A stretch of 64,000 nucleotides of DNA from an uncultured Acholeplasmataceae bacterium (GCA_927441705.1 CAKMKH010000060.1:13194-77193); one strand, 5' to 3'. Positions 1 to 64,000 are shown, counted from the first letter of the stretch. Notes: a model not told the origin generated them from the sequence alone. Translations and numbers: made by a program.

Positions 1-252
1 GACTTTAAAAAACAAGAAAAGAAAGTCGCAGACATTTATTTAGTTACACTTAAAGAAACTAATGATAAGTTATTAAATTCAGGTTTAGACATAGTTAAGA
101 AAAATGATTTAGTATACCAAATATCTGTTAAAGATAATTATAAAGAGTTTTTAAGTATTCTAAGTTCGTATGATGTTGTTCATATTGAAAGTAAAAAACA
201 ATCTATTGAAGATATCTTTATGACATATTATGGAGGGCATCATCATGATTAA
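1..252 (+). CDS. ABC transporter ATP-binding subunit, C-terminal fragment (5' end outside window)
   Basis: Frame +1 is open from the window edge to TAA at 250-252. Hand translation ends ...SIEDIFMTYYGGHHHD, a tail typical of ABC-2-type ATPase partners. The stop overlaps the start of the downstream permease. It is absent from the ORF track because no start codon lies in the window. Confidence 0.45.
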   Translation, partial: DFKKQEKKVADIYLVTLKETNDKLLNSGLDIVKKNDLVYQISVKDNYKEFLSILSSYDVVHIESKKQSIEDIFMTYYGGHHHD

Positions 253-1045
253 ATCATTGTTTTTATTTAATTTAAGAGAAAATAAAATTTTAATTATTGC
301 ATTTTCTCTTATTGGAACACTTTATGCAACAGTTAGTATTGGTATGTATGATCCTTCAAGTGCAGAAGCTTTAGAAGCGATGCTTGAACTATTGCCTGAG
401 GCAATGATCAGAATGATGGGTTTTGATCAAATTGGAGGAGATATTACACATTATGTAAGTAATTATTTATATGGATTTATCATGTTGTTATTTCCAGTTA
501 TTTTCAGCATTATGATGGGAACAAAATTAGTTTCTAAATATGTTGATCAAGGGTCTATGACGTATTTACTTACAATGCCTTATACTAGAAAAAAAATTGT
601 TATAACACAAGCTGTATTTTTTGCTCTTTCATTATTTGTTGTCATTTTCTTCAATGTTTTAGTTATTATAGTTATGGCTGAATCAATGTTTCCTAATGAT
701 TTACAGATTTGGAATTTTGTAATGTTAAATTTAGTGACTTATGCAGTACATCTAACACTAGCTGGGTTAACTTTCTTGTTTTCTGTTTTATTTAGTGATG
801 CATCAAAATCATTAGGTTTATCTGGAGGGTTTTTAATTGCATTCTTCATTATAAATATGTTAAGTTCAATTAGTGATAAAACTGAATTTTTAAAATATTT
901 AACACCTTTTACATTGATCGATATTGAGTATATTTTAGAAGGTGGATCACATGGAGTTCTGTCATTTATTGTTTTAATATTAACAGCTATTGCAGTTTTC
1001 GTTTTGAGCATAGAAATATTTCATAAAAAAAGTATCATAATTTAG
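245..1045 (+). CDS. ABC-2 family transporter permease
   Basis: Multi-pass hydrophobic protein directly downstream of, and overlapping, the ATPase fragment. I prefer ATG 245 (MIKSLFLF...), which has GGAGGG at 232-237, over the track start at 230. Confidence 0.65.
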   Translation: MIKSLFLFNLRENKILIIAFSLIGTLYATVSIGMYDPSSAEALEAMLELLPEAMIRMMGFDQIGGDITHYVSNYLYGFIMLLFPVIFSIMMGTKLVSKYVDQGSMTYLLTMPYTRKKIVITQAVFFALSLFVVIFFNVLVIIVMAESMFPNDLQIWNFVMLNLVTYAVHLTLAGLTFLFSVLFSDASKSLGLSGGFLIAFFIINMLSSISDKTEFLKYLTPFTLIDIEYILEGGSHGVLSFIVLILTAIAVFVLSIEIFHKKSIII

Positions 1046-1057
1046 GAGGCTTATTTC

Positions 1058-1354
1058 ATGAAAAAAATCTACAAAGTTTTAGAATGGTTATTATTTGTTA
1101 TTTTTTACGCATTATTTATATTTATGATTATCAGAATACTAAATAATGATAATAATCAGAGTTTAATAGTTGAAATTTTTGCAGGTATATTTGTTTTATT
1201 TTTATTTGTATATCCTTTTATATATATGTTAATGTTTTTCTTTGAGGTAAGTAAAATGCGATTTGTAAAATATATCTTAAGTGCAATCCCTATGGCTACA
1301 GTCGTTTTTTATGTTTTATCATATATATTTTTATATGGAATTCCTAGACCATAA
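1058..1354 (+). CDS. small integral membrane protein (3 predicted TM), unknown function
   Basis: 98-aa ORF with AGGAGG 7 nt upstream. Very hydrophobic. I recognise no family. Confidence 0.45.
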   Translation: MKKIYKVLEWLLFVIFYALFIFMIIRILNNDNNQSLIVEIFAGIFVLFLFVYPFIYMLMFFFEVSKMRFVKYILSAIPMATVVFYVLSYIFLYGIPRP

Positions 1355-1373
1355 ATAAAATAAATATTTATGG

Positions 1374-1401
1374 TTGACATTCCAAAATATATCCGTATAA
1401 T
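1374..1401 (+). promoter_or_regulatory. sigma-A-type promoter for the T-box/trpB transcript
   Basis: TTGACA at 1374-1379 and TATAAT at 1396-1401, with a 16-nt spacer. Confidence 0.5.
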
Positions 1402-1411
1402 AGAAGTAAAT

Positions 1412-1670
1412 TCGAAGATAAAGAAGAGTAACTTAGGTAAACATATCAAGCGAGTCCATGGCAGTGTAAGATGGATATATTCAATAACTAAGTGAATGGC
1501 CTTTTGAGAAGCAGGGTGAAATAAGTAGCCTGAGCCGGTTAGTTCCCGTTAGCAAACTAAAAATATAAAAGTCTTAAATGATGGAGTATTTTGTGAAGGA
1601 GAAACTATTGTTTCTTAAATTTGGGTGGTACCACGAGCATCTCGTCCCAAGACGAGGATGCTTTTTTTTA
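1412..1670 (+). promoter_or_regulatory. T-box leader (tRNA-sensing riboswitch), Trp specifier
   Basis: Conserved T-box sequence AAATTTGGGTGGTACCACG at about 1617-1636. Stem I elements are AAGAGTA (5' side of the specifier loop), AGCGAG and GCAGTG. The ACTTAG/CTAAGT helix brackets a specifier loop reading GAA-TGG-C, with TGG at 1497-1499. An F-box-like CCCGTTA is present. An intrinsic terminator follows immediately. Confidence 0.85.
1637..1669 (+). terminator. T-box terminator hairpin (competes with the antiterminator)
   Basis: GCATCTCGTC / GACGAGGATGC stem with loop CCAA, followed by T8. Its 5' arm overlaps the T-box sequence. Confidence 0.8.
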
Positions 1671-1721
1671 TACCCAATAACAAATACTTTTTCCCAGTAA
1701 AGACGAGAAAGGAAAAAGAAA

Positions 1722-2897
1722 ATGGAGTTTGGAAAATTTGGTGGACAATTTGTCCCAGGACCTATTCTTAAAGCGGTTAAAGAAGTTGAGGAGGCTTATA
1801 ATAAGTATAAGCAAGATGAGGATTTTATTAATGAGTTTAAGTTTTATTTAAAAAATTATGCAAATAGACCGTCACTACTGTATTATGCAAAAAACATGAC
1901 AGAAAATTTAGGTGGCGCAAAGATTTATTTAAAAAGAGAAGATTTGAATCATACAGGTGCACATAAAATAAATAATGTTATTGGACAAGCACTTTTAGCT
2001 AAGCGTATGGGAAAGAAGAAACTTATCGCTGAAACTGGTGCAGGTCAACATGGAGTAGCAACCGCAACCGCAGCTGCATTATTCGGCATGGAGTGCGAAA
2101 TTCATATGGGATATGTTGATATGATCAAACAATCTTTAAATGTATATCGCATGGAATTGTTAGGTGCTAAAGTAGTTGCTGTTCATGATGGATTAAAAAC
2201 TTTAAAAGAAGCAGTTGATAGTGCTTTAATGAAATGGAGTACTGAGTTAGAAGATACATTTTATCTTTTAGGCTCAGCTGTTGGTCCTCATCCATTTCCA
2301 ACGATGGTAAGAGACTTCCAAAAGATTATTGGAGAAGAAATAAAAATACAATTAAATGATGTTGAAAATAAACTTCCCGATTACGTTATTGCGTGTGTCG
2401 GTGGAGGTAGTAACGCAATTGGTGCATTTTATGATTTTATTAAAAATCCTTCAGTCAAATTGATTGGTGTTGAAGCAGCTGGAAAAGGTGTTGAAACTAA
2501 AGAACATGCAGCAACTATGACTTTAGGTGTCCAAGGTGTTATTCATGGAATGAATACATTGGTTTTACAAGATGAACAAGGTGAGATTGCTCCAGTATAT
2601 TCTATTTCTGCAGGTCTTGATTATCCTGGAGTTGGGCCTGAACATGCATATTTAAAAGAAATTGATAGAGTTCAGTATGTGAGTGCAACAGATGAAGAAG
2701 CTGTATTGGCTTTTGAGTATTTATCTAAAGTTGAAGGGATTATTCCTGCGATTGAGAGTTCTCATGCTTTAGTAGAGGCTATGAGATTAGCACCAAAGCT
2801 AAATAAAGACCAAATCATTGTTGTCAATCTATCTGGTAGAGGAGATAAGGATGTTAAGCAGGTTGCTAGATTTAGAAATTATAATTTAATTGACTAG
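1722..2897 (+). CDS. trpB: tryptophan synthase beta chain
   Basis: 391 aa. The N-terminus [10 protein letters not shown], the PLP-lysine motif [15 protein letters not shown] and GGGSNAIG are all classical TrpB signatures. Confidence 0.95.
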
Positions 2898-2987
2898 TAG
2901 CAATATAATCATATTTTCAATCTATGTTTCAAGCTATGAGGATGGTTACTACATTATAAATTGGTTTAAAAATATCTATCAATTGAC

Positions 2988-3020
2988 AGAAGACATTCAT
3001 ATGATGTCTTCTTTCTTTTA
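2988..3020 (+). terminator. rho-independent terminator after trpB
   Basis: AGAAGACAT / ATGTCTTCT 9-bp stem (2988-2996 and 3004-3012) followed by a T-rich tract. Confidence 0.7.
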
Positions 3021-3106
3021 GTCAATATTTAAGAGGTCAGTTTTAATATGTTTTTTTATATGCTATACTTAATATAGACAAACCCTTTACAAGAAAGAGG
3101 AATTAT

Positions 3107-4015
3107 ATGGAACAAATTGATTATCGAATCGCATTATTAATCGATTCTGAAAATATATCAGCTAAATATATTAAACCAGTGATGCATGAAATCGCAAAAT
3201 ACGGAAGAATCGTTATTGCAAGATTTTATGGAGACATTTGGACTTTATCTAAAGAGTGGCATCAAACAGCTTTAAATTACGCAATCAAGCCTATGCATCA
3301 GTATAACGTTGCATCAGGAAAAAATGCAGCAGATATGGCGATGGCAATTGATGCATTAGAGATGATGTATCAAGAAAAAGTAAACACATTCTTTCTAATC
3401 ACTAGTGATAGTGATTTCACACCACTTGCTATGAAACTTAGAGAAGGTGGCATGACTGTTATTGGTATAGGTACAGAAAAGAAAGTCACTGAAGCATTTA
3501 AATCGGCGTGTAATGAGTTTAAATATTTTGATTATCTAGAAGATGAAGATGAAGATTCATCAGAAGTTGAAGAAGACGAAAACAATATTGAAAAAATAAT
3601 TAAAGATATTATTATCGATCATGGAAATAAAATGCCTTTAAGTAATTTAGGTAATATGCTTAGAAATAGAAGCTCTGATTTTGATGTTAGAAAGTATGGA
3701 GTGAAAAATTTATCTAGTCTAGTTAATACATTTTCGGGGCTTAGAACGATACAAAATGATATGGTTGTAGAGTTTAAGTCAGGACTTAGTTTTGACGAAA
3801 TAGCTAATAAAGTCATTGAAGTTGTATCTTCACAGAAAACTAATAAAATGCTATTAACTCAATTAAAACCTGAGATTGAAGAGTACTTCCCAGGCTTTAG
3901 CTATAAAGAATTTGGATTTTCACAGTTTGGAAAATTTATTGCAAGTATCAAGCAAGTCAATGTAAATAATCAGTGGGTAAAGTTGGTAAAGCAAAATGGA
4001 TCTAAAAAGCATTAG
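3107..4015 (+). CDS. NYN-domain (LabA-like) protein with two C-terminal OST-HTH/LOTUS domains
   Basis: The N-terminus (IALLIDSENIS ... FFLITSDSDF) fits the NYN/PIN-like nuclease fold. An acidic linker follows. Then come two roughly 70-aa repeats of LOTUS type (PLSNLGNMLR..., LLTQLKPEIE...). Confidence 0.7.
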   Translation: MEQIDYRIALLIDSENISAKYIKPVMHEIAKYGRIVIARFYGDIWTLSKEWHQTALNYAIKPMHQYNVASGKNAADMAMAIDALEMMYQEKVNTFFLITSDSDFTPLAMKLREGGMTVIGIGTEKKVTEAFKSACNEFKYFDYLEDEDEDSSEVEEDENNIEKIIKDIIIDHGNKMPLSNLGNMLRNRSSDFDVRKYGVKNLSSLVNTFSGLRTIQNDMVVEFKSGLSFDEIANKVIEVVSSQKTNKMLLTQLKPEIEEYFPGFSYKEFGFSQFGKFIASIKQVNVNNQWVKLVKQNGSKKH

Positions 4016-4811
4016 TCAAAAAAAGAGGTCATTAGAAACAACAACAGTTTTCGGAGGGGTAATTGTTGCTGTTTCTTTTTTTGCTTTTATAGCAAATCCA
4101 ATTTTTATGATAGGATTTATATCTGGTGGTATCATTATGGCCGTTAGTGGTAGTAAATTTAAAAAGCTATCGCAACAATTTAAAAAAGTTCATGTCAAAG
4201 AACTTATTGAAAAAGAAATATCTAACTGTTTTTATGATCCTGATAAAGGATTTGAAAAAGAAACAGTTTATGATTCTAAAATTTTAAGAAAAGAAGATAG
4301 ATATTATAGTGAAGATTATTTATCGGGTTTAATTAAAGGAAAAAGATTTGAGAGTGCAGATTTGAAATTACAAGATGTTAGAAGTAATGGTAAGTCTACG
4401 ACAGTTGTTACTGTCTTTCAAGGAAGATTCTTTATTATTGATTTTGATAAGAAATTTGAAAGTGATGTTTATGTAATGCCTAATCGCAGTTTTGGGTTTA
4501 ATTGGTTTACTAATATGGTTAGAGTTGATGTTGAGTCTATTTTATTTAATAAAGTTTTTGATGTGTTTTCTGAAAGTCAACACTCTGCATTCTATTTACT
4601 AAAACCAGCATTTATTGAAAAGCTAATTGAATTTTCTAATGAAGCTAAACGTGTTATGTTTGGATTCAAAGATCACAAAGTATTTATTGCATTAGATACA
4701 AGAATTGATACTTTTGATTTAAAATTCTTTAGAGAAATTGATGAAACGTTTTTCGAAGAAGTAAAGAAAGAGATCAAACTCATTGAAGAACTTATCGAAT
4801 TAATTCCATAA
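3996..4811 (+). CDS. membrane-anchored protein of unknown function (possibly DUF3137-like)
   Basis: 271-aa ORF overlapping the NYN gene by 20 nt. It has two N-terminal TM helices and then a soluble domain. The family assignment is only a recollection. Confidence 0.45.
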   Translation: MDLKSISQKKRSLETTTVFGGVIVAVSFFAFIANPIFMIGFISGGIIMAVSGSKFKKLSQQFKKVHVKELIEKEISNCFYDPDKGFEKETVYDSKILRKEDRYYSEDYLSGLIKGKRFESADLKLQDVRSNGKSTTVVTVFQGRFFIIDFDKKFESDVYVMPNRSFGFNWFTNMVRVDVESILFNKVFDVFSESQHSAFYLLKPAFIEKLIEFSNEAKRVMFGFKDHKVFIALDTRIDTFDLKFFREIDETFFEEVKKEIKLIEELIELIP

Positions 4812-4850
4812 AAAAAATCACTTCATTTTTTATATGAAGTGATTTTTTTT
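4809..4850. terminator. bidirectional terminator between convergent genes
   Basis: A-run, then the TCACTTCAT / ATGAAGTGA stem, then T8. It serves both 3996..4811 (+) and the ATPase (-). Confidence 0.75.
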
Positions 4851-7530
4851 ATATTCTATTTTTTTTAATTAGTTTTGTTAACTCTATGATCACTACTGGA
4901 AGTAATACTAAACCAATGATGATTAACCATTGATTAAATGGAAGAGTAGTGATTCCAAATATCTTTCTTGTAAATGGAACAAATACGACAAATAATTGCA
5001 GTGAAAGACTAGCTGCTAGTGCATAATATATATATTTATTTCTTTTTAACTTGAAGATTGAGAATGTTTCACTTCTAACGTTAAATGCGTGAGCTAATTG
5101 AGATAGGGCTAATACAATGAATGTCATTGTTTGAGCACTCATCATTTTATCTGCTCTAAGTGTGCTGGATTCTAAGTACCAACCTATTGTGTAGGCTGCA
5201 AATGAGATAAGACCAAGCATTAAACCTTGCATACCTATTTTTAATCCAAGTCCATCAGCAAATATTGATTTTTTCGTGTCTCTTGGTTGTTGATCCATAA
5301 TGTTCGCTTCTTTAGGTTCTAAACCCAAGGCAATTGCCATTAAAGAATCTGTAACTAGATTGACCCATAAAATCTGAACAGCAGTAAGTGTTGTAACTCT
5401 ACCACTAAAAACTAAAATACCCAAAGTTGTACCTAAGAAAATAGTAATAATTTCTCCAATATTACAACTTAATAAGAAATGAATTGCTTTTTTGATATTT
5501 GCAAATATTGTTCTACCTTCACTAACTGCATTAACAATAGTTGCAAAGTTATCATCAGTTAAAATCATATCTGCTGCGCCTTTTGCAACTTCAGTACCAG
5601 TGATGCCCATTGCAATACCAATGTCTGCTTTTTTTATAGATGGAGCATCATTAACACCATCACCTGTCATTGCTACGACTTTACCATTTTTTCTCCAAGC
5701 ATCCACGATTCGAACTTTGTTTTCAGGAGAAACTCTTGCGTAGACTCTGATTTTTTCTAGTTTATCATAAAACTCTTCATCGTCCATTTTATCTAAATCC
5801 TTACCTGTGATAGCAATTTCACCATCAGATAATATATTTAGATCTCTTGCGATTGCAACAGCTGTATTGATATGATCACCAGTAATCATTATTGATTTAA
5901 TGCCTGCTTTATTACATATTGCAATAGCATCTTTAGCTTCAGGTCTTGCAGGATCTATCATACCAATTAATCCGAGAAGTGTTAAATCATTTTCTAAATC
6001 ATCAGATTTCAATGTTTTCAATTCATCAGATTTATTTATTTTTTTATATGCAACAGCTAAAACTCGTAAAGCATTGTTAGACATATCCTGATTTGCTTGT
6101 TCGTATAGACTAATATCAAAATCATCTTGATTATGAATTTCTTTAGAACGACTGAATATGACATCTGGTGCACCTTTAATGACTGCATATCTTCCATCAG
6201 GAAAATCATGTACAGTTGTCATCATTTTTCTGTTTGAATCAAAGGGAAGTTCATATAATCTATCGTTATCATCAAGCATCTCAATTGGGTTTTTTCCGAG
6301 TGTGAGTGCCAAATCAATAAAAGCTATTTCTGTTGGATCACCAATTTTAACATAATTATCTTCTTGAATCGAAACTTTAGTATCATTACATAAAGTTCCA
6401 AATAAAGTTAATTTATTGAGTGTTTCATTAGATTTTGTGTCTTTATCTATATCAATAGTCTTTTTATCAACGAATACTTTTGTAACTGTCATTAAGTTTT
6501 GTGTCAGTGTTCCAGTTTTATCTGAGCAAATAATGCTCGTAGAACCTAATGTTTCAACAGCAGGTAGGGTTCTGATGATGGCTTCTTTTTTTACTAAGTT
6601 TTGCATACCGAGTGCAAGCACTATTGTAATGATAGCTGGTAATCCTTCTGGTATAGCTGCAACTGCTAGAGCAACAGAAGTAAGTAACGCTTCTTTCCAA
6701 TCATCGAAAGTAGCACTACCATCGATGATATAAGCTTCAACAATAGTAATTGCAAAAATGATGAATGTGATGCCTAAAGCAATGATTGCTAATGTTTTCC
6801 CTAGTCTTGCCATACTATTTTGAAGAGGTGTCGGTTCATTTTCTGTTTCACTTAACATTGTTGCGATTTTTCCTAATTGTGTTTTCATCGCGATATCAGT
6901 TACGATTGCTTTTCCTCTACCATAAGTTACAACAGTTCCCATGAAGCCTAAATTGGTTCGATCGCCTACTGGGACTTCGTCTTCTAAAATTGGGTCAGTT
7001 GTTTTTTCAACCGGAACTGCTTCACCTGTTAGAGGTGACTCATCAGTTTTTAAATTGATAGATTCAATAATTCTTACATCGGCAGGAACATAGTCACCTG
7101 CATCTAAGATGACGATATCTCCAACTGTCAGTTCTTTAACATTAATTAATCTTTCTTTTCCATCACGTAAAACTTTTGCTTGAGGAGAAGACATTGCCTT
7201 AATTGATTCTAACGCCTTTTCAGCTTTAGCTTCTTGAAATAATCCTAAAAATGCATTGATTAAGACTATCATTAATATTAAAATGCCTTCTGATATCTCA
7301 TCTGTCACGAATGATAGTACAGATGCACCAAGTAAAACAAATATCATAAAGTCATTAATTTGATCAAAAAACCGAAGTATCCAAGACCTTTTTTTTGTCT
7401 CATCTAGTTGGTTTAAACCATATTTTTCTTTTCTATTTATAACCTCTGTTTCATTAAGACCAGTTTCTTTATTTGATTCTAATTGCTTAATTATTTCATC
7501 TGTTTTTAGTTGATAGTTTAATTTTTCCAT
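4849..7530 (-). CDS. P-type Ca2+-transporting ATPase (P2 type)
   Basis: 893 aa. Motifs: TGES-like LTGEA, phosphorylation motif CSDKTGTLTQN, hinge TGDGVNDAPS and PEGLP in M4. Confidence 0.9.
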   Translation of the reverse strand: MEKLNYQLKTDEIIKQLESNKETGLNETEVINRKEKYGLNQLDETKKRSWILRFFDQINDFMIFVLLGASVLSFVTDEISEGILILMIVLINAFLGLFQEAKAEKALESIKAMSSPQAKVLRDGKERLINVKELTVGDIVILDAGDYVPADVRIIESINLKTDESPLTGEAVPVEKTTDPILEDEVPVGDRTNLGFMGTVVTYGRGKAIVTDIAMKTQLGKIATMLSETENEPTPLQNSMARLGKTLAIIALGITFIIFAITIVEAYIIDGSATFDDWKEALLTSVALAVAAIPEGLPAIITIVLALGMQNLVKKEAIIRTLPAVETLGSTSIICSDKTGTLTQNLMTVTKVFVDKKTIDIDKDTKSNETLNKLTLFGTLCNDTKVSIQEDNYVKIGDPTEIAFIDLALTLGKNPIEMLDDNDRLYELPFDSNRKMMTTVHDFPDGRYAVIKGAPDVIFSRSKEIHNQDDFDISLYEQANQDMSNNALRVLAVAYKKINKSDELKTLKSDDLENDLTLLGLIGMIDPARPEAKDAIAICNKAGIKSIMITGDHINTAVAIARDLNILSDGEIAITGKDLDKMDDEEFYDKLEKIRVYARVSPENKVRIVDAWRKNGKVVAMTGDGVNDAPSIKKADIGIAMGITGTEVAKGAADMILTDDNFATIVNAVSEGRTIFANIKKAIHFLLSCNIGEIITIFLGTTLGILVFSGRVTTLTAVQILWVNLVTDSLMAIALGLEPKEANIMDQQPRDTKKSIFADGLGLKIGMQGLMLGLISFAAYTIGWYLESSTLRADKMMSAQTMTFIVLALSQLAHAFNVRSETFSIFKLKRNKYIYYALAASLSLQLFVVFVPFTRKIFGITTLPFNQWLIIIGLVLLPVVIIELTKLIKKNRI

Positions 7531-7686
7531 AATCTACTCCTTTATGTGTGTACAAGATTATTCTATCATATATAGAGCTACATTTAAATAAGCAAGTAAG
7601 CTTAAGTATAATGCACATATAGTGATTTTTAGTTAGAAAGACTTAAGTTTTTTTAGTATAATAAGTATAGAGAAGGAGATGTTATT

Positions 7687-8433
7687 ATGGCTTATGTAGA
7701 ATGTCAAATAAAATCAAATGAATTAGATATGAGTATTTCTGTGAATGTGATTTATCCAGAACATATAGAAAATAACAAAAATGTTAAGGTGTTATATTTA
7801 CTTCATGGCTATACAGGGCATTATATGGATTGGATGAGACAAACTTCAATTGAAAGATACGCATCAAAATATCAAATATGTGTTGTTATGCCATCTGTAC
7901 ATAATAGTTATTATGTAAATAATATTTATGGTGTAAATTATTTTAATTTCGTTGCTGTTGAGTTACCAAGTGTCATAGAAAATATGTTTCATGTGTCAAA
8001 TAAGAAAGAAAATCGATTTGTATGTGGTCTTTCAATGGGTGGATATGGCGCATTGAAAATCGGTTTGACATTTTCAGATCGCTACGAAAAAATCGCAAGC
8101 CTTTCAGGAGCAATTGATATTGATAGAATTTATGAACTTAACAAAGATAATCCGAAACGTTCATTATTTAATCTATCTTTTGAAAAATTTCCTGTAAAAG
8201 GGACTGATGATGACATTTATCATTTAATCGAAGAGTCTATTAAAAAAGAAAACACACCTGAGTTATTCATTGCATGTGGTAAAAATGATTTTCTATATGA
8301 AGATCATTTGAAATTTAAAGCATTTTTAGGTGAAAAAAACGTTCCTTTTATTAATAAAGAAACGTCAGGTGGTCATGAATGGAAACTATGGGATAATTAT
8401 ATCCAAGATGTACTAGAATGGATGTTCGAATAA
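7687..8433 (+). CDS. esterase D / tributyrin-esterase-like serine hydrolase
   Basis: 248 aa. LYLLHGYTG and the nucleophile elbow GLSMGGYGAL, with a C-terminal GGHEW. Confidence 0.75.
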   Translation: MAYVECQIKSNELDMSISVNVIYPEHIENNKNVKVLYLLHGYTGHYMDWMRQTSIERYASKYQICVVMPSVHNSYYVNNIYGVNYFNFVAVELPSVIENMFHVSNKKENRFVCGLSMGGYGALKIGLTFSDRYEKIASLSGAIDIDRIYELNKDNPKRSLFNLSFEKFPVKGTDDDIYHLIEESIKKENTPELFIACGKNDFLYEDHLKFKAFLGEKNVPFINKETSGGHEWKLWDNYIQDVLEWMFE

Positions 8434-8438
8434 ATTTT

Positions 8439-9230
8439 TTAAGATTTAAATAACCATAAAATAAATGTAGAAAACATTTTTCGCCATGCAAGTTCATGGT
8501 GTTGATCATCGGTTTCGATGTAGAAAATGTCTTCTACATTTTTTTGTTCTAAGGCGTTTTTTAAGTTTTGACTATTTTTAATATATAATTCATTAAAATT
8601 AGAATTTGATTCGTCAGATGATTCATTTCTTCCAACACTTATAAAAAAGCGTTGATTGGCTTTTAAATCAGCATATTTTATATACGATAAAAAGTCTTCT
8701 TCATTAAACCAAGAAGCAAGTGAGAATACACCAACATGTTTAAATAGATTTGGATATTTTGAAGCGATATATGTTGATATATACGCACCCATAGAACTAC
8801 CTGCAATACTTGTGTGATCATAATCTTTGAGTGTTCTAAAATTCTTGTCTATATAAGGCTTAACTTTTTTAGCAATAAAGTCAGCATAGACATCACCCAA
8901 ACCACCTACTTGAACCTTAAGCATTCCTTTAATTAAATCTTTGCCTACCCAAGGTGCATATTCAAAAAACCGTAAGTCAGAATTATCAATACCTACAATG
9001 ATAACATCATCTTTAATCTTTTGTTGTTGTTTTAATTGGATTAGTGTATCATAAATACCCCAAGAGGTTTGATTAAACGATGTTTTATCTTCAAATAAAT
9101 TTTGACCATCGTGCATATATAAAACAGGATAACTTTTGTCTTGATTAGAGTAATCATCTGGTAGTAAAATTCTAATTGTTCTTTTCTTTTTAGTTGTTGG
9201 GATGTAAAGTTGTTTTTTTATTAAGTTCAT
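8439..9230 (-). CDS. alpha/beta hydrolase (putative esterase family)
   Basis: YPVLYMHDGQNLF and AGSSMGA motifs. The start is moved to ATG 9230 (MNLIKK...) because the track start is a GTG lying inside the AAGGTGG ribosome-binding site. Confidence 0.7.
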   Translation of the reverse strand: MNLIKKQLYIPTTKKKRTIRILLPDDYSNQDKSYPVLYMHDGQNLFEDKTSFNQTSWGIYDTLIQLKQQQKIKDDVIIVGIDNSDLRFFEYAPWVGKDLIKGMLKVQVGGLGDVYADFIAKKVKPYIDKNFRTLKDYDHTSIAGSSMGAYISTYIASKYPNLFKHVGVFSLASWFNEEDFLSYIKYADLKANQRFFISVGRNESSDESNSNFNELYIKNSQNLKNALEQKNVEDIFYIETDDQHHELAWRKMFSTFILWLFKS

Positions 9231-9338
9231 ATAGACCACCTTTCACTTTTATTTTAACATGTTTCGATTAAAACAATATTTCTGACCAATTATAACAACT
9301 AATATGATAAAATATAATTAGATTGATGGAGGTGCTTT

Positions 9339-10271
9339 ATGAAAGTTCATACCTTTGGAAAAACACAAAAAAATACATCAAGGCTTGGATTCGGTTCATG
9401 GCAATTAGGAAATACGGATTTTTGGGGTTACATGTCTTATGACGATGGTATATCACTTGTAAAAGAAGCAATTGATAAAGGAATCACTTTTTTTGATACA
9501 GCACCAGGATATGCTGCTGGGACGAGTGAAACTATTATTGGTGAAGCAACTCTAGGCAAAAAAGATAAAATCATCATTAATACAAAAATCGGGCACATGG
9601 CTGATGGAAGTATTGATTTTAGTGTATCTTCACTTGAAGAACAAGTCTATGAATCATTAGAAAGACTTCAAGTAGATTCTATTGATAGTGTTTTATTACA
9701 TAATCCAGATATGAGCATTTTAACAAATCAAACAGAACATATTGAAGAGTTAGAATTATTAAAATCTCAAGGTTTAATAAAATCTTATGGAGTTAGCATT
9801 GATACATTTGAAGAATTTGAAGCAGTATTAGAACATTTAAAGGTTGATACTATTGAAATACTTTTCAATATATTTTTTCAAGAAGTCATCCCTTTGTTTA
9901 AAAAGGCAAAAGAAAAGGGTATATCACTGGTTGTAAAAGTACCATTAGATTCAGGATGGTTAACTGGTAAATATCATAAAGATTCTGAGTTTGAAGGTAT
10001 TCGTTCAAGATGGGATATTGAAACCATTGAAAGAAGAGCTCTTTATGTTGAAGAATTAAAAAAAATAACTAAAGATCAAAACCTAACAAAATATGCAATA
10101 GGATTTGTGTTAAGTTTTGATGAAATAGATGTTGTCATACCGGGTATTAAAAATAAAGAACAATTAGAAGATCACCTTAAGAATGCTGAATATCAGCTTC
10201 CTGATCATCTAAAAAAAGCTTTTATAGAACTTTATGAAAAACATATTAAAAACGATCCATTAGTTTGGTAA
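9339..10271 (+). CDS. aldo/keto reductase
   Basis: 310 aa. FDTAPGYA and LLHNPD, with typical AKR length and layout. Confidence 0.85.
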   Translation: MKVHTFGKTQKNTSRLGFGSWQLGNTDFWGYMSYDDGISLVKEAIDKGITFFDTAPGYAAGTSETIIGEATLGKKDKIIINTKIGHMADGSIDFSVSSLEEQVYESLERLQVDSIDSVLLHNPDMSILTNQTEHIEELELLKSQGLIKSYGVSIDTFEEFEAVLEHLKVDTIEILFNIFFQEVIPLFKKAKEKGISLVVKVPLDSGWLTGKYHKDSEFEGIRSRWDIETIERRALYVEELKKITKDQNLTKYAIGFVLSFDEIDVVIPGIKNKEQLEDHLKNAEYQLPDHLKKAFIELYEKHIKNDPLVW

Positions 10272-10278
10272 TAAAAAA

Positions 10279-10318
10279 GAGTCTATCAAGTATCTTGATT
10301 GACTCTCCTTATTTTATA
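10279..10318 (+). terminator. terminator after the aldo/keto reductase gene
   Basis: GAGTCTATCAAG / CTTGATTGACTC hairpin with one mismatch, followed by a T-rich tail. Confidence 0.55.
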
Positions 10319-10335
10319 AAGACAAGAGGTTATCT

Positions 10336-11043
10336 ATGGGAACATTGATTAATGTAGCTGCAATTATTGTCGCGACTTTCGTAGGGATTATATTTAAAAA
10401 AGGACTATCCGAAAAAATACAAAAAGCCATAATGTTTACACTTGGTTTAGGGTTAGTAGCACTTGCTTTAGGATGGTTTATTAAAGATTTTCTTGTGATT
10501 GAAGATAATGTTATATCTACAAGAATGGATTTATTAATTATCATATCTTTAGTGATTGGTGTTATTATTGGTGAATGGATTGATATTGATCAAAGGTTAA
10601 CAAATCTTGCATATAAGATTGAAAAGAAATATAACCTCCCACCACTCGCAAAAGGATTTATAACAGCAACTTTAATTTTTTGTGTTGGAGCAATGGCTAT
10701 TACAGGTGCTATCCAAGATGGTCTTGGTTTAGGGATGACAACACTTTTAATTAAATCTACTCTAGACTTTATAACAGCAATGGTTTTAGCTTCATTTTTA
10801 GGGTTTGGAGTTATATTTTCGGCAATTAGTGTGTTATTTTATCAAGGTTCTATATTTTTGCTTGCTAGATATTTAAGTGAGTTTATGACTGATCATATGA
10901 TTGTTTCTATGTCGATGATTGGGAGCATCATACTGATAGGCATTGGCATTAATTTTATGGAGATCAAAAAAATTAAAGTAGCAAATCTTTTACCAGCCTT
11001 ACTCATACCAATTATTTATGAATTAATATTAATGCTATTTTAA
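10336..11043 (+). CDS. DUF554-family membrane protein (YdfK-like)
   Basis: The N-terminus MGTLINVAAIIVATFVG and the overall polytopic pattern resemble YdfK/DUF554. Confidence 0.65.
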   Translation: MGTLINVAAIIVATFVGIIFKKGLSEKIQKAIMFTLGLGLVALALGWFIKDFLVIEDNVISTRMDLLIIISLVIGVIIGEWIDIDQRLTNLAYKIEKKYNLPPLAKGFITATLIFCVGAMAITGAIQDGLGLGMTTLLIKSTLDFITAMVLASFLGFGVIFSAISVLFYQGSIFLLARYLSEFMTDHMIVSMSMIGSIILIGIGINFMEIKKIKVANLLPALLIPIIYELILMLF

Positions 11044-11057
11044 ACAAAGGAGTTTTT

Positions 11058-11708
11058 ATGGATATTTGCAAGATCTGTGGCTCGGAAAATATGATTAGTT
11101 ATAAGCATCCAAAATTCGACATGTTATTTCATGAATGCAAAGATTGTGAAGTTATTTATAAAGACGATGAAAATAGACTTTCTTTAATAGAAGAACTTCA
11201 TGTATATGATCAACATGAAAATTCAATTGAAAATGAAGGTTATGTAAATTTTTTATCTAATTTCATTGATAGTACACTTTTTTCTCGAATAAAAAGTGGA
11301 CATGTCCTAGATTTTGGAAGTGGACCAAAACCAGTTTTAAAGCAAATATTAGAGACAAAATATCAGTTTAAAGTAGATATCTATGATTACTTTTACGCCC
11401 CAAATGAAGATGTTTTTAAAATAAAATATGATGCGATTACTTCTTCCGAAGTGTTTGAGCATTTAGGAGATCCTAATCTTGTCTTAAATAAACTAAGTCA
11501 TAGTTTAAAAACAAATGGGATACTAGCAATCATGACACTTTTTCATCCGAATAATCAATTGAAGTTCTTTGATTGGTTTTATATAAGAGATCCAAGTCAT
11601 ATAATTTTTTATACACCTAAAACATTTGAAGTTTTAGCAAAAAAATATGGTTTTGAAGTTGTTGATACAAATAATTATAGATATATCACATTAAGGTATT
11701 GTAAATAA
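11058..11708 (+). CDS. class I SAM-dependent methyltransferase with N-terminal zinc ribbon
   Basis: CKICGS...CKDCE is a four-Cys ribbon. VLDFGSGPKP is a glycine-rich SAM motif I. Confidence 0.7.
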   Translation: MDICKICGSENMISYKHPKFDMLFHECKDCEVIYKDDENRLSLIEELHVYDQHENSIENEGYVNFLSNFIDSTLFSRIKSGHVLDFGSGPKPVLKQILETKYQFKVDIYDYFYAPNEDVFKIKYDAITSSEVFEHLGDPNLVLNKLSHSLKTNGILAIMTLFHPNNQLKFFDWFYIRDPSHIIFYTPKTFEVLAKKYGFEVVDTNNYRYITLRYCK

Positions 11709-11938
11709 CAAATTCAAATAATATGTCATTTGTAACGATGTCTAAATATATTGATAATTTTTTTTTAACATTCTTATTGCAGTTTTCATATAGTTACTCT
11801 CATCTCTAAATATATTCTTATTCCTAATATTAATAAAATATGACAATTAAGCTAAATAAATGTGTTTATCTTTCGTCCTTAATCATTTGTATTTGTGCTA
11901 TAATCTAGCTGACAAATACAAAAGAGGGTGAAATTCAT

Positions 11939-12871
11939 ATGTTTTTTTTCGAGAATTATACAGTACTAAATGTACTTGCTTTTCTTGTTATTTTGGCTGG
12001 ATTAGTTTTAATCAATGAAATCACAAGAAGAAGTAAAATTTTATCGGTTTTATTTTATATCTTTATACCAATTTTATTTACATTATTAATATGGGGTAAA
12101 CAAGAAAGCGAAAATCTTTCAGGTAATTGGTTTGCATGGGTAAAAACCTATAGTGCACTAGCTGGTGTTATTGGATTTATGGCAATTAGATACTTTAAAA
12201 AACTTCAAAATATCAAATGGGTATTGTTATTTCCTGGTCTTATTTTAAGCATTAATATCTTAGAGGCAGTATTTAGAGATTTTGAAGTTTTTTCAAAAAC
12301 TAATGTTGTTGAAAATGGATTGACTTTAATTGGTGGACCATGGAATATCATTAATGGTATTGCTGGTTTAATATTAATCATTACCATGACAAGTTGGGTA
12401 GGTATTAAAGTATCTAAAAATAAATCTAAGGACATGATTTGGGCTGATCAATTATGGTTTTGGGTGATAGCTTATGGAATATGGAACATGTCCTATGTTT
12501 ATAACTGTATTCCGGAAAGATCTTTTTATGCAGGAGTTTCACTTATTTTTGCATCTACCTTATTAGCATTTTTTAGTGCAAAAGGCGCTTGGTTACAACA
12601 TAGAGCACAAACGCTTGCACTTTGGGCAATGTTTACACTTACATTTCCAGCATATGCTAGTTTGAAATATTTTGATATCATATCAACCAATCAAGCAGCA
12701 CCTAAATACCTTTTATCTATATTAGCGTTAACAATTAATTTAGCAGTCTTAGCATTTGAAGTATATACAGTTGTTAAGACTAAGAAAAATCCATTTAAAG
12801 AAGATATATATTCGAATTTAGGTACATATAAAAAAGTGCTGGAATCGAATCAATTAGCATCTGAAATCTAA
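11939..12871 (+). CDS. polytopic membrane protein, unknown function
   Basis: 310 aa, about 8-9 TM segments, with GAGGGTG upstream. I recognise no family. Confidence 0.5.
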   Translation: MFFFENYTVLNVLAFLVILAGLVLINEITRRSKILSVLFYIFIPILFTLLIWGKQESENLSGNWFAWVKTYSALAGVIGFMAIRYFKKLQNIKWVLLFPGLILSINILEAVFRDFEVFSKTNVVENGLTLIGGPWNIINGIAGLILIITMTSWVGIKVSKNKSKDMIWADQLWFWVIAYGIWNMSYVYNCIPERSFYAGVSLIFASTLLAFFSAKGAWLQHRAQTLALWAMFTLTFPAYASLKYFDIISTNQAAPKYLLSILALTINLAVLAFEVYTVVKTKKNPFKEDIYSNLGTYKKVLESNQLASEI

Positions 12872-12908
12872 CTAAAAGTTATTCATAAACTACAATAATA
12901 TCTTTATC

Positions 12909-12930
12909 AAAAAAAAGGACTGTGTAGTCC
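12909..12930 (-). terminator. terminator for arcA
   Basis: On the minus strand, a GGACTACACAGTCC hairpin followed by a run of T (plus-strand A-run at 12909-12916). Confidence 0.55.
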
Positions 12931-12987
12931 ATGAAGATATTTAAAACTTCATTTCTTTACAGTCCCTTTATTTACCTATTTGAGATG

Positions 12988-14190
12988 TTATTCTCTAACC
13001 AATGGCATACTCATACATCTTGGACCGCCTCTGCCTCTAGACAATTCACTTGATGGAATGATAATAGTTTTAACACCGTGTTCTTGAAGTAATTTGTTTG
13101 TGATTGAATTTCTTTCATAGACAATAACCACACCTGGAGCAATTGCTAAAGCGTTAGCTCCATCGTTCCATTGTTCTCTATCTGAAGCAATTTTATCATC
13201 GCCTCCGCAAGGAATAACGGTGATTTTTGTTTTTAAATGGTATGAAAATAGTCTTTTTATAGAGTATTCTTTAGGAATAATCCTAATTCTATGTGGGACA
13301 CTGCTTCTATATATTTCATAAACGTTTAGTTTTCCCAAGAAGTCATGATGAATTAAAAATTTATCAACATCGACTTGTGTTAACACTGTATCTAAATGCA
13401 TAAAACTGCGTTTTTTAGGTAAATCGATTGCTAGAATTACTTCAGCATCTGTATTTTCAAATACATTTTTGGCAAATTTTTCAACACCATCTGGTTCAGA
13501 ACGTTCACTGATTCCAACAGCAATGATTTTATCTGTTAAGACTAAAATGTCGCCACCTTCAATTGAATAATCTTCATAACGATCATAAACTTTAGGTGTA
13601 TTTTTATAGACTGGATGATATTTGAAAATATACTCTCCATATATTGTTTCTCTTGCACGTGCTTTCTTATACATTTTATTTATAGACACATGATCATAAA
13701 CAGTAGAAAATGGATCCCTTGTAAAATATAGATTTGGCATTGGATCGGTAATAAATGGATAATCTCTAATATAGTCTTTTAATGAATGTTTTCTATACGT
13801 TTCAAAATCTGTTTTAACTATGCCTGACATTGTTGTAAGAATCATATCTCTAGTTGACATTTTATTTAGATAATTTGATAGTTTTTCTTTTGATTTATGG
13901 TGAATCAAATTCGATTCAGTAATAAATTGTTCGATGAATTGTTTCTTTAAAGTTGGTGTGCTTAAACTTTCTTCAACCAAATCAACTAAATAGACAACTT
14001 GAACACCTTGATCAATTAAAACTTTTGCTAAATAATCATGTTCTTCCTGAGCTTTCTTTAACCAAGGAATATCATCAAATAATAAATCATGTAACCATAT
14101 GGGTGTTAAATTTTCTAATTCATAGCCCGGCCTATGAAGACAAACCTTTTTTAAGGGAGCAACTTCAGAATATACGCTTAATTTTTTCAT
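12988..14190 (-). CDS. arcA: arginine deiminase
   Basis: MKKLSVYSEVAPLKKVCLHRP at the N-terminus and the C-terminal catalytic-Cys motif GGPRCMSMPL. True start is ATG 14190, with GGAGGT upstream. The track ORF extends 43 codons further with no support. Confidence 0.9.
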   Translation of the reverse strand: MKKLSVYSEVAPLKKVCLHRPGYELENLTPIWLHDLLFDDIPWLKKAQEEHDYLAKVLIDQGVQVVYLVDLVEESLSTPTLKKQFIEQFITESNLIHHKSKEKLSNYLNKMSTRDMILTTMSGIVKTDFETYRKHSLKDYIRDYPFITDPMPNLYFTRDPFSTVYDHVSINKMYKKARARETIYGEYIFKYHPVYKNTPKVYDRYEDYSIEGGDILVLTDKIIAVGISERSEPDGVEKFAKNVFENTDAEVILAIDLPKKRSFMHLDTVLTQVDVDKFLIHHDFLGKLNVYEIYRSSVPHRIRIIPKEYSIKRLFSYHLKTKITVIPCGGDDKIASDREQWNDGANALAIAPGVVIVYERNSITNKLLQEHGVKTIIIPSSELSRGRGGPRCMSMPLVRE

Positions 14191-14212
14191 GGGAACCTCC
14201 GTTTTCAAACAT

Positions 14213-14223
14213 ATTATAACACA
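14213..14223 (-). promoter_or_regulatory. extended -10 element for arcA
   Basis: Minus strand reads TGTGTTATAAT, about 25 nt upstream of the arcA start. Confidence 0.4.
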
Positions 14224-14288
14224 AAAATTGTATACATTATTTTCAATCATGTATAATAGAAATATAGATTTTAAAAGTTGGTGAAAAA

Positions 14289-15155
14289 ATGAGCAAAATT
14301 GCAATTGTGACAGGAGCAACTTCAGGTATAGGGAGAAGTTTAGTTTTAACTTTATTAAAAAATGATGTTGTAGTTATTGGTATCGGTCGTTCAGATGATA
14401 AGATAAATCAGCTTATAGATGATGCAAAAGATTTTTATGATCAACATAAGTTATTTATCGTTAAAGGTGATTTAAGTTATCATAAGGCGATAGAAGAACT
14501 ATCTGAATCGATTATTGATGTCTTGCAGACAAACGATTTTAAAATTGATTATTTATGCCATGTTGCAGGTAGAGTCACATCAGGATACCATGTCAGTAAA
14601 GATTATCATGAGTTAACATTTCAGGTTAATCATTTAGCTGTAGTTGATTTAACTTATCAATTATTGCCATATATGAATGTTTCACTAAAATCTAGAATAT
14701 TAGTTGTAAGTTCTCAATCTCATTTTAGAGCTAATATTAATTTTAACGATCTTGAAACAAAGACTTACTATACAATTCTTAGATCATACAAAAGATCGAA
14801 GTTATATAACGTATTATTTGTGAAAGCTTTTAGTAAAAAATATTCAGAAATTCCGATATATGCGATTGATCCAGCATTGGTCAAGACTGATATTGGACAA
14901 AAAAACACATCAAAAATAGCAAGTTTTGTATGGAATATGAGATCTAAAAAGGGTGTTAATCCTGCAGTTCCAGCTAGACACATGTTAGATGTTATTAAGG
15001 ATGATGTATTTAACGAGTTATCAGGAAGTTATATAAAATTTGGGAAACCTATAACATCTAATCCATTAACATATCAAGATGAAATTATTGAAAGATTATG
15101 GAAAGTATCACTAGATATGTTAGAGATAAAAGATTTTTTCAATAAAAAAAGCTAG
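14289..15155 (+). CDS. short-chain dehydrogenase/reductase (SDR)
   Basis: TGATSGIG cofactor motif and a YxxxK-type YKRSK. Confidence 0.85.
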   Translation: MSKIAIVTGATSGIGRSLVLTLLKNDVVVIGIGRSDDKINQLIDDAKDFYDQHKLFIVKGDLSYHKAIEELSESIIDVLQTNDFKIDYLCHVAGRVTSGYHVSKDYHELTFQVNHLAVVDLTYQLLPYMNVSLKSRILVVSSQSHFRANINFNDLETKTYYTILRSYKRSKLYNVLFVKAFSKKYSEIPIYAIDPALVKTDIGQKNTSKIASFVWNMRSKKGVNPAVPARHMLDVIKDDVFNELSGSYIKFGKPITSNPLTYQDEIIERLWKVSLDMLEIKDFFNKKS

Positions 15156-15182
15156 AATTTAAAACTCTAACTTTTTCATGAG

Positions 15183-15428
15183 TTATAAAGTTTTGTGTGT
15201 ACCATCACAGAATGGTTGATTCTTAGAATGTTTACACCCACATAAGTAGTAGGTTCCATCTTTTTCTACTGAAAAATGTTTTGGTGTTAAACCTGTACCT
15301 TTGTGACTAGATAAATCGCAAAATGGTTGGTCTTTACTTTTTCCGCAAGTGCAAAACATATATTTTTTGCCTGCTTCTAACTCAACTGGATATGGCTGTT
15401 TTTGTGCTATAACTGGTTTATCCATCAT
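15183..15428 (-). CDS. CDGSH iron-sulfur domain protein (two motifs)
   Basis: CGCKHSKNQPFCDGTH is a canonical CDGSH motif. CTCGKSKDQPFCDLSSH is a variant with one extra residue. Confidence 0.85.
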   Translation of the reverse strand: MMDKPVIAQKQPYPVELEAGKKYMFCTCGKSKDQPFCDLSSHKGTGLTPKHFSVEKDGTYYLCGCKHSKNQPFCDGTHKTL

Positions 15429-15509
15429 AACACCTCCTATAGTTTCATTATATATTAATTATATAAATAAGCAAAATTGTTTTTAAAGAAAAACGAAATG
15501 GGGAAAATC

Positions 15510-16607
15510 ATGAAAAAAATCTTAAAGATTACAGTGATTACATTAACGGTAGTTATCGCTCTTTTTTTAATGATTGTATTAAGACTTTATATGGTTAGGA
15601 GCTATGATTTATCTCTTCAAAAAAGACATATAAGCTCACTTAACGATTATTATGATGAGAATTATGAGCAGATAGAAGAAAATGTTTTTCTTGATTTTGA
15701 TATATATAATAATGATTTAGCATTAAATGAAATCCAAATATTAGCTTCTCATAATAGTTACAAGAAAAAGGGTCCTGCTATAGGCAAGTTTTTTATTGGT
15801 CTTGGAGATTCTTTTGCAGAAGCTAATGCTTTAAAGTATGGATATAAAAACATTACAGAGCAATTAGAGTTAGGTATTAGAAGTTTTGAGTTTGATTTAA
15901 GATATCGAAAAGATACGTTTGAGTTGACTCATGTGCCATTAGTTGATCCTTCCAGTCAAGCTGTTAATTTCGAATTATTATTGGAAGAAATTATGCTTTA
16001 TTCAACACATCAAGAAAATCACATTCCGATTATTATTTTGGTTGAGATTAAAGATGATTGGATGATGCTAGACCCGATGCTGAAAAATATTGAAAAAGAT
16101 CAGCTTTCATTGCTAGATCAATTACTTAAAGATAAATTAAAAGATAGATTATTTTCACCATCTGATATGATTACCGAAAATGAGATTTTAAAAGATAAGA
16201 TTATGAGTGAAGGTTGGCCTTCATTAACAGAAGTTTTGAATAAAATAATTTTTGTTTTACATCCAGGAAGTTTTGAACAAACATATTATGACATCGATCA
16301 GAGTTTACAATCACAAGCAATGTTTATAGGTAGTAGACATCAAGAAGAATATGCTAATTATGCATCATTTTTTGTTCAAAATGATGTAGATATGAATATC
16401 ATTTCTGAACTTGTTGAAAATAACTTTATAGTAAGAACCAGAATTGATTCAAATCTAATTTTTTCTCAAGATAGATATCAAGATGCAATCAATAGCGGTG
16501 CACAAATACTAACAACAGATTTTTCTATAGGTAGAAGCGATTTAGATTTAGTTGATGTAATCTATTTGAATAAAGATAAAATGATTGTCCAAAAAGTTAA
16601 TTCCTAA
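15510..16607 (+). CDS. membrane-anchored PLC-like phosphodiesterase (PI-PLC X-domain-like)
   Basis: N-terminal TM helix, then LASHNSYKK and FEFDL motifs like Ca-dependent PI-PLC-like proteins. I prefer ATG 15510 (a GGGGA box lies 5 nt upstream). Confidence 0.55.
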   Translation: MKKILKITVITLTVVIALFLMIVLRLYMVRSYDLSLQKRHISSLNDYYDENYEQIEENVFLDFDIYNNDLALNEIQILASHNSYKKKGPAIGKFFIGLGDSFAEANALKYGYKNITEQLELGIRSFEFDLRYRKDTFELTHVPLVDPSSQAVNFELLLEEIMLYSTHQENHIPIIILVEIKDDWMMLDPMLKNIEKDQLSLLDQLLKDKLKDRLFSPSDMITENEILKDKIMSEGWPSLTEVLNKIIFVLHPGSFEQTYYDIDQSLQSQAMFIGSRHQEEYANYASFFVQNDVDMNIISELVENNFIVRTRIDSNLIFSQDRYQDAINSGAQILTTDFSIGRSDLDLVDVIYLNKDKMIVQKVNS

Positions 16608-16676
16608 ATATAGAGTTGCTAAAAAAAATGATTCGTGTATAATAGTATTACACTCTAAAAATTTACGGGAGGTAAT

Positions 16677-17198
16677 ATGATGATTACCGAGAAAACAGAA
16701 GCGGAACGTTTAGCATTATTGAAAAGCTATCAAGATGCAGAGGATAAACTTAAAGAACGTGGCGTTAATCTTATTGACATTGCAGAAATTACATACGATC
16801 TACAAAAAAAATATATTCCTGATTTAACCATTGAATATTGTTTAAATCATGTTGAAAAAGTTCTTAAGAAAAGAGAAGTTCAGCATGCGGTTATTACAGG
16901 CATTGAATTAGATGTTTTGGCTGAAAAAGGATTAATTTCTGAACCATTAGCAAGTATGCTATTAAATGATTATGGTTTATATGGTATCGATGAAATCATG
17001 GCATTATCAATTGTCAATGTTTATGGATCTATTGGATTTACAAACTTTGGCTATGTAGATAAATTAAAACCAGGTATTATTGGTAAATTAGATGAAGAGG
17101 GTAAAGCAAAAGATAAATGTAATACCTTTTTAGATGATATTGTTGGAGCGATGGCTGCAGCGGCAGCAAGCTCAATTGCACATAGATTCTCAAAATAA
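16677..17198 (+). CDS. PgpA-family protein (YutG-like phosphatidylglycerophosphatase A homologue)
   Basis: YGSIGFTNFGYVDKLKPGI and TFLDDIVGAMAAAAASSIAH match my recollection of B. subtilis YutG. Confidence 0.65.
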   Translation: MMITEKTEAERLALLKSYQDAEDKLKERGVNLIDIAEITYDLQKKYIPDLTIEYCLNHVEKVLKKREVQHAVITGIELDVLAEKGLISEPLASMLLNDYGLYGIDEIMALSIVNVYGSIGFTNFGYVDKLKPGIIGKLDEEGKAKDKCNTFLDDIVGAMAAAAASSIAHRFSK

Positions 17199-17220
17199 AG
17201 GCTTAGGCCTTTTTTTGTTT
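17196..17220 (+). terminator. weak terminator after the pgpA-like gene
   Basis: AAAGGC / GCCTTT stem followed by T-rich sequence. Confidence 0.45.
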
Positions 17221-17281
17221 TTTCTTGGTCTTAAAATAATTTAGGGTATAATATAATTATATTATAAAACTGGGGTCATAT

Positions 17282-19654
17282 ATGAAGCACTCTCAAAATT
17301 TTCAAAAAGTCATCTTAAAAATCGCAACCGAACTTATAAATATTAATATTGATGAGTTTGATAGAAAGATCAATGAAGCATTGGCTTTAGTTGGCTCTTT
17401 TCTTGATGTTGATAGAGTTTATGTATTTGAGTATAATCATGAAAAGAAAGTTACGAATAATACATTTGAATGGACACATGAAGGTGTATCTAAACAAATT
17501 GATCGCTTACAAAACATGAGTATGGATTTACTTTATCAATTACTTGTTAAACCACATTTAGAAGGAAAACCAGCAATAATTGAAAACATTTCTTCATTAA
17601 ACAAGGAAAATGGTGTTTATGATATATTAATATCTCAAGATATAAAATCTATGACGACCTTACCGCTTATTTCAAATAATACATGTTTGGGATTCGTAGG
17701 CTTTGATGATGTTAGACAAGAAAGAACTTGGAATCAAGTTGAAATGGATTTATTAAAAGTATTATCAGAAGTCATTACAAATGCTATTTTAAAGCAAGAT
17801 CATCAAAAGAAGCTAGTAGAGCTTAAAGAAAATGCTGATGAAGCAAGTTTAGAAAAAAATCAATTTTTAGCTAAAATCAGTCATGAGTTTAGAACACCAC
17901 TTCATGGAATCACAAACGCATTATATTTATTAGAGTCAACTAGTTTAAATAAAGAGCAAAAAGAATATTTTGATATTGCGGAATTTTCGACTAAATCATT
18001 GATGAGTATGATCAATGAAATATTAGATATATCAAGAATTGAAAGCGGAGAAATTGAAGTATTTGAAGATATTTTTGATTTAGAAAACGAACTCGTAAAT
18101 ATCATATTATCTGAACAAAGCTATGCGATTGAAAAAGGTTTAGTTCTTGAATTGGATTATGATTATCGTATTAAATATCACTTAGTGGGTGACTATCCAA
18201 AGTTAAGACAAATTATTTTGAACTTATTGAATAATGCAATTAAATATACCAGCGAGGGACACATCAAAATCGTTGTAAAGCTTGTTAAAGAAGATGAAGA
18301 AAATGTCAAATTAAAATTCCAGATTGCAGATAGTGGCATTGGGATTAACCATGAATATTTAGATAAAATATTTGATAAATTTTATCAAATAGATAGCGGA
18401 GACTCAAGAAAATATGAGGGTACTGGTTTAGGTCTATCCATTGTAAAACAATTGTTAGAAAAACTTGAATCCAAAATTACTGTTGAAAGCAAAAAAAATG
18501 AAGGATCTACATTTACATTCAATTTATCCTTTAAGAAACAAAGATCATATGATTTTGAAGCTGTAAAAGGATTGCATGTTTTAATTGCTGATCAAAATCT
18601 GCATACAAAACGATTACAATTAATGCTTGAATCTATGGATATGCAAGTCGATACAGAAGTATCAGAAAATAAGCGTATATATGATATGATTGTTTTTAAT
18701 GAAGATAAATCATTTGAAATGTTGAGCTTTTACAAAAATAGTTTTACACATACAAAATCAATGATAGTTGCTATGGGTGATATTGAACATATTCATCATA
18801 AAGATGTTGATGTTTATTTTAACGAAATGATTTCTAGAAAAAATATTTGTCATAAAATCATATCAAATATTCAAGAAAAGAAAGAACATGCAGAAGACTT
18901 ATATCATAAAGCTTTATCAGGCTATGCATTAATTGTGGATGATAATAGATTAAATAGAATTGCGCTTGAAAACATTTTGAAGAAACAAGGATTAAAATCA
19001 AAGCTTGTAGATAGTGGTGCAAAAGCTATTGAAGCTGCTAAAAATGAAAGATTTGATATCGTATTAATGGATATTCAAATGCCTGAAATGGATGGTATAG
19101 AAGCATCTAAACTAATTAGAGCTCTAGGGCCACAATATCATTATCTACCAATTATTGCTGTTACTGCTAATGCCTTTTTAAACGATTATGATTTGATGAA
19201 ACATGCACAAATGGACGACGTCTTATTTAAACCTATTCATATTGAAGCATTAGAAAGAATTTTAAGAAAACATCTTTCACATCACAAACAAATATTTGTG
19301 CCTGCTGTTCATGTGATTTTTGATCAAAAAGACTATGAATATCGTTTTGATGAAAGTTATGAAATCTCAAAAATTGTGATAAAAACCTTCATTGAGACTT
19401 ACGAAAACGATTTAAATTCGATTAAAGAAGCAATAGAATCCAATCACCCTAAAACAATAAAAGAAGCACTTCATTATTTTAAGGGATCATGTTCGTATTT
19501 AAGTGGTAAAAGAACTACATGGCTTTTAACAAAAATGATGGAGATGTGCGAGCAAAATCATAAAGAGGCACTTTTAAGTGCGTTTCAAGTACTTGATTAT
19601 GAAGTTGGAAAACTAGTTCTACAATTGAAAAAATATTTAGAAACATTAACATAG
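17282..19654 (+). CDS. hybrid sensor histidine kinase (GAF - HisKA - HATPase - REC - Hpt)
   Basis: H-box [12 protein letters not shown] boxes [15 protein letters not shown] and GTGLGLSI. Receiver motifs LIVDDN...[14 protein letters not shown]...KP. The C-terminal four-helix region carries HYFKGS (Hpt His). Confidence 0.9.
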
Positions 19655-19664
19655 GAGCAAATAT

Positions 19665-20111
19665 ATGAAAAATAAAGATGATTTAAAGAAAAAGCTAACG
19701 CCGTTACAATATCACGTCACTCAAGAACAAGGCACTGAAAGACCTTTTGAAAACGAGTTTTGGGAATCACATGATGAAGGTATCTATGTTGATATAGTAT
19801 CTGGCGAACCATTGTTTTCTAGTTTAGACAAATTTGATAGTAGTTGTGGTTGGCCAAGTTTTGCTAAACCACTTTCATCTGTTGAGACAAAAATGGATAA
19901 AAGCTTTGGTATGATAAGAACAGAAGTTAGAAGCAAGGAAGCAGATAGTCATTTAGGGCATTTATTTACTGATGGACCAATTGAATTAGGTGGATATCGC
20001 TATTGCATTAATTCGGCATCTTTAAGATTTATCCCTAAAAAGGATTTAAAAAAAGAAGGTTATGAAGAATATTTAAAATTATTTTCTAAGGATGAGCATG
20101 AAAAATTATGA
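19665..20111 (+). CDS. msrB: peptide-methionine (R)-S-oxide reductase
   Basis: [21 protein letters not shown] and [11 protein letters not shown] motifs. Confidence 0.93.
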
Positions 20112-21033
20112 CATTGATAAAGAACTTAAATTTTTAAAACCACTGAGATATAAAAAATACTCTCCAACAAGAAGAGTATTAATTAATCTCATTTTTAACA
20201 TGAGTATGATTTTTAGTAAGCCAAACAAACATATTGAGATGAAAAAATATATTATTAAAGGCTATCAAAACCACAAAATTAAAATTTATGTTCTTAGACA
20301 TAAAAAATCAATACCAAATAAAAAAGGACTATTATACTTACACGGGGGTGGTTTTCAAATTGAAGGGACACCCGTTCATATCAATATGATTTCAAACATC
20401 ATTAGTGATTCTGGACATACAGCTGTTTATGTAAAATATAGACTTGCGCCTAAATATCCTTTTCCTATTGGATTAGAAGATTGTTATCAAACATATTTAT
20501 GGATGATTAAGTCCCAAAATTTTTTGAATATAGACCAAAAACATATTTCAGTTGCTGGTGATAGTGCTGGTGGGAATTTAGCAGTCGGAGTTGCATTATT
20601 AGCAAGAGACAGGCTAGGTCATCAACTAGATAGGATGTTGTTGTTTTATCCGGTTGTCGATCAAAGACAAATTACGCCTTCAATGAAAGAGTTTGATGAT
20701 ACACCTGTGTGGAATTCAGTTTTAAATAAGAGTATGTGGGAAATTTATTTGAGTCATGGAGATTTTGGTATGTTAAATTTTACATCACTACTATTAGGGG
20801 ATTTAACTAGATTACCAAAAACATATATAGAAACTGCAGAATTTGATTGCCTGCGTGATGAAGGTATTTGGTTAGCTGAAAAATTAAAGTCGTTAAATAT
20901 CGAAGTCATTGAAAGACACACAAAAAAATCAGTACACGGATATGATGCGGTATTCTTTAGTGATTTTATTAAAGAAAGAATTATTGATAGAAGTAGTTTT
21001 CTAAAAGGAGAATTAAAACATGAAGAAAATTGA
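20092..21033 (+). CDS. alpha/beta hydrolase, HSL-type esterase/lipase
   Basis: Oxyanion motif HGGGF and nucleophile elbow GDSAGGNL. Overlaps msrB by 20 nt (an alternative start is ATG 20098). Confidence 0.8.
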
Positions 21034-21646
21034 TATATCAAAATGGAATCGCAAACAAACATATGAATTCTATAAAGATTTAGATGTGCCTAGGTATCAA
21101 ATTACTGTTGAAGTAGATGTTTATTGGTTCTATAAATATGTAAAATATAATGATTTATCATTTTATTTATCATTTATGTGGTTAGTGCTAAGAGAGTTAA
21201 ATCAGATTGATAATTTTAAATATAGATTTATTGATGAAGATGTCATATTGTATGATGTAGTTCACCCTTCTTTTACTGACAAAGTAAGCAACGGTGAAAC
21301 GTTTAAAATAGTAAATACTGATTTTTGCTTTGATTTATTTGAATTTAATAAAAAAGCACTAGAAAAATCTAGAAAACAAGGGGATAAATTCATTGATTAT
21401 GATGATGAAAAACGCCAAGATCTTGTCTATATCACATCATTTCCATGGGCTAAATACACACATGCAACTAATGTATTTAATCTTGATCCAAAAGATGCAA
21501 TTCCTAGAATTGGATGGGGAAAATACGATAAGAAAGAGGCTAAATGGATGATGCCACTAACAATTGAAGTGCATCATGCATGTGCTGATGGATATCATGT
21601 TGGACTCTTAATAAATAGAATAGAAGAACGACTAAAAGGATATTGA
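21020..21646 (+). CDS. cat: type A chloramphenicol O-acetyltransferase family protein
   Basis: [15 protein letters not shown] at the N-terminus and MPLTIEVHHACADGYHVG parallel CAT (VDISQWHRKEHF..., MPLAIQVHHAVCDGFHVG). The catalytic His is retained. Confidence 0.8.
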   Translation: MKKIDISKWNRKQTYEFYKDLDVPRYQITVEVDVYWFYKYVKYNDLSFYLSFMWLVLRELNQIDNFKYRFIDEDVILYDVVHPSFTDKVSNGETFKIVNTDFCFDLFEFNKKALEKSRKQGDKFIDYDDEKRQDLVYITSFPWAKYTHATNVFNLDPKDAIPRIGWGKYDKKEAKWMMPLTIEVHHACADGYHVGLLINRIEERLKGY

Positions 21647-21675
21647 AAGTGGGGGCTTTCAATATCCTTTTTTAA
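21637..21675 (+). terminator. terminator after cat
   Basis: 13-bp stem AGGATATTGAAAG / CTTTCAATATCCT followed by a T-run. The stem overlaps the stop codon. Confidence 0.8.
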
Positions 21676-21732
21676 TTTTTTTGTTATTTAGAAATATTCT
21701 TCAAATTTAGCATGTAAATCTTATTATAACTA

Positions 21733-21741
21733 TGTTATAAT
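21733..21741 (+). promoter_or_regulatory. extended -10 (TGTTATAAT) for the ldh-vor operon
   Basis: TGnTATAAT match about 43 nt upstream of the start codon. Confidence 0.45.
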
Positions 21742-21746
21742 ACCAA

Positions 21747-21760
21747 TGTAAGCGCTTTTA
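21747..21760 (+). promoter_or_regulatory. cre-like (CcpA-type) operator
   Basis: TGTAAGCGCTTTTA matches TGWAANCGNTNWCA at 13 of 14 positions. It lies immediately downstream of the -10. Confidence 0.45.
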
Positions 21761-21783
21761 AAAATATAAAAAAGGAGATTATC

Positions 21784-22863
21784 ATGAGCGATTTTAAACA
21801 CTTTGACTACATGGCTAAACATAGATATGAGCAAGTAGTCTATTTTTATGACAAAACGACGGGATTGAAAGGTATTACATGTATTCATAATACAACATTA
21901 GGACCAGCCCTTGGTGGTACTAGACTGTGGAATTATGAAACTGAGGAAGATGCAGTAAGAGACTGCCTTAGACTTTCTAGAGGTATGACTTATAAAGCTG
22001 CAGCTGCAGGACTTAACTTAGGCGGGGGCAAGACAGTATTAATTGGAGATGCTGATAAAGTTAAATCTGAAGCTTATTTTAGAGCATTAGGTAGATATGT
22101 TCAATCTTTAAATGGTAGATATATTACAGCTGAAGATGTTAATACATCAACTAAAGATATGGACTTTGTTAGTATGGAAACTAATTATGTAGTTGGGCTT
22201 GAAGGCAAGAGTGGGAACCCTTCACCTATGACAGCATTAGGAGCATTCCATGGTATTAGAGCATCATTACAACATAAATTTGGTGATGAAGATATATCTA
22301 AATATTCATTTGCAGTTCAAGGCGCTGGTCAAACTGGATATTATCTTATAAAACATTTAATAAAACATAACGCAAAAAAAGTATATTTTTCTGAAATAAA
22401 TGAAAAACACATTCAAAGACTTAAAAAAGAAAATCCAGATGTAGAATATGTAAAACCAGATGATTTTTATAAATTAGACGTAGATGTTATTGTGCCATGT
22501 GCATTAGGTGGTTCATTAAACTCTGAAACAATTCCTCAAATTAAAGCTAAAGTTATAGCTGGTACAGCAAATAACGTTTTACTTGATGAAGATATCCATG
22601 GTGATATGATTAAAGAAAGAGGCATTTTATATGCTCCAGACTTTGTAATCAATGCTGGTGGATTAATCAATGTTTACCATGAATTATTAGATTATAACAT
22701 TGGTAGAGCTACAAGAGATATTGAAAAAATTTATGATCGTTTACTTGACATTTTCCAAATTGCTGAAAGAGAAAACATTAACACACATTTAGCAGCTAAA
22801 GTATTTGCGAAGAATAGAATAGAAACGATTAATCGTTTACATGACAATTATATTAAAAGATAG
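21784..22863 (+). CDS. leucine (branched-chain amino acid) dehydrogenase
   Basis: 359 aa. GPALGGTRLW and KAAAAGLNLGGGKTV (catalytic Lys) are typical Leu/Val/Phe dehydrogenase features. Confidence 0.85.
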   Translation: MSDFKHFDYMAKHRYEQVVYFYDKTTGLKGITCIHNTTLGPALGGTRLWNYETEEDAVRDCLRLSRGMTYKAAAAGLNLGGGKTVLIGDADKVKSEAYFRALGRYVQSLNGRYITAEDVNTSTKDMDFVSMETNYVVGLEGKSGNPSPMTALGAFHGIRASLQHKFGDEDISKYSFAVQGAGQTGYYLIKHLIKHNAKKVYFSEINEKHIQRLKKENPDVEYVKPDDFYKLDVDVIVPCALGGSLNSETIPQIKAKVIAGTANNVLLDEDIHGDMIKERGILYAPDFVINAGGLINVYHELLDYNIGRATRDIEKIYDRLLDIFQIAERENINTHLAAKVFAKNRIETINRLHDNYIKR

Positions 22864-22874
22864 GGAGTGATTAG

Positions 22875-23096
22875 GTGAAAAAGGGAAATCTTACATTTGA
22901 CAATGAATCTTGTAAGGGATGCGATTTATGTGCAAGTGTATGTCCAGTAGAAATTTTATATCTTGATGATAATCGGATGAACGCCAAAGGCTATCGTTTA
23001 ATTAGTGTGACAGATATGGATAAATGCATCGGATGTGCAAATTGCGCGATTATATGTCCAGATTCAGTAATAAAAGTAGAGGTGACAGACAGATGA
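22875..23096 (+). CDS. 2-oxoacid:ferredoxin oxidoreductase delta subunit (2x[4Fe-4S] ferredoxin)
   Basis: CKGCDLCASVCP and CIGCANCAIICP motifs. GTG start with GGGAGTGA upstream. The stop overlaps the next start (ATGA). Confidence 0.8.
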   Translation: MKKGNLTFDNESCKGCDLCASVCPVEILYLDDNRMNAKGYRLISVTDMDKCIGCANCAIICPDSVIKVEVTDR

Positions 23097-24160
23097 GTAA
23101 AGTATTGATGAAAGGTAATGAAGCAATTGCAAGAGCAGCTGTTAAAGCAGGACTTGATTGTTTCTTTGGATATCCAATTACGCCTCAAAATGAAGTACCA
23201 GAATATTTATCAAAATTATTACCAGAAGTTGGTAAAGTATTTGTACAAGCTGAAAGCGAAGTTGCAGCAATCAATATGGTTTATGGTGCTGCAGGTGCTG
23301 GAAAAAGAGTGATGACATCATCATCTTCTGTAGGTATCGCATTAAAACAAGAAGGTATTAGTTATATAGCTGGTGCAGAATTACCTTGCGTGATTGGTTC
23401 AGTCATGAGAGGCGGACCTGGATTAGGATCTATTCAACCTTCTCAAGGTGATTACTATCAAGCAACTCGTGGTGGTGGAAATGGTGACTATCATGTGATT
23501 GTATTGGCACCAGAATCTGTTCAAGAAACAGTTGATTTAATGAAAGAAGCATTTGATATTGCCGATTTATATCGTAATCCAGTCATGGTTTTAGCTGACG
23601 GGTTAATTGGACAAATGATGGAATCTGTTGATTTAGATAAACCTGTTAAACAAAGAAAACTACCTTTAAAGACTTGGGCTACAACAGGAATGAAAAACCA
23701 TGAAGGTAGAAATATTACTAATAGTTTATTTTTAGATTCAAATGATTTAGAACAACATAATTTAAAACTTCAAAAAAAATATAATGAAGTTATTAAACAT
23801 GAAACTAAGTTTGAAATGATTAACATGGAAAAGGCAGAATATGTTATCGTTGCTTATGGAACAACTGCAAGAATTTGTCGTTCTTCTATTGAAATGTTAG
23901 CTGAAAATGGAATCCATGTTGGTATGATTAGACCAATCTCGTTATGGCCTTATCCTAAAAAAGCATTTGATTTAATTCCAAAAAGTGTTAAAGGAATTAT
24001 GGTTGTTGAAATGTCTTTAGGACAAATGCTAGATGATGTCTTAATTTCTAATAAAGGTAGACATAAAGTTGCCTTTTACGGACGTGCTGGTGGTATTGTA
24101 CCAGAACCAGAAGAAATTGTAGAAGCCATCATGACTTTTGATGAAAGAGTGGTGGAATAA
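23093..24160 (+). CDS. 2-oxoacid:ferredoxin oxidoreductase alpha subunit
   Basis: MSKVLMKGNEAIARAAV...GYPITPQNE is the POR/VOR alpha N-terminus. I prefer ATG 23093 over the longer track ORF. Confidence 0.85.
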   Translation: MSKVLMKGNEAIARAAVKAGLDCFFGYPITPQNEVPEYLSKLLPEVGKVFVQAESEVAAINMVYGAAGAGKRVMTSSSSVGIALKQEGISYIAGAELPCVIGSVMRGGPGLGSIQPSQGDYYQATRGGGNGDYHVIVLAPESVQETVDLMKEAFDIADLYRNPVMVLADGLIGQMMESVDLDKPVKQRKLPLKTWATTGMKNHEGRNITNSLFLDSNDLEQHNLKLQKKYNEVIKHETKFEMINMEKAEYVIVAYGTTARICRSSIEMLAENGIHVGMIRPISLWPYPKKAFDLIPKSVKGIMVVEMSLGQMLDDVLISNKGRHKVAFYGRAGGIVPEPEEIVEAIMTFDERVVE

Positions 24161-24161
24161 G

Positions 24162-24905
24162 ATGATTAAATATGAAAGAACTTCGGGTTTAACTGATAAA
24201 CCTACACATTATTGTCCAGGTTGTACACATGGTATCTTACACAAATTAGTTGCTGAAGTATTAGAAGAACTTGGTGTGTTGGATATAACAGTGGGTGTAG
24301 CATCTGTAGGGTGTTCAGTATTTAGTTATGAATATTTTAATTGTGATATGCAACAAGCTGCTCATGGTAGAGCTTGTGCAGTAGCAACTGGTATTAAAAG
24401 ATCATTACCTGATAATATAGTATTTACTTATCAAGGTGATGGTGATTTAGCTTCTATTGGTATTGCTGAAACGATTCATGCAGCAAACCGTGGAGAAAAC
24501 TTTACAGTGATTTATGCGAACAACACAACATATGGCATGACAGGTGGTCAAATGGCCCCTACAACTCTATTAGGGCAAAAAACGACTACATCTCAAGATG
24601 GTCGTAATAAACCGATGCACGGAGAACCTATAAAGATGTCTGAGATTTTATCTCAAGTTACAGGAGCTGCTTACGTAGAAAGAGTAATGCTTACAGATGT
24701 AGGAAACATTAGAAAAGCTAAAAAAGCGATTAAAAAAGCTTTTACGTACCAAATGGAAGGCAAAGGCTTTTCAATGGTTGAAGTATTATCTACATGTCCA
24801 GTCAATTGGAAAATGACTCCAAGAGATTCAATGCAAAGAGTTAAGGATGAAATGGTTCCAATTTTCCCACTTGGTGTATTTAAGGATGTGATGACCGATG
24901 ATTAG
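24162..24905 (+). CDS. 2-oxoacid:ferredoxin oxidoreductase beta subunit (TPP-binding)
   Basis: HYCPGCTHG and GDGD...GG motifs. I prefer ATG 24162, just after the alpha-subunit stop. Confidence 0.85.
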   Translation: MIKYERTSGLTDKPTHYCPGCTHGILHKLVAEVLEELGVLDITVGVASVGCSVFSYEYFNCDMQQAAHGRACAVATGIKRSLPDNIVFTYQGDGDLASIGIAETIHAANRGENFTVIYANNTTYGMTGGQMAPTTLLGQKTTTSQDGRNKPMHGEPIKMSEILSQVTGAAYVERVMLTDVGNIRKAKKAIKKAFTYQMEGKGFSMVEVLSTCPVNWKMTPRDSMQRVKDEMVPIFPLGVFKDVMTDD

Positions 24906-25428
24906 AAGAATAAGAATTGCAGGCTTTGGTGGTCAAGGTGTTATGCTTACAGGGCAAATGATTGCTTATGCTGCAAACGAACAAGGTTTATATAGTGTAT
25001 GGGTTCCAACCTATGGTCCAGAAACTAGAGGCGGTACTGCAAATTGCGGTGTAATTATTAGTGATAAACCAATCTATTCACCAGTGTTTAAAAATGCTGA
25101 TGATTTAATGGTTTTTAATCTACCATCATTGCATAAATTTCAAGATCAAGTAACTGATGAGGGTAATATATTTTATAATTCATCACTTATTGAAGAAGAA
25201 GTTAAACAAACATGCCATGTCTTTGGCATTCCTATGAATGAAATCGCAAATGAGCTAGAAAAACCTCAAGTTGCAAATATGGTGATGTTGGGTGCTTATT
25301 TAAAAGTTAATAATATTTTTAAAGAAGAAGTGATTGTTAATAGTTTAAAGCACTTTCTTAAAGGTGGGAAAGAAGCACTACTTTCAGTTAATCAAAAAGC
25401 GATTGCTATTGGTTATGAATCAGTTTAA
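24898..25428 (+). CDS. 2-oxoacid:ferredoxin oxidoreductase gamma subunit
   Basis: IAGFGGQGV and YGPETRGG motifs. Overlaps the beta subunit by 8 nt. Confidence 0.85.
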   Translation: MIRRIRIAGFGGQGVMLTGQMIAYAANEQGLYSVWVPTYGPETRGGTANCGVIISDKPIYSPVFKNADDLMVFNLPSLHKFQDQVTDEGNIFYNSSLIEEEVKQTCHVFGIPMNEIANELEKPQVANMVMLGAYLKVNNIFKEEVIVNSLKHFLKGGKEALLSVNQKAIAIGYESV

Positions 25429-25452
25429 GATATAAAAAAATAAATAAAAATA

Positions 25453-25495
25453 GAAAAGCCTGTTTCGATTATAATCGAAACAGGCTCTTTTTTTG
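25453..25495. terminator. bidirectional terminator
   Basis: 13-bp stem AGCCTGTTTCGAT / ATCGAAACAGGCT, flanked by an A-run and a T-run, between convergent operons. Confidence 0.85.
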
Positions 25496-25497
25496 AT

Positions 25498-27465
25498 TTA
25501 TTTTAAATTTCGAACATAACTTATAATAGCTGTAAATATTTCATGGTATTCTGATGCTTCATTAAATAAAACAACAGGTGTTCCTAAAGGGGAGTTTATA
25601 AGTGTTTCACCTTGTTTGTATGTCTCTCCAGTTAACAGATGAATCCAATTTCCATCAGGAATATATACTTTTTGTTTTTTTATAGATTTACCAAGTGTTG
25701 GATAAATAAGTAAATCTTTTCCAAGCATAAAAGCTTTGTCAGTAAAATAATCATAATGAAAATTTAAAGGTCTTATCATTGGATAACCAAATGCTTGATA
25801 TTCGTTTTCTATAGCTATAAAATATTTTTTTAGCATGTAATGAATTTGAGTAAATTGAGCAGTTAATTTTAATGTTTGTTCATCGCTATCAAATTGAATA
25901 TTCTTCCAAGGCTTATTACCTTCATGAGAACGCATAACTGGAACAAAAGTATTCATCTCTAACCATCTAATATATAGTTCTTTACTTCGTTTAATTGCTG
26001 GTACAGTTGTATATCCACCAATATCAGAATGAGAAAAACCAATACCACTATATGCTAATGATAGCATTGCTCTTAATGCTGATCTCATTCCAAAATCATC
26101 TGAAAAATCAACATGTTGATCGCCATTCCATATTAATGTAGAATATTTTATATTATCTTTGTATCCGGCTCTATTAAAGAAAATTGCGTTTGATAACATT
26201 TGAGTTTCTTCTAAAACTTCTCGATTGAGTTTTGCCCATAGATCTGGCCAATGATTGTGCAATTCCTCAGGTTGGCCGAGATGTAGTTGACAATCTACTG
26301 GCAAATATTCTCCAAAGTCTGCCATCCATCCCATAATACCAATGTTAATGTAGTTTTCTTTTATAATTTGTTTAAACCAATGATATGCTTCAGGTTTAGT
26401 TAAATCAACAATACCAAAATCAAAAGATGTTGCTTTTGTTAAAAAAGGCTCTCCATCTGTGTTTTTGACTAGATAATCTAATCTATTTGCTAGTTGAAAC
26501 ATATCTCCATTTGCGTTTAAATATGGATTTACGTAGGCTAAAAACTTAATATTTTTAGCTGACCATTTTTTTATATTCTCTTCTAGATTAGGATAGAGAC
26601 TCTCATCTACTTTCCAATTCCAAAAGACTTGTTTTCCAAAAAAGGTAAAAAGTTCGCCACACCAATCTTGAGACCATACACCATTAATTTTAATATCATA
26701 ATCGAGACACAAATCAATTTTTTTATTGACGATTTCAGTCCCACCTTGAATCGCAAAAATCATACCATCATATATCCACTCAGGTAGTTTAGGCATTTTA
26801 CCGATGTGATGACTTAATGCGCCTGAAAGTTCTAGTAAAGATGCTTTTTTGCAAAAAATCATATGATTAACTTTTGAATATAATATAAGTTGATGTTGAT
26901 CATTATTAGAAAAATCAAACTTTCCATATCCATATGTGTCTATGTGACAGAAGTAATTTTTTGAAGACATAAAAGTTGGGGTTACAAAATAAGTCTTATA
27001 ATCTTCAAATTTCCATTTCTTTGGTTTTAACTTGAAAAGTCGACGAAGAATTTTGCTATAAATTTGTTTTCTTGTGATATGTTCTTCAATCCAATTTCTA
27101 ACTACATTACCTTTTAAATTTAATGATGTAAAATGTTCACCCATTCCATAAATGGATTCAGATTTATCTGAGGGCATAACAATTTTTATTGGTTGATCTA
27201 GATGATGAAATTTCAATTTAAGAAAATCAGTGTTGCATTCATCGATTTCTAGTTGAAATGATTTAAAATCTATGATTTGATCATTAATCTCAAACTCGGA
27301 TATCGGATAAAAAACTGTATCATCTTGATATTTGAATTCTCCATTTTCCATATCAATCTTTAAAGCTTTATTACCGAGGAAAAAAGCTGGTTCATTTATA
27401 CTGTGTTTTATTAAAACCAAGTTATTTAAAATAATTTCAAAGCCATGAGTAGTTTTTTTAATCAT
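25498..27465 (-). CDS. GH31 alpha-glycosidase of the YihQ-like clade
   Basis: LPEWIYDG..IQGGTE, SQDWCG, GWMADFGEYLP (nucleophile Asp) and HSDIGGYTT (acid/base Asp) parallel E. coli YihQ as I recall it. Confidence 0.85.
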   Translation of the reverse strand: MIKKTTHGFEIILNNLVLIKHSINEPAFFLGNKALKIDMENGEFKYQDDTVFYPISEFEINDQIIDFKSFQLEIDECNTDFLKLKFHHLDQPIKIVMPSDKSESIYGMGEHFTSLNLKGNVVRNWIEEHITRKQIYSKILRRLFKLKPKKWKFEDYKTYFVTPTFMSSKNYFCHIDTYGYGKFDFSNNDQHQLILYSKVNHMIFCKKASLLELSGALSHHIGKMPKLPEWIYDGMIFAIQGGTEIVNKKIDLCLDYDIKINGVWSQDWCGELFTFFGKQVFWNWKVDESLYPNLEENIKKWSAKNIKFLAYVNPYLNANGDMFQLANRLDYLVKNTDGEPFLTKATSFDFGIVDLTKPEAYHWFKQIIKENYINIGIMGWMADFGEYLPVDCQLHLGQPEELHNHWPDLWAKLNREVLEETQMLSNAIFFNRAGYKDNIKYSTLIWNGDQHVDFSDDFGMRSALRAMLSLAYSGIGFSHSDIGGYTTVPAIKRSKELYIRWLEMNTFVPVMRSHEGNKPWKNIQFDSDEQTLKLTAQFTQIHYMLKKYFIAIENEYQAFGYPMIRPLNFHYDYFTDKAFMLGKDLLIYPTLGKSIKKQKVYIPDGNWIHLLTGETYKQGETLINSPLGTPVVLFNEASEYHEIFTAIISYVRNLK

Positions 27466-27470
27466 ATAAT

Positions 27471-28949
27471 CTACCCTTCTTTATGCCATAACTTATCATA
27501 TTCAATGCCCGTGATGCTCTCTACAATCTCTTTATGATTAGATGCAACATCAGTTTTTGAACCACCATTTTTCAGTCTTGAAATTTCACTCATTAATACG
27601 ATATGATTATCTGGAGATATTTTATATCGATAAGATGAAATGATACCTAGAATTAGAAGAACCACAGGTCCTAATAAAAACATAAGTCTAATACCCATTA
27701 AAGTTTCTGGCGTTTGAACTTGAATCACTTCACCTACAGGGTTTTGGTAATTTACTAACTGGAGACCAACACCAACTAGGAATAATGCGATTGCTTGAGC
27801 AATCTTTCTTAGAAATGTCATCATACCAGCATAAATACCTTCACGTCTTTTAGTTGTGATCATCTCGTCAGCGTCAACAACAAAAGCAAGCATATTATAA
27901 GGGGTCATTACACAACCACTTAACCCAAATCCAATGAATGCACCAATAATTAATATTGCCCATACTGGTACGCTTGGACTAATCATAAATAAAGCAACAA
28001 CTGCAAACATCCAAATCGTCGCATGAATTCGATAAGTCATTGCATTTCCTAATGAATTAACCAATTTCATAACAACAAATAAAGAAAGCATCTGAATAAC
28101 AACTACTATACCTAACAATAATTGATAATTTGAGTATTGATATAAGTAATCACGAATAAAATAGATTAATAAGGCATTAAATATATCCATAGACACATAG
28201 GCTGTTATATACATAGCTGTATGGATTCTAAGTGATTTGTTTTTCAATGTTGATCCAAAATCTTTAGATATTTTTCGTACCACTTTACGCATAGGTAATT
28301 TTTGAGTATCTTCAAAGTCATGTTTTTTCTCAAATGTGCCCAAGAACACAAATATCCAAGGAATAGAAAACAATAGACCAAAGATGGTTGCCATTACCAT
28401 GTAACCTAGGCTAGGATTTGTTTGGAAGAAGTTAACAATTGTTAAAGGTAATACGGCACCTAATAACATACCACCCTGAGAAAATAGCATTCTAATAGTA
28501 ATTAATTTAGATCTTTCTTTGTATATACTAGTCATTTCTGATGGCATAGAGTTATATGGAACCATAACTAAGGTGAAAACTGTATTGAATAGTAAATAAA
28601 CCAATAAATAATAAATAAATTTAGAGACTTCATTTGTTAACCCAAAAGAAGACCATAATAAGAACCATGAAAGGAAAATAGGTACTATACCAATTAAAAA
28701 ATAAAGTCTTCTCCTACCATATTTGCTACGTGTATGATCGGTAATATAGCCCATCGTAGGGTCTGTTATTGCATCCCAAACCTTTCCAACTAAGATAATA
28801 GTCCCAGCTAATGCAGGAGAAATTTTTGCAACATCAGTTAAAAACACCAAGAATAGAGCGCCGATTATAAAAAAAGCACCACCACCATATAAATCTCCAA
28901 CTGCGTAAGAAAAAATATTCTTCTTTGTTAATTTTTGTTTTATTTCCAT
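27471..28949 (-). CDS. GPH-family glycoside/cation symporter (YihO/YihP/MelB-like)
   Basis: 12-TM protein with AVGDLYGGG and DPTMGYITDHTRSKYGRRR signatures. I prefer the start at 28949 (MEIKQ...), which has GGAGG upstream. Confidence 0.85.
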   Translation of the reverse strand: MEIKQKLTKKNIFSYAVGDLYGGGAFFIIGALFLVFLTDVAKISPALAGTIILVGKVWDAITDPTMGYITDHTRSKYGRRRLYFLIGIVPIFLSWFLLWSSFGLTNEVSKFIYYLLVYLLFNTVFTLVMVPYNSMPSEMTSIYKERSKLITIRMLFSQGGMLLGAVLPLTIVNFFQTNPSLGYMVMATIFGLLFSIPWIFVFLGTFEKKHDFEDTQKLPMRKVVRKISKDFGSTLKNKSLRIHTAMYITAYVSMDIFNALLIYFIRDYLYQYSNYQLLLGIVVVIQMLSLFVVMKLVNSLGNAMTYRIHATIWMFAVVALFMISPSVPVWAILIIGAFIGFGLSGCVMTPYNMLAFVVDADEMITTKRREGIYAGMMTFLRKIAQAIALFLVGVGLQLVNYQNPVGEVIQVQTPETLMGIRLMFLLGPVVLLILGIISSYRYKISPDNHIVLMSEISRLKNGGSKTDVASNHKEIVESITGIEYDKLWHKEG

Positions 28950-28962
28950 GTTTTCCTCCATA

Positions 28963-28976
28963 TGTAAACGCTTTAC
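28963..28976. promoter_or_regulatory. cre-like element in the leader of the GPH/GH31 operon
   Basis: TGTAAACGCTTTAC matches the cre consensus at 12 of 14 positions. It sits 14 nt upstream of the start codon. Confidence 0.35.
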
Positions 28977-29226
28977 TTTAAGAAAATAATACCACAAAAT
29001 GTTTAATTATAAAATATATATTCACAAATTTATATCTTTTTTTACAAATAATTAGTTCTTCAAAGCAAGAAATATTATTGCTGCAAAAAAGGATAAGTCT
29101 TTAGGTTTAGACTCTATGAATGATGAAGTAATATCTCGTTTTTCTATTTTTTCAATTATGATTTAAAATAAAGCAGTAAAATGCTATAATAAAATTAATA
29201 AAAAAATCATAAAAAAGGGAGTTTGT

Positions 29227-30834
29227 ATGAAACTAAATTATAAAAAGACATTTTATGTTGGATTAGCATTTTTTATCATCACAATTTTTTGGCAAACATA
29301 TGATAACATTATCGCGAAAATTATGATTGATAAGTTTGGGTTAAACCAAACAGCTTCAGGTCTTGTTATGGCTCTTGACAATATTTTAGCATTATTTATG
29401 TTACCTATTTTTGGGGCTATATCAGATAGATCAAATCATAAAAAAGGCAGAAGAACTCCTTTTGTGATTATTGGTACGATTGTTGCAGCATTTGCTTTTA
29501 TGAGTTTATCCTTTATGGACAATATTCAAACAAGTCGTATAGAACAAACTGAAATCATTGGTTTATATGAAAATTATAAAGACAATGATGAAAGAAGATT
29601 AGAAACATTTTGGGCAGATCTATTATCAGATATGCAAGTTGAAAGAAATGTTAAACTTACTAATGGCGATATCACTCAAGCATCTTATGATCGCTGGGAA
29701 ATAAATATTTATGATCGTATTGATTCTATTTTGACTCAAAGTACTACTGAAGAACTTAGTGTCGGTGATTTAGCATTTTTAAATGATTATTATCAAACCT
29801 ATTTATCTTCACTTGCATGGGAAGAGACCGCACAATCACCATTTAATTTTATAGTGTTTGTATCTGTATTGTTAATCGCACTTATTGCGATGTCAACGTT
29901 TAGATCTCCAGCAGTTAGTTTGATGCCGGATATAACGATAAAACCTTTAAGAAGTAAAGCAAATGCCATTATTAACCTAATGGGTGCAGCAGCAGGAACA
30001 ACATCGCTGATTTTATTAACTATATTGGGATTAGATGGTAGGTCTTATGTTCATTACACATTAGCATTTATCATTGTTGGTCTTATTATGCTCATTGTTT
30101 TATTTATATTCTTGTGGAAAGTTAAAGAACCTAAATTAGTACAAGAAAAAATAGAAGAAGACTTAAGATTTGACTTGGCTGAAAGTGAAGATGAGCTTCA
30201 TGATATGCATGCATTACCTAAAGATAAGAGACGCTCATTAATTTTAATTTTAGCATCTGTATTTTTATGGTTTATGGGATATAATGCTATTATTTCTAAA
30301 GTATCTGATTATGTTCCACATGTCTTACAGGTACCATCATTTACGATGCCACTTTTAGTTGCTAATGTGACTGCGATTATCGCATTTATTCCAATAGGTA
30401 TAATCTCTACAAAAATTGGTAGAAGAAAATCGATTTTAATAGGTATTGTTATTTTAACGATTTGTTTTGGAGCTGGCTCATTTGTTAATGAAGATACTGG
30501 ATGGGTAATGTATATCATCTTTGGGTTGACTGGTATTGGTTGGGCTACAATCAACGTTAACTCATATCCAATGGTTGTAGAACTCGCCAAGGGATCAAAT
30601 GTTGGTAAATATACTGGATATTATTATGCTTTTTCTATGGCAGCACAAATATTAACACCAATCTTATCAGGTGTATTTATGGATTATGTTTTCAGAACAA
30701 GACTTGTTTTATTCCCATATGCAGCGATCTTTGTTGCAGCAAGCTTTATCACAATGTTCTTAACAAAACATGGTGATTCAGATTATGTAGAGAAAAAGGG
30801 TATATTGGAGAGTTTTGATGTAGATATGGATTAA
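29227..30834 (+). CDS. MFS transporter (GPH/SLC45-like) with a large extracytoplasmic insert
   Basis: GAISDRSNHKKGRRTPF is a loop 2-3 motif. There are 12 TM segments. A hydrophilic insert of about 110 aa lies between TM3 and TM4. Confidence 0.7.
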   Translation: MKLNYKKTFYVGLAFFIITIFWQTYDNIIAKIMIDKFGLNQTASGLVMALDNILALFMLPIFGAISDRSNHKKGRRTPFVIIGTIVAAFAFMSLSFMDNIQTSRIEQTEIIGLYENYKDNDERRLETFWADLLSDMQVERNVKLTNGDITQASYDRWEINIYDRIDSILTQSTTEELSVGDLAFLNDYYQTYLSSLAWEETAQSPFNFIVFVSVLLIALIAMSTFRSPAVSLMPDITIKPLRSKANAIINLMGAAAGTTSLILLTILGLDGRSYVHYTLAFIIVGLIMLIVLFIFLWKVKEPKLVQEKIEEDLRFDLAESEDELHDMHALPKDKRRSLILILASVFLWFMGYNAIISKVSDYVPHVLQVPSFTMPLLVANVTAIIAFIPIGIISTKIGRRKSILIGIVILTICFGAGSFVNEDTGWVMYIIFGLTGIGWATINVNSYPMVVELAKGSNVGKYTGYYYAFSMAAQILTPILSGVFMDYVFRTRLVLFPYAAIFVAASFITMFLTKHGDSDYVEKKGILESFDVDMD

Positions 30835-30866
30835 GAAAAAGGTGCTCATTTGAGCACCTATTTTTT
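30835..30866. terminator. bidirectional terminator
   Basis: GGTGCTC / GAGCACC stem flanked by A5 and T6. It overlaps the stop of the minus-strand gene. Confidence 0.7.
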
Positions 30867-31592
30867 CGGGATAAAATATTCGAATACGATATTATCATAA
30901 TGTGATTTAACAAAATCAAAATCCTTTTGAGATCTAGCGGCGTAGCTAATTATAGTTATGCCTTTTTTCTTTTGTTTGTTTAGATATTTATTTGGCATAT
31001 CGTAAATGCCATAACTAACGAAATCTGGCTTTGTAAAAAGGTTGAAAAACATTCTTTTCATTAAAAATTTCATGATTTTTGGCATTTTATTATTATCTTT
31101 AAAGAATTCTGAGATTTGTCCTCTAACGACATCAGGATGATGTTTTTTTAAATATCTCACAACTTTTGGATGAAAACTAAATACTGCATAATTTTTGTGA
31201 TAGCCATCCATAATTTCCATGAATTTTTCACAAAGTTTTACGACATTTCCATGAGGCTTTAATTCGATGAGTAAATTTGTTTTGCCATCTACCAAATCTA
31301 GAACTTCTTTTAATAGCGGAATATGATCGCCATTCTTATATTTTAAGTCTTTAATATCCTCATAATTAAGCATATCAAGTGATTTATTGATATTGAATAA
31401 ACGATTTAAATCATGATCATGAAAGACGACAACTTGTCCATCTTTGAGTAGGTTTATGTCAAACTCTATGCTGTAGCCATATTTCATAGCTTCTTTAAAA
31501 GCAGTCATAGAATTTTCTGCTATACTTTGATCTTTTGTATGCAGTCCTCTATGGGCGATATAATCTGTTTTTAGCCAATCTAATTGTTTCAT
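30858..31592 (-). CDS. glycerophosphodiester phosphodiesterase
   Basis: IAHRGLH, EFDI and FHDHDL motifs of the GDPD family. Confidence 0.85.
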   Translation of the reverse strand: MKQLDWLKTDYIAHRGLHTKDQSIAENSMTAFKEAMKYGYSIEFDINLLKDGQVVVFHDHDLNRLFNINKSLDMLNYEDIKDLKYKNGDHIPLLKEVLDLVDGKTNLLIELKPHGNVVKLCEKFMEIMDGYHKNYAVFSFHPKVVRYLKKHHPDVVRGQISEFFKDNNKMPKIMKFLMKRMFFNLFTKPDFVSYGIYDMPNKYLNKQKKKGITIISYAARSQKDFDFVKSHYDNIVFEYFIPKK

Positions 31593-31601
31593 ATAGCACC
31601 T

Positions 31602-32180
31602 CTAAAATATCAAGTAAATTCCTATACCAAGTATAGCTGATAACAAGATAATTTGAATTGGACTAGACTTTTTCTTTAAAAACGTAAATAAGAATACGAC
31701 AACTAATATGATTAGGTTCCGATAATTAAAACCACTAAAGTTAAATAGGATTTCAGAAAAATCAATATTTGGGAAAACACCACGAACCATTAGTCCAAAA
31801 GAAACAGCTAAAATCAGCCCAATAACAGCTGGCTTTAATCCCTTAAATGCTTCATTTACAATTCTTGAATTTAAAAATTTACTACCTAATGATGCGATTA
31901 ATAAAATGATAATGAAACTTGGTAATGCAACTCCAATAGTAGCAGCAACTGCTCCTAAAATCCCAAGTTCATGTGTGCCAATAAATGTAGCCATATTAAT
32001 AGCAATTGGTCCAGGTGTTGATTCTGCTATGCCGATGAAATCGTAGAGTAGAGATTCAGTTATATAGCCTGCTCCAACAACTTCTTGTTCAATAAGTGGA
32101 ATCATGGCATATCCGCCACCAAAGGTAAACAATCCAATTTTAAAGAACATCCAAAAAAGATGTAATAGTTCTATAATCAT
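31602..32180 (-). CDS. chrA: chromate transporter family protein (ChrA half-size, C-terminal partner)
   Basis: FKIGLFTFGGGYAMIPL motif. Paired with, and overlapping by 4 nt, a second half-size ChrA gene. Confidence 0.85.
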   Translation of the reverse strand: MIIELLHLFWMFFKIGLFTFGGGYAMIPLIEQEVVGAGYITESLLYDFIGIAESTPGPIAINMATFIGTHELGILGAVAATIGVALPSFIIILLIASLGSKFLNSRIVNEAFKGLKPAVIGLILAVSFGLMVRGVFPNIDFSEILFNFSGFNYRNLIILVVVFLFTFLKKKSSPIQIILLSAILGIGIYLIF

Positions 32181-32749
32181 ATGTGTTTAGCCTCCTTTAA
32201 ACTTTCGATATACCCGAAAAGGATTGCTAGAACAGCACTGACTAATAATATATAGATAACACTGATATCAGTGAATAATGAAATAATTATAGAAGCAACT
32301 AAAATTGCTATTGAAAAAGCAGTAAAATGTATTTTTTTAGATAATCTTAAGGCTGCTTTAAAGATTAGAATTGCGACACCTGCTTGTATACCATAAAAAG
32401 CATATGCAACAATTTGATTTTCTTTAAATTGAATGATGAATAAAGAGATGATGGATATAATGATAAAAGAAGGAAGTATAACACCAAGTGTAGCAAGCAA
32501 GCTTCCTTTAAATTTAGCGATTTTATATCCGATAAATGTTGCTGAGTTTATAGCGAATACACCAGGAGTAGACTCGGATATTACTAGAATTTTTAAGACA
32601 TCTTCATCATCGACCCAATTTTTGTTTTGTACAACTTCTCTACGCATAATTGGCATCATTGCAAGGCCACCACCAAAAGTCATGGCTCCAATTTTGAAAA
32701 ATGTCCAAAAGAGTTCAAATAAAGTATGTGGTTTTTTCATTATAGTCAC
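32177..32749 (-). CDS. chrA: chromate transporter family protein (ChrA half-size, N-terminal partner)
   Basis: FKIGAMTFGGGLAMMPI motif. Confidence 0.85.
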   Translation of the reverse strand: MTIMKKPHTLFELFWTFFKIGAMTFGGGLAMMPIMRREVVQNKNWVDDEDVLKILVISESTPGVFAINSATFIGYKIAKFKGSLLATLGVILPSFIIISIISLFIIQFKENQIVAYAFYGIQAGVAILIFKAALRLSKKIHFTAFSIAILVASIIISLFTDISVIYILLVSAVLAILFGYIESLKEAKHI

Positions 32750-32832
32750 CTCTTCTCGAGTTATTATAACACATTTTATCTCTTAGAGATACATTCTATG
32801 TTATAATACTTTTGCAAAGGATGGTAAGAAAC

Positions 32833-34995
32833 ATGAGAATACTAAAATTATTTATTTTAATCGTAATTTTGTTCACAATTACAGCATGTGAAGGTACAGA
32901 AACCCCTACATTTGGATCTCCAATAATCTCTGGATTAGAAGATATCAATTATACAATCGGTGATGATATTCCTAACTATTTAGAGGGTGTGCTTGCTTTT
33001 GATCACTTAGGTGAAGAAATTACACTAATTACCGTTGATGATGGTGAAGTAAATTATGAATCTGAAGGATTATATAATGTTTATTTTCATGTAGTTGATA
33101 AACAAGGGAGTAGAATTGTATCATCAATCAAAATCATTGTAGAATCGCCTTATAAAGAGATTGACTATAATGCTCCGTACTTTATAGGTATTGAAAATTT
33201 AACTTATTTCATAGGACAAGAAGCTTTTGATTATGTTTCAATGATTAGTGCATTTGATGATGTTGATGGAGAATTAACTGATGAGATAGTTTTTGAGGGT
33301 CAAGTTGATTTTGAAACTGCAGGAACTTATCCAATTAAAGTGACTGTATATGATGAAACAGGTAATAGAAAGACTGAAACATTTTCGATTACTGTAAATG
33401 ATAACATGGCTCCTATCATCTCTGGATATCATAGAGTTTATTATGTTATCGGTGACGATAATCCAGATTATACAAAGATGATTGAAGTCTTTGATCAAGA
33501 AGATGGGAACTTAAATGAAACACTAGAAATTGACGATTCACTTGTTGATTTATCTACTGAAGGTATTTATCCACTTTATTATAGTGTTACTGACTCTTTT
33601 GGGAATGTAGTAGAGCAAATCGTTAGTGTTCAAGTAAGTGCTAATGATGCAAACATTGATATCAATCAATTAAATGTATATTATATCAATGATACACACG
33701 GATCAATCCTAGAGTTTGAAAACGAAATGGGTCTTGCGAAAATTGGAAATGTAGTGATTAATGAATATGATCAAAATCCATATCAAACACTCTTTTTAAG
33801 CGGTGGAGATTTACTTCAAGGTAATGTTTTATCAAACTTTTATTATGGATCTTCTATGATTGATATGTTTAACTATATGAACTTAGAAGTCTTTGTTTTA
33901 GGTAATCATGAATTTGATTGGGGCGTAGAAACAATTATCGAATATTTTAACCCAAATACTTTAGGCACTCAAGCTGAGTTTCCTTTATTAGCAGCAAACA
34001 TGTTTTATAAAGATACTGAAATTAGACCTGATTTTGTGGATGCTTATGCAATCATTCAAAAAGGTGATATAAAAATAGGTGTTGTAGGTACTATTGGTAG
34101 TGGGCTAGAATCATCTATAGCAAAAAGTAGAGTAGAAGATTATGAATTTAAGAGCCCTACTTATTGGACTCAATATTATACTGAGTTATTAAGAACAGAA
34201 TATGATGTAGATGTTGTTTTTGCGATTAGTCATGGTAACGATAGCTATTTCAATCAAACTATGGCTTTCGGAAGTGGAGATTATCAAATTGATGCAATTT
34301 TCAATGGCCACACTCACTCTAGTTATACTGATGTGATTAATGGAATACCGCTCATGCAATCAGCATCTAATGCTAGAGCTTTAGGATATATAGCTTTTAA
34401 TATTGATTCTCAAAATGATATTACAGGACATACAGCGACAAATCTATTTCAATACAGTGATTCAAGACTACAAACAGAACATCCAGGTTTAAAGGAGCTT
34501 ATTAATACATATGTTGCTCAAATAGAACCGCTTTTAAATGAAGCTATTCTTTATTCAAGTCAAAATTATGGAAGAGATATATTAACTACTTTTATGGCTG
34601 AAGTGATTAGAAAATCCGCAGATGCTGATATTGGAATTCATAATTCAGGTGGAACAAGAGATAGCCTATCTCAAGATCAAGCTATCACAGTTGGAACTAC
34701 CTATAAAATCTTTCCGTTTGACAATCAAATCGTTTCAGTAAAAATGATTGGAACGAAAGTTATAAGTTTACTAAATAATTCAAGTGTTGAAGCAAGTTTA
34801 AGACCAGGCTTATCAGAAAATGATATTGACCCTACAGCATATTATTGGGTATCTACCAATGATTATGTTTTTGGAAATTATAATGAATTTAAGAATTATA
34901 TTGATATATTTTATCCAGGTGTTGTTGATCGAGTTGCTTTTGAAGATGAATTGAGAGAAAGAGCAGAAACAACAGACCAATTTATTATCGACTAA
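32833..34995 (+). CDS. lipoprotein 5'-nucleotidase / metallophosphatase with three N-terminal Ig-like (DUF5011-type) repeats
   Basis: Lipobox FTITAC. Three repeats of about 85 aa (..ISG...Y.IGDD..DY......DGEL....). Then DTHG, GGDLLQGN, GNHEFD and GHTH metallophosphatase motifs, and a 5'-nucleotidase C-terminal domain. I prefer ATG 32833. Confidence 0.8.
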   Translation: MRILKLFILIVILFTITACEGTETPTFGSPIISGLEDINYTIGDDIPNYLEGVLAFDHLGEEITLITVDDGEVNYESEGLYNVYFHVVDKQGSRIVSSIKIIVESPYKEIDYNAPYFIGIENLTYFIGQEAFDYVSMISAFDDVDGELTDEIVFEGQVDFETAGTYPIKVTVYDETGNRKTETFSITVNDNMAPIISGYHRVYYVIGDDNPDYTKMIEVFDQEDGNLNETLEIDDSLVDLSTEGIYPLYYSVTDSFGNVVEQIVSVQVSANDANIDINQLNVYYINDTHGSILEFENEMGLAKIGNVVINEYDQNPYQTLFLSGGDLLQGNVLSNFYYGSSMIDMFNYMNLEVFVLGNHEFDWGVETIIEYFNPNTLGTQAEFPLLAANMFYKDTEIRPDFVDAYAIIQKGDIKIGVVGTIGSGLESSIAKSRVEDYEFKSPTYWTQYYTELLRTEYDVDVVFAISHGNDSYFNQTMAFGSGDYQIDAIFNGHTHSSYTDVINGIPLMQSASNARALGYIAFNIDSQNDITGHTATNLFQYSDSRLQTEHPGLKELINTYVAQIEPLLNEAILYSSQNYGRDILTTFMAEVIRKSADADIGIHNSGGTRDSLSQDQAITVGTTYKIFPFDNQIVSVKMIGTKVISLLNNSSVEASLRPGLSENDIDPTAYYWVSTNDYVFGNYNEFKNYIDIFYPGVVDRVAFEDELRERAETTDQFIID

Positions 34996-35004
34996 TAAGA
35001 AAAT

Positions 35005-35030
35005 GAAGGTGATTTCACCTTTATTTTTTT
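35005..35030 (+). terminator. terminator after the 5'-nucleotidase gene
   Basis: AAGGTG / CACCTT stem followed by T7. Confidence 0.6.
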
Positions 35031-35039
35031 GCGTATGAT

Positions 35040-35053
35040 TGCAAACGGTTTCA
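35040..35053 (+). promoter_or_regulatory. LacI-family-type operator (TGCAAACGGTTTCA)
   Basis: 14-nt pseudo-palindrome with a central CG. It lies upstream of a TGTTATAAT -10 and of the RDD/GH13/DUF1189 operon. The same core recurs at 50998-51011 and 57931-57944. Confidence 0.45.
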
Positions 35054-35104
35054 TAAAAAGAAGTGTGTTATAATTAATATAGATTATGATGAAGGAGTGT
35101 TGCT

Positions 35105-35563
35105 ATGGTTCCATCATTCGAAAAGCGAGTTAGAGCCTTCGCTATTGATACATCAGCTGTTACGTTATTTATTATTTTATCCTTATTTTTGGGGACATAT
35201 TATAAACCGCTACCTTGGATTATTACAGGACTAGCTTTTTTTGGATTTTATTTTTTTCCTTATTTTGCTAAAAAAACACATGGGCAAACATTGGGAAAAA
35301 AAGTTCAACGCATTCAAATTGTAAAATTAGACGATTCAAAAGTTGAATTATGGAGAATTATTTTGCGAGATTTGTTTAAACTTTCACTAAGTATAGCAAC
35401 TTTTGGTATATATTTAATCGTAGCATTTTTTGCGATGTCAGATAAAACAAGTAGAACCATTCATGATTATATTTTTAAAACTAAAGTTATTGATTTAGAA
35501 AAGCCAACTGGCAAGTATGATGGATTTAATAAGACCGAGTCAATGAGAAAAAGAGGGTTCTAA
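35105..35563 (+). CDS. RDD-family membrane protein
   Basis: 152 aa. R..AF.ID start and three TM segments, the usual RDD layout. Confidence 0.6.
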   Translation: MVPSFEKRVRAFAIDTSAVTLFIILSLFLGTYYKPLPWIITGLAFFGFYFFPYFAKKTHGQTLGKKVQRIQIVKLDDSKVELWRIILRDLFKLSLSIATFGIYLIVAFFAMSDKTSRTIHDYIFKTKVIDLEKPTGKYDGFNKTESMRKRGF

Positions 35564-37104
35564 TGAAAAAATTATTAAGTTTATTACTTGTATTGATTAT
35601 AAGCATGAGTCTATATGCATGTGATGAAAATCCTGAAGATCCTACGGATCCAATCGATCCCATTGATACATATGATTTTGATGAAATTAATGCCCAAAAT
35701 GATATTTATTATCAAATCTTTGTAAGAAGTTTTGCTGATAGTAATGGCGATGGTATTGGAGATTTAAACGGCATAAAAGCAAATCTTGATTATTTAGAAG
35801 ATTTAGGTATTACTGCTTTATGGTTGTTACCGATAAATCCTTCACCTTCATATCATGGATATGATGTTACTGACTATTATGATGTTAACTCTGATTATGG
35901 TACTTTAGAGGACCTAGAAGCTTTAGTGGATGCGGCAAATGAAAGAGATATTAAGATTGTTCTTGATTTAGTTATCAATCATACATCTGACCAACATCCT
36001 TGGTATAAAGAAGCGTCATCTAATCAATCTAGCCCATATAGGGATTATTATATTTTTAATAATGGTGGTGCTTATGAAACATTTCCTGGGGGCATGAAGG
36101 ATCTAAACTTAGAAAATCCAATTGTTATTGAAGAAATCTATAATATCGTTGATTTTTATTTAGATATGGGTATTCATGGTTTTAGATTAGATGCAGCTAT
36201 GCATTTTATTGAAAGTGTAAATGCACATTGGGATAACACAGTTTTAATCATGAATTTAAATGCACATATGCAACAAAAAAATCCTGATAGCTATATTGTT
36301 TCAGAAGTTTATGCGAATAGTTATGATTTGATTAAAGATTATTTTATTGGATCTGATTCAGTATTTAACTTCTATGCGCAAGCTAATATCATGGATAAAG
36401 TAGGTATGGGAAATAATCGTACACAATTTGCAAGTAACTTAAATAGAGCATATGAAGCTTATCTTGAAGTTGATCCTGATTTTATTGATGCACCATTTAT
36501 TGGTAACCATGATATGGATCGCATTGCTTCATCTCAAGGGTTTATTGATCAACCAGAAAAATTAGCTTTAGCAGCTCGAATATTATTAACTTTACCTGGT
36601 AGTCCTTATATTTATTATGGGGATGAGTTAGGCATGAAAGGGTATCGTTATGAAGGTACAAATATACCTGGTTATGGTATTGTATACGATGAATATAGAA
36701 GACAACCATTTATGTGGGGAACTTCTGAATATCAAACTAATTGGCTTCCTAGTGATAATTCTAATGATTACACACTTAATTTAGTCGAACAAAAAAATGA
36801 TCAATCGTCATTATTTAATCAATACCAAGAAATGATTCAAATACGAAGAGCACACCCAGCACTTATGTATGGAAATTACTTTGAACCATTTAAGGACAAT
36901 AGCATATATATTCAAGGGTTTGTTAGATATTATACGTATGAAAATTATAGTGAAGCAGTATTAGTGCTTCATAATCTCACTCGTGATCAAATAACAGTTA
37001 ACGTTGACTATCTTGAATTAATATTAGGAGATAATTTGACGATTGAAGGCTATCAAACACTGATTTTAAAAATAGATCCAAATGAAATTGAGGCTTATAT
37101 CTAA
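35563..37104 (+). CDS. GH13 alpha-amylase-family lipoprotein
   Basis: Lipobox SLYAC. GH13 regions I-IV: DLVINHTS, GFRLDAAMH, SEVY and GNHDMDR. Confidence 0.85.
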   Translation: MKKLLSLLLVLIISMSLYACDENPEDPTDPIDPIDTYDFDEINAQNDIYYQIFVRSFADSNGDGIGDLNGIKANLDYLEDLGITALWLLPINPSPSYHGYDVTDYYDVNSDYGTLEDLEALVDAANERDIKIVLDLVINHTSDQHPWYKEASSNQSSPYRDYYIFNNGGAYETFPGGMKDLNLENPIVIEEIYNIVDFYLDMGIHGFRLDAAMHFIESVNAHWDNTVLIMNLNAHMQQKNPDSYIVSEVYANSYDLIKDYFIGSDSVFNFYAQANIMDKVGMGNNRTQFASNLNRAYEAYLEVDPDFIDAPFIGNHDMDRIASSQGFIDQPEKLALAARILLTLPGSPYIYYGDELGMKGYRYEGTNIPGYGIVYDEYRRQPFMWGTSEYQTNWLPSDNSNDYTLNLVEQKNDQSSLFNQYQEMIQIRRAHPALMYGNYFEPFKDNSIYIQGFVRYYTYENYSEAVLVLHNLTRDQITVNVDYLELILGDNLTIEGYQTLILKIDPNEIEAYI

Positions 37105-37916
37105 TGTTTATTTTTAATTATTATAGATATGCTTTTCAGTTTTCTAAATTTTTTGAACATGTCAAAGAGAAATGGTGGAAAGTATTAATATTCTTTTTCA
37201 TTGTGAGTCTTGTATCTATTTTCCCGATGAGTCTATTAATAGTACAAGAAGATGGTTGGAGATTAAATTTCATCGAAGAAAGTTTTATCAGCGAGACGCC
37301 TGAATGGCAACTACCAAATGATTGTTCTATCGTAGCTAGAAAACTTGTATGTGATACAGATGAAGTTTATGAATATGAACATAGAGGCATTACGTACATC
37401 ATTAATTATCAAAAACAAGATTTTAATGACATAACCGAAAAACAAGTTTTATTAATGGATAGTCAAATAGTCTATACAAATGGCCAAGGGGAGTATATGA
37501 TTGGCTATGATTATCAAGGATTTGAAGACGATGTTAGTTTTAGGAGCTTAAATCTTGCTACTGGAGAAGAAAAAGCACTTATGTATGCATCGTTCGGTAG
37601 ACAATTAGAATCTAGTTTCTCAAATTACATCATCTTTTACACATTGTTGGTAAATACCGCAACTAGCATTGGATTATATGCATTCTTTGTTTTAATTATG
37701 AGTTTGGTTATTCAACTTTTTAGATTTGGGTATACGAGTTTTATTACATATGGCGAATCTATGAAGTTAGTCGTGTTTGCGATGGGTGTTCCAAGTGTTG
37801 TAAGCTTTGTTGTAGGCTTTCTAGAACCGAGTTTTGCACCAGTTGTGTTTCAATTTGGAATTGGAATTATCATTATGATAGTAATGCTTAAGTACGCTAA
37901 AAAAATATTTAGGTAA
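37104..37916 (+). CDS. DUF1189-family membrane protein (YvdJ-like maltodextrin-operon protein)
   Basis: Layout and N-terminus resemble B. subtilis YvdJ. Its start abuts the GH13 gene stop. Confidence 0.55.
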   Translation: MFIFNYYRYAFQFSKFFEHVKEKWWKVLIFFFIVSLVSIFPMSLLIVQEDGWRLNFIEESFISETPEWQLPNDCSIVARKLVCDTDEVYEYEHRGITYIINYQKQDFNDITEKQVLLMDSQIVYTNGQGEYMIGYDYQGFEDDVSFRSLNLATGEEKALMYASFGRQLESSFSNYIIFYTLLVNTATSIGLYAFFVLIMSLVIQLFRFGYTSFITYGESMKLVVFAMGVPSVVSFVVGFLEPSFAPVVFQFGIGIIIMIVMLKYAKKIFR

Positions 37917-37923
37917 TAAAATA

Positions 37924-37953
37924 GGTAACACCTTATAGGTGTTATCTTTTTTT
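37924..37953 (+). terminator. terminator after the DUF1189 gene
   Basis: TAACACC / GGTGTTA stem followed by a T-run. Confidence 0.7.
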
Positions 37954-37960
37954 ATGCATT

Positions 37961-37974
37961 TGAAAACGTTATCA
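37961..37974 (+). promoter_or_regulatory. cre (CcpA-type) site upstream of the hydrogenase operon
   Basis: TGAAAACGTTATCA fits TGWAANCGNTNWCA at 14 of 14 positions. Its centre is about 50 nt upstream of the -10. Confidence 0.55.
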
Positions 37975-38015
37975 TATAGATAAATTGAGCAAATCGCTTT
38001 ACTTTTTCTAATTCA

Positions 38016-38024
38016 TGATATAAT
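38016..38024 (+). promoter_or_regulatory. extended -10 (TGATATAAT) for the hyd operon
   Basis: TGnTATAAT match 38 nt upstream of the hydC start. The -35 is weak. Confidence 0.45.
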
Positions 38025-38061
38025 AAAGCCGAAAAACGAACGACTCATAAGGAGTAAAAAA

Positions 38062-38559
38062 ATGAATAATATAGGATTTTGTAAAGAAAAGTTAGACCTT
38101 TTTTATGCTTGTTTAGAAAAGAACAAAACAAAACCTGGACCTTTAATGCCCTCATTACATGATGCGCAAAACATTTTTGGATATATACCTTTATCAATCC
38201 AAAAAATCATTAGTAAAGAATTAGGCGAAAGTGTAGCGAAAATCAATGGTGTTGTAACATTTTACGGCAATTTTTCTGTTGAACCAACGGGAGATCATCA
38301 AGTCAGTGTTTGTATGGGGACTGCATGTTATGTTAGAGGATCTAAAAATATCATGGAAACTATTGAAATTGAACTTGGGATAAAAGATGGAGAAACAACA
38401 AAAGATGGCAAAGTAACATTGTCTGCAACAAGATGTATAGGTGCATGTGGTTTGGCACCTGTTTTTTCAGTTGATGCTCAAATCCATGGCAATACAAATG
38501 TTAGTAAGGTCAGAGATGTTATCAAAGAGTTGAAGGAACACACATATGAAACTAACTGA
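38062..38559 (+). CDS. hydC: [FeFe]-hydrogenase HydC subunit (NuoE-like, [2Fe-2S])
   Basis: CMGTACYVRG ... RCIGACGLAPV is the thioredoxin-like 2Fe-2S pattern of NuoE/HndA. Confidence 0.85.
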   Translation: MNNIGFCKEKLDLFYACLEKNKTKPGPLMPSLHDAQNIFGYIPLSIQKIISKELGESVAKINGVVTFYGNFSVEPTGDHQVSVCMGTACYVRGSKNIMETIEIELGIKDGETTKDGKVTLSATRCIGACGLAPVFSVDAQIHGNTNVSKVRDVIKELKEHTYETN

Positions 38560-38929
38560 TATTATAAAGAAATATGAGTGCAAGGTTCATAGTAGCAACT
38601 TAGATCTAAATAAAGACATAATGTTTGCATTTTGTACAGATTTAATGAGTGATGCATTATTTATTATGAATACTGTTCAAGATGAAAGAATATTAGATCA
38701 TGCAATTTTAATTACTGGTCTAGCAACACAGCAGTCCATAAGAACTGCTGAGATGCTAGATATAAGTGTTGTTCTTTTAGTAAGGGGAAAAATGCCTTCT
38801 GAAAAAGTGATTGAACTTTCGAAAGAATCAAATATCATTTTATTATCCACTGACTATACAATGTTTAATGTGAGTGGATATATGTTTCAAGATGGTATTA
38901 AAGGCGTTAAGTATAATTTGAAATGGTAA
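38546..38929 (+). CDS. DRTGG-domain-like small protein
   Basis: 127 aa. The pattern ILITGLATQQSIRTAEMLDISVVLLVRGKMPSEKVIELSKESNIILLSTDYTMF resembles the DRTGG fold, although the eponymous motif is degenerate. Overlaps hydC by 14 nt. Confidence 0.5.
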   Translation: MKLTDIIKKYECKVHSSNLDLNKDIMFAFCTDLMSDALFIMNTVQDERILDHAILITGLATQQSIRTAEMLDISVVLLVRGKMPSEKVIELSKESNIILLSTDYTMFNVSGYMFQDGIKGVKYNLKW

Positions 38930-39351
38930 GCAAAGAGTATCAAATTATTGCTAAAAATTATGAGTTAGCAGGAAGAGCATCCTCTGAGATTAAAAGATTA
39001 CTAAAAAAAATGGATGTAAGTAAAACGTTACTTAAAAAAATATGTGCTGCCTCATATGAAGCTGAAATTAATGTGGTTATACATTCTGTTGGTGGTTATA
39101 TGACTTTTGATGTTTTTGATAATGAATATATTGAACTTAACATTTATGACGATGGCCCAGGTATTCTAGATATAGAACTTGCAATGACAGAAGGATATTC
39201 AACTGCTACAGAAATAGATCATGTAAATGGATTTGGTGCTGGAATGGGTTTAGCAAACATAAAAAAACTCTCGGATGTATTAGAGATACATTCTGATCCT
39301 ATGGGTACACATTTAAGAATTATATTTTTTATGGGTGAATCTGATGCATAA
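38923..39351 (+). CDS. GHKL ATPase, SpoIIAB/RsbW-like serine-kinase-type (no HisKA domain)
   Basis: 142 aa. N-box EAEINVVIHS, G1 box DDGPGI and G2 box GFGAGMGL. Confidence 0.7.
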   Translation: MVSKEYQIIAKNYELAGRASSEIKRLLKKMDVSKTLLKKICAASYEAEINVVIHSVGGYMTFDVFDNEYIELNIYDDGPGILDIELAMTEGYSTATEIDHVNGFGAGMGLANIKKLSDVLEIHSDPMGTHLRIIFFMGESDA

Positions 39352-39679
39352 AGCAAAGGAAATATTAAATGAGAATTATAATCTAGTAACAAAATTAAAC
39401 ACAATGGAAAATGATTTTGAAGGTTTGTATACAACAGATTTGTTGAGCACCGCAATTAAACATGTAAAGGATAAAGAAATATTAGTTACAATAATTGCAA
39501 CTAACACAACAATATCTTTAGCAGTTATGCTAGATATTGAGGTCATTATCATACCAGCACAAATAGAAATTGATGAACAATTAATTAATAGAGCAAATCA
39601 AGAAGATATCGCGATTATTCAGACAAGGCTTTTAACACATGAAGTGATCATTGATTTACACGAAAGAGGACTCATATGA
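39344..39679 (+). CDS. DRTGG-domain-like small protein (second copy)
   Basis: About 111 aa. ILVTIIATNTTISLAVMLDIEVIIIP...EDIAIIQTRLLTHE shows the same pattern as 38546..38929. The start could be ATG 39344 or GTG 39335. Confidence 0.45.
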   Translation: MHKAKEILNENYNLVTKLNTMENDFEGLYTTDLLSTAIKHVKDKEILVTIIATNTTISLAVMLDIEVIIIPAQIEIDEQLINRANQEDIAIIQTRLLTHEVIIDLHERGLI

Positions 39680-40365
39680 AATATGCCTATGATCTTCATA
39701 TCCATAGTGTACTTTCGCCATGTGCAGATGTTTTAATGACGCCTAATAATATTTTTAACATGGCTAAACTTAAGAGACTTGATATCATCTCAATTACAGA
39801 CCATAATTCATTAAAGCAATTATCAACATGTTTTGAGTTATCGAAAAGCTATGATATGCTCTTCATTCCAGGCGTAGAAATCACTGTTAGTGAAAATTTT
39901 GATGTCTTATGTTATTTCAAACAAATCAATGATGCTTTAGCATTTGATCAATTACTTGAAAAGTATATAGTCAAACAAGAAATCAAAAATCATAATTTTA
40001 AAGAACAAGACATCATGGACATAGATGATGAAATCGTAGGAGTTTATCCTTATGCTCTATCTGAGCCTTTAAGATTAAGCATCTATGAACTCATAGAGTT
40101 ATTAAATCCTTATGAACATTTATTAGTTTTTGCTCATGTGGATAGAAAAAAGCGTTCAGGGAAAGCTTTTATTGATTTGATTGAGCATGATGCAATTGAA
40201 ATCAATCACTTAGAAAACCAATCACTTTTTAAGACTAATAAAACAATATTATTTAATTCAGATGCTCATCAAATTACAGATATTTTAGAAAGAACAAAAG
40301 ATAATATCATATCATTAGATAAATTAGATATCGATAGTTTCTTTAAGTATTTTAATCATGATTAA
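39676..40365 (+). CDS. PHP-domain phosphoesterase
   Basis: YDLHIHSVLSPCAD, ITDHNS, AHVDR and NSDAH are the four PHP metal-binding motifs. Confidence 0.75.
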   Translation: MKYAYDLHIHSVLSPCADVLMTPNNIFNMAKLKRLDIISITDHNSLKQLSTCFELSKSYDMLFIPGVEITVSENFDVLCYFKQINDALAFDQLLEKYIVKQEIKNHNFKEQDIMDIDDEIVGVYPYALSEPLRLSIYELIELLNPYEHLLVFAHVDRKKRSGKAFIDLIEHDAIEINHLENQSLFKTNKTILFNSDAHQITDILERTKDNIISLDKLDIDSFFKYFNHD

Positions 40366-40888
40366 ATTTACTGACTATATATATGATCTCATTCAAAACT
40401 CTATAAAAGCACATGCAGATCTAATAACACTTAAAGTCACATTTTTAGATGACACATTAAATTTAAGTATTATTGATGATGGCATAGGTATGACAACGGA
40501 AGTTTTAAATCAGGTTAGAAAATTTGAATATACATCAAATCAAAAAAGAACTGTAGGACTAGGTTTATCGATGATTCATGATTTATGCGAACAAACAAAT
40601 GGTAGTTTTGATATTGATTCTATTTATCATAAAGGAACAAACCTGAATTTGAGTTTTAACTATAAACATATTGATTTTCCTAATTTTGGTGATTTAGGAA
40701 CATTAGTTTCTGATTTATATATGCATCAAGAATTAATAGGATTTAAATTTGTATACTGTATCAATAAAAATAAAATAATATATCATCTACCAAAGGCTTT
40801 GCTAGAGGATATAAGATCATTTAAAATTAAAAAATTTATTGAAGAAGATATAAACACAAACTTAAAAAAAGTTGAGGGATGTAAATGA
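40358..40888 (+). CDS. GHKL ATPase domain protein (histidine-kinase-like catalytic domain only)
   Basis: 176 aa. N-box LIQNSIKAHA, G1 box DDGIGM and G2 box GLGLS. There is no phospho-acceptor His domain. Confidence 0.65.
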   Translation: MIKFTDYIYDLIQNSIKAHADLITLKVTFLDDTLNLSIIDDGIGMTTEVLNQVRKFEYTSNQKRTVGLGLSMIHDLCEQTNGSFDIDSIYHKGTNLNLSFNYKHIDFPNFGDLGTLVSDLYMHQELIGFKFVYCINKNKIIYHLPKALLEDIRSFKIKKFIEEDINTNLKKVEGCK

Positions 40889-41256
40889 AAACACTTGAAG
40901 AGTTAAAGAAATTAAGAGATGAGTCTTTAAAAAAAATGACAATGCGTGATATCAAAAATGGATTTAGAATACAAGTAGGTATGGGCACCTGTGGAATTGC
41001 AAGTGGTGCAAGACCCATTCTAAATGCATTTTTAGAACAAGTTGATATTCATGACTTAAAAACTGTTACTGTTACACAAGTTGGATGCATGGGAGAATGT
41101 GCATACGAACCTATGGCAGAAATTATTGATGAAACTGGACAATCTTATATGTATTGCAGTTTGACCATTCCAATGGTAAGAGAGATTGTAGAAAAACACA
41201 TCATCAATCATCAACCAGTAGCAAGATTATTACTGTCATCAAGAAAGGGGTCATAA
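40885..41256 (+). CDS. thioredoxin-like [2Fe-2S] ferredoxin (HydD-like small subunit)
   Basis: GMGTCGIASGA ... VGCMGECAYEP four-Cys pattern. Confidence 0.8.
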   Translation: MKTLEELKKLRDESLKKMTMRDIKNGFRIQVGMGTCGIASGARPILNAFLEQVDIHDLKTVTVTQVGCMGECAYEPMAEIIDETGQSYMYCSLTIPMVREIVEKHIINHQPVARLLLSSRKGS

Positions 41257-41257
41257 T

Positions 41258-43069
41258 ATGTTAGAGAGAATTCAAGTCCTCATATGCGGCGGTACTGGAT
41301 GCATGAGTTCACATTCAAAAGAGATTAAAGAAGCTTTTGAAGATGAACTAATTGCTATGGGTATTAAAGAAGAAGTCAGTTTAATATTAACTGGTTGTTT
41401 TGGGCTATGTGAACGTGGTCCTGTTATTGTTATTTATCCTGATGAAACATTTTATGCACATGTAAAAGTACAAGATGTCAAAGAAATTTGTCATGAACAC
41501 TTATTAAAGGGTAGACATATTGATCGCCTACTTGTAAAAGATCCTGGTGAAAAACATAAAATAAAACAAATGAGTGAATTAAAGTTTTATTCTAAACAAA
41601 AAAGAATTGCACTTAGAAATTGTGGACAAATAAATCCTTTAGACATAAATGAATATATTGCAAGAGATGGTTATCTTGCATTAGGTAAAATATTAACTGA
41701 AATGACACCTAATGAAGTTATCAGTGAAGTTCTTGAATCAGGGTTAAAAGGTAGAGGTGGCGGAGGCTTTTTAACTGGTAAGAAATGGCAATTTGCTGCA
41801 CAGTCACAAAGCGACACAAAATATGTAATTTGTAACGCTGATGAGGGCGATCCAGGTGCATTTATGGATAGAGCAATTTTAGAAGGTGATCCTCATTCAG
41901 TTTTAGAAGCAATGACAATTTGTGGATACGCTATAGGCGCATCACAAGGATACATATATATAAGAGCTGAATATCCTGTTGCTGTTGAAAGATTAAATCA
42001 CGCAATCAAACAAGCAAAGGAAAATCAACTGATTGGAGATAACATTTTCGGATCAGATTTTTCATTTGATATCGACATAAGACTTGGTGCAGGTGCTTTT
42101 GTATGTGGTGAAGAAACTGCACTTATTAAATCTATAGAAGGTTATCGTGGAATGCCAGTGTTAAAACCTCCATTTCCTGCAATTAAAGGGTTATGGAATC
42201 AACCAACAAACGTTAATAACGTTGAGACATTCGCGAATATTCCGGTTATATTTCTAAAAGGTGCTGAATATTTTAAATCGATTGGCACTAAAAATTCTTC
42301 AGGCACTAAAGTATTCGCTTTAGGCGGAAAAATAAATAATACAGGATTAGTTGAAGTCCCAATGGGAACAACACTAAGAGAAGTTGTTTATGAAATTGGT
42401 GGCGGTATACCTAATAAAAGAAAATTTAAAGCTATACAAACAGGTGGTCCATCTGGCGGATGTATTACTGAAAAAGATTTAGATACGCCAATTGATTTTG
42501 ATAATTTAACCAAATTAGGTTCAATGATGGGATCTGGTGGAATGATCATCATGGATGAAGATAATTGTATGGTTGATGTCGCAAGATTTTATCTAGATTT
42601 TACTGTTGAAGAATCTTGTGGAAAATGTACCCCATGTAGAGAAGGTACGAGAATGATGCTTGATATACTAAATAGAATTTGTGATGGTGACGGTACTCTA
42701 GAAGATATTGATGAACTAGAAAAACTAGGTAACATGATTCAAAAAACATCACTATGCGGTCTAGGACAAACTGCACCTAATCCGGTTTTATCAACATTAA
42801 AACACTTTAGAGAAGAATATATTGCACATATAGTTGATCATAGTTGTCCTGCTGGTGTTTGTAGAAACTTAACAAACTTTGTTATTGATGATAGTTGTAT
42901 AGGTTGTACTAAATGTGCTAAACATTGTCCGGTTAATGCGATTTCTGGTTGGCCAAAACAAATTCATATAATTGACTCAGAACTTTGTATTCAATGTGGA
43001 GCATGTAAAAAAGCTTGTCCAGTTAGCGCTATTTCAAGTCAGCCTGTTGAAAGAGGTGAAGCACGATGA
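41258..43069 (+). CDS. hydB: [FeFe]-hydrogenase HydB subunit (NuoF-like; FMN/NAD(H)-binding, multiple Fe-S)
   Basis: N-terminal 2Fe-2S (CGGTGC...GCFGLCERGP). GRGGGGFLTGKKW and NADEGDPGAFMDR (NADH/FMN). ESCGKCTPCREG (N3 cluster). C-terminal 2x[4Fe-4S] (CIGCTKCAKHCP, CIQCGACKKACP). Confidence 0.92.
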   Translation: MLERIQVLICGGTGCMSSHSKEIKEAFEDELIAMGIKEEVSLILTGCFGLCERGPVIVIYPDETFYAHVKVQDVKEICHEHLLKGRHIDRLLVKDPGEKHKIKQMSELKFYSKQKRIALRNCGQINPLDINEYIARDGYLALGKILTEMTPNEVISEVLESGLKGRGGGGFLTGKKWQFAAQSQSDTKYVICNADEGDPGAFMDRAILEGDPHSVLEAMTICGYAIGASQGYIYIRAEYPVAVERLNHAIKQAKENQLIGDNIFGSDFSFDIDIRLGAGAFVCGEETALIKSIEGYRGMPVLKPPFPAIKGLWNQPTNVNNVETFANIPVIFLKGAEYFKSIGTKNSSGTKVFALGGKINNTGLVEVPMGTTLREVVYEIGGGIPNKRKFKAIQTGGPSGGCITEKDLDTPIDFDNLTKLGSMMGSGGMIIMDEDNCMVDVARFYLDFTVEESCGKCTPCREGTRMMLDILNRICDGDGTLEDIDELEKLGNMIQKTSLCGLGQTAPNPVLSTLKHFREEYIAHIVDHSCPAGVCRNLTNFVIDDSCIGCTKCAKHCPVNAISGWPKQIHIIDSELCIQCGACKKACPVSAISSQPVERGEAR

Positions 43070-44829
43070 AACTACATGTAAATATAAATATCAATGGCAT
43101 TGAATATCAAGCCGATCCTAGTGATACAGTTTTAAAAGCTGCAGAAAAAAATAATGTCTACATTCCTAGATTATGTTTTTTAAAAGATATCCATGAAGAA
43201 GGTAATTGTAGAGTTTGTTCAGTTAAAATAGAAGGACAAAAAAATCTTAAACCTGCATGTAAAACCATGGTTGAAGAAGGTATGAGAATCATAACAGATG
43301 ATCAAGAAATATATGACACAGTAACAATGAATTTAGAACTCCTTACACATAGACATCACTTTGAGTGTTTTAAATGCTCAAGAGAAAATAATTGTGAGTT
43401 TCTTGATTTGCTAAGAAAATATTCTATTGATAATGAATTTACGAACATGTATGGCATGTTTGATGAAGATGCTTATTATTATCAAGATGAATCTAATGTC
43501 ATGATTATTGATAGTAGTAAATGTATTTTATGTGGTAGATGTGTTTCTGCATGTGAAAAACTATCTGGATTAAGTGTACTAAATTTCAATGAACGTGGTA
43601 ATAAAACATATGTCGGACCTGCACTATTCCATGAATTATCAGATAGTGGATGTATTTATTGTGGTAAGTGTATAGGAGCATGTCCAACAGGTGCACTTAG
43701 AGAAGTGGATCAAATAAAAGAATTTGAAAGAGATTTAAGAAATCCGAATAAAAAAATCGTTGTTCAAGTTGCACCAGCTGTTAGAGCTGCATTAGGCGAA
43801 GAATTCGGATATCCAATAGGAACAAATGTTGAAGGCAAGTTGTTTAGTGCATTAAAAATTATGGGTGTTCATGAACTTTTGGATACAAATTTTGCTGCTG
43901 ACTTAACCATTATGGAAGAAGGCACAGAATTTATTAATCGTCTACAAAATAACGATAGACTTCCGATGTTTACATCATGTTCACCAGGTTGGATAAATTT
44001 ATTAGAATTGAATTATCCAGAATATATTCCTAATCTTTCTTCATGTAAATCTCCTCAACAAATGGCTGGAGCTTTAATAAAAACACATTACGCTAAAAAA
44101 ATGAATCTAGACCCTAAAAATATCGTATCTGTATCGATAATGCCATGTATTGCTAAAAAAGCAGAAGCAAATCGTATAGAGATGGGTAGAGATGGTTATA
44201 GAGATGTCGATTATGTATTAACAACAAGAGAGTTAGCGAGAATCATTAGAAGAAAAGGTATTGATTTTGCTAATCTAGAAAATAGTAAACCATTTGGAAC
44301 ACTTGCATCATATACAGGAGCTGGTGCTATATTTGGAGCAACAGGTGGCGTTATGGAAGCTGCGCTTAGATCAGTTAGTGAAATTCTTGATAAGAAAGAA
44401 ACACCAATTGAATTTAAGAATGTTAGAGGAAATAGCGATATCAAAGAAGCAACTTATCAAATTGCAGGTAAAGATATCAATGTTGCTGTTGTTCATGGTG
44501 GTGCGGCAATTATTCAATTTTTGGATCATCTTAAGGAAGGTCACAAACAATACCATTTTGTAGAGTTCATGGGTTGTACAGGTGGTTGTATTAATGGTGG
44601 GGGACAACCGATTGTTACAGCTAAAGATCAAGAAAAATATGATGTTAGAAAATTAAGAGCTAGTGTTTTATATAACATTGATCAAGCATCAACAGTTAGA
44701 AAGTCACACCAAAATGAATTTGTTCAAAATTTATATCGTGACTTCTTAGAAAAACCAAATTCTAAAAAAGCTCATGAATTATTGCATACAAGTTACAAAA
44801 AAAGAGAAACATATCAAAATGTTGAATAA
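43066..44829 (+). CDS. hydA: [FeFe]-hydrogenase catalytic subunit, M3 architecture
   Basis: N-terminal 2Fe-2S, a His-ligated 4Fe-4S (HHFECFKCSRENNC), and 2x[4Fe-4S]. H-cluster motifs are FTSCSPGW (variant P1), MPCIAKKAE (P2) and EFMGCTGGCINGGGQP (P3). Confidence 0.93.
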   Translation: MKLHVNININGIEYQADPSDTVLKAAEKNNVYIPRLCFLKDIHEEGNCRVCSVKIEGQKNLKPACKTMVEEGMRIITDDQEIYDTVTMNLELLTHRHHFECFKCSRENNCEFLDLLRKYSIDNEFTNMYGMFDEDAYYYQDESNVMIIDSSKCILCGRCVSACEKLSGLSVLNFNERGNKTYVGPALFHELSDSGCIYCGKCIGACPTGALREVDQIKEFERDLRNPNKKIVVQVAPAVRAALGEEFGYPIGTNVEGKLFSALKIMGVHELLDTNFAADLTIMEEGTEFINRLQNNDRLPMFTSCSPGWINLLELNYPEYIPNLSSCKSPQQMAGALIKTHYAKKMNLDPKNIVSVSIMPCIAKKAEANRIEMGRDGYRDVDYVLTTRELARIIRRKGIDFANLENSKPFGTLASYTGAGAIFGATGGVMEAALRSVSEILDKKETPIEFKNVRGNSDIKEATYQIAGKDINVAVVHGGAAIIQFLDHLKEGHKQYHFVEFMGCTGGCINGGGQPIVTAKDQEKYDVRKLRASVLYNIDQASTVRKSHQNEFVQNLYRDFLEKPNSKKAHELLHTSYKKRETYQNVE

Positions 44830-45712
44830 AAAAATATTAATATTACTTGCTTGTATAAGTATATTAGTTTTAATGTCTAGCTGTAAGAAAGATGTCCTTA
44901 ATATGCTTGTACCAAGCGGTAGCCCACAATTTGCACAACTCTATATGCAAAACAGTAGTGATTATGAAGTTACAGTTGTTCAAGGTGCAGATCCTTTAGT
45001 ATCTGCATTCGCATCAGAAAGCTATGATATTATTATTGCACCTACGAATTTAGGTGCAAAGCTTTACCAGTCAAAACAAAGTTATCAACTTGCTGCTAGC
45101 ATTACATGGGGTAATTACTATTTAATTAGTAAAGAGGTAATTAAACTAGATGATTTAGATAATCAGGATGTGATTGCTTTTGGTCAAAACCAAACACCTG
45201 ATGCAATATTACAGTATGTTCTAAAAGATATACCAGTTCAAATATCTTATCTTGATAGTGTGACATCAGTAGTATCTGATTTTATCATTGATGGCAGTCA
45301 AATTTATTTAGTTGCTGAGCCTTCTCTAAGTATACTAAAAGCATCTTATACATTGAGTATTATTGACTTACAAGACCTTTATCAAGAGAAAACTGGAAGA
45401 AATAGTTATCCTCAAGCTAGTGTTTTTGTTAATAGTGAACTTAGTGATCGTATGGTTAAAAATATTAAAGATGATTTTAAAAAATCTATTGAAGATACAT
45501 TAGATAATCCTTTAAATGCAGCTATACTTGCAATTGCTTTAGGCATTAACATGGAACAAGCGATTATTGAATCAGCAATTGGAAACTCTCATATTATATA
45601 TAAAAGTAGTGATGATGCAAAAGAAGATATTATAATTTATTTGGAAATGCTTAAAACTTTTAATTCTAATTTCACAGGAGATAATCTACCAGACGATTCT
45701 TTTTATAGATGA
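44819..45712 (+). CDS. ABC transporter substrate-binding lipoprotein (NitT/TauT/ThiY-like class, substrate unknown)
   Basis: Lipobox LMSSC. I prefer ATG 44819 (MLNKKIL...), which overlaps the hydA stop by 11 nt. The fold class is inferred from its pairing with a TauC/SsuC-like permease. Confidence 0.6.
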   Translation: MLNKKILILLACISILVLMSSCKKDVLNMLVPSGSPQFAQLYMQNSSDYEVTVVQGADPLVSAFASESYDIIIAPTNLGAKLYQSKQSYQLAASITWGNYYLISKEVIKLDDLDNQDVIAFGQNQTPDAILQYVLKDIPVQISYLDSVTSVVSDFIIDGSQIYLVAEPSLSILKASYTLSIIDLQDLYQEKTGRNSYPQASVFVNSELSDRMVKNIKDDFKKSIEDTLDNPLNAAILAIALGINMEQAIIESAIGNSHIIYKSSDDAKEDIIIYLEMLKTFNSNFTGDNLPDDSFYR

Positions 45713-45723
45713 GGGTATAACGA

Positions 45724-46458
45724 ATGAAAAATTTGTCAATTAAAATTTCATCTATTTTATCGATTCTAATGATATGGTATGTCGTCTATTTAGTTATAGA
45801 TCATCCTTTGCTAATGCCATCTTTTATCGATGTAGGAAAAGCATTTATAAAAATGTTTCAATCCAAGATATATTTATTAGCATTTGGGCATAGTATTTTT
45901 AGATTATTTGTAAGTTTATTGATTTCTAGCATGTTAGGTATTATTGTTGGATTTCTATCGGCCAAATATGATTTATTACAAACATGGATAAAACCATATA
46001 TTACTATAATAAAAACTATACCTGTTATATCCGCAATCATTATTATGTATGTGATATTTGGCTTTCAAATCGCACCTTATGTAATTACATTTCTTATGAT
46101 ATTTCCATTATTTTATCAAGCTACATATCAAGGTATAAAACATATATCTAAAGATATGATGGACGTGTATCATCTAGAAACAAGCGATTGGTATTTATGC
46201 TTAAGATTTGTTTATCTGCCAAATATAAGAGATTATTTGCTTTTAGCATTTTACCAATCATTTGGACTGGGATTTAAAGTGTTAGTAACTTCAGAGTTTA
46301 TATCACAAACAAGACAATCAATTGGTAAATTGTTATATGAAGCCAAAGTTAACTTAAATTATGATATTGTCTTTGCGTTAACTATATTCTTAATATTAAT
46401 GACTCTTTGTGTAGAATGGTTTGCGGATCGATATAAAAAACGATTAGGTGATGAGTAA
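45724..46458 (+). CDS. ABC transporter permease (NitT/TauT family-like)
   Basis: 244 aa, 6 TM segments, with an EAA-like loop SEFISQTRQSIGKLLYEA. Confidence 0.75.
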   Translation: MKNLSIKISSILSILMIWYVVYLVIDHPLLMPSFIDVGKAFIKMFQSKIYLLAFGHSIFRLFVSLLISSMLGIIVGFLSAKYDLLQTWIKPYITIIKTIPVISAIIIMYVIFGFQIAPYVITFLMIFPLFYQATYQGIKHISKDMMDVYHLETSDWYLCLRFVYLPNIRDYLLLAFYQSFGLGFKVLVTSEFISQTRQSIGKLLYEAKVNLNYDIVFALTIFLILMTLCVEWFADRYKKRLGDE

Positions 46459-46479
46459 TTTCTCATCACCTATTTTTTT
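46446..46479 (+). terminator. terminator closing the hyd-ABC gene chain
   Basis: AGGTGATGAG / CTCATCACCT 10-bp stem followed by T7. It overlaps the stop codon. Confidence 0.8.
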
Positions 46480-46541
46480 ATGCTTATGATATACTTAAAG
46501 TAATAAAATCTATATAAAATATTAAGAAATGAGTGTATCCT

Positions 46542-47549
46542 ATGAAAATTGCTGATTATTTCAAACCTAAATCACTTGTTTATACAGGTGAATATAACGA
46601 AGAACAGACATTAATCAACAGATATGTCTATGATAAAGAAAAAGTTGATGAGTTTCATGATATTGCGCTTAGTGATCAAAAACAGTATGTACAAGTAATT
46701 GGTCTTAGTGATTTAACTAAAATCAAAGAAATTAAGCAAGTGTTTAAGATTGATGACTTTATTATGGAAGATATTTTAAATGTTAATCAAAGAAATAAAA
46801 TTGAGAAAATCGGAGATTATATTTTCGCTGCATTTTCGCTAATGTATCAAGATAAAGGTGAAGTTAAAAAGGAATATATGAGTCTTGTGTTTAGTGAAAA
46901 AGTTTTAATGACCTTTCATGAAAGTGAGCCTGTGTTTTTAGCACCAATCAAAACATTAATTAACGATTATGAAGAGTTAAAAACAAATCAGTTAGACTTT
47001 TTGTTTTATCAAATACTAGATTTACTCACTGATGATCATTTGAATATATACGATGTCTTCGAAAGTGGCATGAATCAATTCGAAGATGATATCTTAGAGA
47101 CTAAACAAATTGATCAAGATAATTTTTATATACTCAGAAAACAAATTATCCAATTTAAAAATATTACGTTTCAAATCTATGATCATTTAGAGATGATACT
47201 TAAAACTGATGTCTCATTTATTAATAAATCATCAAAGAAGTATTTTGATGATTTACTAGATCATATGTATCGCCTAGACTTAAGAATTAATCAACTTAGA
47301 GAATTAATGAAGACATTATTAGATTTAGATATTAATAATCAATCAAATCGGATGAATAGAATTATGTCGACGCTAACTTTATTTTCAGCAATCTTTATCC
47401 CATTATCTTTCTTAACAGGATTTTTTGGAATGAATTTTATATACTTTGATATCTTATCATATGAGCATGCAGTTTTAATTTTTGCTGGTGTTTGTATATT
47501 TATTGCTGGTGTGATGATTTATATTTTTAAAAAGCATCGTTGGTTCTAA
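46542..47549 (+). CDS. corA: CorA-family Mg2+/Co2+ transporter
   Basis: C-terminal two TM segments with the GMNF signature (FFGMNFIYF). The start could be ATG 46542 or GTG 46533. Confidence 0.85.
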   Translation: MKIADYFKPKSLVYTGEYNEEQTLINRYVYDKEKVDEFHDIALSDQKQYVQVIGLSDLTKIKEIKQVFKIDDFIMEDILNVNQRNKIEKIGDYIFAAFSLMYQDKGEVKKEYMSLVFSEKVLMTFHESEPVFLAPIKTLINDYEELKTNQLDFLFYQILDLLTDDHLNIYDVFESGMNQFEDDILETKQIDQDNFYILRKQIIQFKNITFQIYDHLEMILKTDVSFINKSSKKYFDDLLDHMYRLDLRINQLRELMKTLLDLDINNQSNRMNRIMSTLTLFSAIFIPLSFLTGFFGMNFIYFDILSYEHAVLIFAGVCIFIAGVMIYIFKKHRWF

Positions 47550-47561
47550 TTCATAGTTTAC

Positions 47562-47599
47562 AAAAAAATGTCAAGGGTAATGATCCTTGACATTTTTAT
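47562..47599. terminator. bidirectional terminator
   Basis: ATGTCAAGG / CCTTGACAT stem flanked by A7 and T5. Confidence 0.75.
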
Positions 47600-47601
47600 T
47601 T

Positions 47602-47988
47602 TTATTCGATTGATAAACTGTTTGTGTTTAGGCTTAATCCAGGTTGTTCTAATGATTTGTTGATATCAAATGTAATCATGCCATATGTCATGTCTTTGCT
47701 ATCATAACTTGAACTACTATCATAAAGATTAATAGTTAATAAATAAGTAGAAGTGCCAATGCTTTCAAAATGCTTTTCGTAGACTTGACTTGCAATATTG
47801 TAAGCAATTTCTTCGATTTCTTCAATTGTTTTTATTTTATTTGGAACAACGACGTCAATATTGATTTTATCAGAAAATATTTCTTCGTTTTTAATCGTTA
47901 TTTCAACATCTTCAACTTCATTATTTGTACAACCAATAAGTGTGAATATCAATGCAAATATAAATAGAATACCATATATTTTTTTCAT
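47602..47988 (-). CDS. small lipoprotein, unknown function
   Basis: MKKIYGILFIFALIFTLIGC contains a lipobox. I prefer the start at Met9 of the track ORF. It lies immediately downstream of the pullulanase gene. Confidence 0.5.
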   Translation of the reverse strand: MKKIYGILFIFALIFTLIGCTNNEVEDVEITIKNEEIFSDKINIDVVVPNKIKTIEEIEEIAYNIASQVYEKHFESIGTSTYLLTINLYDSSSSYDSKDMTYGMITFDINKSLEQPGLSLNTNSLSIE

Positions 47989-47989
47989 A

Positions 47990-50920
47990 TTACTCACCAC
48001 TTCCTTCATCATTTAAAGTGACATTATATTTATAACCTTCAACAATCAAGGTGTAATAATATAATTTGTAACCTTGATATGGATCATCAACGCCTATGGT
48101 GATGGTATATCTACCAGGCGTATTGACATCATGATAATTTGAAGTATAAATGCTTGCGTTTTCATTTAAAATCTCTATGTTTGATAGAGGATCAAATGTT
48201 TGTCCATCTTGAATGACTACTTCAGATTTTTTAATAGAGATTGGAGCTCCTAAATCTTCAACTAAAATCATTGTTGTATTGGCAGGTACGAAGATAGCAT
48301 CAGTAACTGTATCAATGCCTTGAATGTTTGCTTCTAATGTGTTTGTTAAGATTCTATATGGAACACCACTATCAAGCATGACTCCAGTTAAACCAAATCT
48401 AGGGTTACCACTATGAATAACAACGATATCTGGATGATTTGTGCCACCAGTTAATTTAAATGCGATACCTTCATTACCAGCATCAGTATCTAAGAATGTT
48501 AGGTTTGCTTTGATAAGTTCAGCATCATTCATTCTAAATTGCGGGTATTTTTTTCTAATTTCAATAAGTACTTTATAATATTCAAAGACATTATTGTATT
48601 CTAATTTACGATCCCATCTCATCTGATTTACTGAATCTGGTGATTCATAAGAGTTATGATCGTAGCCACCTAACCCATCAGGTTTAGATCTCATGAATTC
48701 AACACCAGCATGTAAGAATGGAATACCTTGAGATGTTAAAATGATTGCATTTGATTGAATTTGCATCTCGTCGATGATTGAGTTACTTACTTTTGTTAAT
48801 TTTAGTTTATCGTAGAGTGTATTGTTATCGTGTGCTGATACGTAATTTATGGTTTGATTTGGATTCAAATGCCATTCATTAAATTCAGTAATACCAGGAA
48901 ATTCGATACCGCCAACGATCCCGTACATAATACCTTGTGTTGTATAAGTAGTTGCATTACCTTGAACCCACCCTTTTTCTGCTGATTGGAATACTGAGCC
49001 TTTAACAGCATCTCTTGTGATATCATTAAATGCGCCAACCAAGTTCATGTTTTTGATGTTATCTTTTCCAGCAGCTTCGCTATTTGAAAGAGGAGTAGTT
49101 CCACCGTTCCATGGTTCACCATAAACTATGATTGTTGGATCGATTTCTTCAAGCATAGCTTGGATTTCATTCATTGTGTCATAATCATGAAGTGCCATTA
49201 AGTCAAATCTGAATCCTGACATGTTGTATTCAGTTGCCCAAAATTCAACAGAATCTACCATGAATTTTCGCATCATTGATCTTTCAGATGCAGTTTCATT
49301 ACCGGTTCCTGAACCGTTAGAAAAACCACCATCTTCAGTTAATCTATGATAATATCCAGGTACAATTTTATGGAAGTTGGATGTTGCTGATTCACCTGTG
49401 TGATTATAAACAACATCCATAATAACTCTTATTTCTTTTTCATGAAGTGCCATAACGACTTGTTTGAATTCATTAATTCTTAATTGTCCATCAAAAGGAT
49501 TCGTAGAATAAGATCCTTCTAAAGTATTAAAATGATAAGGCATATAACCCCAATTGAATAGATTTTGGTATGCTGGGTTATTAGCCACTTCAACTTCATC
49601 GACATATCCAAAATCAAATATTGGAAGCAGTTGAACTGCATTTACACCTAATTCTTCGATATGGTCTAGACCTGTTGTGACTGTATCGATACCATTGGTA
49701 TATGTTGTATCGGTTTCAGTTAAACCTAAGAATTTTCCGCGATAACTTTCTGTACCATTCCATGTATTATGTGTCGTTAAATCTCTGACATGCAATTCAT
49801 AAACGATATAATCAGTTAAGTTTGTAATTGTGTCGGGTCTATCATTATATGTCCATCCGTTCGGGTTCGTTTGATCAAAATCAACAATCATGCCTCTTTG
49901 ACCGTTTGCGCCAGTAGAATAAGCGTATGGATCAGTAACTTCATAAGTTTGAGAGTTATTTACTACAGAAAATGTATAATATTTGAAGTCGAGATCTCCT
50001 GTTAATTTAATTTCCCAAGCACCACTTTCAATCCTATATAATGGTTCTGATTGATATGGTGTTAATTCATCATTTCGTTCACCGTCATTATTATAATTTG
50101 GATGACCTTGATTGTATAAATTTAAAGTTACAGATTCGCTTAATGGAGCCCACAATCTAAAGACTGTGTACTCATCTTCAAAACTTACACCAAGTGTGCC
50201 ATCATATGTGTAAAGATCTTCGAATGCTTTTGTATCGTAAATATTTTGTAGTGATACAATTGATTCGCTTGATAGTTCAGCATCAAATATAGCATTTACT
50301 GTATATGTTTTAGAAATATCAATACTTGGAACTGTTATTGTTGTTGTTTTAGATGTCGTTGTTCCAGATAAGATTAATATATCATTTTCATAGACTTCAT
50401 ATCCTCCAGCAGGGATATGTGTTGTTTTTAAAACGATTTGTTGTGTTTGATTAAACGCAACAGATAATATTTTCGCACGATAGTCGGGAATGTTATTTTC
50501 TAGGTCGCTATTTGATGTGCCAAATCGTAGATCGCCTTCCACAAAGTAAGCGTGTGCAACACCACCAATAACTTCAATCGTTTCTAAATCTATAAAACGA
50601 TCTCCACCTGGTTCACGATAACCATCCCATCCACCAGCTCTAATGATAATACCTAGTTTAGTTGCAGTAGGATAATCTGCTGATAAATCAACTTCATAGT
50701 ATACACCATGTTCATCTATTTGATTTGAATCAAAGTCGTGTTCAATTCCACCTAATGAAGCAGGTTCGCTTTCCCACATCCAGAAATCATAATTTGTGTA
50801 TGTCTCATCATATCTATAATAATGAACAACAAGTGTTGACGGTAGATCTGCTGCAATCGCAGAAACACCAAATGTTATTGATGTAATTATAAACAATAAT
50901 AATGTTAATATTTTTTTCAT
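47990..50920 (-). CDS. pulA: secreted type I pullulanase (CBM41-like N-terminus, GH13 core, C-terminal Ig-like domain)
   Basis: Signal peptide. LVVHYYRYDETYTNYDFWMW (PUD/CBM41-like). FNWGYMPYHF, VIMDVVYNHT, GFRFDLMALH, YGEPWNG and YVSAHDN. Confidence 0.9.
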   Translation of the reverse strand: MKKILTLLLFIITSITFGVSAIAADLPSTLVVHYYRYDETYTNYDFWMWESEPASLGGIEHDFDSNQIDEHGVYYEVDLSADYPTATKLGIIIRAGGWDGYREPGGDRFIDLETIEVIGGVAHAYFVEGDLRFGTSNSDLENNIPDYRAKILSVAFNQTQQIVLKTTHIPAGGYEVYENDILILSGTTTSKTTTITVPSIDISKTYTVNAIFDAELSSESIVSLQNIYDTKAFEDLYTYDGTLGVSFEDEYTVFRLWAPLSESVTLNLYNQGHPNYNNDGERNDELTPYQSEPLYRIESGAWEIKLTGDLDFKYYTFSVVNNSQTYEVTDPYAYSTGANGQRGMIVDFDQTNPNGWTYNDRPDTITNLTDYIVYELHVRDLTTHNTWNGTESYRGKFLGLTETDTTYTNGIDTVTTGLDHIEELGVNAVQLLPIFDFGYVDEVEVANNPAYQNLFNWGYMPYHFNTLEGSYSTNPFDGQLRINEFKQVVMALHEKEIRVIMDVVYNHTGESATSNFHKIVPGYYHRLTEDGGFSNGSGTGNETASERSMMRKFMVDSVEFWATEYNMSGFRFDLMALHDYDTMNEIQAMLEEIDPTIIVYGEPWNGGTTPLSNSEAAGKDNIKNMNLVGAFNDITRDAVKGSVFQSAEKGWVQGNATTYTTQGIMYGIVGGIEFPGITEFNEWHLNPNQTINYVSAHDNNTLYDKLKLTKVSNSIIDEMQIQSNAIILTSQGIPFLHAGVEFMRSKPDGLGGYDHNSYESPDSVNQMRWDRKLEYNNVFEYYKVLIEIRKKYPQFRMNDAELIKANLTFLDTDAGNEGIAFKLTGGTNHPDIVVIHSGNPRFGLTGVMLDSGVPYRILTNTLEANIQGIDTVTDAIFVPANTTMILVEDLGAPISIKKSEVVIQDGQTFDPLSNIEILNENASIYTSNYHDVNTPGRYTITIGVDDPYQGYKLYYYTLIVEGYKYNVTLNDEGSGE

Positions 50921-50979
50921 TTGAAATACCTCCTCTTAATACAAATATAACACGTATTTTGAATAAAATGTTAATAAGG

Positions 50980-50993
50980 TGATAGCGATTACA
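50980..50993. promoter_or_regulatory. cre-like site in the divergent pulA / starch-uptake control region
   Basis: TGATAGCGATTACA matches the cre consensus at 13 of 14 positions. Confidence 0.4.
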
Positions 50994-50997
50994 AAAA

Positions 50998-51011
50998 GGA
51001 AACGGTTGCAC
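50998..51011. promoter_or_regulatory. LacI-family-type operator (reverse strand TGCAACCGTTTCCT)
   Basis: Shares the TGCAA-N-CG core with the sites at 35040 and 57931. Confidence 0.4.
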
Positions 51012-51024
51012 AATAGCACATCAT

Positions 51025-51038
51025 TAAAAGCGTTTACA
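51025..51038. promoter_or_regulatory. cre-like site
   Basis: Reverse strand reads TGTAAACGCTTTTA, a 13-of-14 match to the cre consensus. Confidence 0.4.
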
Positions 51039-51114
51039 TTTTTCACGTTAATGTGATAAAATTTAAGAGTCAAGAATTATATTTGAAATTCTTAAAAAAT
51101 ATAGGAGGAAGAAA

Positions 51115-52587
51115 ATGAAAAAAGTTTTATTAGCCTTTTTCTTAGTACTGACAGTTGCGGCGTTTTTCGGAGTCAAAGCATCTGCTGCTGGTACAGGTAA
51201 CTTAGTTGTTCATTTCCAAGCTTGGGATGGCAATTATGAAAACATAGGATCATGGGCATGGGGAAGTACTGCAGCTGGTAAACGCGCTGATGGCACTGAT
51301 GATTTTGGTGCATATTACGAGTTTAATGATGTAGCTGTTGGAACAGAAGTAGGATTTATTGCTGTTTACTGGGAAGGCGACGGACCAGATTGGAATAAAA
51401 AATTAACTGGTGATGTTAATATTCCTGCTGACACAGTTATTGAAAACGAAACTGTTCATGTTTATGTGTTTGAAGGAGCTGCAACAGTTAAAACTGAAGG
51501 TGTGATCACTGATCCACAATCATTTGTTGCATCTAACGATCATTACAATATGTTATTAGTATATTTTGATCCATCAGGAAGCTATGAAGAAACACTTGGT
51601 GTTCATGCTTGGAACGGTTGGGTAAATGATGCCGATAAATATGGTACTGATTTTGGCGTTTGGGCTACACCTGCACAAATCTTTAGTGATGCTGGTAAAA
51701 CAGTTGATGGTTCTACAGTTAAGGCTGCTATGATCCAATCAACAACTGCTGATGCAGGTTTATTAGTATATGCTGGCGATGACGCTACTAAAAAGACTGG
51801 TGACGTAACATTAACTGCTGCTTTATCAGAAACACCTGCTTTAGGTGATACTGGTGTTGCATATGTTTTAAGTAAAGGTAATGCTTATGCTGCTGGAGAC
51901 AACGTTTTCTATAACGATCCTTCAACATTCTCAGAAGAAGCATTTACTTTTAAATTAACAGAATACAATGCTGAAGATCAAGATGGTACTTATGCAGTTG
52001 ATCCTTACACAATTATTGTTAAGACTAGTGCATTAGTTGAATCTCCTTATCCAGAAGCTGGCGTTAAGTATTTAGCTCAAAAAGAAATTGAAAGTTGGTT
52101 TAAAGTTAGAGCTAATTTAGGCGATGGAAATTATGGTTCAGCTTTAACTATTGACCGTGTTGACTTTGCTACTACAAATGATACATTAAATTCATTTGTT
52201 ATTATCTTAAAAACACCATTAGTTATTGAAGCAGAATATTCTGTATTCTTTGATAATGGTTTAGTACAAGCTGATATTGAATTAGCTATGGATACTGAAG
52301 CTCCAGTAATCACATTTATTTCACCAACTGGTATTGTTGGTAAAGATGCTGATGAAAGAATTATTGAAGTTCCTTGGGGAGCACCATTTAGTCAAAACTT
52401 ATTCCCAAGATTTAGAGCTACAGATAATCGTGATGGTGATTTAACATCATTCGTATTCGTACCTAAAGGTGCAAATTCAGTACTTGACACAAGAACTGAA
52501 GGCGATTATGTTATCGTATTGCGTGTTGTTGATGAATGGGGTAATGTTACAGAAGAAGCATTCACATTCAGAGTAGTGAAAGGTTAA
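51115..52587 (+). CDS. secreted non-catalytic alpha-glucan-binding protein (two CBM41/PUD-like modules plus a C-terminal Ig-like domain)
   Basis: Signal peptide ...VKASA. LVVHFQAWDGNYENIGSWAWG and LLVYFDPSGSYEETLGVHAWNGW repeat the PUD pattern of the pullulanase N-terminus. I recognise no GH13 catalytic regions. The C-terminus (DNRDGDLT...GDYVIVLRVVDEWGN) is DUF5011-like. Confidence 0.6.
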   Translation: MKKVLLAFFLVLTVAAFFGVKASAAGTGNLVVHFQAWDGNYENIGSWAWGSTAAGKRADGTDDFGAYYEFNDVAVGTEVGFIAVYWEGDGPDWNKKLTGDVNIPADTVIENETVHVYVFEGAATVKTEGVITDPQSFVASNDHYNMLLVYFDPSGSYEETLGVHAWNGWVNDADKYGTDFGVWATPAQIFSDAGKTVDGSTVKAAMIQSTTADAGLLVYAGDDATKKTGDVTLTAALSETPALGDTGVAYVLSKGNAYAAGDNVFYNDPSTFSEEAFTFKLTEYNAEDQDGTYAVDPYTIIVKTSALVESPYPEAGVKYLAQKEIESWFKVRANLGDGNYGSALTIDRVDFATTNDTLNSFVIILKTPLVIEAEYSVFFDNGLVQADIELAMDTEAPVITFISPTGIVGKDADERIIEVPWGAPFSQNLFPRFRATDNRDGDLTSFVFVPKGANSVLDTRTEGDYVIVLRVVDEWGNVTEEAFTFRVVKG

Positions 52588-52598
52588 GGAGGCCAACT

Positions 52599-53975
52599 AT
52601 GAAAAAATTTCTATTAATATTATTCGTAATTCTTGGTGGCTTATCTCTTGCTGCATGTAATGAAGATCCAGAAGATCCAACAGATCCAACAGATCCAACG
52701 GATCCAGATAACAATGGTGAATTAATCGATTTTGCTGACACATTTACTCAAAAATCAAAAATCCGTGTATGGATTGATGATGAAAATGGTGAATATATGA
52801 CAGCTGTTATTGAAGAATTCAACAAAGTTTATCCAAATATTATAGTTGAACACGAACATATGGGTAGTGTTGATGCTCGTGAACTTCTTAAAACATTTGG
52901 TCCTTCAGGAAATGGTGCTGACGTATTCCAATTTCCTCATGATCATTTAGCACAAGCAGTTTTAGAAGATTTAGTTTATCCACTTCCAGAAGCTACACGT
53001 ACAGCATTAGCTGAACGTTCAGCTGAATTAGGGTTACAAATTGCTACATTAACTTATGATGAAACTAACAACTCATTTGATCCTGAAAGTGAAAATGCAG
53101 TTGAAAGACTATATGCAGTTCCAATGTCATTAGAATCTGTTGGTTTATACTATAATACAGATTTAGTTGATACACCTGCTGCTACATTTGAAGAATTATT
53201 AGCTGCTGCAGACGTATGGAATGCTGCATTAGCAGACGATGATTCTGGCAGAACTAATGCACAAGCTGGCTTATATTACTTAGGTACTTCAAGTCACTGG
53301 GCAGACAGCTATTTCGTTCAAGCTATTTATTCAGCATTTGGATTCTATCCATTTGGTGTTAATTTAGATGATCCATCAGCTGTAGGTTTTGCAAATGCAG
53401 TTCCTGCTTTAACTTGGATGAGAGATGAATTAAAACCACGTACAACTGGTACTGGTTCTCATAACTCAATCGCAGCTGGCGGTAACTTTGAATTAGGCGA
53501 TATTCCTTATATCATTGCTGGTCCATGGAATATTGAAGCTTATAGAAATGCTGGTTTAAATTTCGCGATTGCTCCAATGCCAACAATTAATGGTAATGAT
53601 ACACAAACATTTGCTGGTGCTCAAATGGCAGCAGTATATAAATATTCTGAAAATAGAGAAGATGCAATTAAGTTTGTTGAATTCTTAGCTTCAGATATCG
53701 CAATGGAATTAATGTATGAATACAAAGGTAAATTACCTGCTCTTAAGACTGAATTCTTAGGCGACATTGAAGGTGTAAATACTGATACATTATTATTAGC
53801 TATGGCTGAACAATTAAAAACTTCAGTTCCAATGCCTACTATTCCTCAAGTAACTTATTACTGGGGACCAGGTGAAGTTATGATTATTGATGTTTGGAAT
53901 AACGGTGTTAATCCAACAACTGCAGCAGCAACTGCTGAACAATCATATAGAACTCGTGTAGGTTTAGCTGGTTAA
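52599..53975 (+). CDS. malE: maltodextrin ABC transporter substrate-binding lipoprotein
   Basis: Lipobox SLAAC. MalE/MdxE-like pattern (IRVWIDDE, VFQFPHD, IAGPWN, PMPT). Followed by malF and malG. Confidence 0.85.
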   Translation: MKKFLLILFVILGGLSLAACNEDPEDPTDPTDPTDPDNNGELIDFADTFTQKSKIRVWIDDENGEYMTAVIEEFNKVYPNIIVEHEHMGSVDARELLKTFGPSGNGADVFQFPHDHLAQAVLEDLVYPLPEATRTALAERSAELGLQIATLTYDETNNSFDPESENAVERLYAVPMSLESVGLYYNTDLVDTPAATFEELLAAADVWNAALADDDSGRTNAQAGLYYLGTSSHWADSYFVQAIYSAFGFYPFGVNLDDPSAVGFANAVPALTWMRDELKPRTTGTGSHNSIAAGGNFELGDIPYIIAGPWNIEAYRNAGLNFAIAPMPTINGNDTQTFAGAQMAAVYKYSENREDAIKFVEFLASDIAMELMYEYKGKLPALKTEFLGDIEGVNTDTLLLAMAEQLKTSVPMPTIPQVTYYWGPGEVMIIDVWNNGVNPTTAAATAEQSYRTRVGLAG

Positions 53976-54006
53976 TTTTAAAATTGTGAAATAAATTAAA
54001 CTGATG

Positions 54007-54036
54007 TGAGGCGGCATAATATTTATGCCGTCCTCA
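54007..54036 (+). other. intercistronic stem-loop between malE and malF
   Basis: TGAGGCGGCAT / ATGCCGTCCTCA stem with one bulge. No T-run follows it. Confidence 0.5.
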
Positions 54037-54061
54037 TTAGTTTATATATACGGAGGGCTCA

Positions 54062-56422
54062 ATGAAATTTTTTAGCATTATAAAAGCAATTGCTTCTGGG
54101 ATAATATGGGGCCTAGGACAATTATTAAACGGGCAATTTTTTAAGTTTCTATTCTTTTTTGTCGTTTTTGCCTTGTTCATAGGTATTGAACTTGGAACAT
54201 CTCATTATCAAGATGATATTAATGCTTATGATAAGATACCAGGCAAAGATATAGGTGATGATTGGTATGTTAACGGATTTATGGCGGAATACAACTATAA
54301 CAAATTAGTTGATGGAACGTCATATGAACCATTCGATCTTTTTATAGAAGATATAGGTGGTGCTGAAAACTTAACTGAAGAATTATTTATCGAGTTTTTA
54401 GCTCAAGACCTTAACAGTAAAAATCCTATAAGATATACAAATTTAGTTACAAGTGAAGATATTTTAGTTGAAGACTTTAATAGAGATTACACAGAAGAAA
54501 ACCTTGTTCATTTAGTCAGAAAACAAACTCTATATAAAGACGCTGAAGGTATTTACTACAGAGAAAGAAATGTAACTCAAGAAGACGGAAGCAACAAAAA
54601 AGAATATGTAGAAACTACGATTCTAACTGATGAATTTAATGAAGATAATGTTATAGAAAGTGTTGAAGAGTTAACATTATTTGTTAAATCAGGAGATATT
54701 TTTACATTTGATGGTAAGTATTATGTTAAGGTAACCGAAGGTGTTGTACCTAAATACATAGATTTACATACAGAAGAAATCGTCAGTGTTGAATCTCCGA
54801 CTAAGCTACCTATTGAAGGACCACTTTATCGCTTAGATGGACAAGTATATGAATATTATGAACCAAATCTAATTTATAATTCAAAGCGTATTCAATATAA
54901 AGAAACAGAATTCTTAGTGACTTTTAGACAAGCAATGAGTTATACATTCTCATATGCATGGAATACATATAACTCAACAGATTATTCGAAATTAATGATT
55001 AAAGTTTTTCATGAAATGAATCCTGAGATCAAGCAAAGTTATGAGGAGTCATATAATAACTTTTATTATGATCAAGGTGGCTTATTTATAAGAGGCTATT
55101 GGTCGGTCATAACTTTAGGGACAGCTCAGAAACTAAACATTAGTGGGCATATGGGTCTTATGGATGCGATGGTAGGTAATAGAGATAGTGAGTTTTCGCT
55201 ATTATCTATAATCTCAATATCTGAAACAGTGCCTATTCAAGGACATGTTTCAACCATGTTATTATTAGAAGGTCTTATTGGTGTAATCTTATCATTCTTT
55301 TTCTTCATCATTATGATATGGAGTATTAGAGATGCTTATGTGACAAGTGAGAAGAAACGCTTAAAACAAAAGGTATTAAAAGATGGTGCATATTTTAGAA
55401 ATGTTTATGAAGAAAGTTTTGAGTATATTGTATTATCACCAGCAATTTTCGTTCTAGCATTTATCTCTATCATGCCGATTGCATTTGGATTTGTTATCGC
55501 ATTTACTAGTATTTCTGGTAATGAATCAATGATGAACACATTTGATTGGGTAGGACTCACAAACTTTTTAGCTCTATTTAACTTTACATCAGGATTAGGC
55601 GCATCATTTGGTCTAGCATTCTGGAGGGTTTTAGGGTGGACAGTTGTTTGGGCAGTATTATCTACAGGAACAGTGTTCTTTGGAGGATTCTTACAAGCAC
55701 TCATTTTAAATAGTGAAAAAGTAGTATTTAGAAAATTATGGAGAACAATATTAATTCTTCCATGGGCTATACCAGCATTATTGTCTCAAATGGTATTTTC
55801 AGTTATGTTTAATGAAGTTGGATTTGTCAATAACTTCTTGCAAGACATAGGTATTTACGAAGTATTGAGAAATCTTAATATGCTCGGTGTTAGTTTCGAA
55901 AGTTTATCTGGTTTATCTAGATTGTTATATTTAGGTGAATCAAATATTCAATGGTTTAGTAATCCATTTAATCCAACCTTTGTTCGTGCAACATTAATTG
56001 TTGTAAATATTTGGTTAGGATTCCCATACTTTATGGCTTTGATGACTGGTGTCATGACAGCCATTGATAAAACGCTTTATGAAGCAGCAGATATAGATGG
56101 TGCATCGAGTATGCAAAAGATTGGTAAAATCACGATGCCACTTGTCTTATATTCAACTGCTCCAATTTTAATTATGACTTTTTCTGGTAATTTTAATAAC
56201 TTTGGAGTTATTTACTTCATTACTGGAGGTGGACCGAACGCTGGGGTTGCTAGCCGAGGTTTTGCTGGAGATACAGATATCTTGATTTCGTGGATGTATA
56301 CGTTAACTGTTGATTATTCAATCTTTAATATGGCATCTGTGTTCTCTGTATTGATCTTCTTGTTTGTAGGGTCTTTAACTGCATGGAACCTATCAAGAAC
56401 AAGAGCTTTCCAGGAGGATTAA
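54062..56422 (+). CDS. malF: maltodextrin ABC permease MalF-like, with an N-proximal extracytoplasmic domain of about 340 aa
   Basis: The C-terminal roughly 350 aa is a standard MalF/MdxF core with the EAA motif YEAADIDGASSMQKIGKITMP. Residues about 48-385 are hydrophilic and lie between TM2 and TM3. Confidence 0.85.
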   Translation: MKFFSIIKAIASGIIWGLGQLLNGQFFKFLFFFVVFALFIGIELGTSHYQDDINAYDKIPGKDIGDDWYVNGFMAEYNYNKLVDGTSYEPFDLFIEDIGGAENLTEELFIEFLAQDLNSKNPIRYTNLVTSEDILVEDFNRDYTEENLVHLVRKQTLYKDAEGIYYRERNVTQEDGSNKKEYVETTILTDEFNEDNVIESVEELTLFVKSGDIFTFDGKYYVKVTEGVVPKYIDLHTEEIVSVESPTKLPIEGPLYRLDGQVYEYYEPNLIYNSKRIQYKETEFLVTFRQAMSYTFSYAWNTYNSTDYSKLMIKVFHEMNPEIKQSYEESYNNFYYDQGGLFIRGYWSVITLGTAQKLNISGHMGLMDAMVGNRDSEFSLLSIISISETVPIQGHVSTMLLLEGLIGVILSFFFFIIMIWSIRDAYVTSEKKRLKQKVLKDGAYFRNVYEESFEYIVLSPAIFVLAFISIMPIAFGFVIAFTSISGNESMMNTFDWVGLTNFLALFNFTSGLGASFGLAFWRVLGWTVVWAVLSTGTVFFGGFLQALILNSEKVVFRKLWRTILILPWAIPALLSQMVFSVMFNEVGFVNNFLQDIGIYEVLRNLNMLGVSFESLSGLSRLLYLGESNIQWFSNPFNPTFVRATLIVVNIWLGFPYFMALMTGVMTAIDKTLYEAADIDGASSMQKIGKITMPLVLYSTAPILIMTFSGNFNNFGVIYFITGGGPNAGVASRGFAGDTDILISWMYTLTVDYSIFNMASVFSVLIFLFVGSLTAWNLSRTRAFQED

Positions 56423-56425
56423 ACT

Positions 56426-57811
56426 ATGGCATTATTAATCTATTTATTAATTGCTTATGTGGCAATTGTATTAATCGCAATTCACTGGGGAACAGCATAT
56501 GATCATGCAGTTAAAAAAGGTTATGAAGGTAGAAAATATCTTCTTATGTGCTTGATTCCTATTTATGGATACATGTATGCTAAAAAGCTGACTCCAAGAG
56601 TTCATGTATCAGATATTGAGCTTAATCATTTATTAAGTTTTGAAATTATTTCAAAAAGAACCGTTTTATATATGTTAATCGTACTTGTTGGATTTTTGAT
56701 TTTCATTCCATCAGCTGTGCTAATATATCTATCTCTTCAAAATAGTCTTTTACAAACATTATTCTCAACTTTTGCTGTCATCTTATTGTTGTTTATTCAT
56801 CAAGGTACAGTTGTTGATTATGCACGTAAAAAAGGTTATGAAAGTATAACGGTTGGTTTGATTGGATTGATTCCAGTTTATGGATTTATCCATTATATGA
56901 AAAAAGATAAAAAGAGAAATGTTTCTAAACAAGGTTTAAAAGAAGTATTTAGTGTTTCTAATTTTATTCAAAGAATATTAATCTATGGTGAAATAACATT
57001 AGTTGCGATTATTGTTATTATCCCAGTTATTTATATATTTGGTATGGCATTCTCTAATCTTAGAACAGATATTCCAGCTGCGATTTGGCCACAAGAGTTT
57101 TCGTTTGGAGCATTTGAGTACTTATTTGAAGAAACGAACTTTACGAGATGGTATTGGAATACATTAAAGATTGCATTAATTAATATGTTTGTTGGTACAA
57201 TCTTAATTACTGGTGCTGCTTATGTCTTCGCAAGATTTAGCTTCAAGGGTAAGAAAGCTGGATTGCTAACGATATTAGTACTTCAAGCATTTCCATCCTT
57301 TATGGGTTTAATTGCGATGTATGTATTGTTCTGGAAGTTTGGTCTTTTAGGTAAGCCAACTGCGTTATCCATTCTTTATATAGGTGGATCGATTCCAGGT
57401 AACTTATGGTTGATTAAAGGATTCTTATCGCAAATTCCAAAGGATTTAGATGAATCTGCGATGATTGACGGAGCAAATAAGCTTCAAATATTTATAAGAA
57501 TTATTTTGCCACTTGCAGTTCCAATTTTAACATTCGTAGCTGTATCAATGTTTATGGGACCTTGGATGGATTATATGCTTCCAGGTTACTTATTGAGGTT
57601 TAAGCCAGAAGGTGCTGGTCCTGATTATGATATTACACAACAATGGACGCTTGCTGTTGGTTTATTTAGATTTATTAATGATTTAAATTATCAACATTAT
57701 AGTGCGTTTGCTGCTGGTGCAATATTTGTTGGGGTACCTATTACAGCATTGTATATGGCATTCCAAAAATATCTTATTGAAGGTATTATGGCTGGTGCAA
57801 CTAAAGGGTAA
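56426..57811 (+). CDS. malG: maltodextrin ABC permease MalG-like, with an N-terminal membrane extension of about 175 aa
   Basis: The C-terminal roughly 285 aa is MalG-like, with EAA motif DESAMIDGANKLQIFIRIILP. The N-terminus carries an internally duplicated TM module. Confidence 0.85.
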   Translation: MALLIYLLIAYVAIVLIAIHWGTAYDHAVKKGYEGRKYLLMCLIPIYGYMYAKKLTPRVHVSDIELNHLLSFEIISKRTVLYMLIVLVGFLIFIPSAVLIYLSLQNSLLQTLFSTFAVILLLFIHQGTVVDYARKKGYESITVGLIGLIPVYGFIHYMKKDKKRNVSKQGLKEVFSVSNFIQRILIYGEITLVAIIVIIPVIYIFGMAFSNLRTDIPAAIWPQEFSFGAFEYLFEETNFTRWYWNTLKIALINMFVGTILITGAAYVFARFSFKGKKAGLLTILVLQAFPSFMGLIAMYVLFWKFGLLGKPTALSILYIGGSIPGNLWLIKGFLSQIPKDLDESAMIDGANKLQIFIRIILPLAVPILTFVAVSMFMGPWMDYMLPGYLLRFKPEGAGPDYDITQQWTLAVGLFRFINDLNYQHYSAFAAGAIFVGVPITALYMAFQKYLIEGIMAGATKG

Positions 57812-57859
57812 GCAAAGCTTGCCAACAAAGGGTAAGCAAAGTTTGCCAATAAAGGGTAA
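57812..57859 (+). repeat. 24-nt tandem direct repeat (2 full units plus a partial unit formed by the malG 3' end)
   Basis: The units are GCAAAGCTTGCCAACAAAGGGTAA and GCAAAGTTTGCCAATAAAGGGTAA. Each ends with the same AAAGGGTAA that ends malG. Confidence 0.9.
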
Positions 57860-57887
57860 AAGTGTATTTATACATGAGATATATTTA

Positions 57888-57913
57888 AAGGGTGAATATT
57901 TCACCCTTTTTTT
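57888..57913 (+). terminator. terminator of the malEFG operon
   Basis: AAGGGTGAA / TTCACCCTT stem followed by T-rich sequence. Confidence 0.85.
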
Positions 57914-57930
57914 ATGAAAAAACAATTTTG

Positions 57931-57944
57931 TGCAAACGGTACCA
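57931..57944 (+). promoter_or_regulatory. LacI-family-type operator (TGCAAACGGTACCA) upstream of the glycogen operon
   Basis: Same TGCAAACGGT core as 35040-35053. It sits about 65 nt upstream of glgP. Confidence 0.45.
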
Positions 57945-58009
57945 ATGAATATATTACTTGATTTCATGGTAAAATATAATAGATAAACTATGTAAGGAGA
58001 TTACACATC

Positions 58010-60394
58010 ATGAATAATGTATTTAATAGTAAAGAAAGCTTCAAAGAAGTTTTTATAAAGGGAATAAAAGATAATTATAGTGTTGAATTAAAAGATTCAA
58101 CAATATATCAAAGATACACAATTTTAGCTGAATTATTAGACAAAAGCTTAACAAAAGCTTTTGAAAACACGAATAACTATGTGAATAATAACCAATTAAA
58201 GAAAACTATCTATTTTTCAATGGAATTTTTAATGGGTAGATTAATCACAAACAATCTTCAAAATAGTGGTTATTATGACGTTGTTAAAGAAGCATTTAGT
58301 GATTTAGAAATAGACCTAAATGAAGTTGAACATGCAGAATCTGATGCTGGATTAGGTAATGGAGGATTAGGAAGACTTGCTGCTTGTTTTATGGATTCAG
58401 CTGCTTCAATATCATTGCCTTTATATGGTAATTCACTAAGATATAAACATGGATTCTTCACACAAGAAATTAAGAATCATAAACAAGTTGAACATCCAGA
58501 TCCATGGTTGGATAAACCATTCATTTGGGAAACTAAAGATGAAGCAAATGCAATTGATATTCCATTGTTTGGTTATGTTGAGCATACTAAGTTGGTTAAT
58601 CCAGTTTGGATTAAAGCAGTACCTTATGATGTAAAAATTGTTGGTGACCAAAATGGTGTTGTTACATCGCTTAGATTGTGGGCAACAGAACCTTCAAAAT
58701 TGCAATTACATCAAGGTAATGATTATAAGAAAATAGTTGATGGTGTAGATGATCAACTCTATCCTGATGATTCAACTCAAGATGGAAAGACTATTCGTTT
58801 ATTGCAATCTTATATTTTTAGTGCTGCAGGTGTTAAGCATGCAATTAAAGAACATAAAGCGTTTGGTAGAGATCCTCGTGACTTTGATAAGTATTACACT
58901 TTCCAAATCAATGATACACATCCAACACTAGTAATTCCAGAAATGATGAGAATTTTAATGGATGAAGAAGGTATTGGATATGATGAAGCTTGGAATATTA
59001 CCACAAATACTTGTGCTTTTACGAATCATACAATTTTAGCTGAAGCTCTAGAAAAATGGGGTAAAGATATTTTTAGAAACTTATTACCTAGAATCTATGA
59101 AATCGTACAAGAAATGAATCGAAGATTCAAAGAAATATTAGATGCTGATGGTAGATTTAATAAAGAACAAATTTATTTAATGGGGCTAATAGGACATAAT
59201 CATGTTAGAATGGCACATATTTGTATTTATGGATCATTTAGTGTTAACGGTGTAGCTGCACTTCATACAGATATTCTAAAAAAACATACTATGAAAGATT
59301 TTTATACATTATATCCAGATAAGTTTAATAATAAAACTAATGGTATTACACATCGTAGATGGTTAATTCATACAAATAAAGAATTAGTAAGTATCCTAGA
59401 TCATAAAATTGGAACATCTTGGCGAAATGATTTAACTCAACTAGAGTTATTTGATGCGTTTAAAGATGATAAGGATACACAAAAACTTATTGATGATATG
59501 AAGCGCACGAAAAAACAAGCGTTAGCAGATCGCATTTATGCTGAGCAAGGTGTTAAATTAGATGTAGATTCAATTTTCGATATTCAAGTTAAACGTCTAC
59601 ACGAATATAAACGTCAATTAATGAATATCTTACATATAATTTATGTTTATCAAAAATTAAAATTTGATCCAGCTTTCAAAGAAAACTATTACCCACATTC
59701 ATTTATCTTTGGTGCAAAAGCTGCACCTAGTTATCAAATGGCAAAAGCTATTATTGAGTTAATCGATACTATAGCTGATATCGTTAATAATGATGAAGAA
59801 ACAAATAGCTTGTTAAAAGTTGTATTTGTAGAAAACTACAATGTCACATATGCCGAATATATTATGCCAGCTGCTGATTTATCAGAACAAATTTCTACAG
59901 CTACTAAAGAAGCTAGTGGAACAGGTAATATGAAGTTTATGATGAACGGCGCATTAACAATTGGTACTATGGATGGAGCTAATGTTGAAATTGTTAGAGA
60001 AGCAGGAATAGATAATAATATCATCTTTGGTTTATCAGCTGAAGAAGTTACTAAAATTTATGAAAAAAATGGCTATAAGCCAAGAGAAATCTATGAAAGA
60101 GATCAACGCTTAAAAGATGTTTTTGGGTTTATTAGAACACTAAATCCAAATCCAGCACACTTTGACTATATATTAAGTAATTTATTAAATAGTGATTACT
60201 TCTTAGTCTTAAAAGATTTTGATGCTTATGTTAAGGCACACGAAATTGCTAATGAATATTATAAGGATCGTGAAGGTTGGTTGCATAAATCGATTATGAA
60301 TATTGCTCATTCTGGATTCTTTACATCAGATCGTACAATTGAAAATTATAATAATGATATTTGGCATTTAGAAAAAATTAATTTAAATAAATAA
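58010..60394 (+). CDS. glgP: glycogen/maltodextrin phosphorylase
   Basis: 794 aa. GLGNGGLGRLAAC and the PLP-Lys motif EASGTGNMKFMMNGA. Confidence 0.95.
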   Translation: MNNVFNSKESFKEVFIKGIKDNYSVELKDSTIYQRYTILAELLDKSLTKAFENTNNYVNNNQLKKTIYFSMEFLMGRLITNNLQNSGYYDVVKEAFSDLEIDLNEVEHAESDAGLGNGGLGRLAACFMDSAASISLPLYGNSLRYKHGFFTQEIKNHKQVEHPDPWLDKPFIWETKDEANAIDIPLFGYVEHTKLVNPVWIKAVPYDVKIVGDQNGVVTSLRLWATEPSKLQLHQGNDYKKIVDGVDDQLYPDDSTQDGKTIRLLQSYIFSAAGVKHAIKEHKAFGRDPRDFDKYYTFQINDTHPTLVIPEMMRILMDEEGIGYDEAWNITTNTCAFTNHTILAEALEKWGKDIFRNLLPRIYEIVQEMNRRFKEILDADGRFNKEQIYLMGLIGHNHVRMAHICIYGSFSVNGVAALHTDILKKHTMKDFYTLYPDKFNNKTNGITHRRWLIHTNKELVSILDHKIGTSWRNDLTQLELFDAFKDDKDTQKLIDDMKRTKKQALADRIYAEQGVKLDVDSIFDIQVKRLHEYKRQLMNILHIIYVYQKLKFDPAFKENYYPHSFIFGAKAAPSYQMAKAIIELIDTIADIVNNDEETNSLLKVVFVENYNVTYAEYIMPAADLSEQISTATKEASGTGNMKFMMNGALTIGTMDGANVEIVREAGIDNNIIFGLSAEEVTKIYEKNGYKPREIYERDQRLKDVFGFIRTLNPNPAHFDYILSNLLNSDYFLVLKDFDAYVKAHEIANEYYKDREGWLHKSIMNIAHSGFFTSDRTIENYNNDIWHLEKINLNK

Positions 60395-60407
60395 AGATTG
60401 GAAGGAA

Positions 60408-61709
60408 ATGATCAAAATGGCTAAACAAACAGATATTAATCTATTAGGGCAAATCATTTATCAAGTATTTCCTAGACAACACTCTAAAAAACAAAACTTT
60501 TTAGGTGTTATTGATGATTTAGATAGAATAAAAGATATGGGAGTAGATATTATTTATTTACTTCCTTTTCATCCAATTGGGGAAAAAGACAGAAAAGGGG
60601 CTAAAGGTAGCCCTTATTCTATTGTAGACTTCTATCAAATACATTCAGAGTTAGGAACTTTAGATGATTTAAAATGCCTTGTAAAAGAAGCTCATAAGAG
60701 AGATATGAAAGTCATGATGGATATTGTGATTAATCATACATCTAGGGATTCTGTTTTAACAAAAGAACATCCAGAGTGGTTTTATAAAAAAGCTGATGGA
60801 AGTTTTGCTAATCGTGTTGGTGATTGGAGTGACATTACTGATCTCAACTATGATTTAAAAGAAGTTTGGGATTATTTTATTGATGTATTAAGGTATTGGG
60901 CTGCATATGTAGATGGGTATCGCTGTGATGTTGCACCACTTTTACCAATCGATTTTTGGATTGAAGCTAGAAAAGCAGTTGACCACATTAAACCTAATCA
61001 TATTTGGCTAACAGAATCAGTACACCCAGGATTTATTAAATATATTAGAGATTTAGGATATGATTGTTCATCGGATTCACAAATGTATCAAGCATTTGAT
61101 ATATGTTATGACTATGATATTTTTGACTTTATGGATGATTATTTAAAAGATTCATCTAAGCTCTCAAGATGGCTTGAAGAGATTTATAGACAAGAGATGA
61201 TCTATCCTAAAAATTATATTAAACTTAGAAGTTTTGAAAATCATGATCAACAAAGATTAAGAAGTAAAGTGAAAGACCATGATCATTTCATTCAAATGTT
61301 ATCACTGATGTTCTTTATAAAGGGAACTGCTTTTATCTATGCGGGGATGGAGTATGAAAATGATCATCTGCCTAATTTATTTGAAGATGATCTTATTGAG
61401 TGGAAATTAGAAAAGTCATTAGAGTCATTTGTCAAAAAACTAATATCAATGAAAAAATCACCTGTTTTCACGCATGGAAACTTTAATTTGGTAAACAAAG
61501 AAGAGATCGCAGTTTTTTCATATGACTATAAAAAAGAGTATGTACTTGGTATTTTCAATTTAGAAGACAAAAAAGAGATTAAAGTGCCTTTAAATGATGG
61601 TATTTATGAAGACTTTCTTTCTTTAGAAAAAATTAAAGTCAAACATGGTAAAATAAAACTAGAAAGTAAACCAATCATAATCATAACAGATAAAGGACAA
61701 AAACGATGA
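60408..61709 (+). CDS. cytoplasmic GH13 alpha-amylase-family enzyme
   Basis: MMDIVINHTS, GYRCDVAPLLP and SFENHDQ regions. No signal peptide. ATG 60417 is an alternative start. Confidence 0.8.
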   Translation: MIKMAKQTDINLLGQIIYQVFPRQHSKKQNFLGVIDDLDRIKDMGVDIIYLLPFHPIGEKDRKGAKGSPYSIVDFYQIHSELGTLDDLKCLVKEAHKRDMKVMMDIVINHTSRDSVLTKEHPEWFYKKADGSFANRVGDWSDITDLNYDLKEVWDYFIDVLRYWAAYVDGYRCDVAPLLPIDFWIEARKAVDHIKPNHIWLTESVHPGFIKYIRDLGYDCSSDSQMYQAFDICYDYDIFDFMDDYLKDSSKLSRWLEEIYRQEMIYPKNYIKLRSFENHDQQRLRSKVKDHDHFIQMLSLMFFIKGTAFIYAGMEYENDHLPNLFEDDLIEWKLEKSLESFVKKLISMKKSPVFTHGNFNLVNKEEIAVFSYDYKKEYVLGIFNLEDKKEIKVPLNDGIYEDFLSLEKIKVKHGKIKLESKPIIIITDKGQKR

Positions 61710-63664
61710 ATATATTTATAGATGACTTTAATTTATTACGTATTGAATCTGATATATATATCTATGATATTAAGCTTAGAGATAATCAAGTCACTTGGCA
61801 AAAAAATGATGGAAGAAGTCAGTTTTTTACAACTGATAAGCATATAGATCTTCATTTAGATGATCAAATTGAAATCAATGGAGAGATTTATCCATTATTA
61901 ATTGGACTAGTGACATTGACTCCAAACTTTGAAAAAAGATTTAGATATGATGGACCTTTAGGAGCAGTATATCAAAATACGCACACTGATTTTTATTTGT
62001 TCTCACCAGTAGCAAAACAAGTTTTTGTTTGCATTGATGAAAAAAGATATGAAATGACATATCAAGAACCTATTTGGCATGTGAAAATTGAAGGTGATCT
62101 ACATAGCAAACTATACCTCTATGACATTAGACTCGTAGATACTTTTAAGTTAGTTAAAGACCCTTATACAAAAGCAGCTTCTTCACTTGGATCTCACGTT
62201 TTTGATTTTAAGCGAAGTATGGAACTTAAAAAAACACCAATTAAAGTTAAAAATTATGTAGATACAGTTATATATGAGGGTCATGTTAGAGATATGTCTA
62301 TAGCTTTAGATGTAGAACATAAAGGCTTATATGAAGGCTTATTAGAACAAAGTAAAATTTTAGGATCTAATGTATTAAAATATATTAAGAGTCTTGGGAT
62401 GACTCATCTGCAATTATTACCAGTTTATGATTTTGATGATGTTTTTGATGAAGATAAAAAATTAAAATATAATTGGGGTTATAATCCGAGTCTATATTTT
62501 GCAGTTGAAGGATGGTTTTCAAAAAATCCAGCAGATCCACTTGATCGTATTAACGGATTAAAGAAGATTGTTGAACATGCACATGATTTAAAATTAGGTA
62601 TAAATATGGATGTTGTTTATAATCATGTATTCAATCATAAAACATTCCCATATGATGATATTGTTCCTGGATATTTTTATCGTCATGATAAAAATCATCA
62701 AATGACAGATAATTCATATTGTGGAAATGACGTTGAATCTAGAAATTATATGGTTAGAAGACTTATTGTAGATAGTCTTATACATTTTGTTAGTGAATAC
62801 AAAATTGATGGATTCAGATTTGATTTAATGGGATTATTAGATTTAGACACTATGCTAGAAATAGAAGAAAAACTTAGATCGATCAATCCTTACATCATGC
62901 TATATGGTGAAGGTTGGAATATGCAAACCGAAGTTAAACCAAAGTTAAGATCAAATATGCATAATCAAGCAGCTTTTACTTCTTATGCACATTTTAACGA
63001 TTTTTATCGTAACACTATGAAGGGTGAACTTCACGGTGAAGGCTTAGGTTTTACAATGGGCAATCATCAACTTACAAATAAAGCAATGCAATCAATTATT
63101 GGCTCACCTGATATGTTTACATCACCTAATCAGTCGATTAATTACGTAGAATGCCATGATAACTTAACTTTTTATGATAAGATGGTTTTATCTCATGGGT
63201 TTGTATTACCAGACTTTAAAATCACTCAAGATTTTGCGAATCATTTGATTGCGATTTCTCAAGGTGTACCGTTTTATCATGCGGGACAAGAATTTTATCG
63301 AACAAAAAAAGGTGTTGAAAATTCTTATAATTCTCCAGATGATATCAATCAAATTAAATGGCGTATTAGAGAAGATGCAGTTAAAAAATTGAAAGCTCTA
63401 TTAAAACTTAGAAAAAAATTCAAATTATATCGCCAAACTACATATAAAAACAATGTGACGATAGTTAAAGATAAAAAGTTAGTCGTTTATCGTCTCGAAG
63501 ATGATAAGGATATTTTAATTCATTATATTAAGAACTATTATGATTTAGAAAAGCTTCCACTCGAAGATGGAAAACTAATTTTTCCATCCCAAAAAGCAAT
63601 TTCTGAAGTTAACGCTATCTATGTTGATCAACCTGGTATTTATATCGTTCATATCAAGAAATAA
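61706..63664 (+). CDS. cytoplasmic type I pullulanase / glycogen debranching enzyme (AmyX-like)
   Basis: YNWGYNP, NMDVVYNHV, GFRFDLMGLL, YGEGWNM and YVECHDN. Overlaps the upstream gene by 4 nt. Confidence 0.88.
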   Translation: MNIFIDDFNLLRIESDIYIYDIKLRDNQVTWQKNDGRSQFFTTDKHIDLHLDDQIEINGEIYPLLIGLVTLTPNFEKRFRYDGPLGAVYQNTHTDFYLFSPVAKQVFVCIDEKRYEMTYQEPIWHVKIEGDLHSKLYLYDIRLVDTFKLVKDPYTKAASSLGSHVFDFKRSMELKKTPIKVKNYVDTVIYEGHVRDMSIALDVEHKGLYEGLLEQSKILGSNVLKYIKSLGMTHLQLLPVYDFDDVFDEDKKLKYNWGYNPSLYFAVEGWFSKNPADPLDRINGLKKIVEHAHDLKLGINMDVVYNHVFNHKTFPYDDIVPGYFYRHDKNHQMTDNSYCGNDVESRNYMVRRLIVDSLIHFVSEYKIDGFRFDLMGLLDLDTMLEIEEKLRSINPYIMLYGEGWNMQTEVKPKLRSNMHNQAAFTSYAHFNDFYRNTMKGELHGEGLGFTMGNHQLTNKAMQSIIGSPDMFTSPNQSINYVECHDNLTFYDKMVLSHGFVLPDFKITQDFANHLIAISQGVPFYHAGQEFYRTKKGVENSYNSPDDINQIKWRIREDAVKKLKALLKLRKKFKLYRQTTYKNNVTIVKDKKLVVYRLEDDKDILIHYIKNYYDLEKLPLEDGKLIFPSQKAISEVNAIYVDQPGIYIVHIKK

Positions 63665-63676
63665 AGGAGAGGTGCT

Positions 63677-64000
63677 ATGCGTCTTATCACAGATCATGAA
63701 GTCAATTTATTCTTAAATGGTCTATCTGACCATGCATTTAAAATCTTTGGTTCACATTTACTTAAAGATGAACAAAGCAACATCTACGCAACTGAATACA
63801 CTGTATATGCTCCAAATGCTAAGGAAGTAAGATTGATTGCAGATTTTAATAATTATGAAGGATGGAAACACGTCTTAACAAAAATACACTATCAAGGTAT
63901 TTATCGGATAGAAGTACCAGGTAGTCATGAATGGAGTATTTACAAATACGAAATTCATACTTTTGATGGTAGAGTTTTACATAAAACAGATCCTTTTGGA
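63677..64000 (+). CDS. glgB: 1,4-alpha-glucan branching enzyme, N-terminal fragment (continues beyond the window)
   Basis: Hand translation from ATG 63677 gives MRLITDHEVNLFLNGLSDHAFKIFGSHL...YAPNAKEVRLIADFNNYEGW...YKYEI, a typical GlgB N-terminus. GGAGAGGTG lies upstream. Confidence 0.85.
   Translation, partial: MRLITDHEVNLFLNGLSDHAFKIFGSHLLKDEQSNIYATEYTVYAPNAKEVRLIADFNNYEGWKHVLTKIHYQGIYRIEVPGSHEWSIYKYEIHTFDGRVLHKTDPFG

Follow-up and report, generated by a model that had tools for sequence, protein, structure and literature searches.

Putative sensory [FeFe]-hydrogenases of the M2e type (HydS) and the 'histidine kinase-linked' group C1 of HydDB are listed together here, with no equivalence of the two classifications assumed, and published work on them describes only a histidine-kinase-like ATPase flanking the sensor and a bifurcating hydrogenase downstream. 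The literature leaves open how HydS of the M2e type would signal, and it mentions the accessory module treated in this study only as "histidine-kinase-like" genes. The hydrogenase operons of A. woodii and A. mobile carry a gene between hydC and hydD (hydE and hisK, respectively) that is described as encoding a histidine kinase ATP-binding domain, and its product is not part of the purified enzymes. In the HfsABCD system of Thermoanaerobacterium and the HydS PAS system (M2f) of Ruminococcus albus, kinase/phosphatase proteins control fermentative electron flow. These two systems share with the module the concept of a sensory [FeFe]-hydrogenase with a Ser/Thr-type kinase/phosphatase, but their sensors have PAS domains, their phosphatase is a serine phosphatase, and DRTGG and PHP proteins are not described there.

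This study concerns five small ORFs (o1 to o5) in a window of 64,000 nucleotides, the whole stretch of DNA analysed, from an uncultured Acholeplasmataceae bacterium. As in M2e HydS clusters such as that of Thermoanaerobacter mathranii (TamHydS), genes for DRTGG, SpoIIAB-like GHKL, DRTGG and PHP proteins occur in the same relative order and adjoin hydC, a histidine-kinase-like GHKL gene, hydD, hydB and hydA. Unlike those clusters, neither the window nor any of 80 related loci has the sensor gene, hydC has moved ahead of the accessory genes, and the genes form a single, translationally coupled operon. Like hydE of A. woodii and hisK of A. mobile, o5 lies between hydC and hydD, whereas in the window o1 to o4 lie between hydC and o5; the homology of o5 and A. 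woodii HydE is drawn from position and description, not from sequence comparison. These two genes match the histidine-kinase-like ORFs in hyd operons that the initial annotation had mentioned.

Operon structure and upstream signals

The presence of five small uncharacterised ORFs inside an NADH/ferredoxin-linked hydrogenase operon was confirmed, and all five lie on the plus strand where the initial annotation had placed them. Nine overlapping or abutting genes run on this strand in the order hydC, o1, o2, o3, o4, o5, hydD, hydB and hydA. The first, hydC (38062-38559), has the ribosome-binding site AAGGAG at 38049-38054 and encodes a NuoE-like thioredoxin-type [2Fe-2S] subunit of 165 aa (PF01257, 152.7 bits). 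Downstream of the five ORFs, hydD (40885-41256) encodes a small thioredoxin-like ferredoxin-fold protein of 123 aa (PF01257, 28 bits), hydB (41258-43069) a NuoF-like FMN/NADH subunit of 603 aa assigned by profile matches, and hydA (43066-44829) the catalytic [FeFe]-hydrogenase subunit of 587 aa. HydA was assigned by NF040763 (772 bits, cut-off 765), and among solved structures A. woodii HydA1 (7Q4V, E 5e-170) is closest to it. With an NADH-dependent-group HydA, a NuoF-like HydB, a NuoE-like HydC and a small HydD, the operon is of the A. woodii HydABC(D) type, and electron bifurcation is predicted from this gene content.

From hydC to hydD the junctions overlap by 14, 7, 8, 4, 8 and 4 nt in gene order, hydD and hydB are separated by a 1-nt gap, and hydB and hydA overlap by 4 nt; a recount gave the same values as the earlier description, in which every junction from hydC to hydA overlapped or was a single nucleotide. 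No convincing internal terminator was found between hydC and hydA. Upstream, a terminator-like hairpin with an 11-bp stem followed by TTTTTTT (37923-37947, plus strand) ends a DUF1189 gene and is the predicted 5' boundary of the hyd transcription unit, so that hydC to hydA is, as judged from sequence, one operon starting after this terminator. A cre-like (CcpA-type) operator, TGAAAACGTTATCA (37961-37974, plus strand), lies 5' of the promoter and is an exact match to TGWAANCGNTNWCA, which has only two exact matches in the 64 kb, this site being one of them. Of 72 related loci, 36 also have core 9-mers of this operator 5' of hydC. The putative promoter (37996-38024, plus strand) combines a weak -35 with an extended -10, TGATATAAT (38016-38024), and TGTTATAAT or TGATATAAT is found again 5' of hydC in related loci. 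The terminator, the promoter-like TGATATAAT and the overlapping or abutting junctions bear out the earlier proposal of co-transcription and translational coupling.

The hyd operon has its own cre-like site and putative promoter, and the cassette itself encodes no DNA-binding protein. In Pfam and NCBIfam searches none of the nine operon proteins matched HisKA, receiver, STAS, sigma-factor or DNA-binding families, in agreement with the initial annotation, which had noted that such partners were missing.

The GHKL ATPases

The product of o2 (38923-39351, plus strand; GHKLa, 142 aa) is a SpoIIAB/RsbW-like GHKL ATPase that matches Pfam HATPase_c_2 with 39.5 bits (threshold 27.4). Its N (YEAEINVVIHS), G1 (DDGPGI) and G2 (GFGAGMGL) boxes are complete, and E46, N50, H54, D76, G78, G80 and G103-G109 are invariant from Mycoplasmatota to Bacteroidota. 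Among solved structures the anti-sigma kinase SpoIIAB is nearest (E 5.5e-10), and the score against NCBIfam TIGR01925 (42.7 bits) is under the equivalog cut-off of 135. The cassette resembles the SpoIIAA-SpoIIAB-SpoIIE and RsbV-RsbW-RsbU systems in this HATPase_c_2 protein of ~140 aa closest to SpoIIAB, in the gene for an alpha/beta protein of ~115-125 aa that precedes it, and in the phosphoesterase gene nearby. It differs from them in that the partner has a DRTGG fold, not STAS, the hydrolase is PHP, not PP2C, no sigma factor is linked to the cassette in 93 loci, and there is a second GHKL protein of the histidine kinase type.

That second protein, o5 (40358-40888, plus strand; GHKLb, 176 aa), matches Pfam HATPase_c with 49.3 bits (threshold 26.4) and is closest among solved structures to histidine kinase catalytic domains (KinB 3D36, E 3.6e-17). 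Residues 1-100 form the catalytic ATP-binding domain, followed by a C-terminal domain of ~75 aa with an unknown fold and an HID..P.GD motif, in which some orthologs have Asn or Ser instead of the His. The N box lies at the very start of the protein, and neither a DHp/HisKA domain nor a cognate response regulator was found by HisKA and Response_reg searches. The ATP-binding residues of the o5 N, G1 and G2 boxes are invariant, and since these boxes are invariant across phyla in both GHKL proteins, their identification as ATPases in the initial annotation holds.

The DRTGG-fold proteins

The remaining families assigned earlier were also recovered, with o2, o4 and o5 passing their Pfam thresholds and o1 and o3 falling below theirs but being DRTGG by profile and fold. 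Against Pfam DRTGG (PF07085, gathering threshold 25.2 bits) o1 scores 20.3 and o3 18.5 bits, and precomputed PF07085 matches are present in many non-Mycoplasmatota orthologs. The ortholog profile of o1 (38546-38929, plus strand; 127 aa) matches the solved DRTGG domains 3L2B (E 5e-6) and 2IOJ, and the same two structures are the best Foldseek matches of its AlphaFold2 model (pLDDT 94.8), with a TM-score of 0.74-0.78 to 2IOJ and E values of 3e-6 to 1e-3 for DRTGG matches. Profile and structure model together confirm that o1 is a stand-alone DRTGG-fold protein despite its sub-threshold Pfam score. For o3 (39344-39679, plus strand; 111 aa) the fold was assigned through paralogy to o1 only (hhalign probability 99.5%). 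A GTG start at 39335 would give o3 114 aa; ortholog alignments and an independent gene call favour the ATG start and 111 aa.

DRTGG domains are regulatory or dimerisation modules of phospho-transfer enzymes and are not known kinase substrates. Domains with the fold of o1 include the CBS-DRTGG insert of family II pyrophosphatase (3L2B), AF1212 (2IOJ) and the N-terminal domain of HPr kinase, where they are attached to phospho-transfer enzymes and have regulatory or dimerising functions, whereas o1 and o3 stand alone. The two proteins also differ from those domains in missing the eponymous D-R and T-G-G residues and in having an invariant DL(M/L)S motif of their own. At the TGG position of 3L2B, o1 aligns the invariant R80-G81-K82 and o3 has no conserved residues. 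The invariant residues of o1 are D32, M34, S35, D36, T57, G58, Q63, R66, T67, R80 and K82, and in the model the polar ones lie where beta1 meets alpha2 and where beta2 and beta3 end, on the C-terminal edge of the sheet. The o3 protein is a fast-evolving paralog of o1 that retains only the DLLS motif and T49. A natural fusion of an o3-type DRTGG domain to PHP exists (protein P0200), which suggests that o3 is a partner domain of the PHP protein rather than simply a kinase substrate. In the AlphaFold2 model of this fusion the N-terminal domain has a pLDDT below 50 and no usable DRTGG-PHP interface was obtained. The earlier proposal made the DRTGG proteins substrate or antagonist; the invariance of Ser35 in o1 is only suggestive of serine phosphorylation.

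The PHP phosphoesterase

The product of o4 (39676-40365, plus strand; 229 aa) was assigned to the PHP family of metal-dependent phosphoesterases by a marginal Pfam PHP match (27.7 bits, threshold 26.4) and by its metal ligands. Judged against the pattern HxH, D/H, H, E, H, H, DxH, the conserved ligands are H8, H10, D18, H43, E68, H154, D196 and H198, of which H8, H10, H43, E68, H154, D196 and H198 are invariant. One o4 column has Asp in the window (ENFDVLCYF) and is invariantly His in distant relatives. With the PHP domain of P0200, a homolog, as the Foldseek query in place of o4, the top 50 matches included EndoQ, RNase AM, BAD_1165, the Cv1693 pAp phosphatase and the PHP domains of Pol III/PolC, and there were no CpsB/YwqE-type protein phosphatases among these best 50. 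Sub-threshold NCBIfam matches of o4 were to nucleoside-bisphosphate phosphatase and RNase RNM. The role of protein phosphatase that had been proposed for PHP is not favoured by these results, the closest structural relatives being nucleic-acid and nucleotide phosphoesterases.

Conservation and gene neighbourhoods

The nine-gene order is the same in 80 of 80 related Mycoplasmatota loci, as far as each locus extends, with all nine genes complete in 52 of them and PHP identity down to 41%. A chance arrangement is excluded by this sequence comparison, and the cassette is syntenic with the hyd genes as the initial annotation would require. Kimura distances of o1 (0.59) and o2 (0.65) are close to those of HydC (0.53) and HydD (0.57), and o3 (1.13) and o5 (1.20) evolve fast. 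The residual co-evolution signal is weak and favours o2-HydD over o1-o2.

The non-Mycoplasmatota comparison set consisted of 13 loci, from Clostridia and one Parabacteroides. In 11 of the 13 the gene for a putative sensory [FeFe]-hydrogenase, a HydS of the M2e type, stands amid the cassette genes, and the usual order in Clostridia is DRTGG (o1), GHKLa (o2), HydS, DRTGG (o3), PHP (o4), hydC, GHKLb (o5), hydD, hydB and hydA. The other two, both Clostridia, have a sensor-less five-gene set 5' of rnfCDGEAB. The Parabacteroides module has no hydABC or rnf within 9 kb, and three clusters that are otherwise complete lack o5. Searches of the 64-kb window and of the 80 loci with 10 kb on either side found no HydS-like gene; HydS queries matched HydA and, at its ferredoxin-like tail, HydB, and nothing else. 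No sigma factor or DNA-binding gene lies beside the cassette across 93 loci. The neighbouring complexes have a Complex1_51K/SLBB FMN-NADH module in common, which is HydB in some and RnfC in others.

Rather than one unit peculiar to this operon, as first described, the five genes comprise two sub-modules, with o1 to o4 normally flanking HydS and o5 normally between hydC and hydD. Direct action on the hydrogenase complex, which had also been proposed, cannot be the whole story because the set occurs with Rnf without a nearby hydrogenase, and also alone. As the Parabacteroides module has no hydABC or rnf nearby, the target of the module can act in trans.

Discussion

The same genes surround HydS in other lineages. 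It is well supported that the five ORFs are a locally sensor-less copy, set within the hyd operon, of an accessory module that goes with ferredoxin/NAD(H)-linked redox complexes and is widespread. The initial annotation was sound in its observations, and its interpretation held in part: the coupling and the protein families stood, the single unit did not, and the direct target can be only a part of the picture.

The explanation tentatively preferred here, and given a little less than an even chance, is an ATP-dependent protein switch that would act post-translationally on the NuoF-type NADH/FMN module, setting its activity or assembly state. In such a switch o2, with its intact ATP site, would bind o1 and probably phosphorylate Ser35 of its DLMSD motif, which lies in a pocket lined by Asp, Thr, Arg and Lys residues, all of them invariant. 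The o3 protein would be a docking subunit of the phosphoesterase o4, and DRTGG-DRTGG pairing would let o3 bring o1 to the PHP metal centre and so reset the switch. The orphan histidine kinase ATP-binding domain o5, encoded next to hydC/hydD, would couple the switch to the enzyme. HydS, where present, would supply an H2 input; in its absence, as in the window, either adenylate charge, which is the input of SpoIIAB and RsbW, or the redox state of the HydC/HydD proteins would have to take its place. Against such a switch stand the nucleic-acid and nucleotide phosphoesterases nearest to the PHP domain, the known roles of DRTGG domains, the Parabacteroides module with its target in trans, the clusters lacking o5, the P0200 fusion model and the weak co-evolution signal, and a HydS gene may lie elsewhere in the genome.

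The same proteins might instead be ligand-sensing allosteric regulators that tune HydABC or Rnf to energy charge without protein phosphorylation. The DRTGG proteins would bind a nucleotide or metabolite, as is thought for the CBS-DRTGG insert of family II pyrophosphatase and the N-terminal region of Pta, the GHKL proteins would be ATP/ADP-sensing clamps, and PHP would hydrolyse pAp, a dinucleotide or an oligoribonucleotide signal or by-product. The nearness of the PHP fold to EndoQ, RNase AM, BAD_1165 and Cv1693 and the nucleotide-type NCBIfam matches are consistent with this, as are the position of the invariant Asp, Ser, Thr, Arg and Lys of o1, where Rossmann-like folds bind phosphorylated ligands, and the regulatory function of DRTGG domains in phospho-transfer enzymes (3L2B and the N-terminal domain of HPr kinase). 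However, o2 specifically resembles SpoIIAB, whose family members serve as protein kinases and binding partners, and passive sensing would hardly account for two different GHKL ATPases whose catalytic boxes are invariant. No candidate ligand-producing enzyme is encoded nearby either; this explanation is considered unlikely. Control of transcription by a classical partner switch, in which o2 sequesters a sigma or other transcription factor, o1 is the antagonist and PHP the input phosphatase, is rather improbable. Although the best matches of o2 are to the anti-sigma F factor SpoIIAB, the order of a small alpha/beta protein and then a ~140-aa GHKL protein mirrors spoIIAA-spoIIAB, and transcriptional control is what published work hypothesises for HydS- and Hfs-type systems, the 93 loci have no sigma factor or DNA-binding gene next to the cassette and the supposed antagonist is not a STAS domain. 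Additionally, translational coupling to structural subunits would be unusual for low-copy transcription regulators, and the operon already bears a conserved cre-like operator.

An equally doubtful role is that of assembly or maturation factors helping to insert FMN and Fe-S into NuoF-type modules (HydB, RnfC), with the GHKL proteins as chaperone-like clamps (cf. Hsp90, MutL) and PHP processing a nucleotide cofactor. The neighbouring complexes share the FMN-NADH module, translational coupling would lead to cassette proteins being made in near-stoichiometric amounts to the enzyme, and A. woodii HydE has been suggested in the literature to act 'in assembly or signalling'. However, most lineages organise these genes round a putative sensor hydrogenase lacking a catalytic proton path, which argues for signalling; o2 and o5 are kinase-like, unlike chaperone-type GHKLs; and, in the literature consulted, purified HydABC enzymes and their solved structures contain no cassette proteins as subunits. 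The local absence of HydS and the fast evolution of o3 and o5 might be taken as signs of decay, the five ORFs being functionless remnants of a HydS signalling cluster after sensor loss. This is effectively refuted by the conservation data and has a very low probability: the ORFs are intact in all 80 loci even at the lowest PHP identity, their catalytic and motif residues do not vary, o1 and o2 are constrained like HydC and HydD, and an independent sensor-less set exists in Clostridia.

The Acholeplasmatales-like lineage thus has an arrangement with no hydS in or near the operon, hydC in front, and nine translationally coupled genes. It provides a stripped-down system for asking how NADH/ferredoxin-linked hydrogenases are controlled.

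Operon organization and upstream signals

The nine ORFs called on the + strand run in the order hydC (38062-38559), o1 (38546-38929), o2 (38923-39351), o3 (39344-39679), o4 (39676-40365), o5 (40358-40888), hydD (40885-41256), hydB (41258-43069) and hydA (43066-44829), with successive overlaps of 14, 7, 8, 4, 8 and 4 nt, a 1-nt gap and a final 4-nt overlap. The start of o3 is ATG 39344 and not GTG 39335; alignments of its orthologs support this, and so does a gene call from an independent public source. The five ORFs between hydC and hydD and their overlapping or abutting junctions were thus found as the initial annotation had described them. That annotation also held that the cassette is co-transcribed and translationally coupled with the structural genes, and several features make this a well supported prediction from sequence alone. 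In addition to the junctions, a terminator-like hairpin (37923-37947, +) ends the upstream DUF1189 gene, and the 114-nt spacer 3' of it holds three signals: a ribosome-binding site (AAGGAG), an extended -10 element (TGATATAAT) and the cre-like site described below. Within the operon, promoter-like matches were not in excess (50, against 54.7 in shuffled sequence), the sole internal terminator-like match (41402-41421, inside hydB) is weak, and no Rfam family was detected at E<=0.1 on either strand of 37500-45500. Two antisense ORFs (39219-39455 and 40836-41018) were taken as chance ORFs of AT-rich DNA; the metagenomic source contig, from an Acholeplasmatales-like bacterium, is about 30% G+C and uses TGA as a stop codon.

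The cre-like site (37961-37974, +) follows the upstream terminator and precedes the hyd promoter. It matches the CcpA-type consensus TGAAAACGTTATCA exactly, and in 36 of 72 related loci its core 9-mers reappear 5' of hydC. The 64-kb window has just one further exact match, upstream of a pullulanase gene (50980-50993, -). An exact and recurrent site, together with a second one 5' of the pullulanase gene, suggests that the hydrogenase operon is under catabolite control. A Rex operator was also considered 5' of hydC; no convincing conserved match was found across the related loci, and the cre-like site was found instead. The window also carries a large starch and pullulan utilisation cluster (47990-63664; pullulanase, amylases and a sugar ABC transporter), a Glu/Leu/Phe/Val-type dehydrogenase gene (region 21784-25428, +) and a gene for a 2-oxoacid:ferredoxin oxidoreductase alpha subunit (23024-24160).

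The structural genes are the standard A. woodii-type HydABCD set, with A. woodii HydA1 as the best solved relative of HydA (7Q4V, E 5e-170). At residues ~303-309 of HydA (43066-44829) the H-cluster motif reads TSCSPGW, compared with TSCCPGW in C. pasteurianum CpI. Because A. woodii HydA1 also has this Ser, the variant may characterise this HydABCD clade and need not be a defect. The maturase genes hydE, hydF and hydG were not seen among the window ORFs scanned. Downstream, in the region 44819-46458 (+), a gene for a lipoprotein without Pfam matches begins 11 nt before the hydA stop and is followed by a possible ABC-type permease ORF; since no terminator lies between hydA and these genes, the hyd transcript may extend into them.

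Conservation within Mycoplasmatota

When one genome per GTDB species was scanned with the PHP alignment, relatives turned up in 484 species. All of the 80 best loci belong to Acholeplasmatales, Izemoplasmatales and other Mycoplasmatota/Bacilli (PHP identity 41-61%), and each of these that is long enough has the order hydC, o1-o5, hydD, hydB, hydA, with a single exception. In that locus (L066, Mycoplasmatota bacterium WC44, CP134881.1, 8877-15757) the order is o1-o5, hydC, hydD, hydB, hydA, which is intermediate between the Clostridial arrangement and that of the window. Some loci gave no tblastn match for o3; each of them with enough upstream sequence has, in the gap, an ORF that carries the DL(L/M)S motif. 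Among 53 complete operons, mean Kimura distances were 0.28 for HydB, 0.44 for HydA, 0.53 for HydC, 0.57 for HydD, 0.59 for o1, 0.65 for o2, 0.82 for o4, 1.13 for o3 and 1.20 for o5, so that o1 and o2 are under about the same constraint as the small structural subunits. These distances and the intact conserved order indicate that selection maintains all five cassette proteins. For the nine proteins, mirror-tree partial correlations were weak and non-independent, with a maximum of 0.63 for o2 and HydD.

The cassette in other phyla and its association with HydS

Thirteen loci outside Mycoplasmatota (L081-L093) were also examined. In 11 of them the gene between o2 and o3 encodes a protein of 321-462 aa that combines Fe_hyd_lg_C with an FeS domain at its C-terminus and, in most cases, two Fer4 motifs. 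This protein carries Cx2Cx4Cx16C, the defining motif of the M2e putative sensory [FeFe]-hydrogenases (HydS), a subclass whose characterised representative is TamHydS (PMC8163306). The recurrent Clostridial order is o1, o2, HydS, o3, o4, a 130-300-nt gap, then hydC, o5, hydD, hydB, hydA (L088, L089). The two halves are divergently transcribed in L082 and L092, and o5 is missing from L084, L087 and L090. The initial annotation had treated the cassette as one five-gene unit; all five genes are indeed present, but synteny in these 13 loci divides them into two sub-modules, o5 and o1-o4, and by their gene order o1-o4 are those that normally bracket an M2e HydS.

Three loci have no hydA, and rnfCDGEAB comes next. 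Here hydC, the o5-type GHKL gene, hydD and hydB precede the rnf operon (L085 10024-13283, L086 9842-13081, L093 13358-16603), an arrangement that would be a NuoEF-like module next to Rnf with no catalytic hydrogenase partner. In Parabacteroides distasonis (L081, NZ_OY725779.1, 6496-10267) o1, o2, HydS, o3, o4 and o5 stand on their own, and hydABC and rnf genes are absent within 9 kb of the set. NZ_OY725779.1, from a member of the Bacteroidota, is labelled a 375-kb 'plasmid', yet it carries gyrA and clpB-like genes and may for that reason be chromosomal sequence.

The five-gene set can be separated from the sensor. In both Crassaminicella profunda (L083, CP082326.1, 7850-10279) and Anaeromicrobium sediminis (L091, 10001-12442), which belong to the Clostridia, the sensor-less set lies directly 5' of rnfCDGEAB in the same order as in the window, and no hydrogenase was found within 9-10 kb of it; a SPOR-domain gene lies 5' of the cassette in each. 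HydS-like genes were likewise absent from the 64-kb window and, as far as neighbourhoods reach, from the 10 kb around the cassette in the 80 Mycoplasmatota loci. At least two settings, HydABC in Mycoplasmatota and Rnf in two Clostridia, thus show the set kept under strong constraint although a sensor is not close by. Since o1-o4 bracket HydS elsewhere and no sensor is near them here, the window holds a new variant in which a transducer set is fused into the structural operon.

Properties of the five proteins

The Pfam DRTGG scores of o1 (20.3 bits) and o3 (18.5 bits) are both below the 25.2-bit threshold. With the ortholog profile of o1, matches were obtained to AF1212 (2IOJ) and, at E 5e-6, to the DRTGG domain in the CBS-pyrophosphatase from C. 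perfringens (3L2B). An AlphaFold2 model of o1 built from a 79-sequence alignment (pLDDT 94.8) had as its best Foldseek matches 3L2B and 2IOJ (TM 0.74-0.78) and the HPr kinase N-terminal domain. A STAS-like fold for o1 was ruled out, as Foldseek returned no STAS matches and the DRTGG matches were clear. The two proteins are paralogs (hhalign probability 99.5%), and at least 7,997 o1-like proteins were found. Residues D32, M34, S35, D36, T57, G58, Q63, R66, T67, R80 and K82 of o1 are invariant or nearly so from Mycoplasmatota to Bacteroidota. By the topology of the predicted model they fall where beta1 meets alpha2 and where beta2 and beta3 end, and would thus cluster at the C-terminal edge of the parallel sheet, which is the ligand-binding place in such folds. 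In o3 only a DLLS motif and T49 are conserved. The o3-type DRTGG domain occurs naturally fused to a PHP domain in a homologous protein of 373 aa (P0200). The AlphaFold2 model of this fusion is usable for the PHP domain alone; its DRTGG part has pLDDT < 50 because alignment coverage is absent there, and so it holds no interface information, docking of the DLLS serine at the PHP site included.

The GHKL protein o2 scores above the HATPase_c_2 threshold (39.5 bits), is closest among solved structures to SpoIIAB anti-sigma F factors (E 5.5e-10), and its N (YEAEINxVIHS), G1 (DxGPGI) and G2 (GFGAGMGL) boxes are invariant. The second, o5, begins right at the N box of a histidine-kinase catalytic domain, with KinB as its best solved match (3D36, E 3.6e-17), and likewise has invariant N, G1 and G2 residues, so that both ATP sites are intact. 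The reported lack of a HisKA/DHp domain in o5 holds. Its last ~75 residues form a domain that carries an HID..P.GD motif but matches no family; the His of this motif was rejected as a phospho-acceptor because it is Asn or Ser in some orthologs. The position of o5 is that of the gene reported as A. woodii hydE, between hydC and hydD, and the same position has been reported for hisK of the A. mobile NiFe-HydABCSL operon (PMC9304861).

The PHP phosphoesterase o4 (Pfam PHP 27.7 bits, threshold 26.4) retains the metal-ligand set. At residue 76 the window protein and a subset of close Acholeplasmataceae relatives have Asp (ENFDVLCYF), while His is invariant in that column in 51 distant relatives (E..HVLC.F), making a metal-ligand change possible. 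By structure, the PHP domain of the fusion homolog is closest to EndoQ, RNase AM, BAD_1165, the Cv1693 pAp phosphatase and Pol III/PolC PHP domains; CpsB/YwqE protein phosphatases were not among its close structural matches. The family is large, with at least 6,922 PHP-like proteins and 273 clusters (50% identity) at E<=1e-30 by the PHP profile. PADLOC gave no match for any of the five proteins, and a role in anti-phage defence was set aside.

Discussion

The mechanism favoured among those considered is a proposed ATP-dependent, post-translational protein switch acting on the NuoF-type NADH/FMN module. This target is proposed because the set recurrently has HydB or RnfC, each a Complex1_51K/SLBB flavoprotein, as a neighbour; each binding and phosphoryl-transfer step is likewise a proposal. 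In this switch o2 would bind o1 and probably phosphorylate it at Ser35, and o3 would serve as docking partner of the PHP enzyme, presenting o1 for resetting via DRTGG-DRTGG pairing. The remaining protein, o5, would couple the switch to HydC/HydD. HydS would be an optional H2 input, with energy charge or the redox state of the small ferredoxin-like subunits taking its place in the window. The conserved cre-like operator is separate from the proposed switch.

Other explanations start from the same proteins. The resemblance of o2 to SpoIIAB would fit a classical anti-sigma partner switch with its sigma factor encoded elsewhere, but a linked sigma factor was found in 0 of 93 loci, and the cassette does lack DNA-binding partners, as had been claimed. 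The five proteins could instead be ligand-sensing regulators that work with no protein phosphorylation, a reading in line with the nucleotide-type structural neighbours of the PHP domain and with the general role of DRTGG domains. Assembly or maturation factors would be less expected from genes that are recurrently organised around a sensor-type hydrogenase, and the conservation data contradict functionless remnants, effectively excluding them. The protein switch is still favoured over these. Its most specific form is rather doubtful: that DRTGG-GHKL-DRTGG-PHP-GHKL is an autonomous, undescribed partner-switching phospho-switch, with DRTGG in place of STAS and PHP in place of PP2C, which would directly gate NuoF-type modules (HydB, RnfC), electron-bifurcating as well as ferredoxin:NAD ones, at the protein level with HydS as optional input and, in this Mycoplasmatota lineage, would read energy charge or HydC/HydD redox state.

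Electron-bifurcating HydABC and Rnf set the NADH/ferredoxin/H2 balance in fermenters, syntrophs, acetogens and gut bacteria. What is recorded of the genes described here is a "histidine/serine kinase" that lies between a sensory hydrogenase and a bifurcating one (PMC3561251) and a "histidine kinase-like ATPase" adjoining TamHydS, in a study that asks how HydS signalling could work with no PAS domain (PMC8163306). HydDB uses the label "C1, histidine kinase-linked (putative)" (PMC5037454), which may correspond to the M2e subclass. In the literature searched, no relevant paper connects DRTGG with hydrogenases, and none joins the sensory hydrogenase HydS with both a kinase and a phosphatase. The accessory module is widespread and was noticed earlier but never characterised; its sensor-less, operon-embedded form in the window is new.

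The "histidine-kinase-like" genes noticed in passing are members of a defined five-protein set with thousands of database sequences. A vague "histidine-kinase-linked hydrogenase" becomes a defined five-protein system with specific residues and interactions that can be tested, among them the Ser35 pocket of o1, the docking of o3 to the PHP enzyme and the link of o5 to HydC/HydD. The set is also a minimal system for biochemistry and could offer handles to engineer H2 or ethanol yields.
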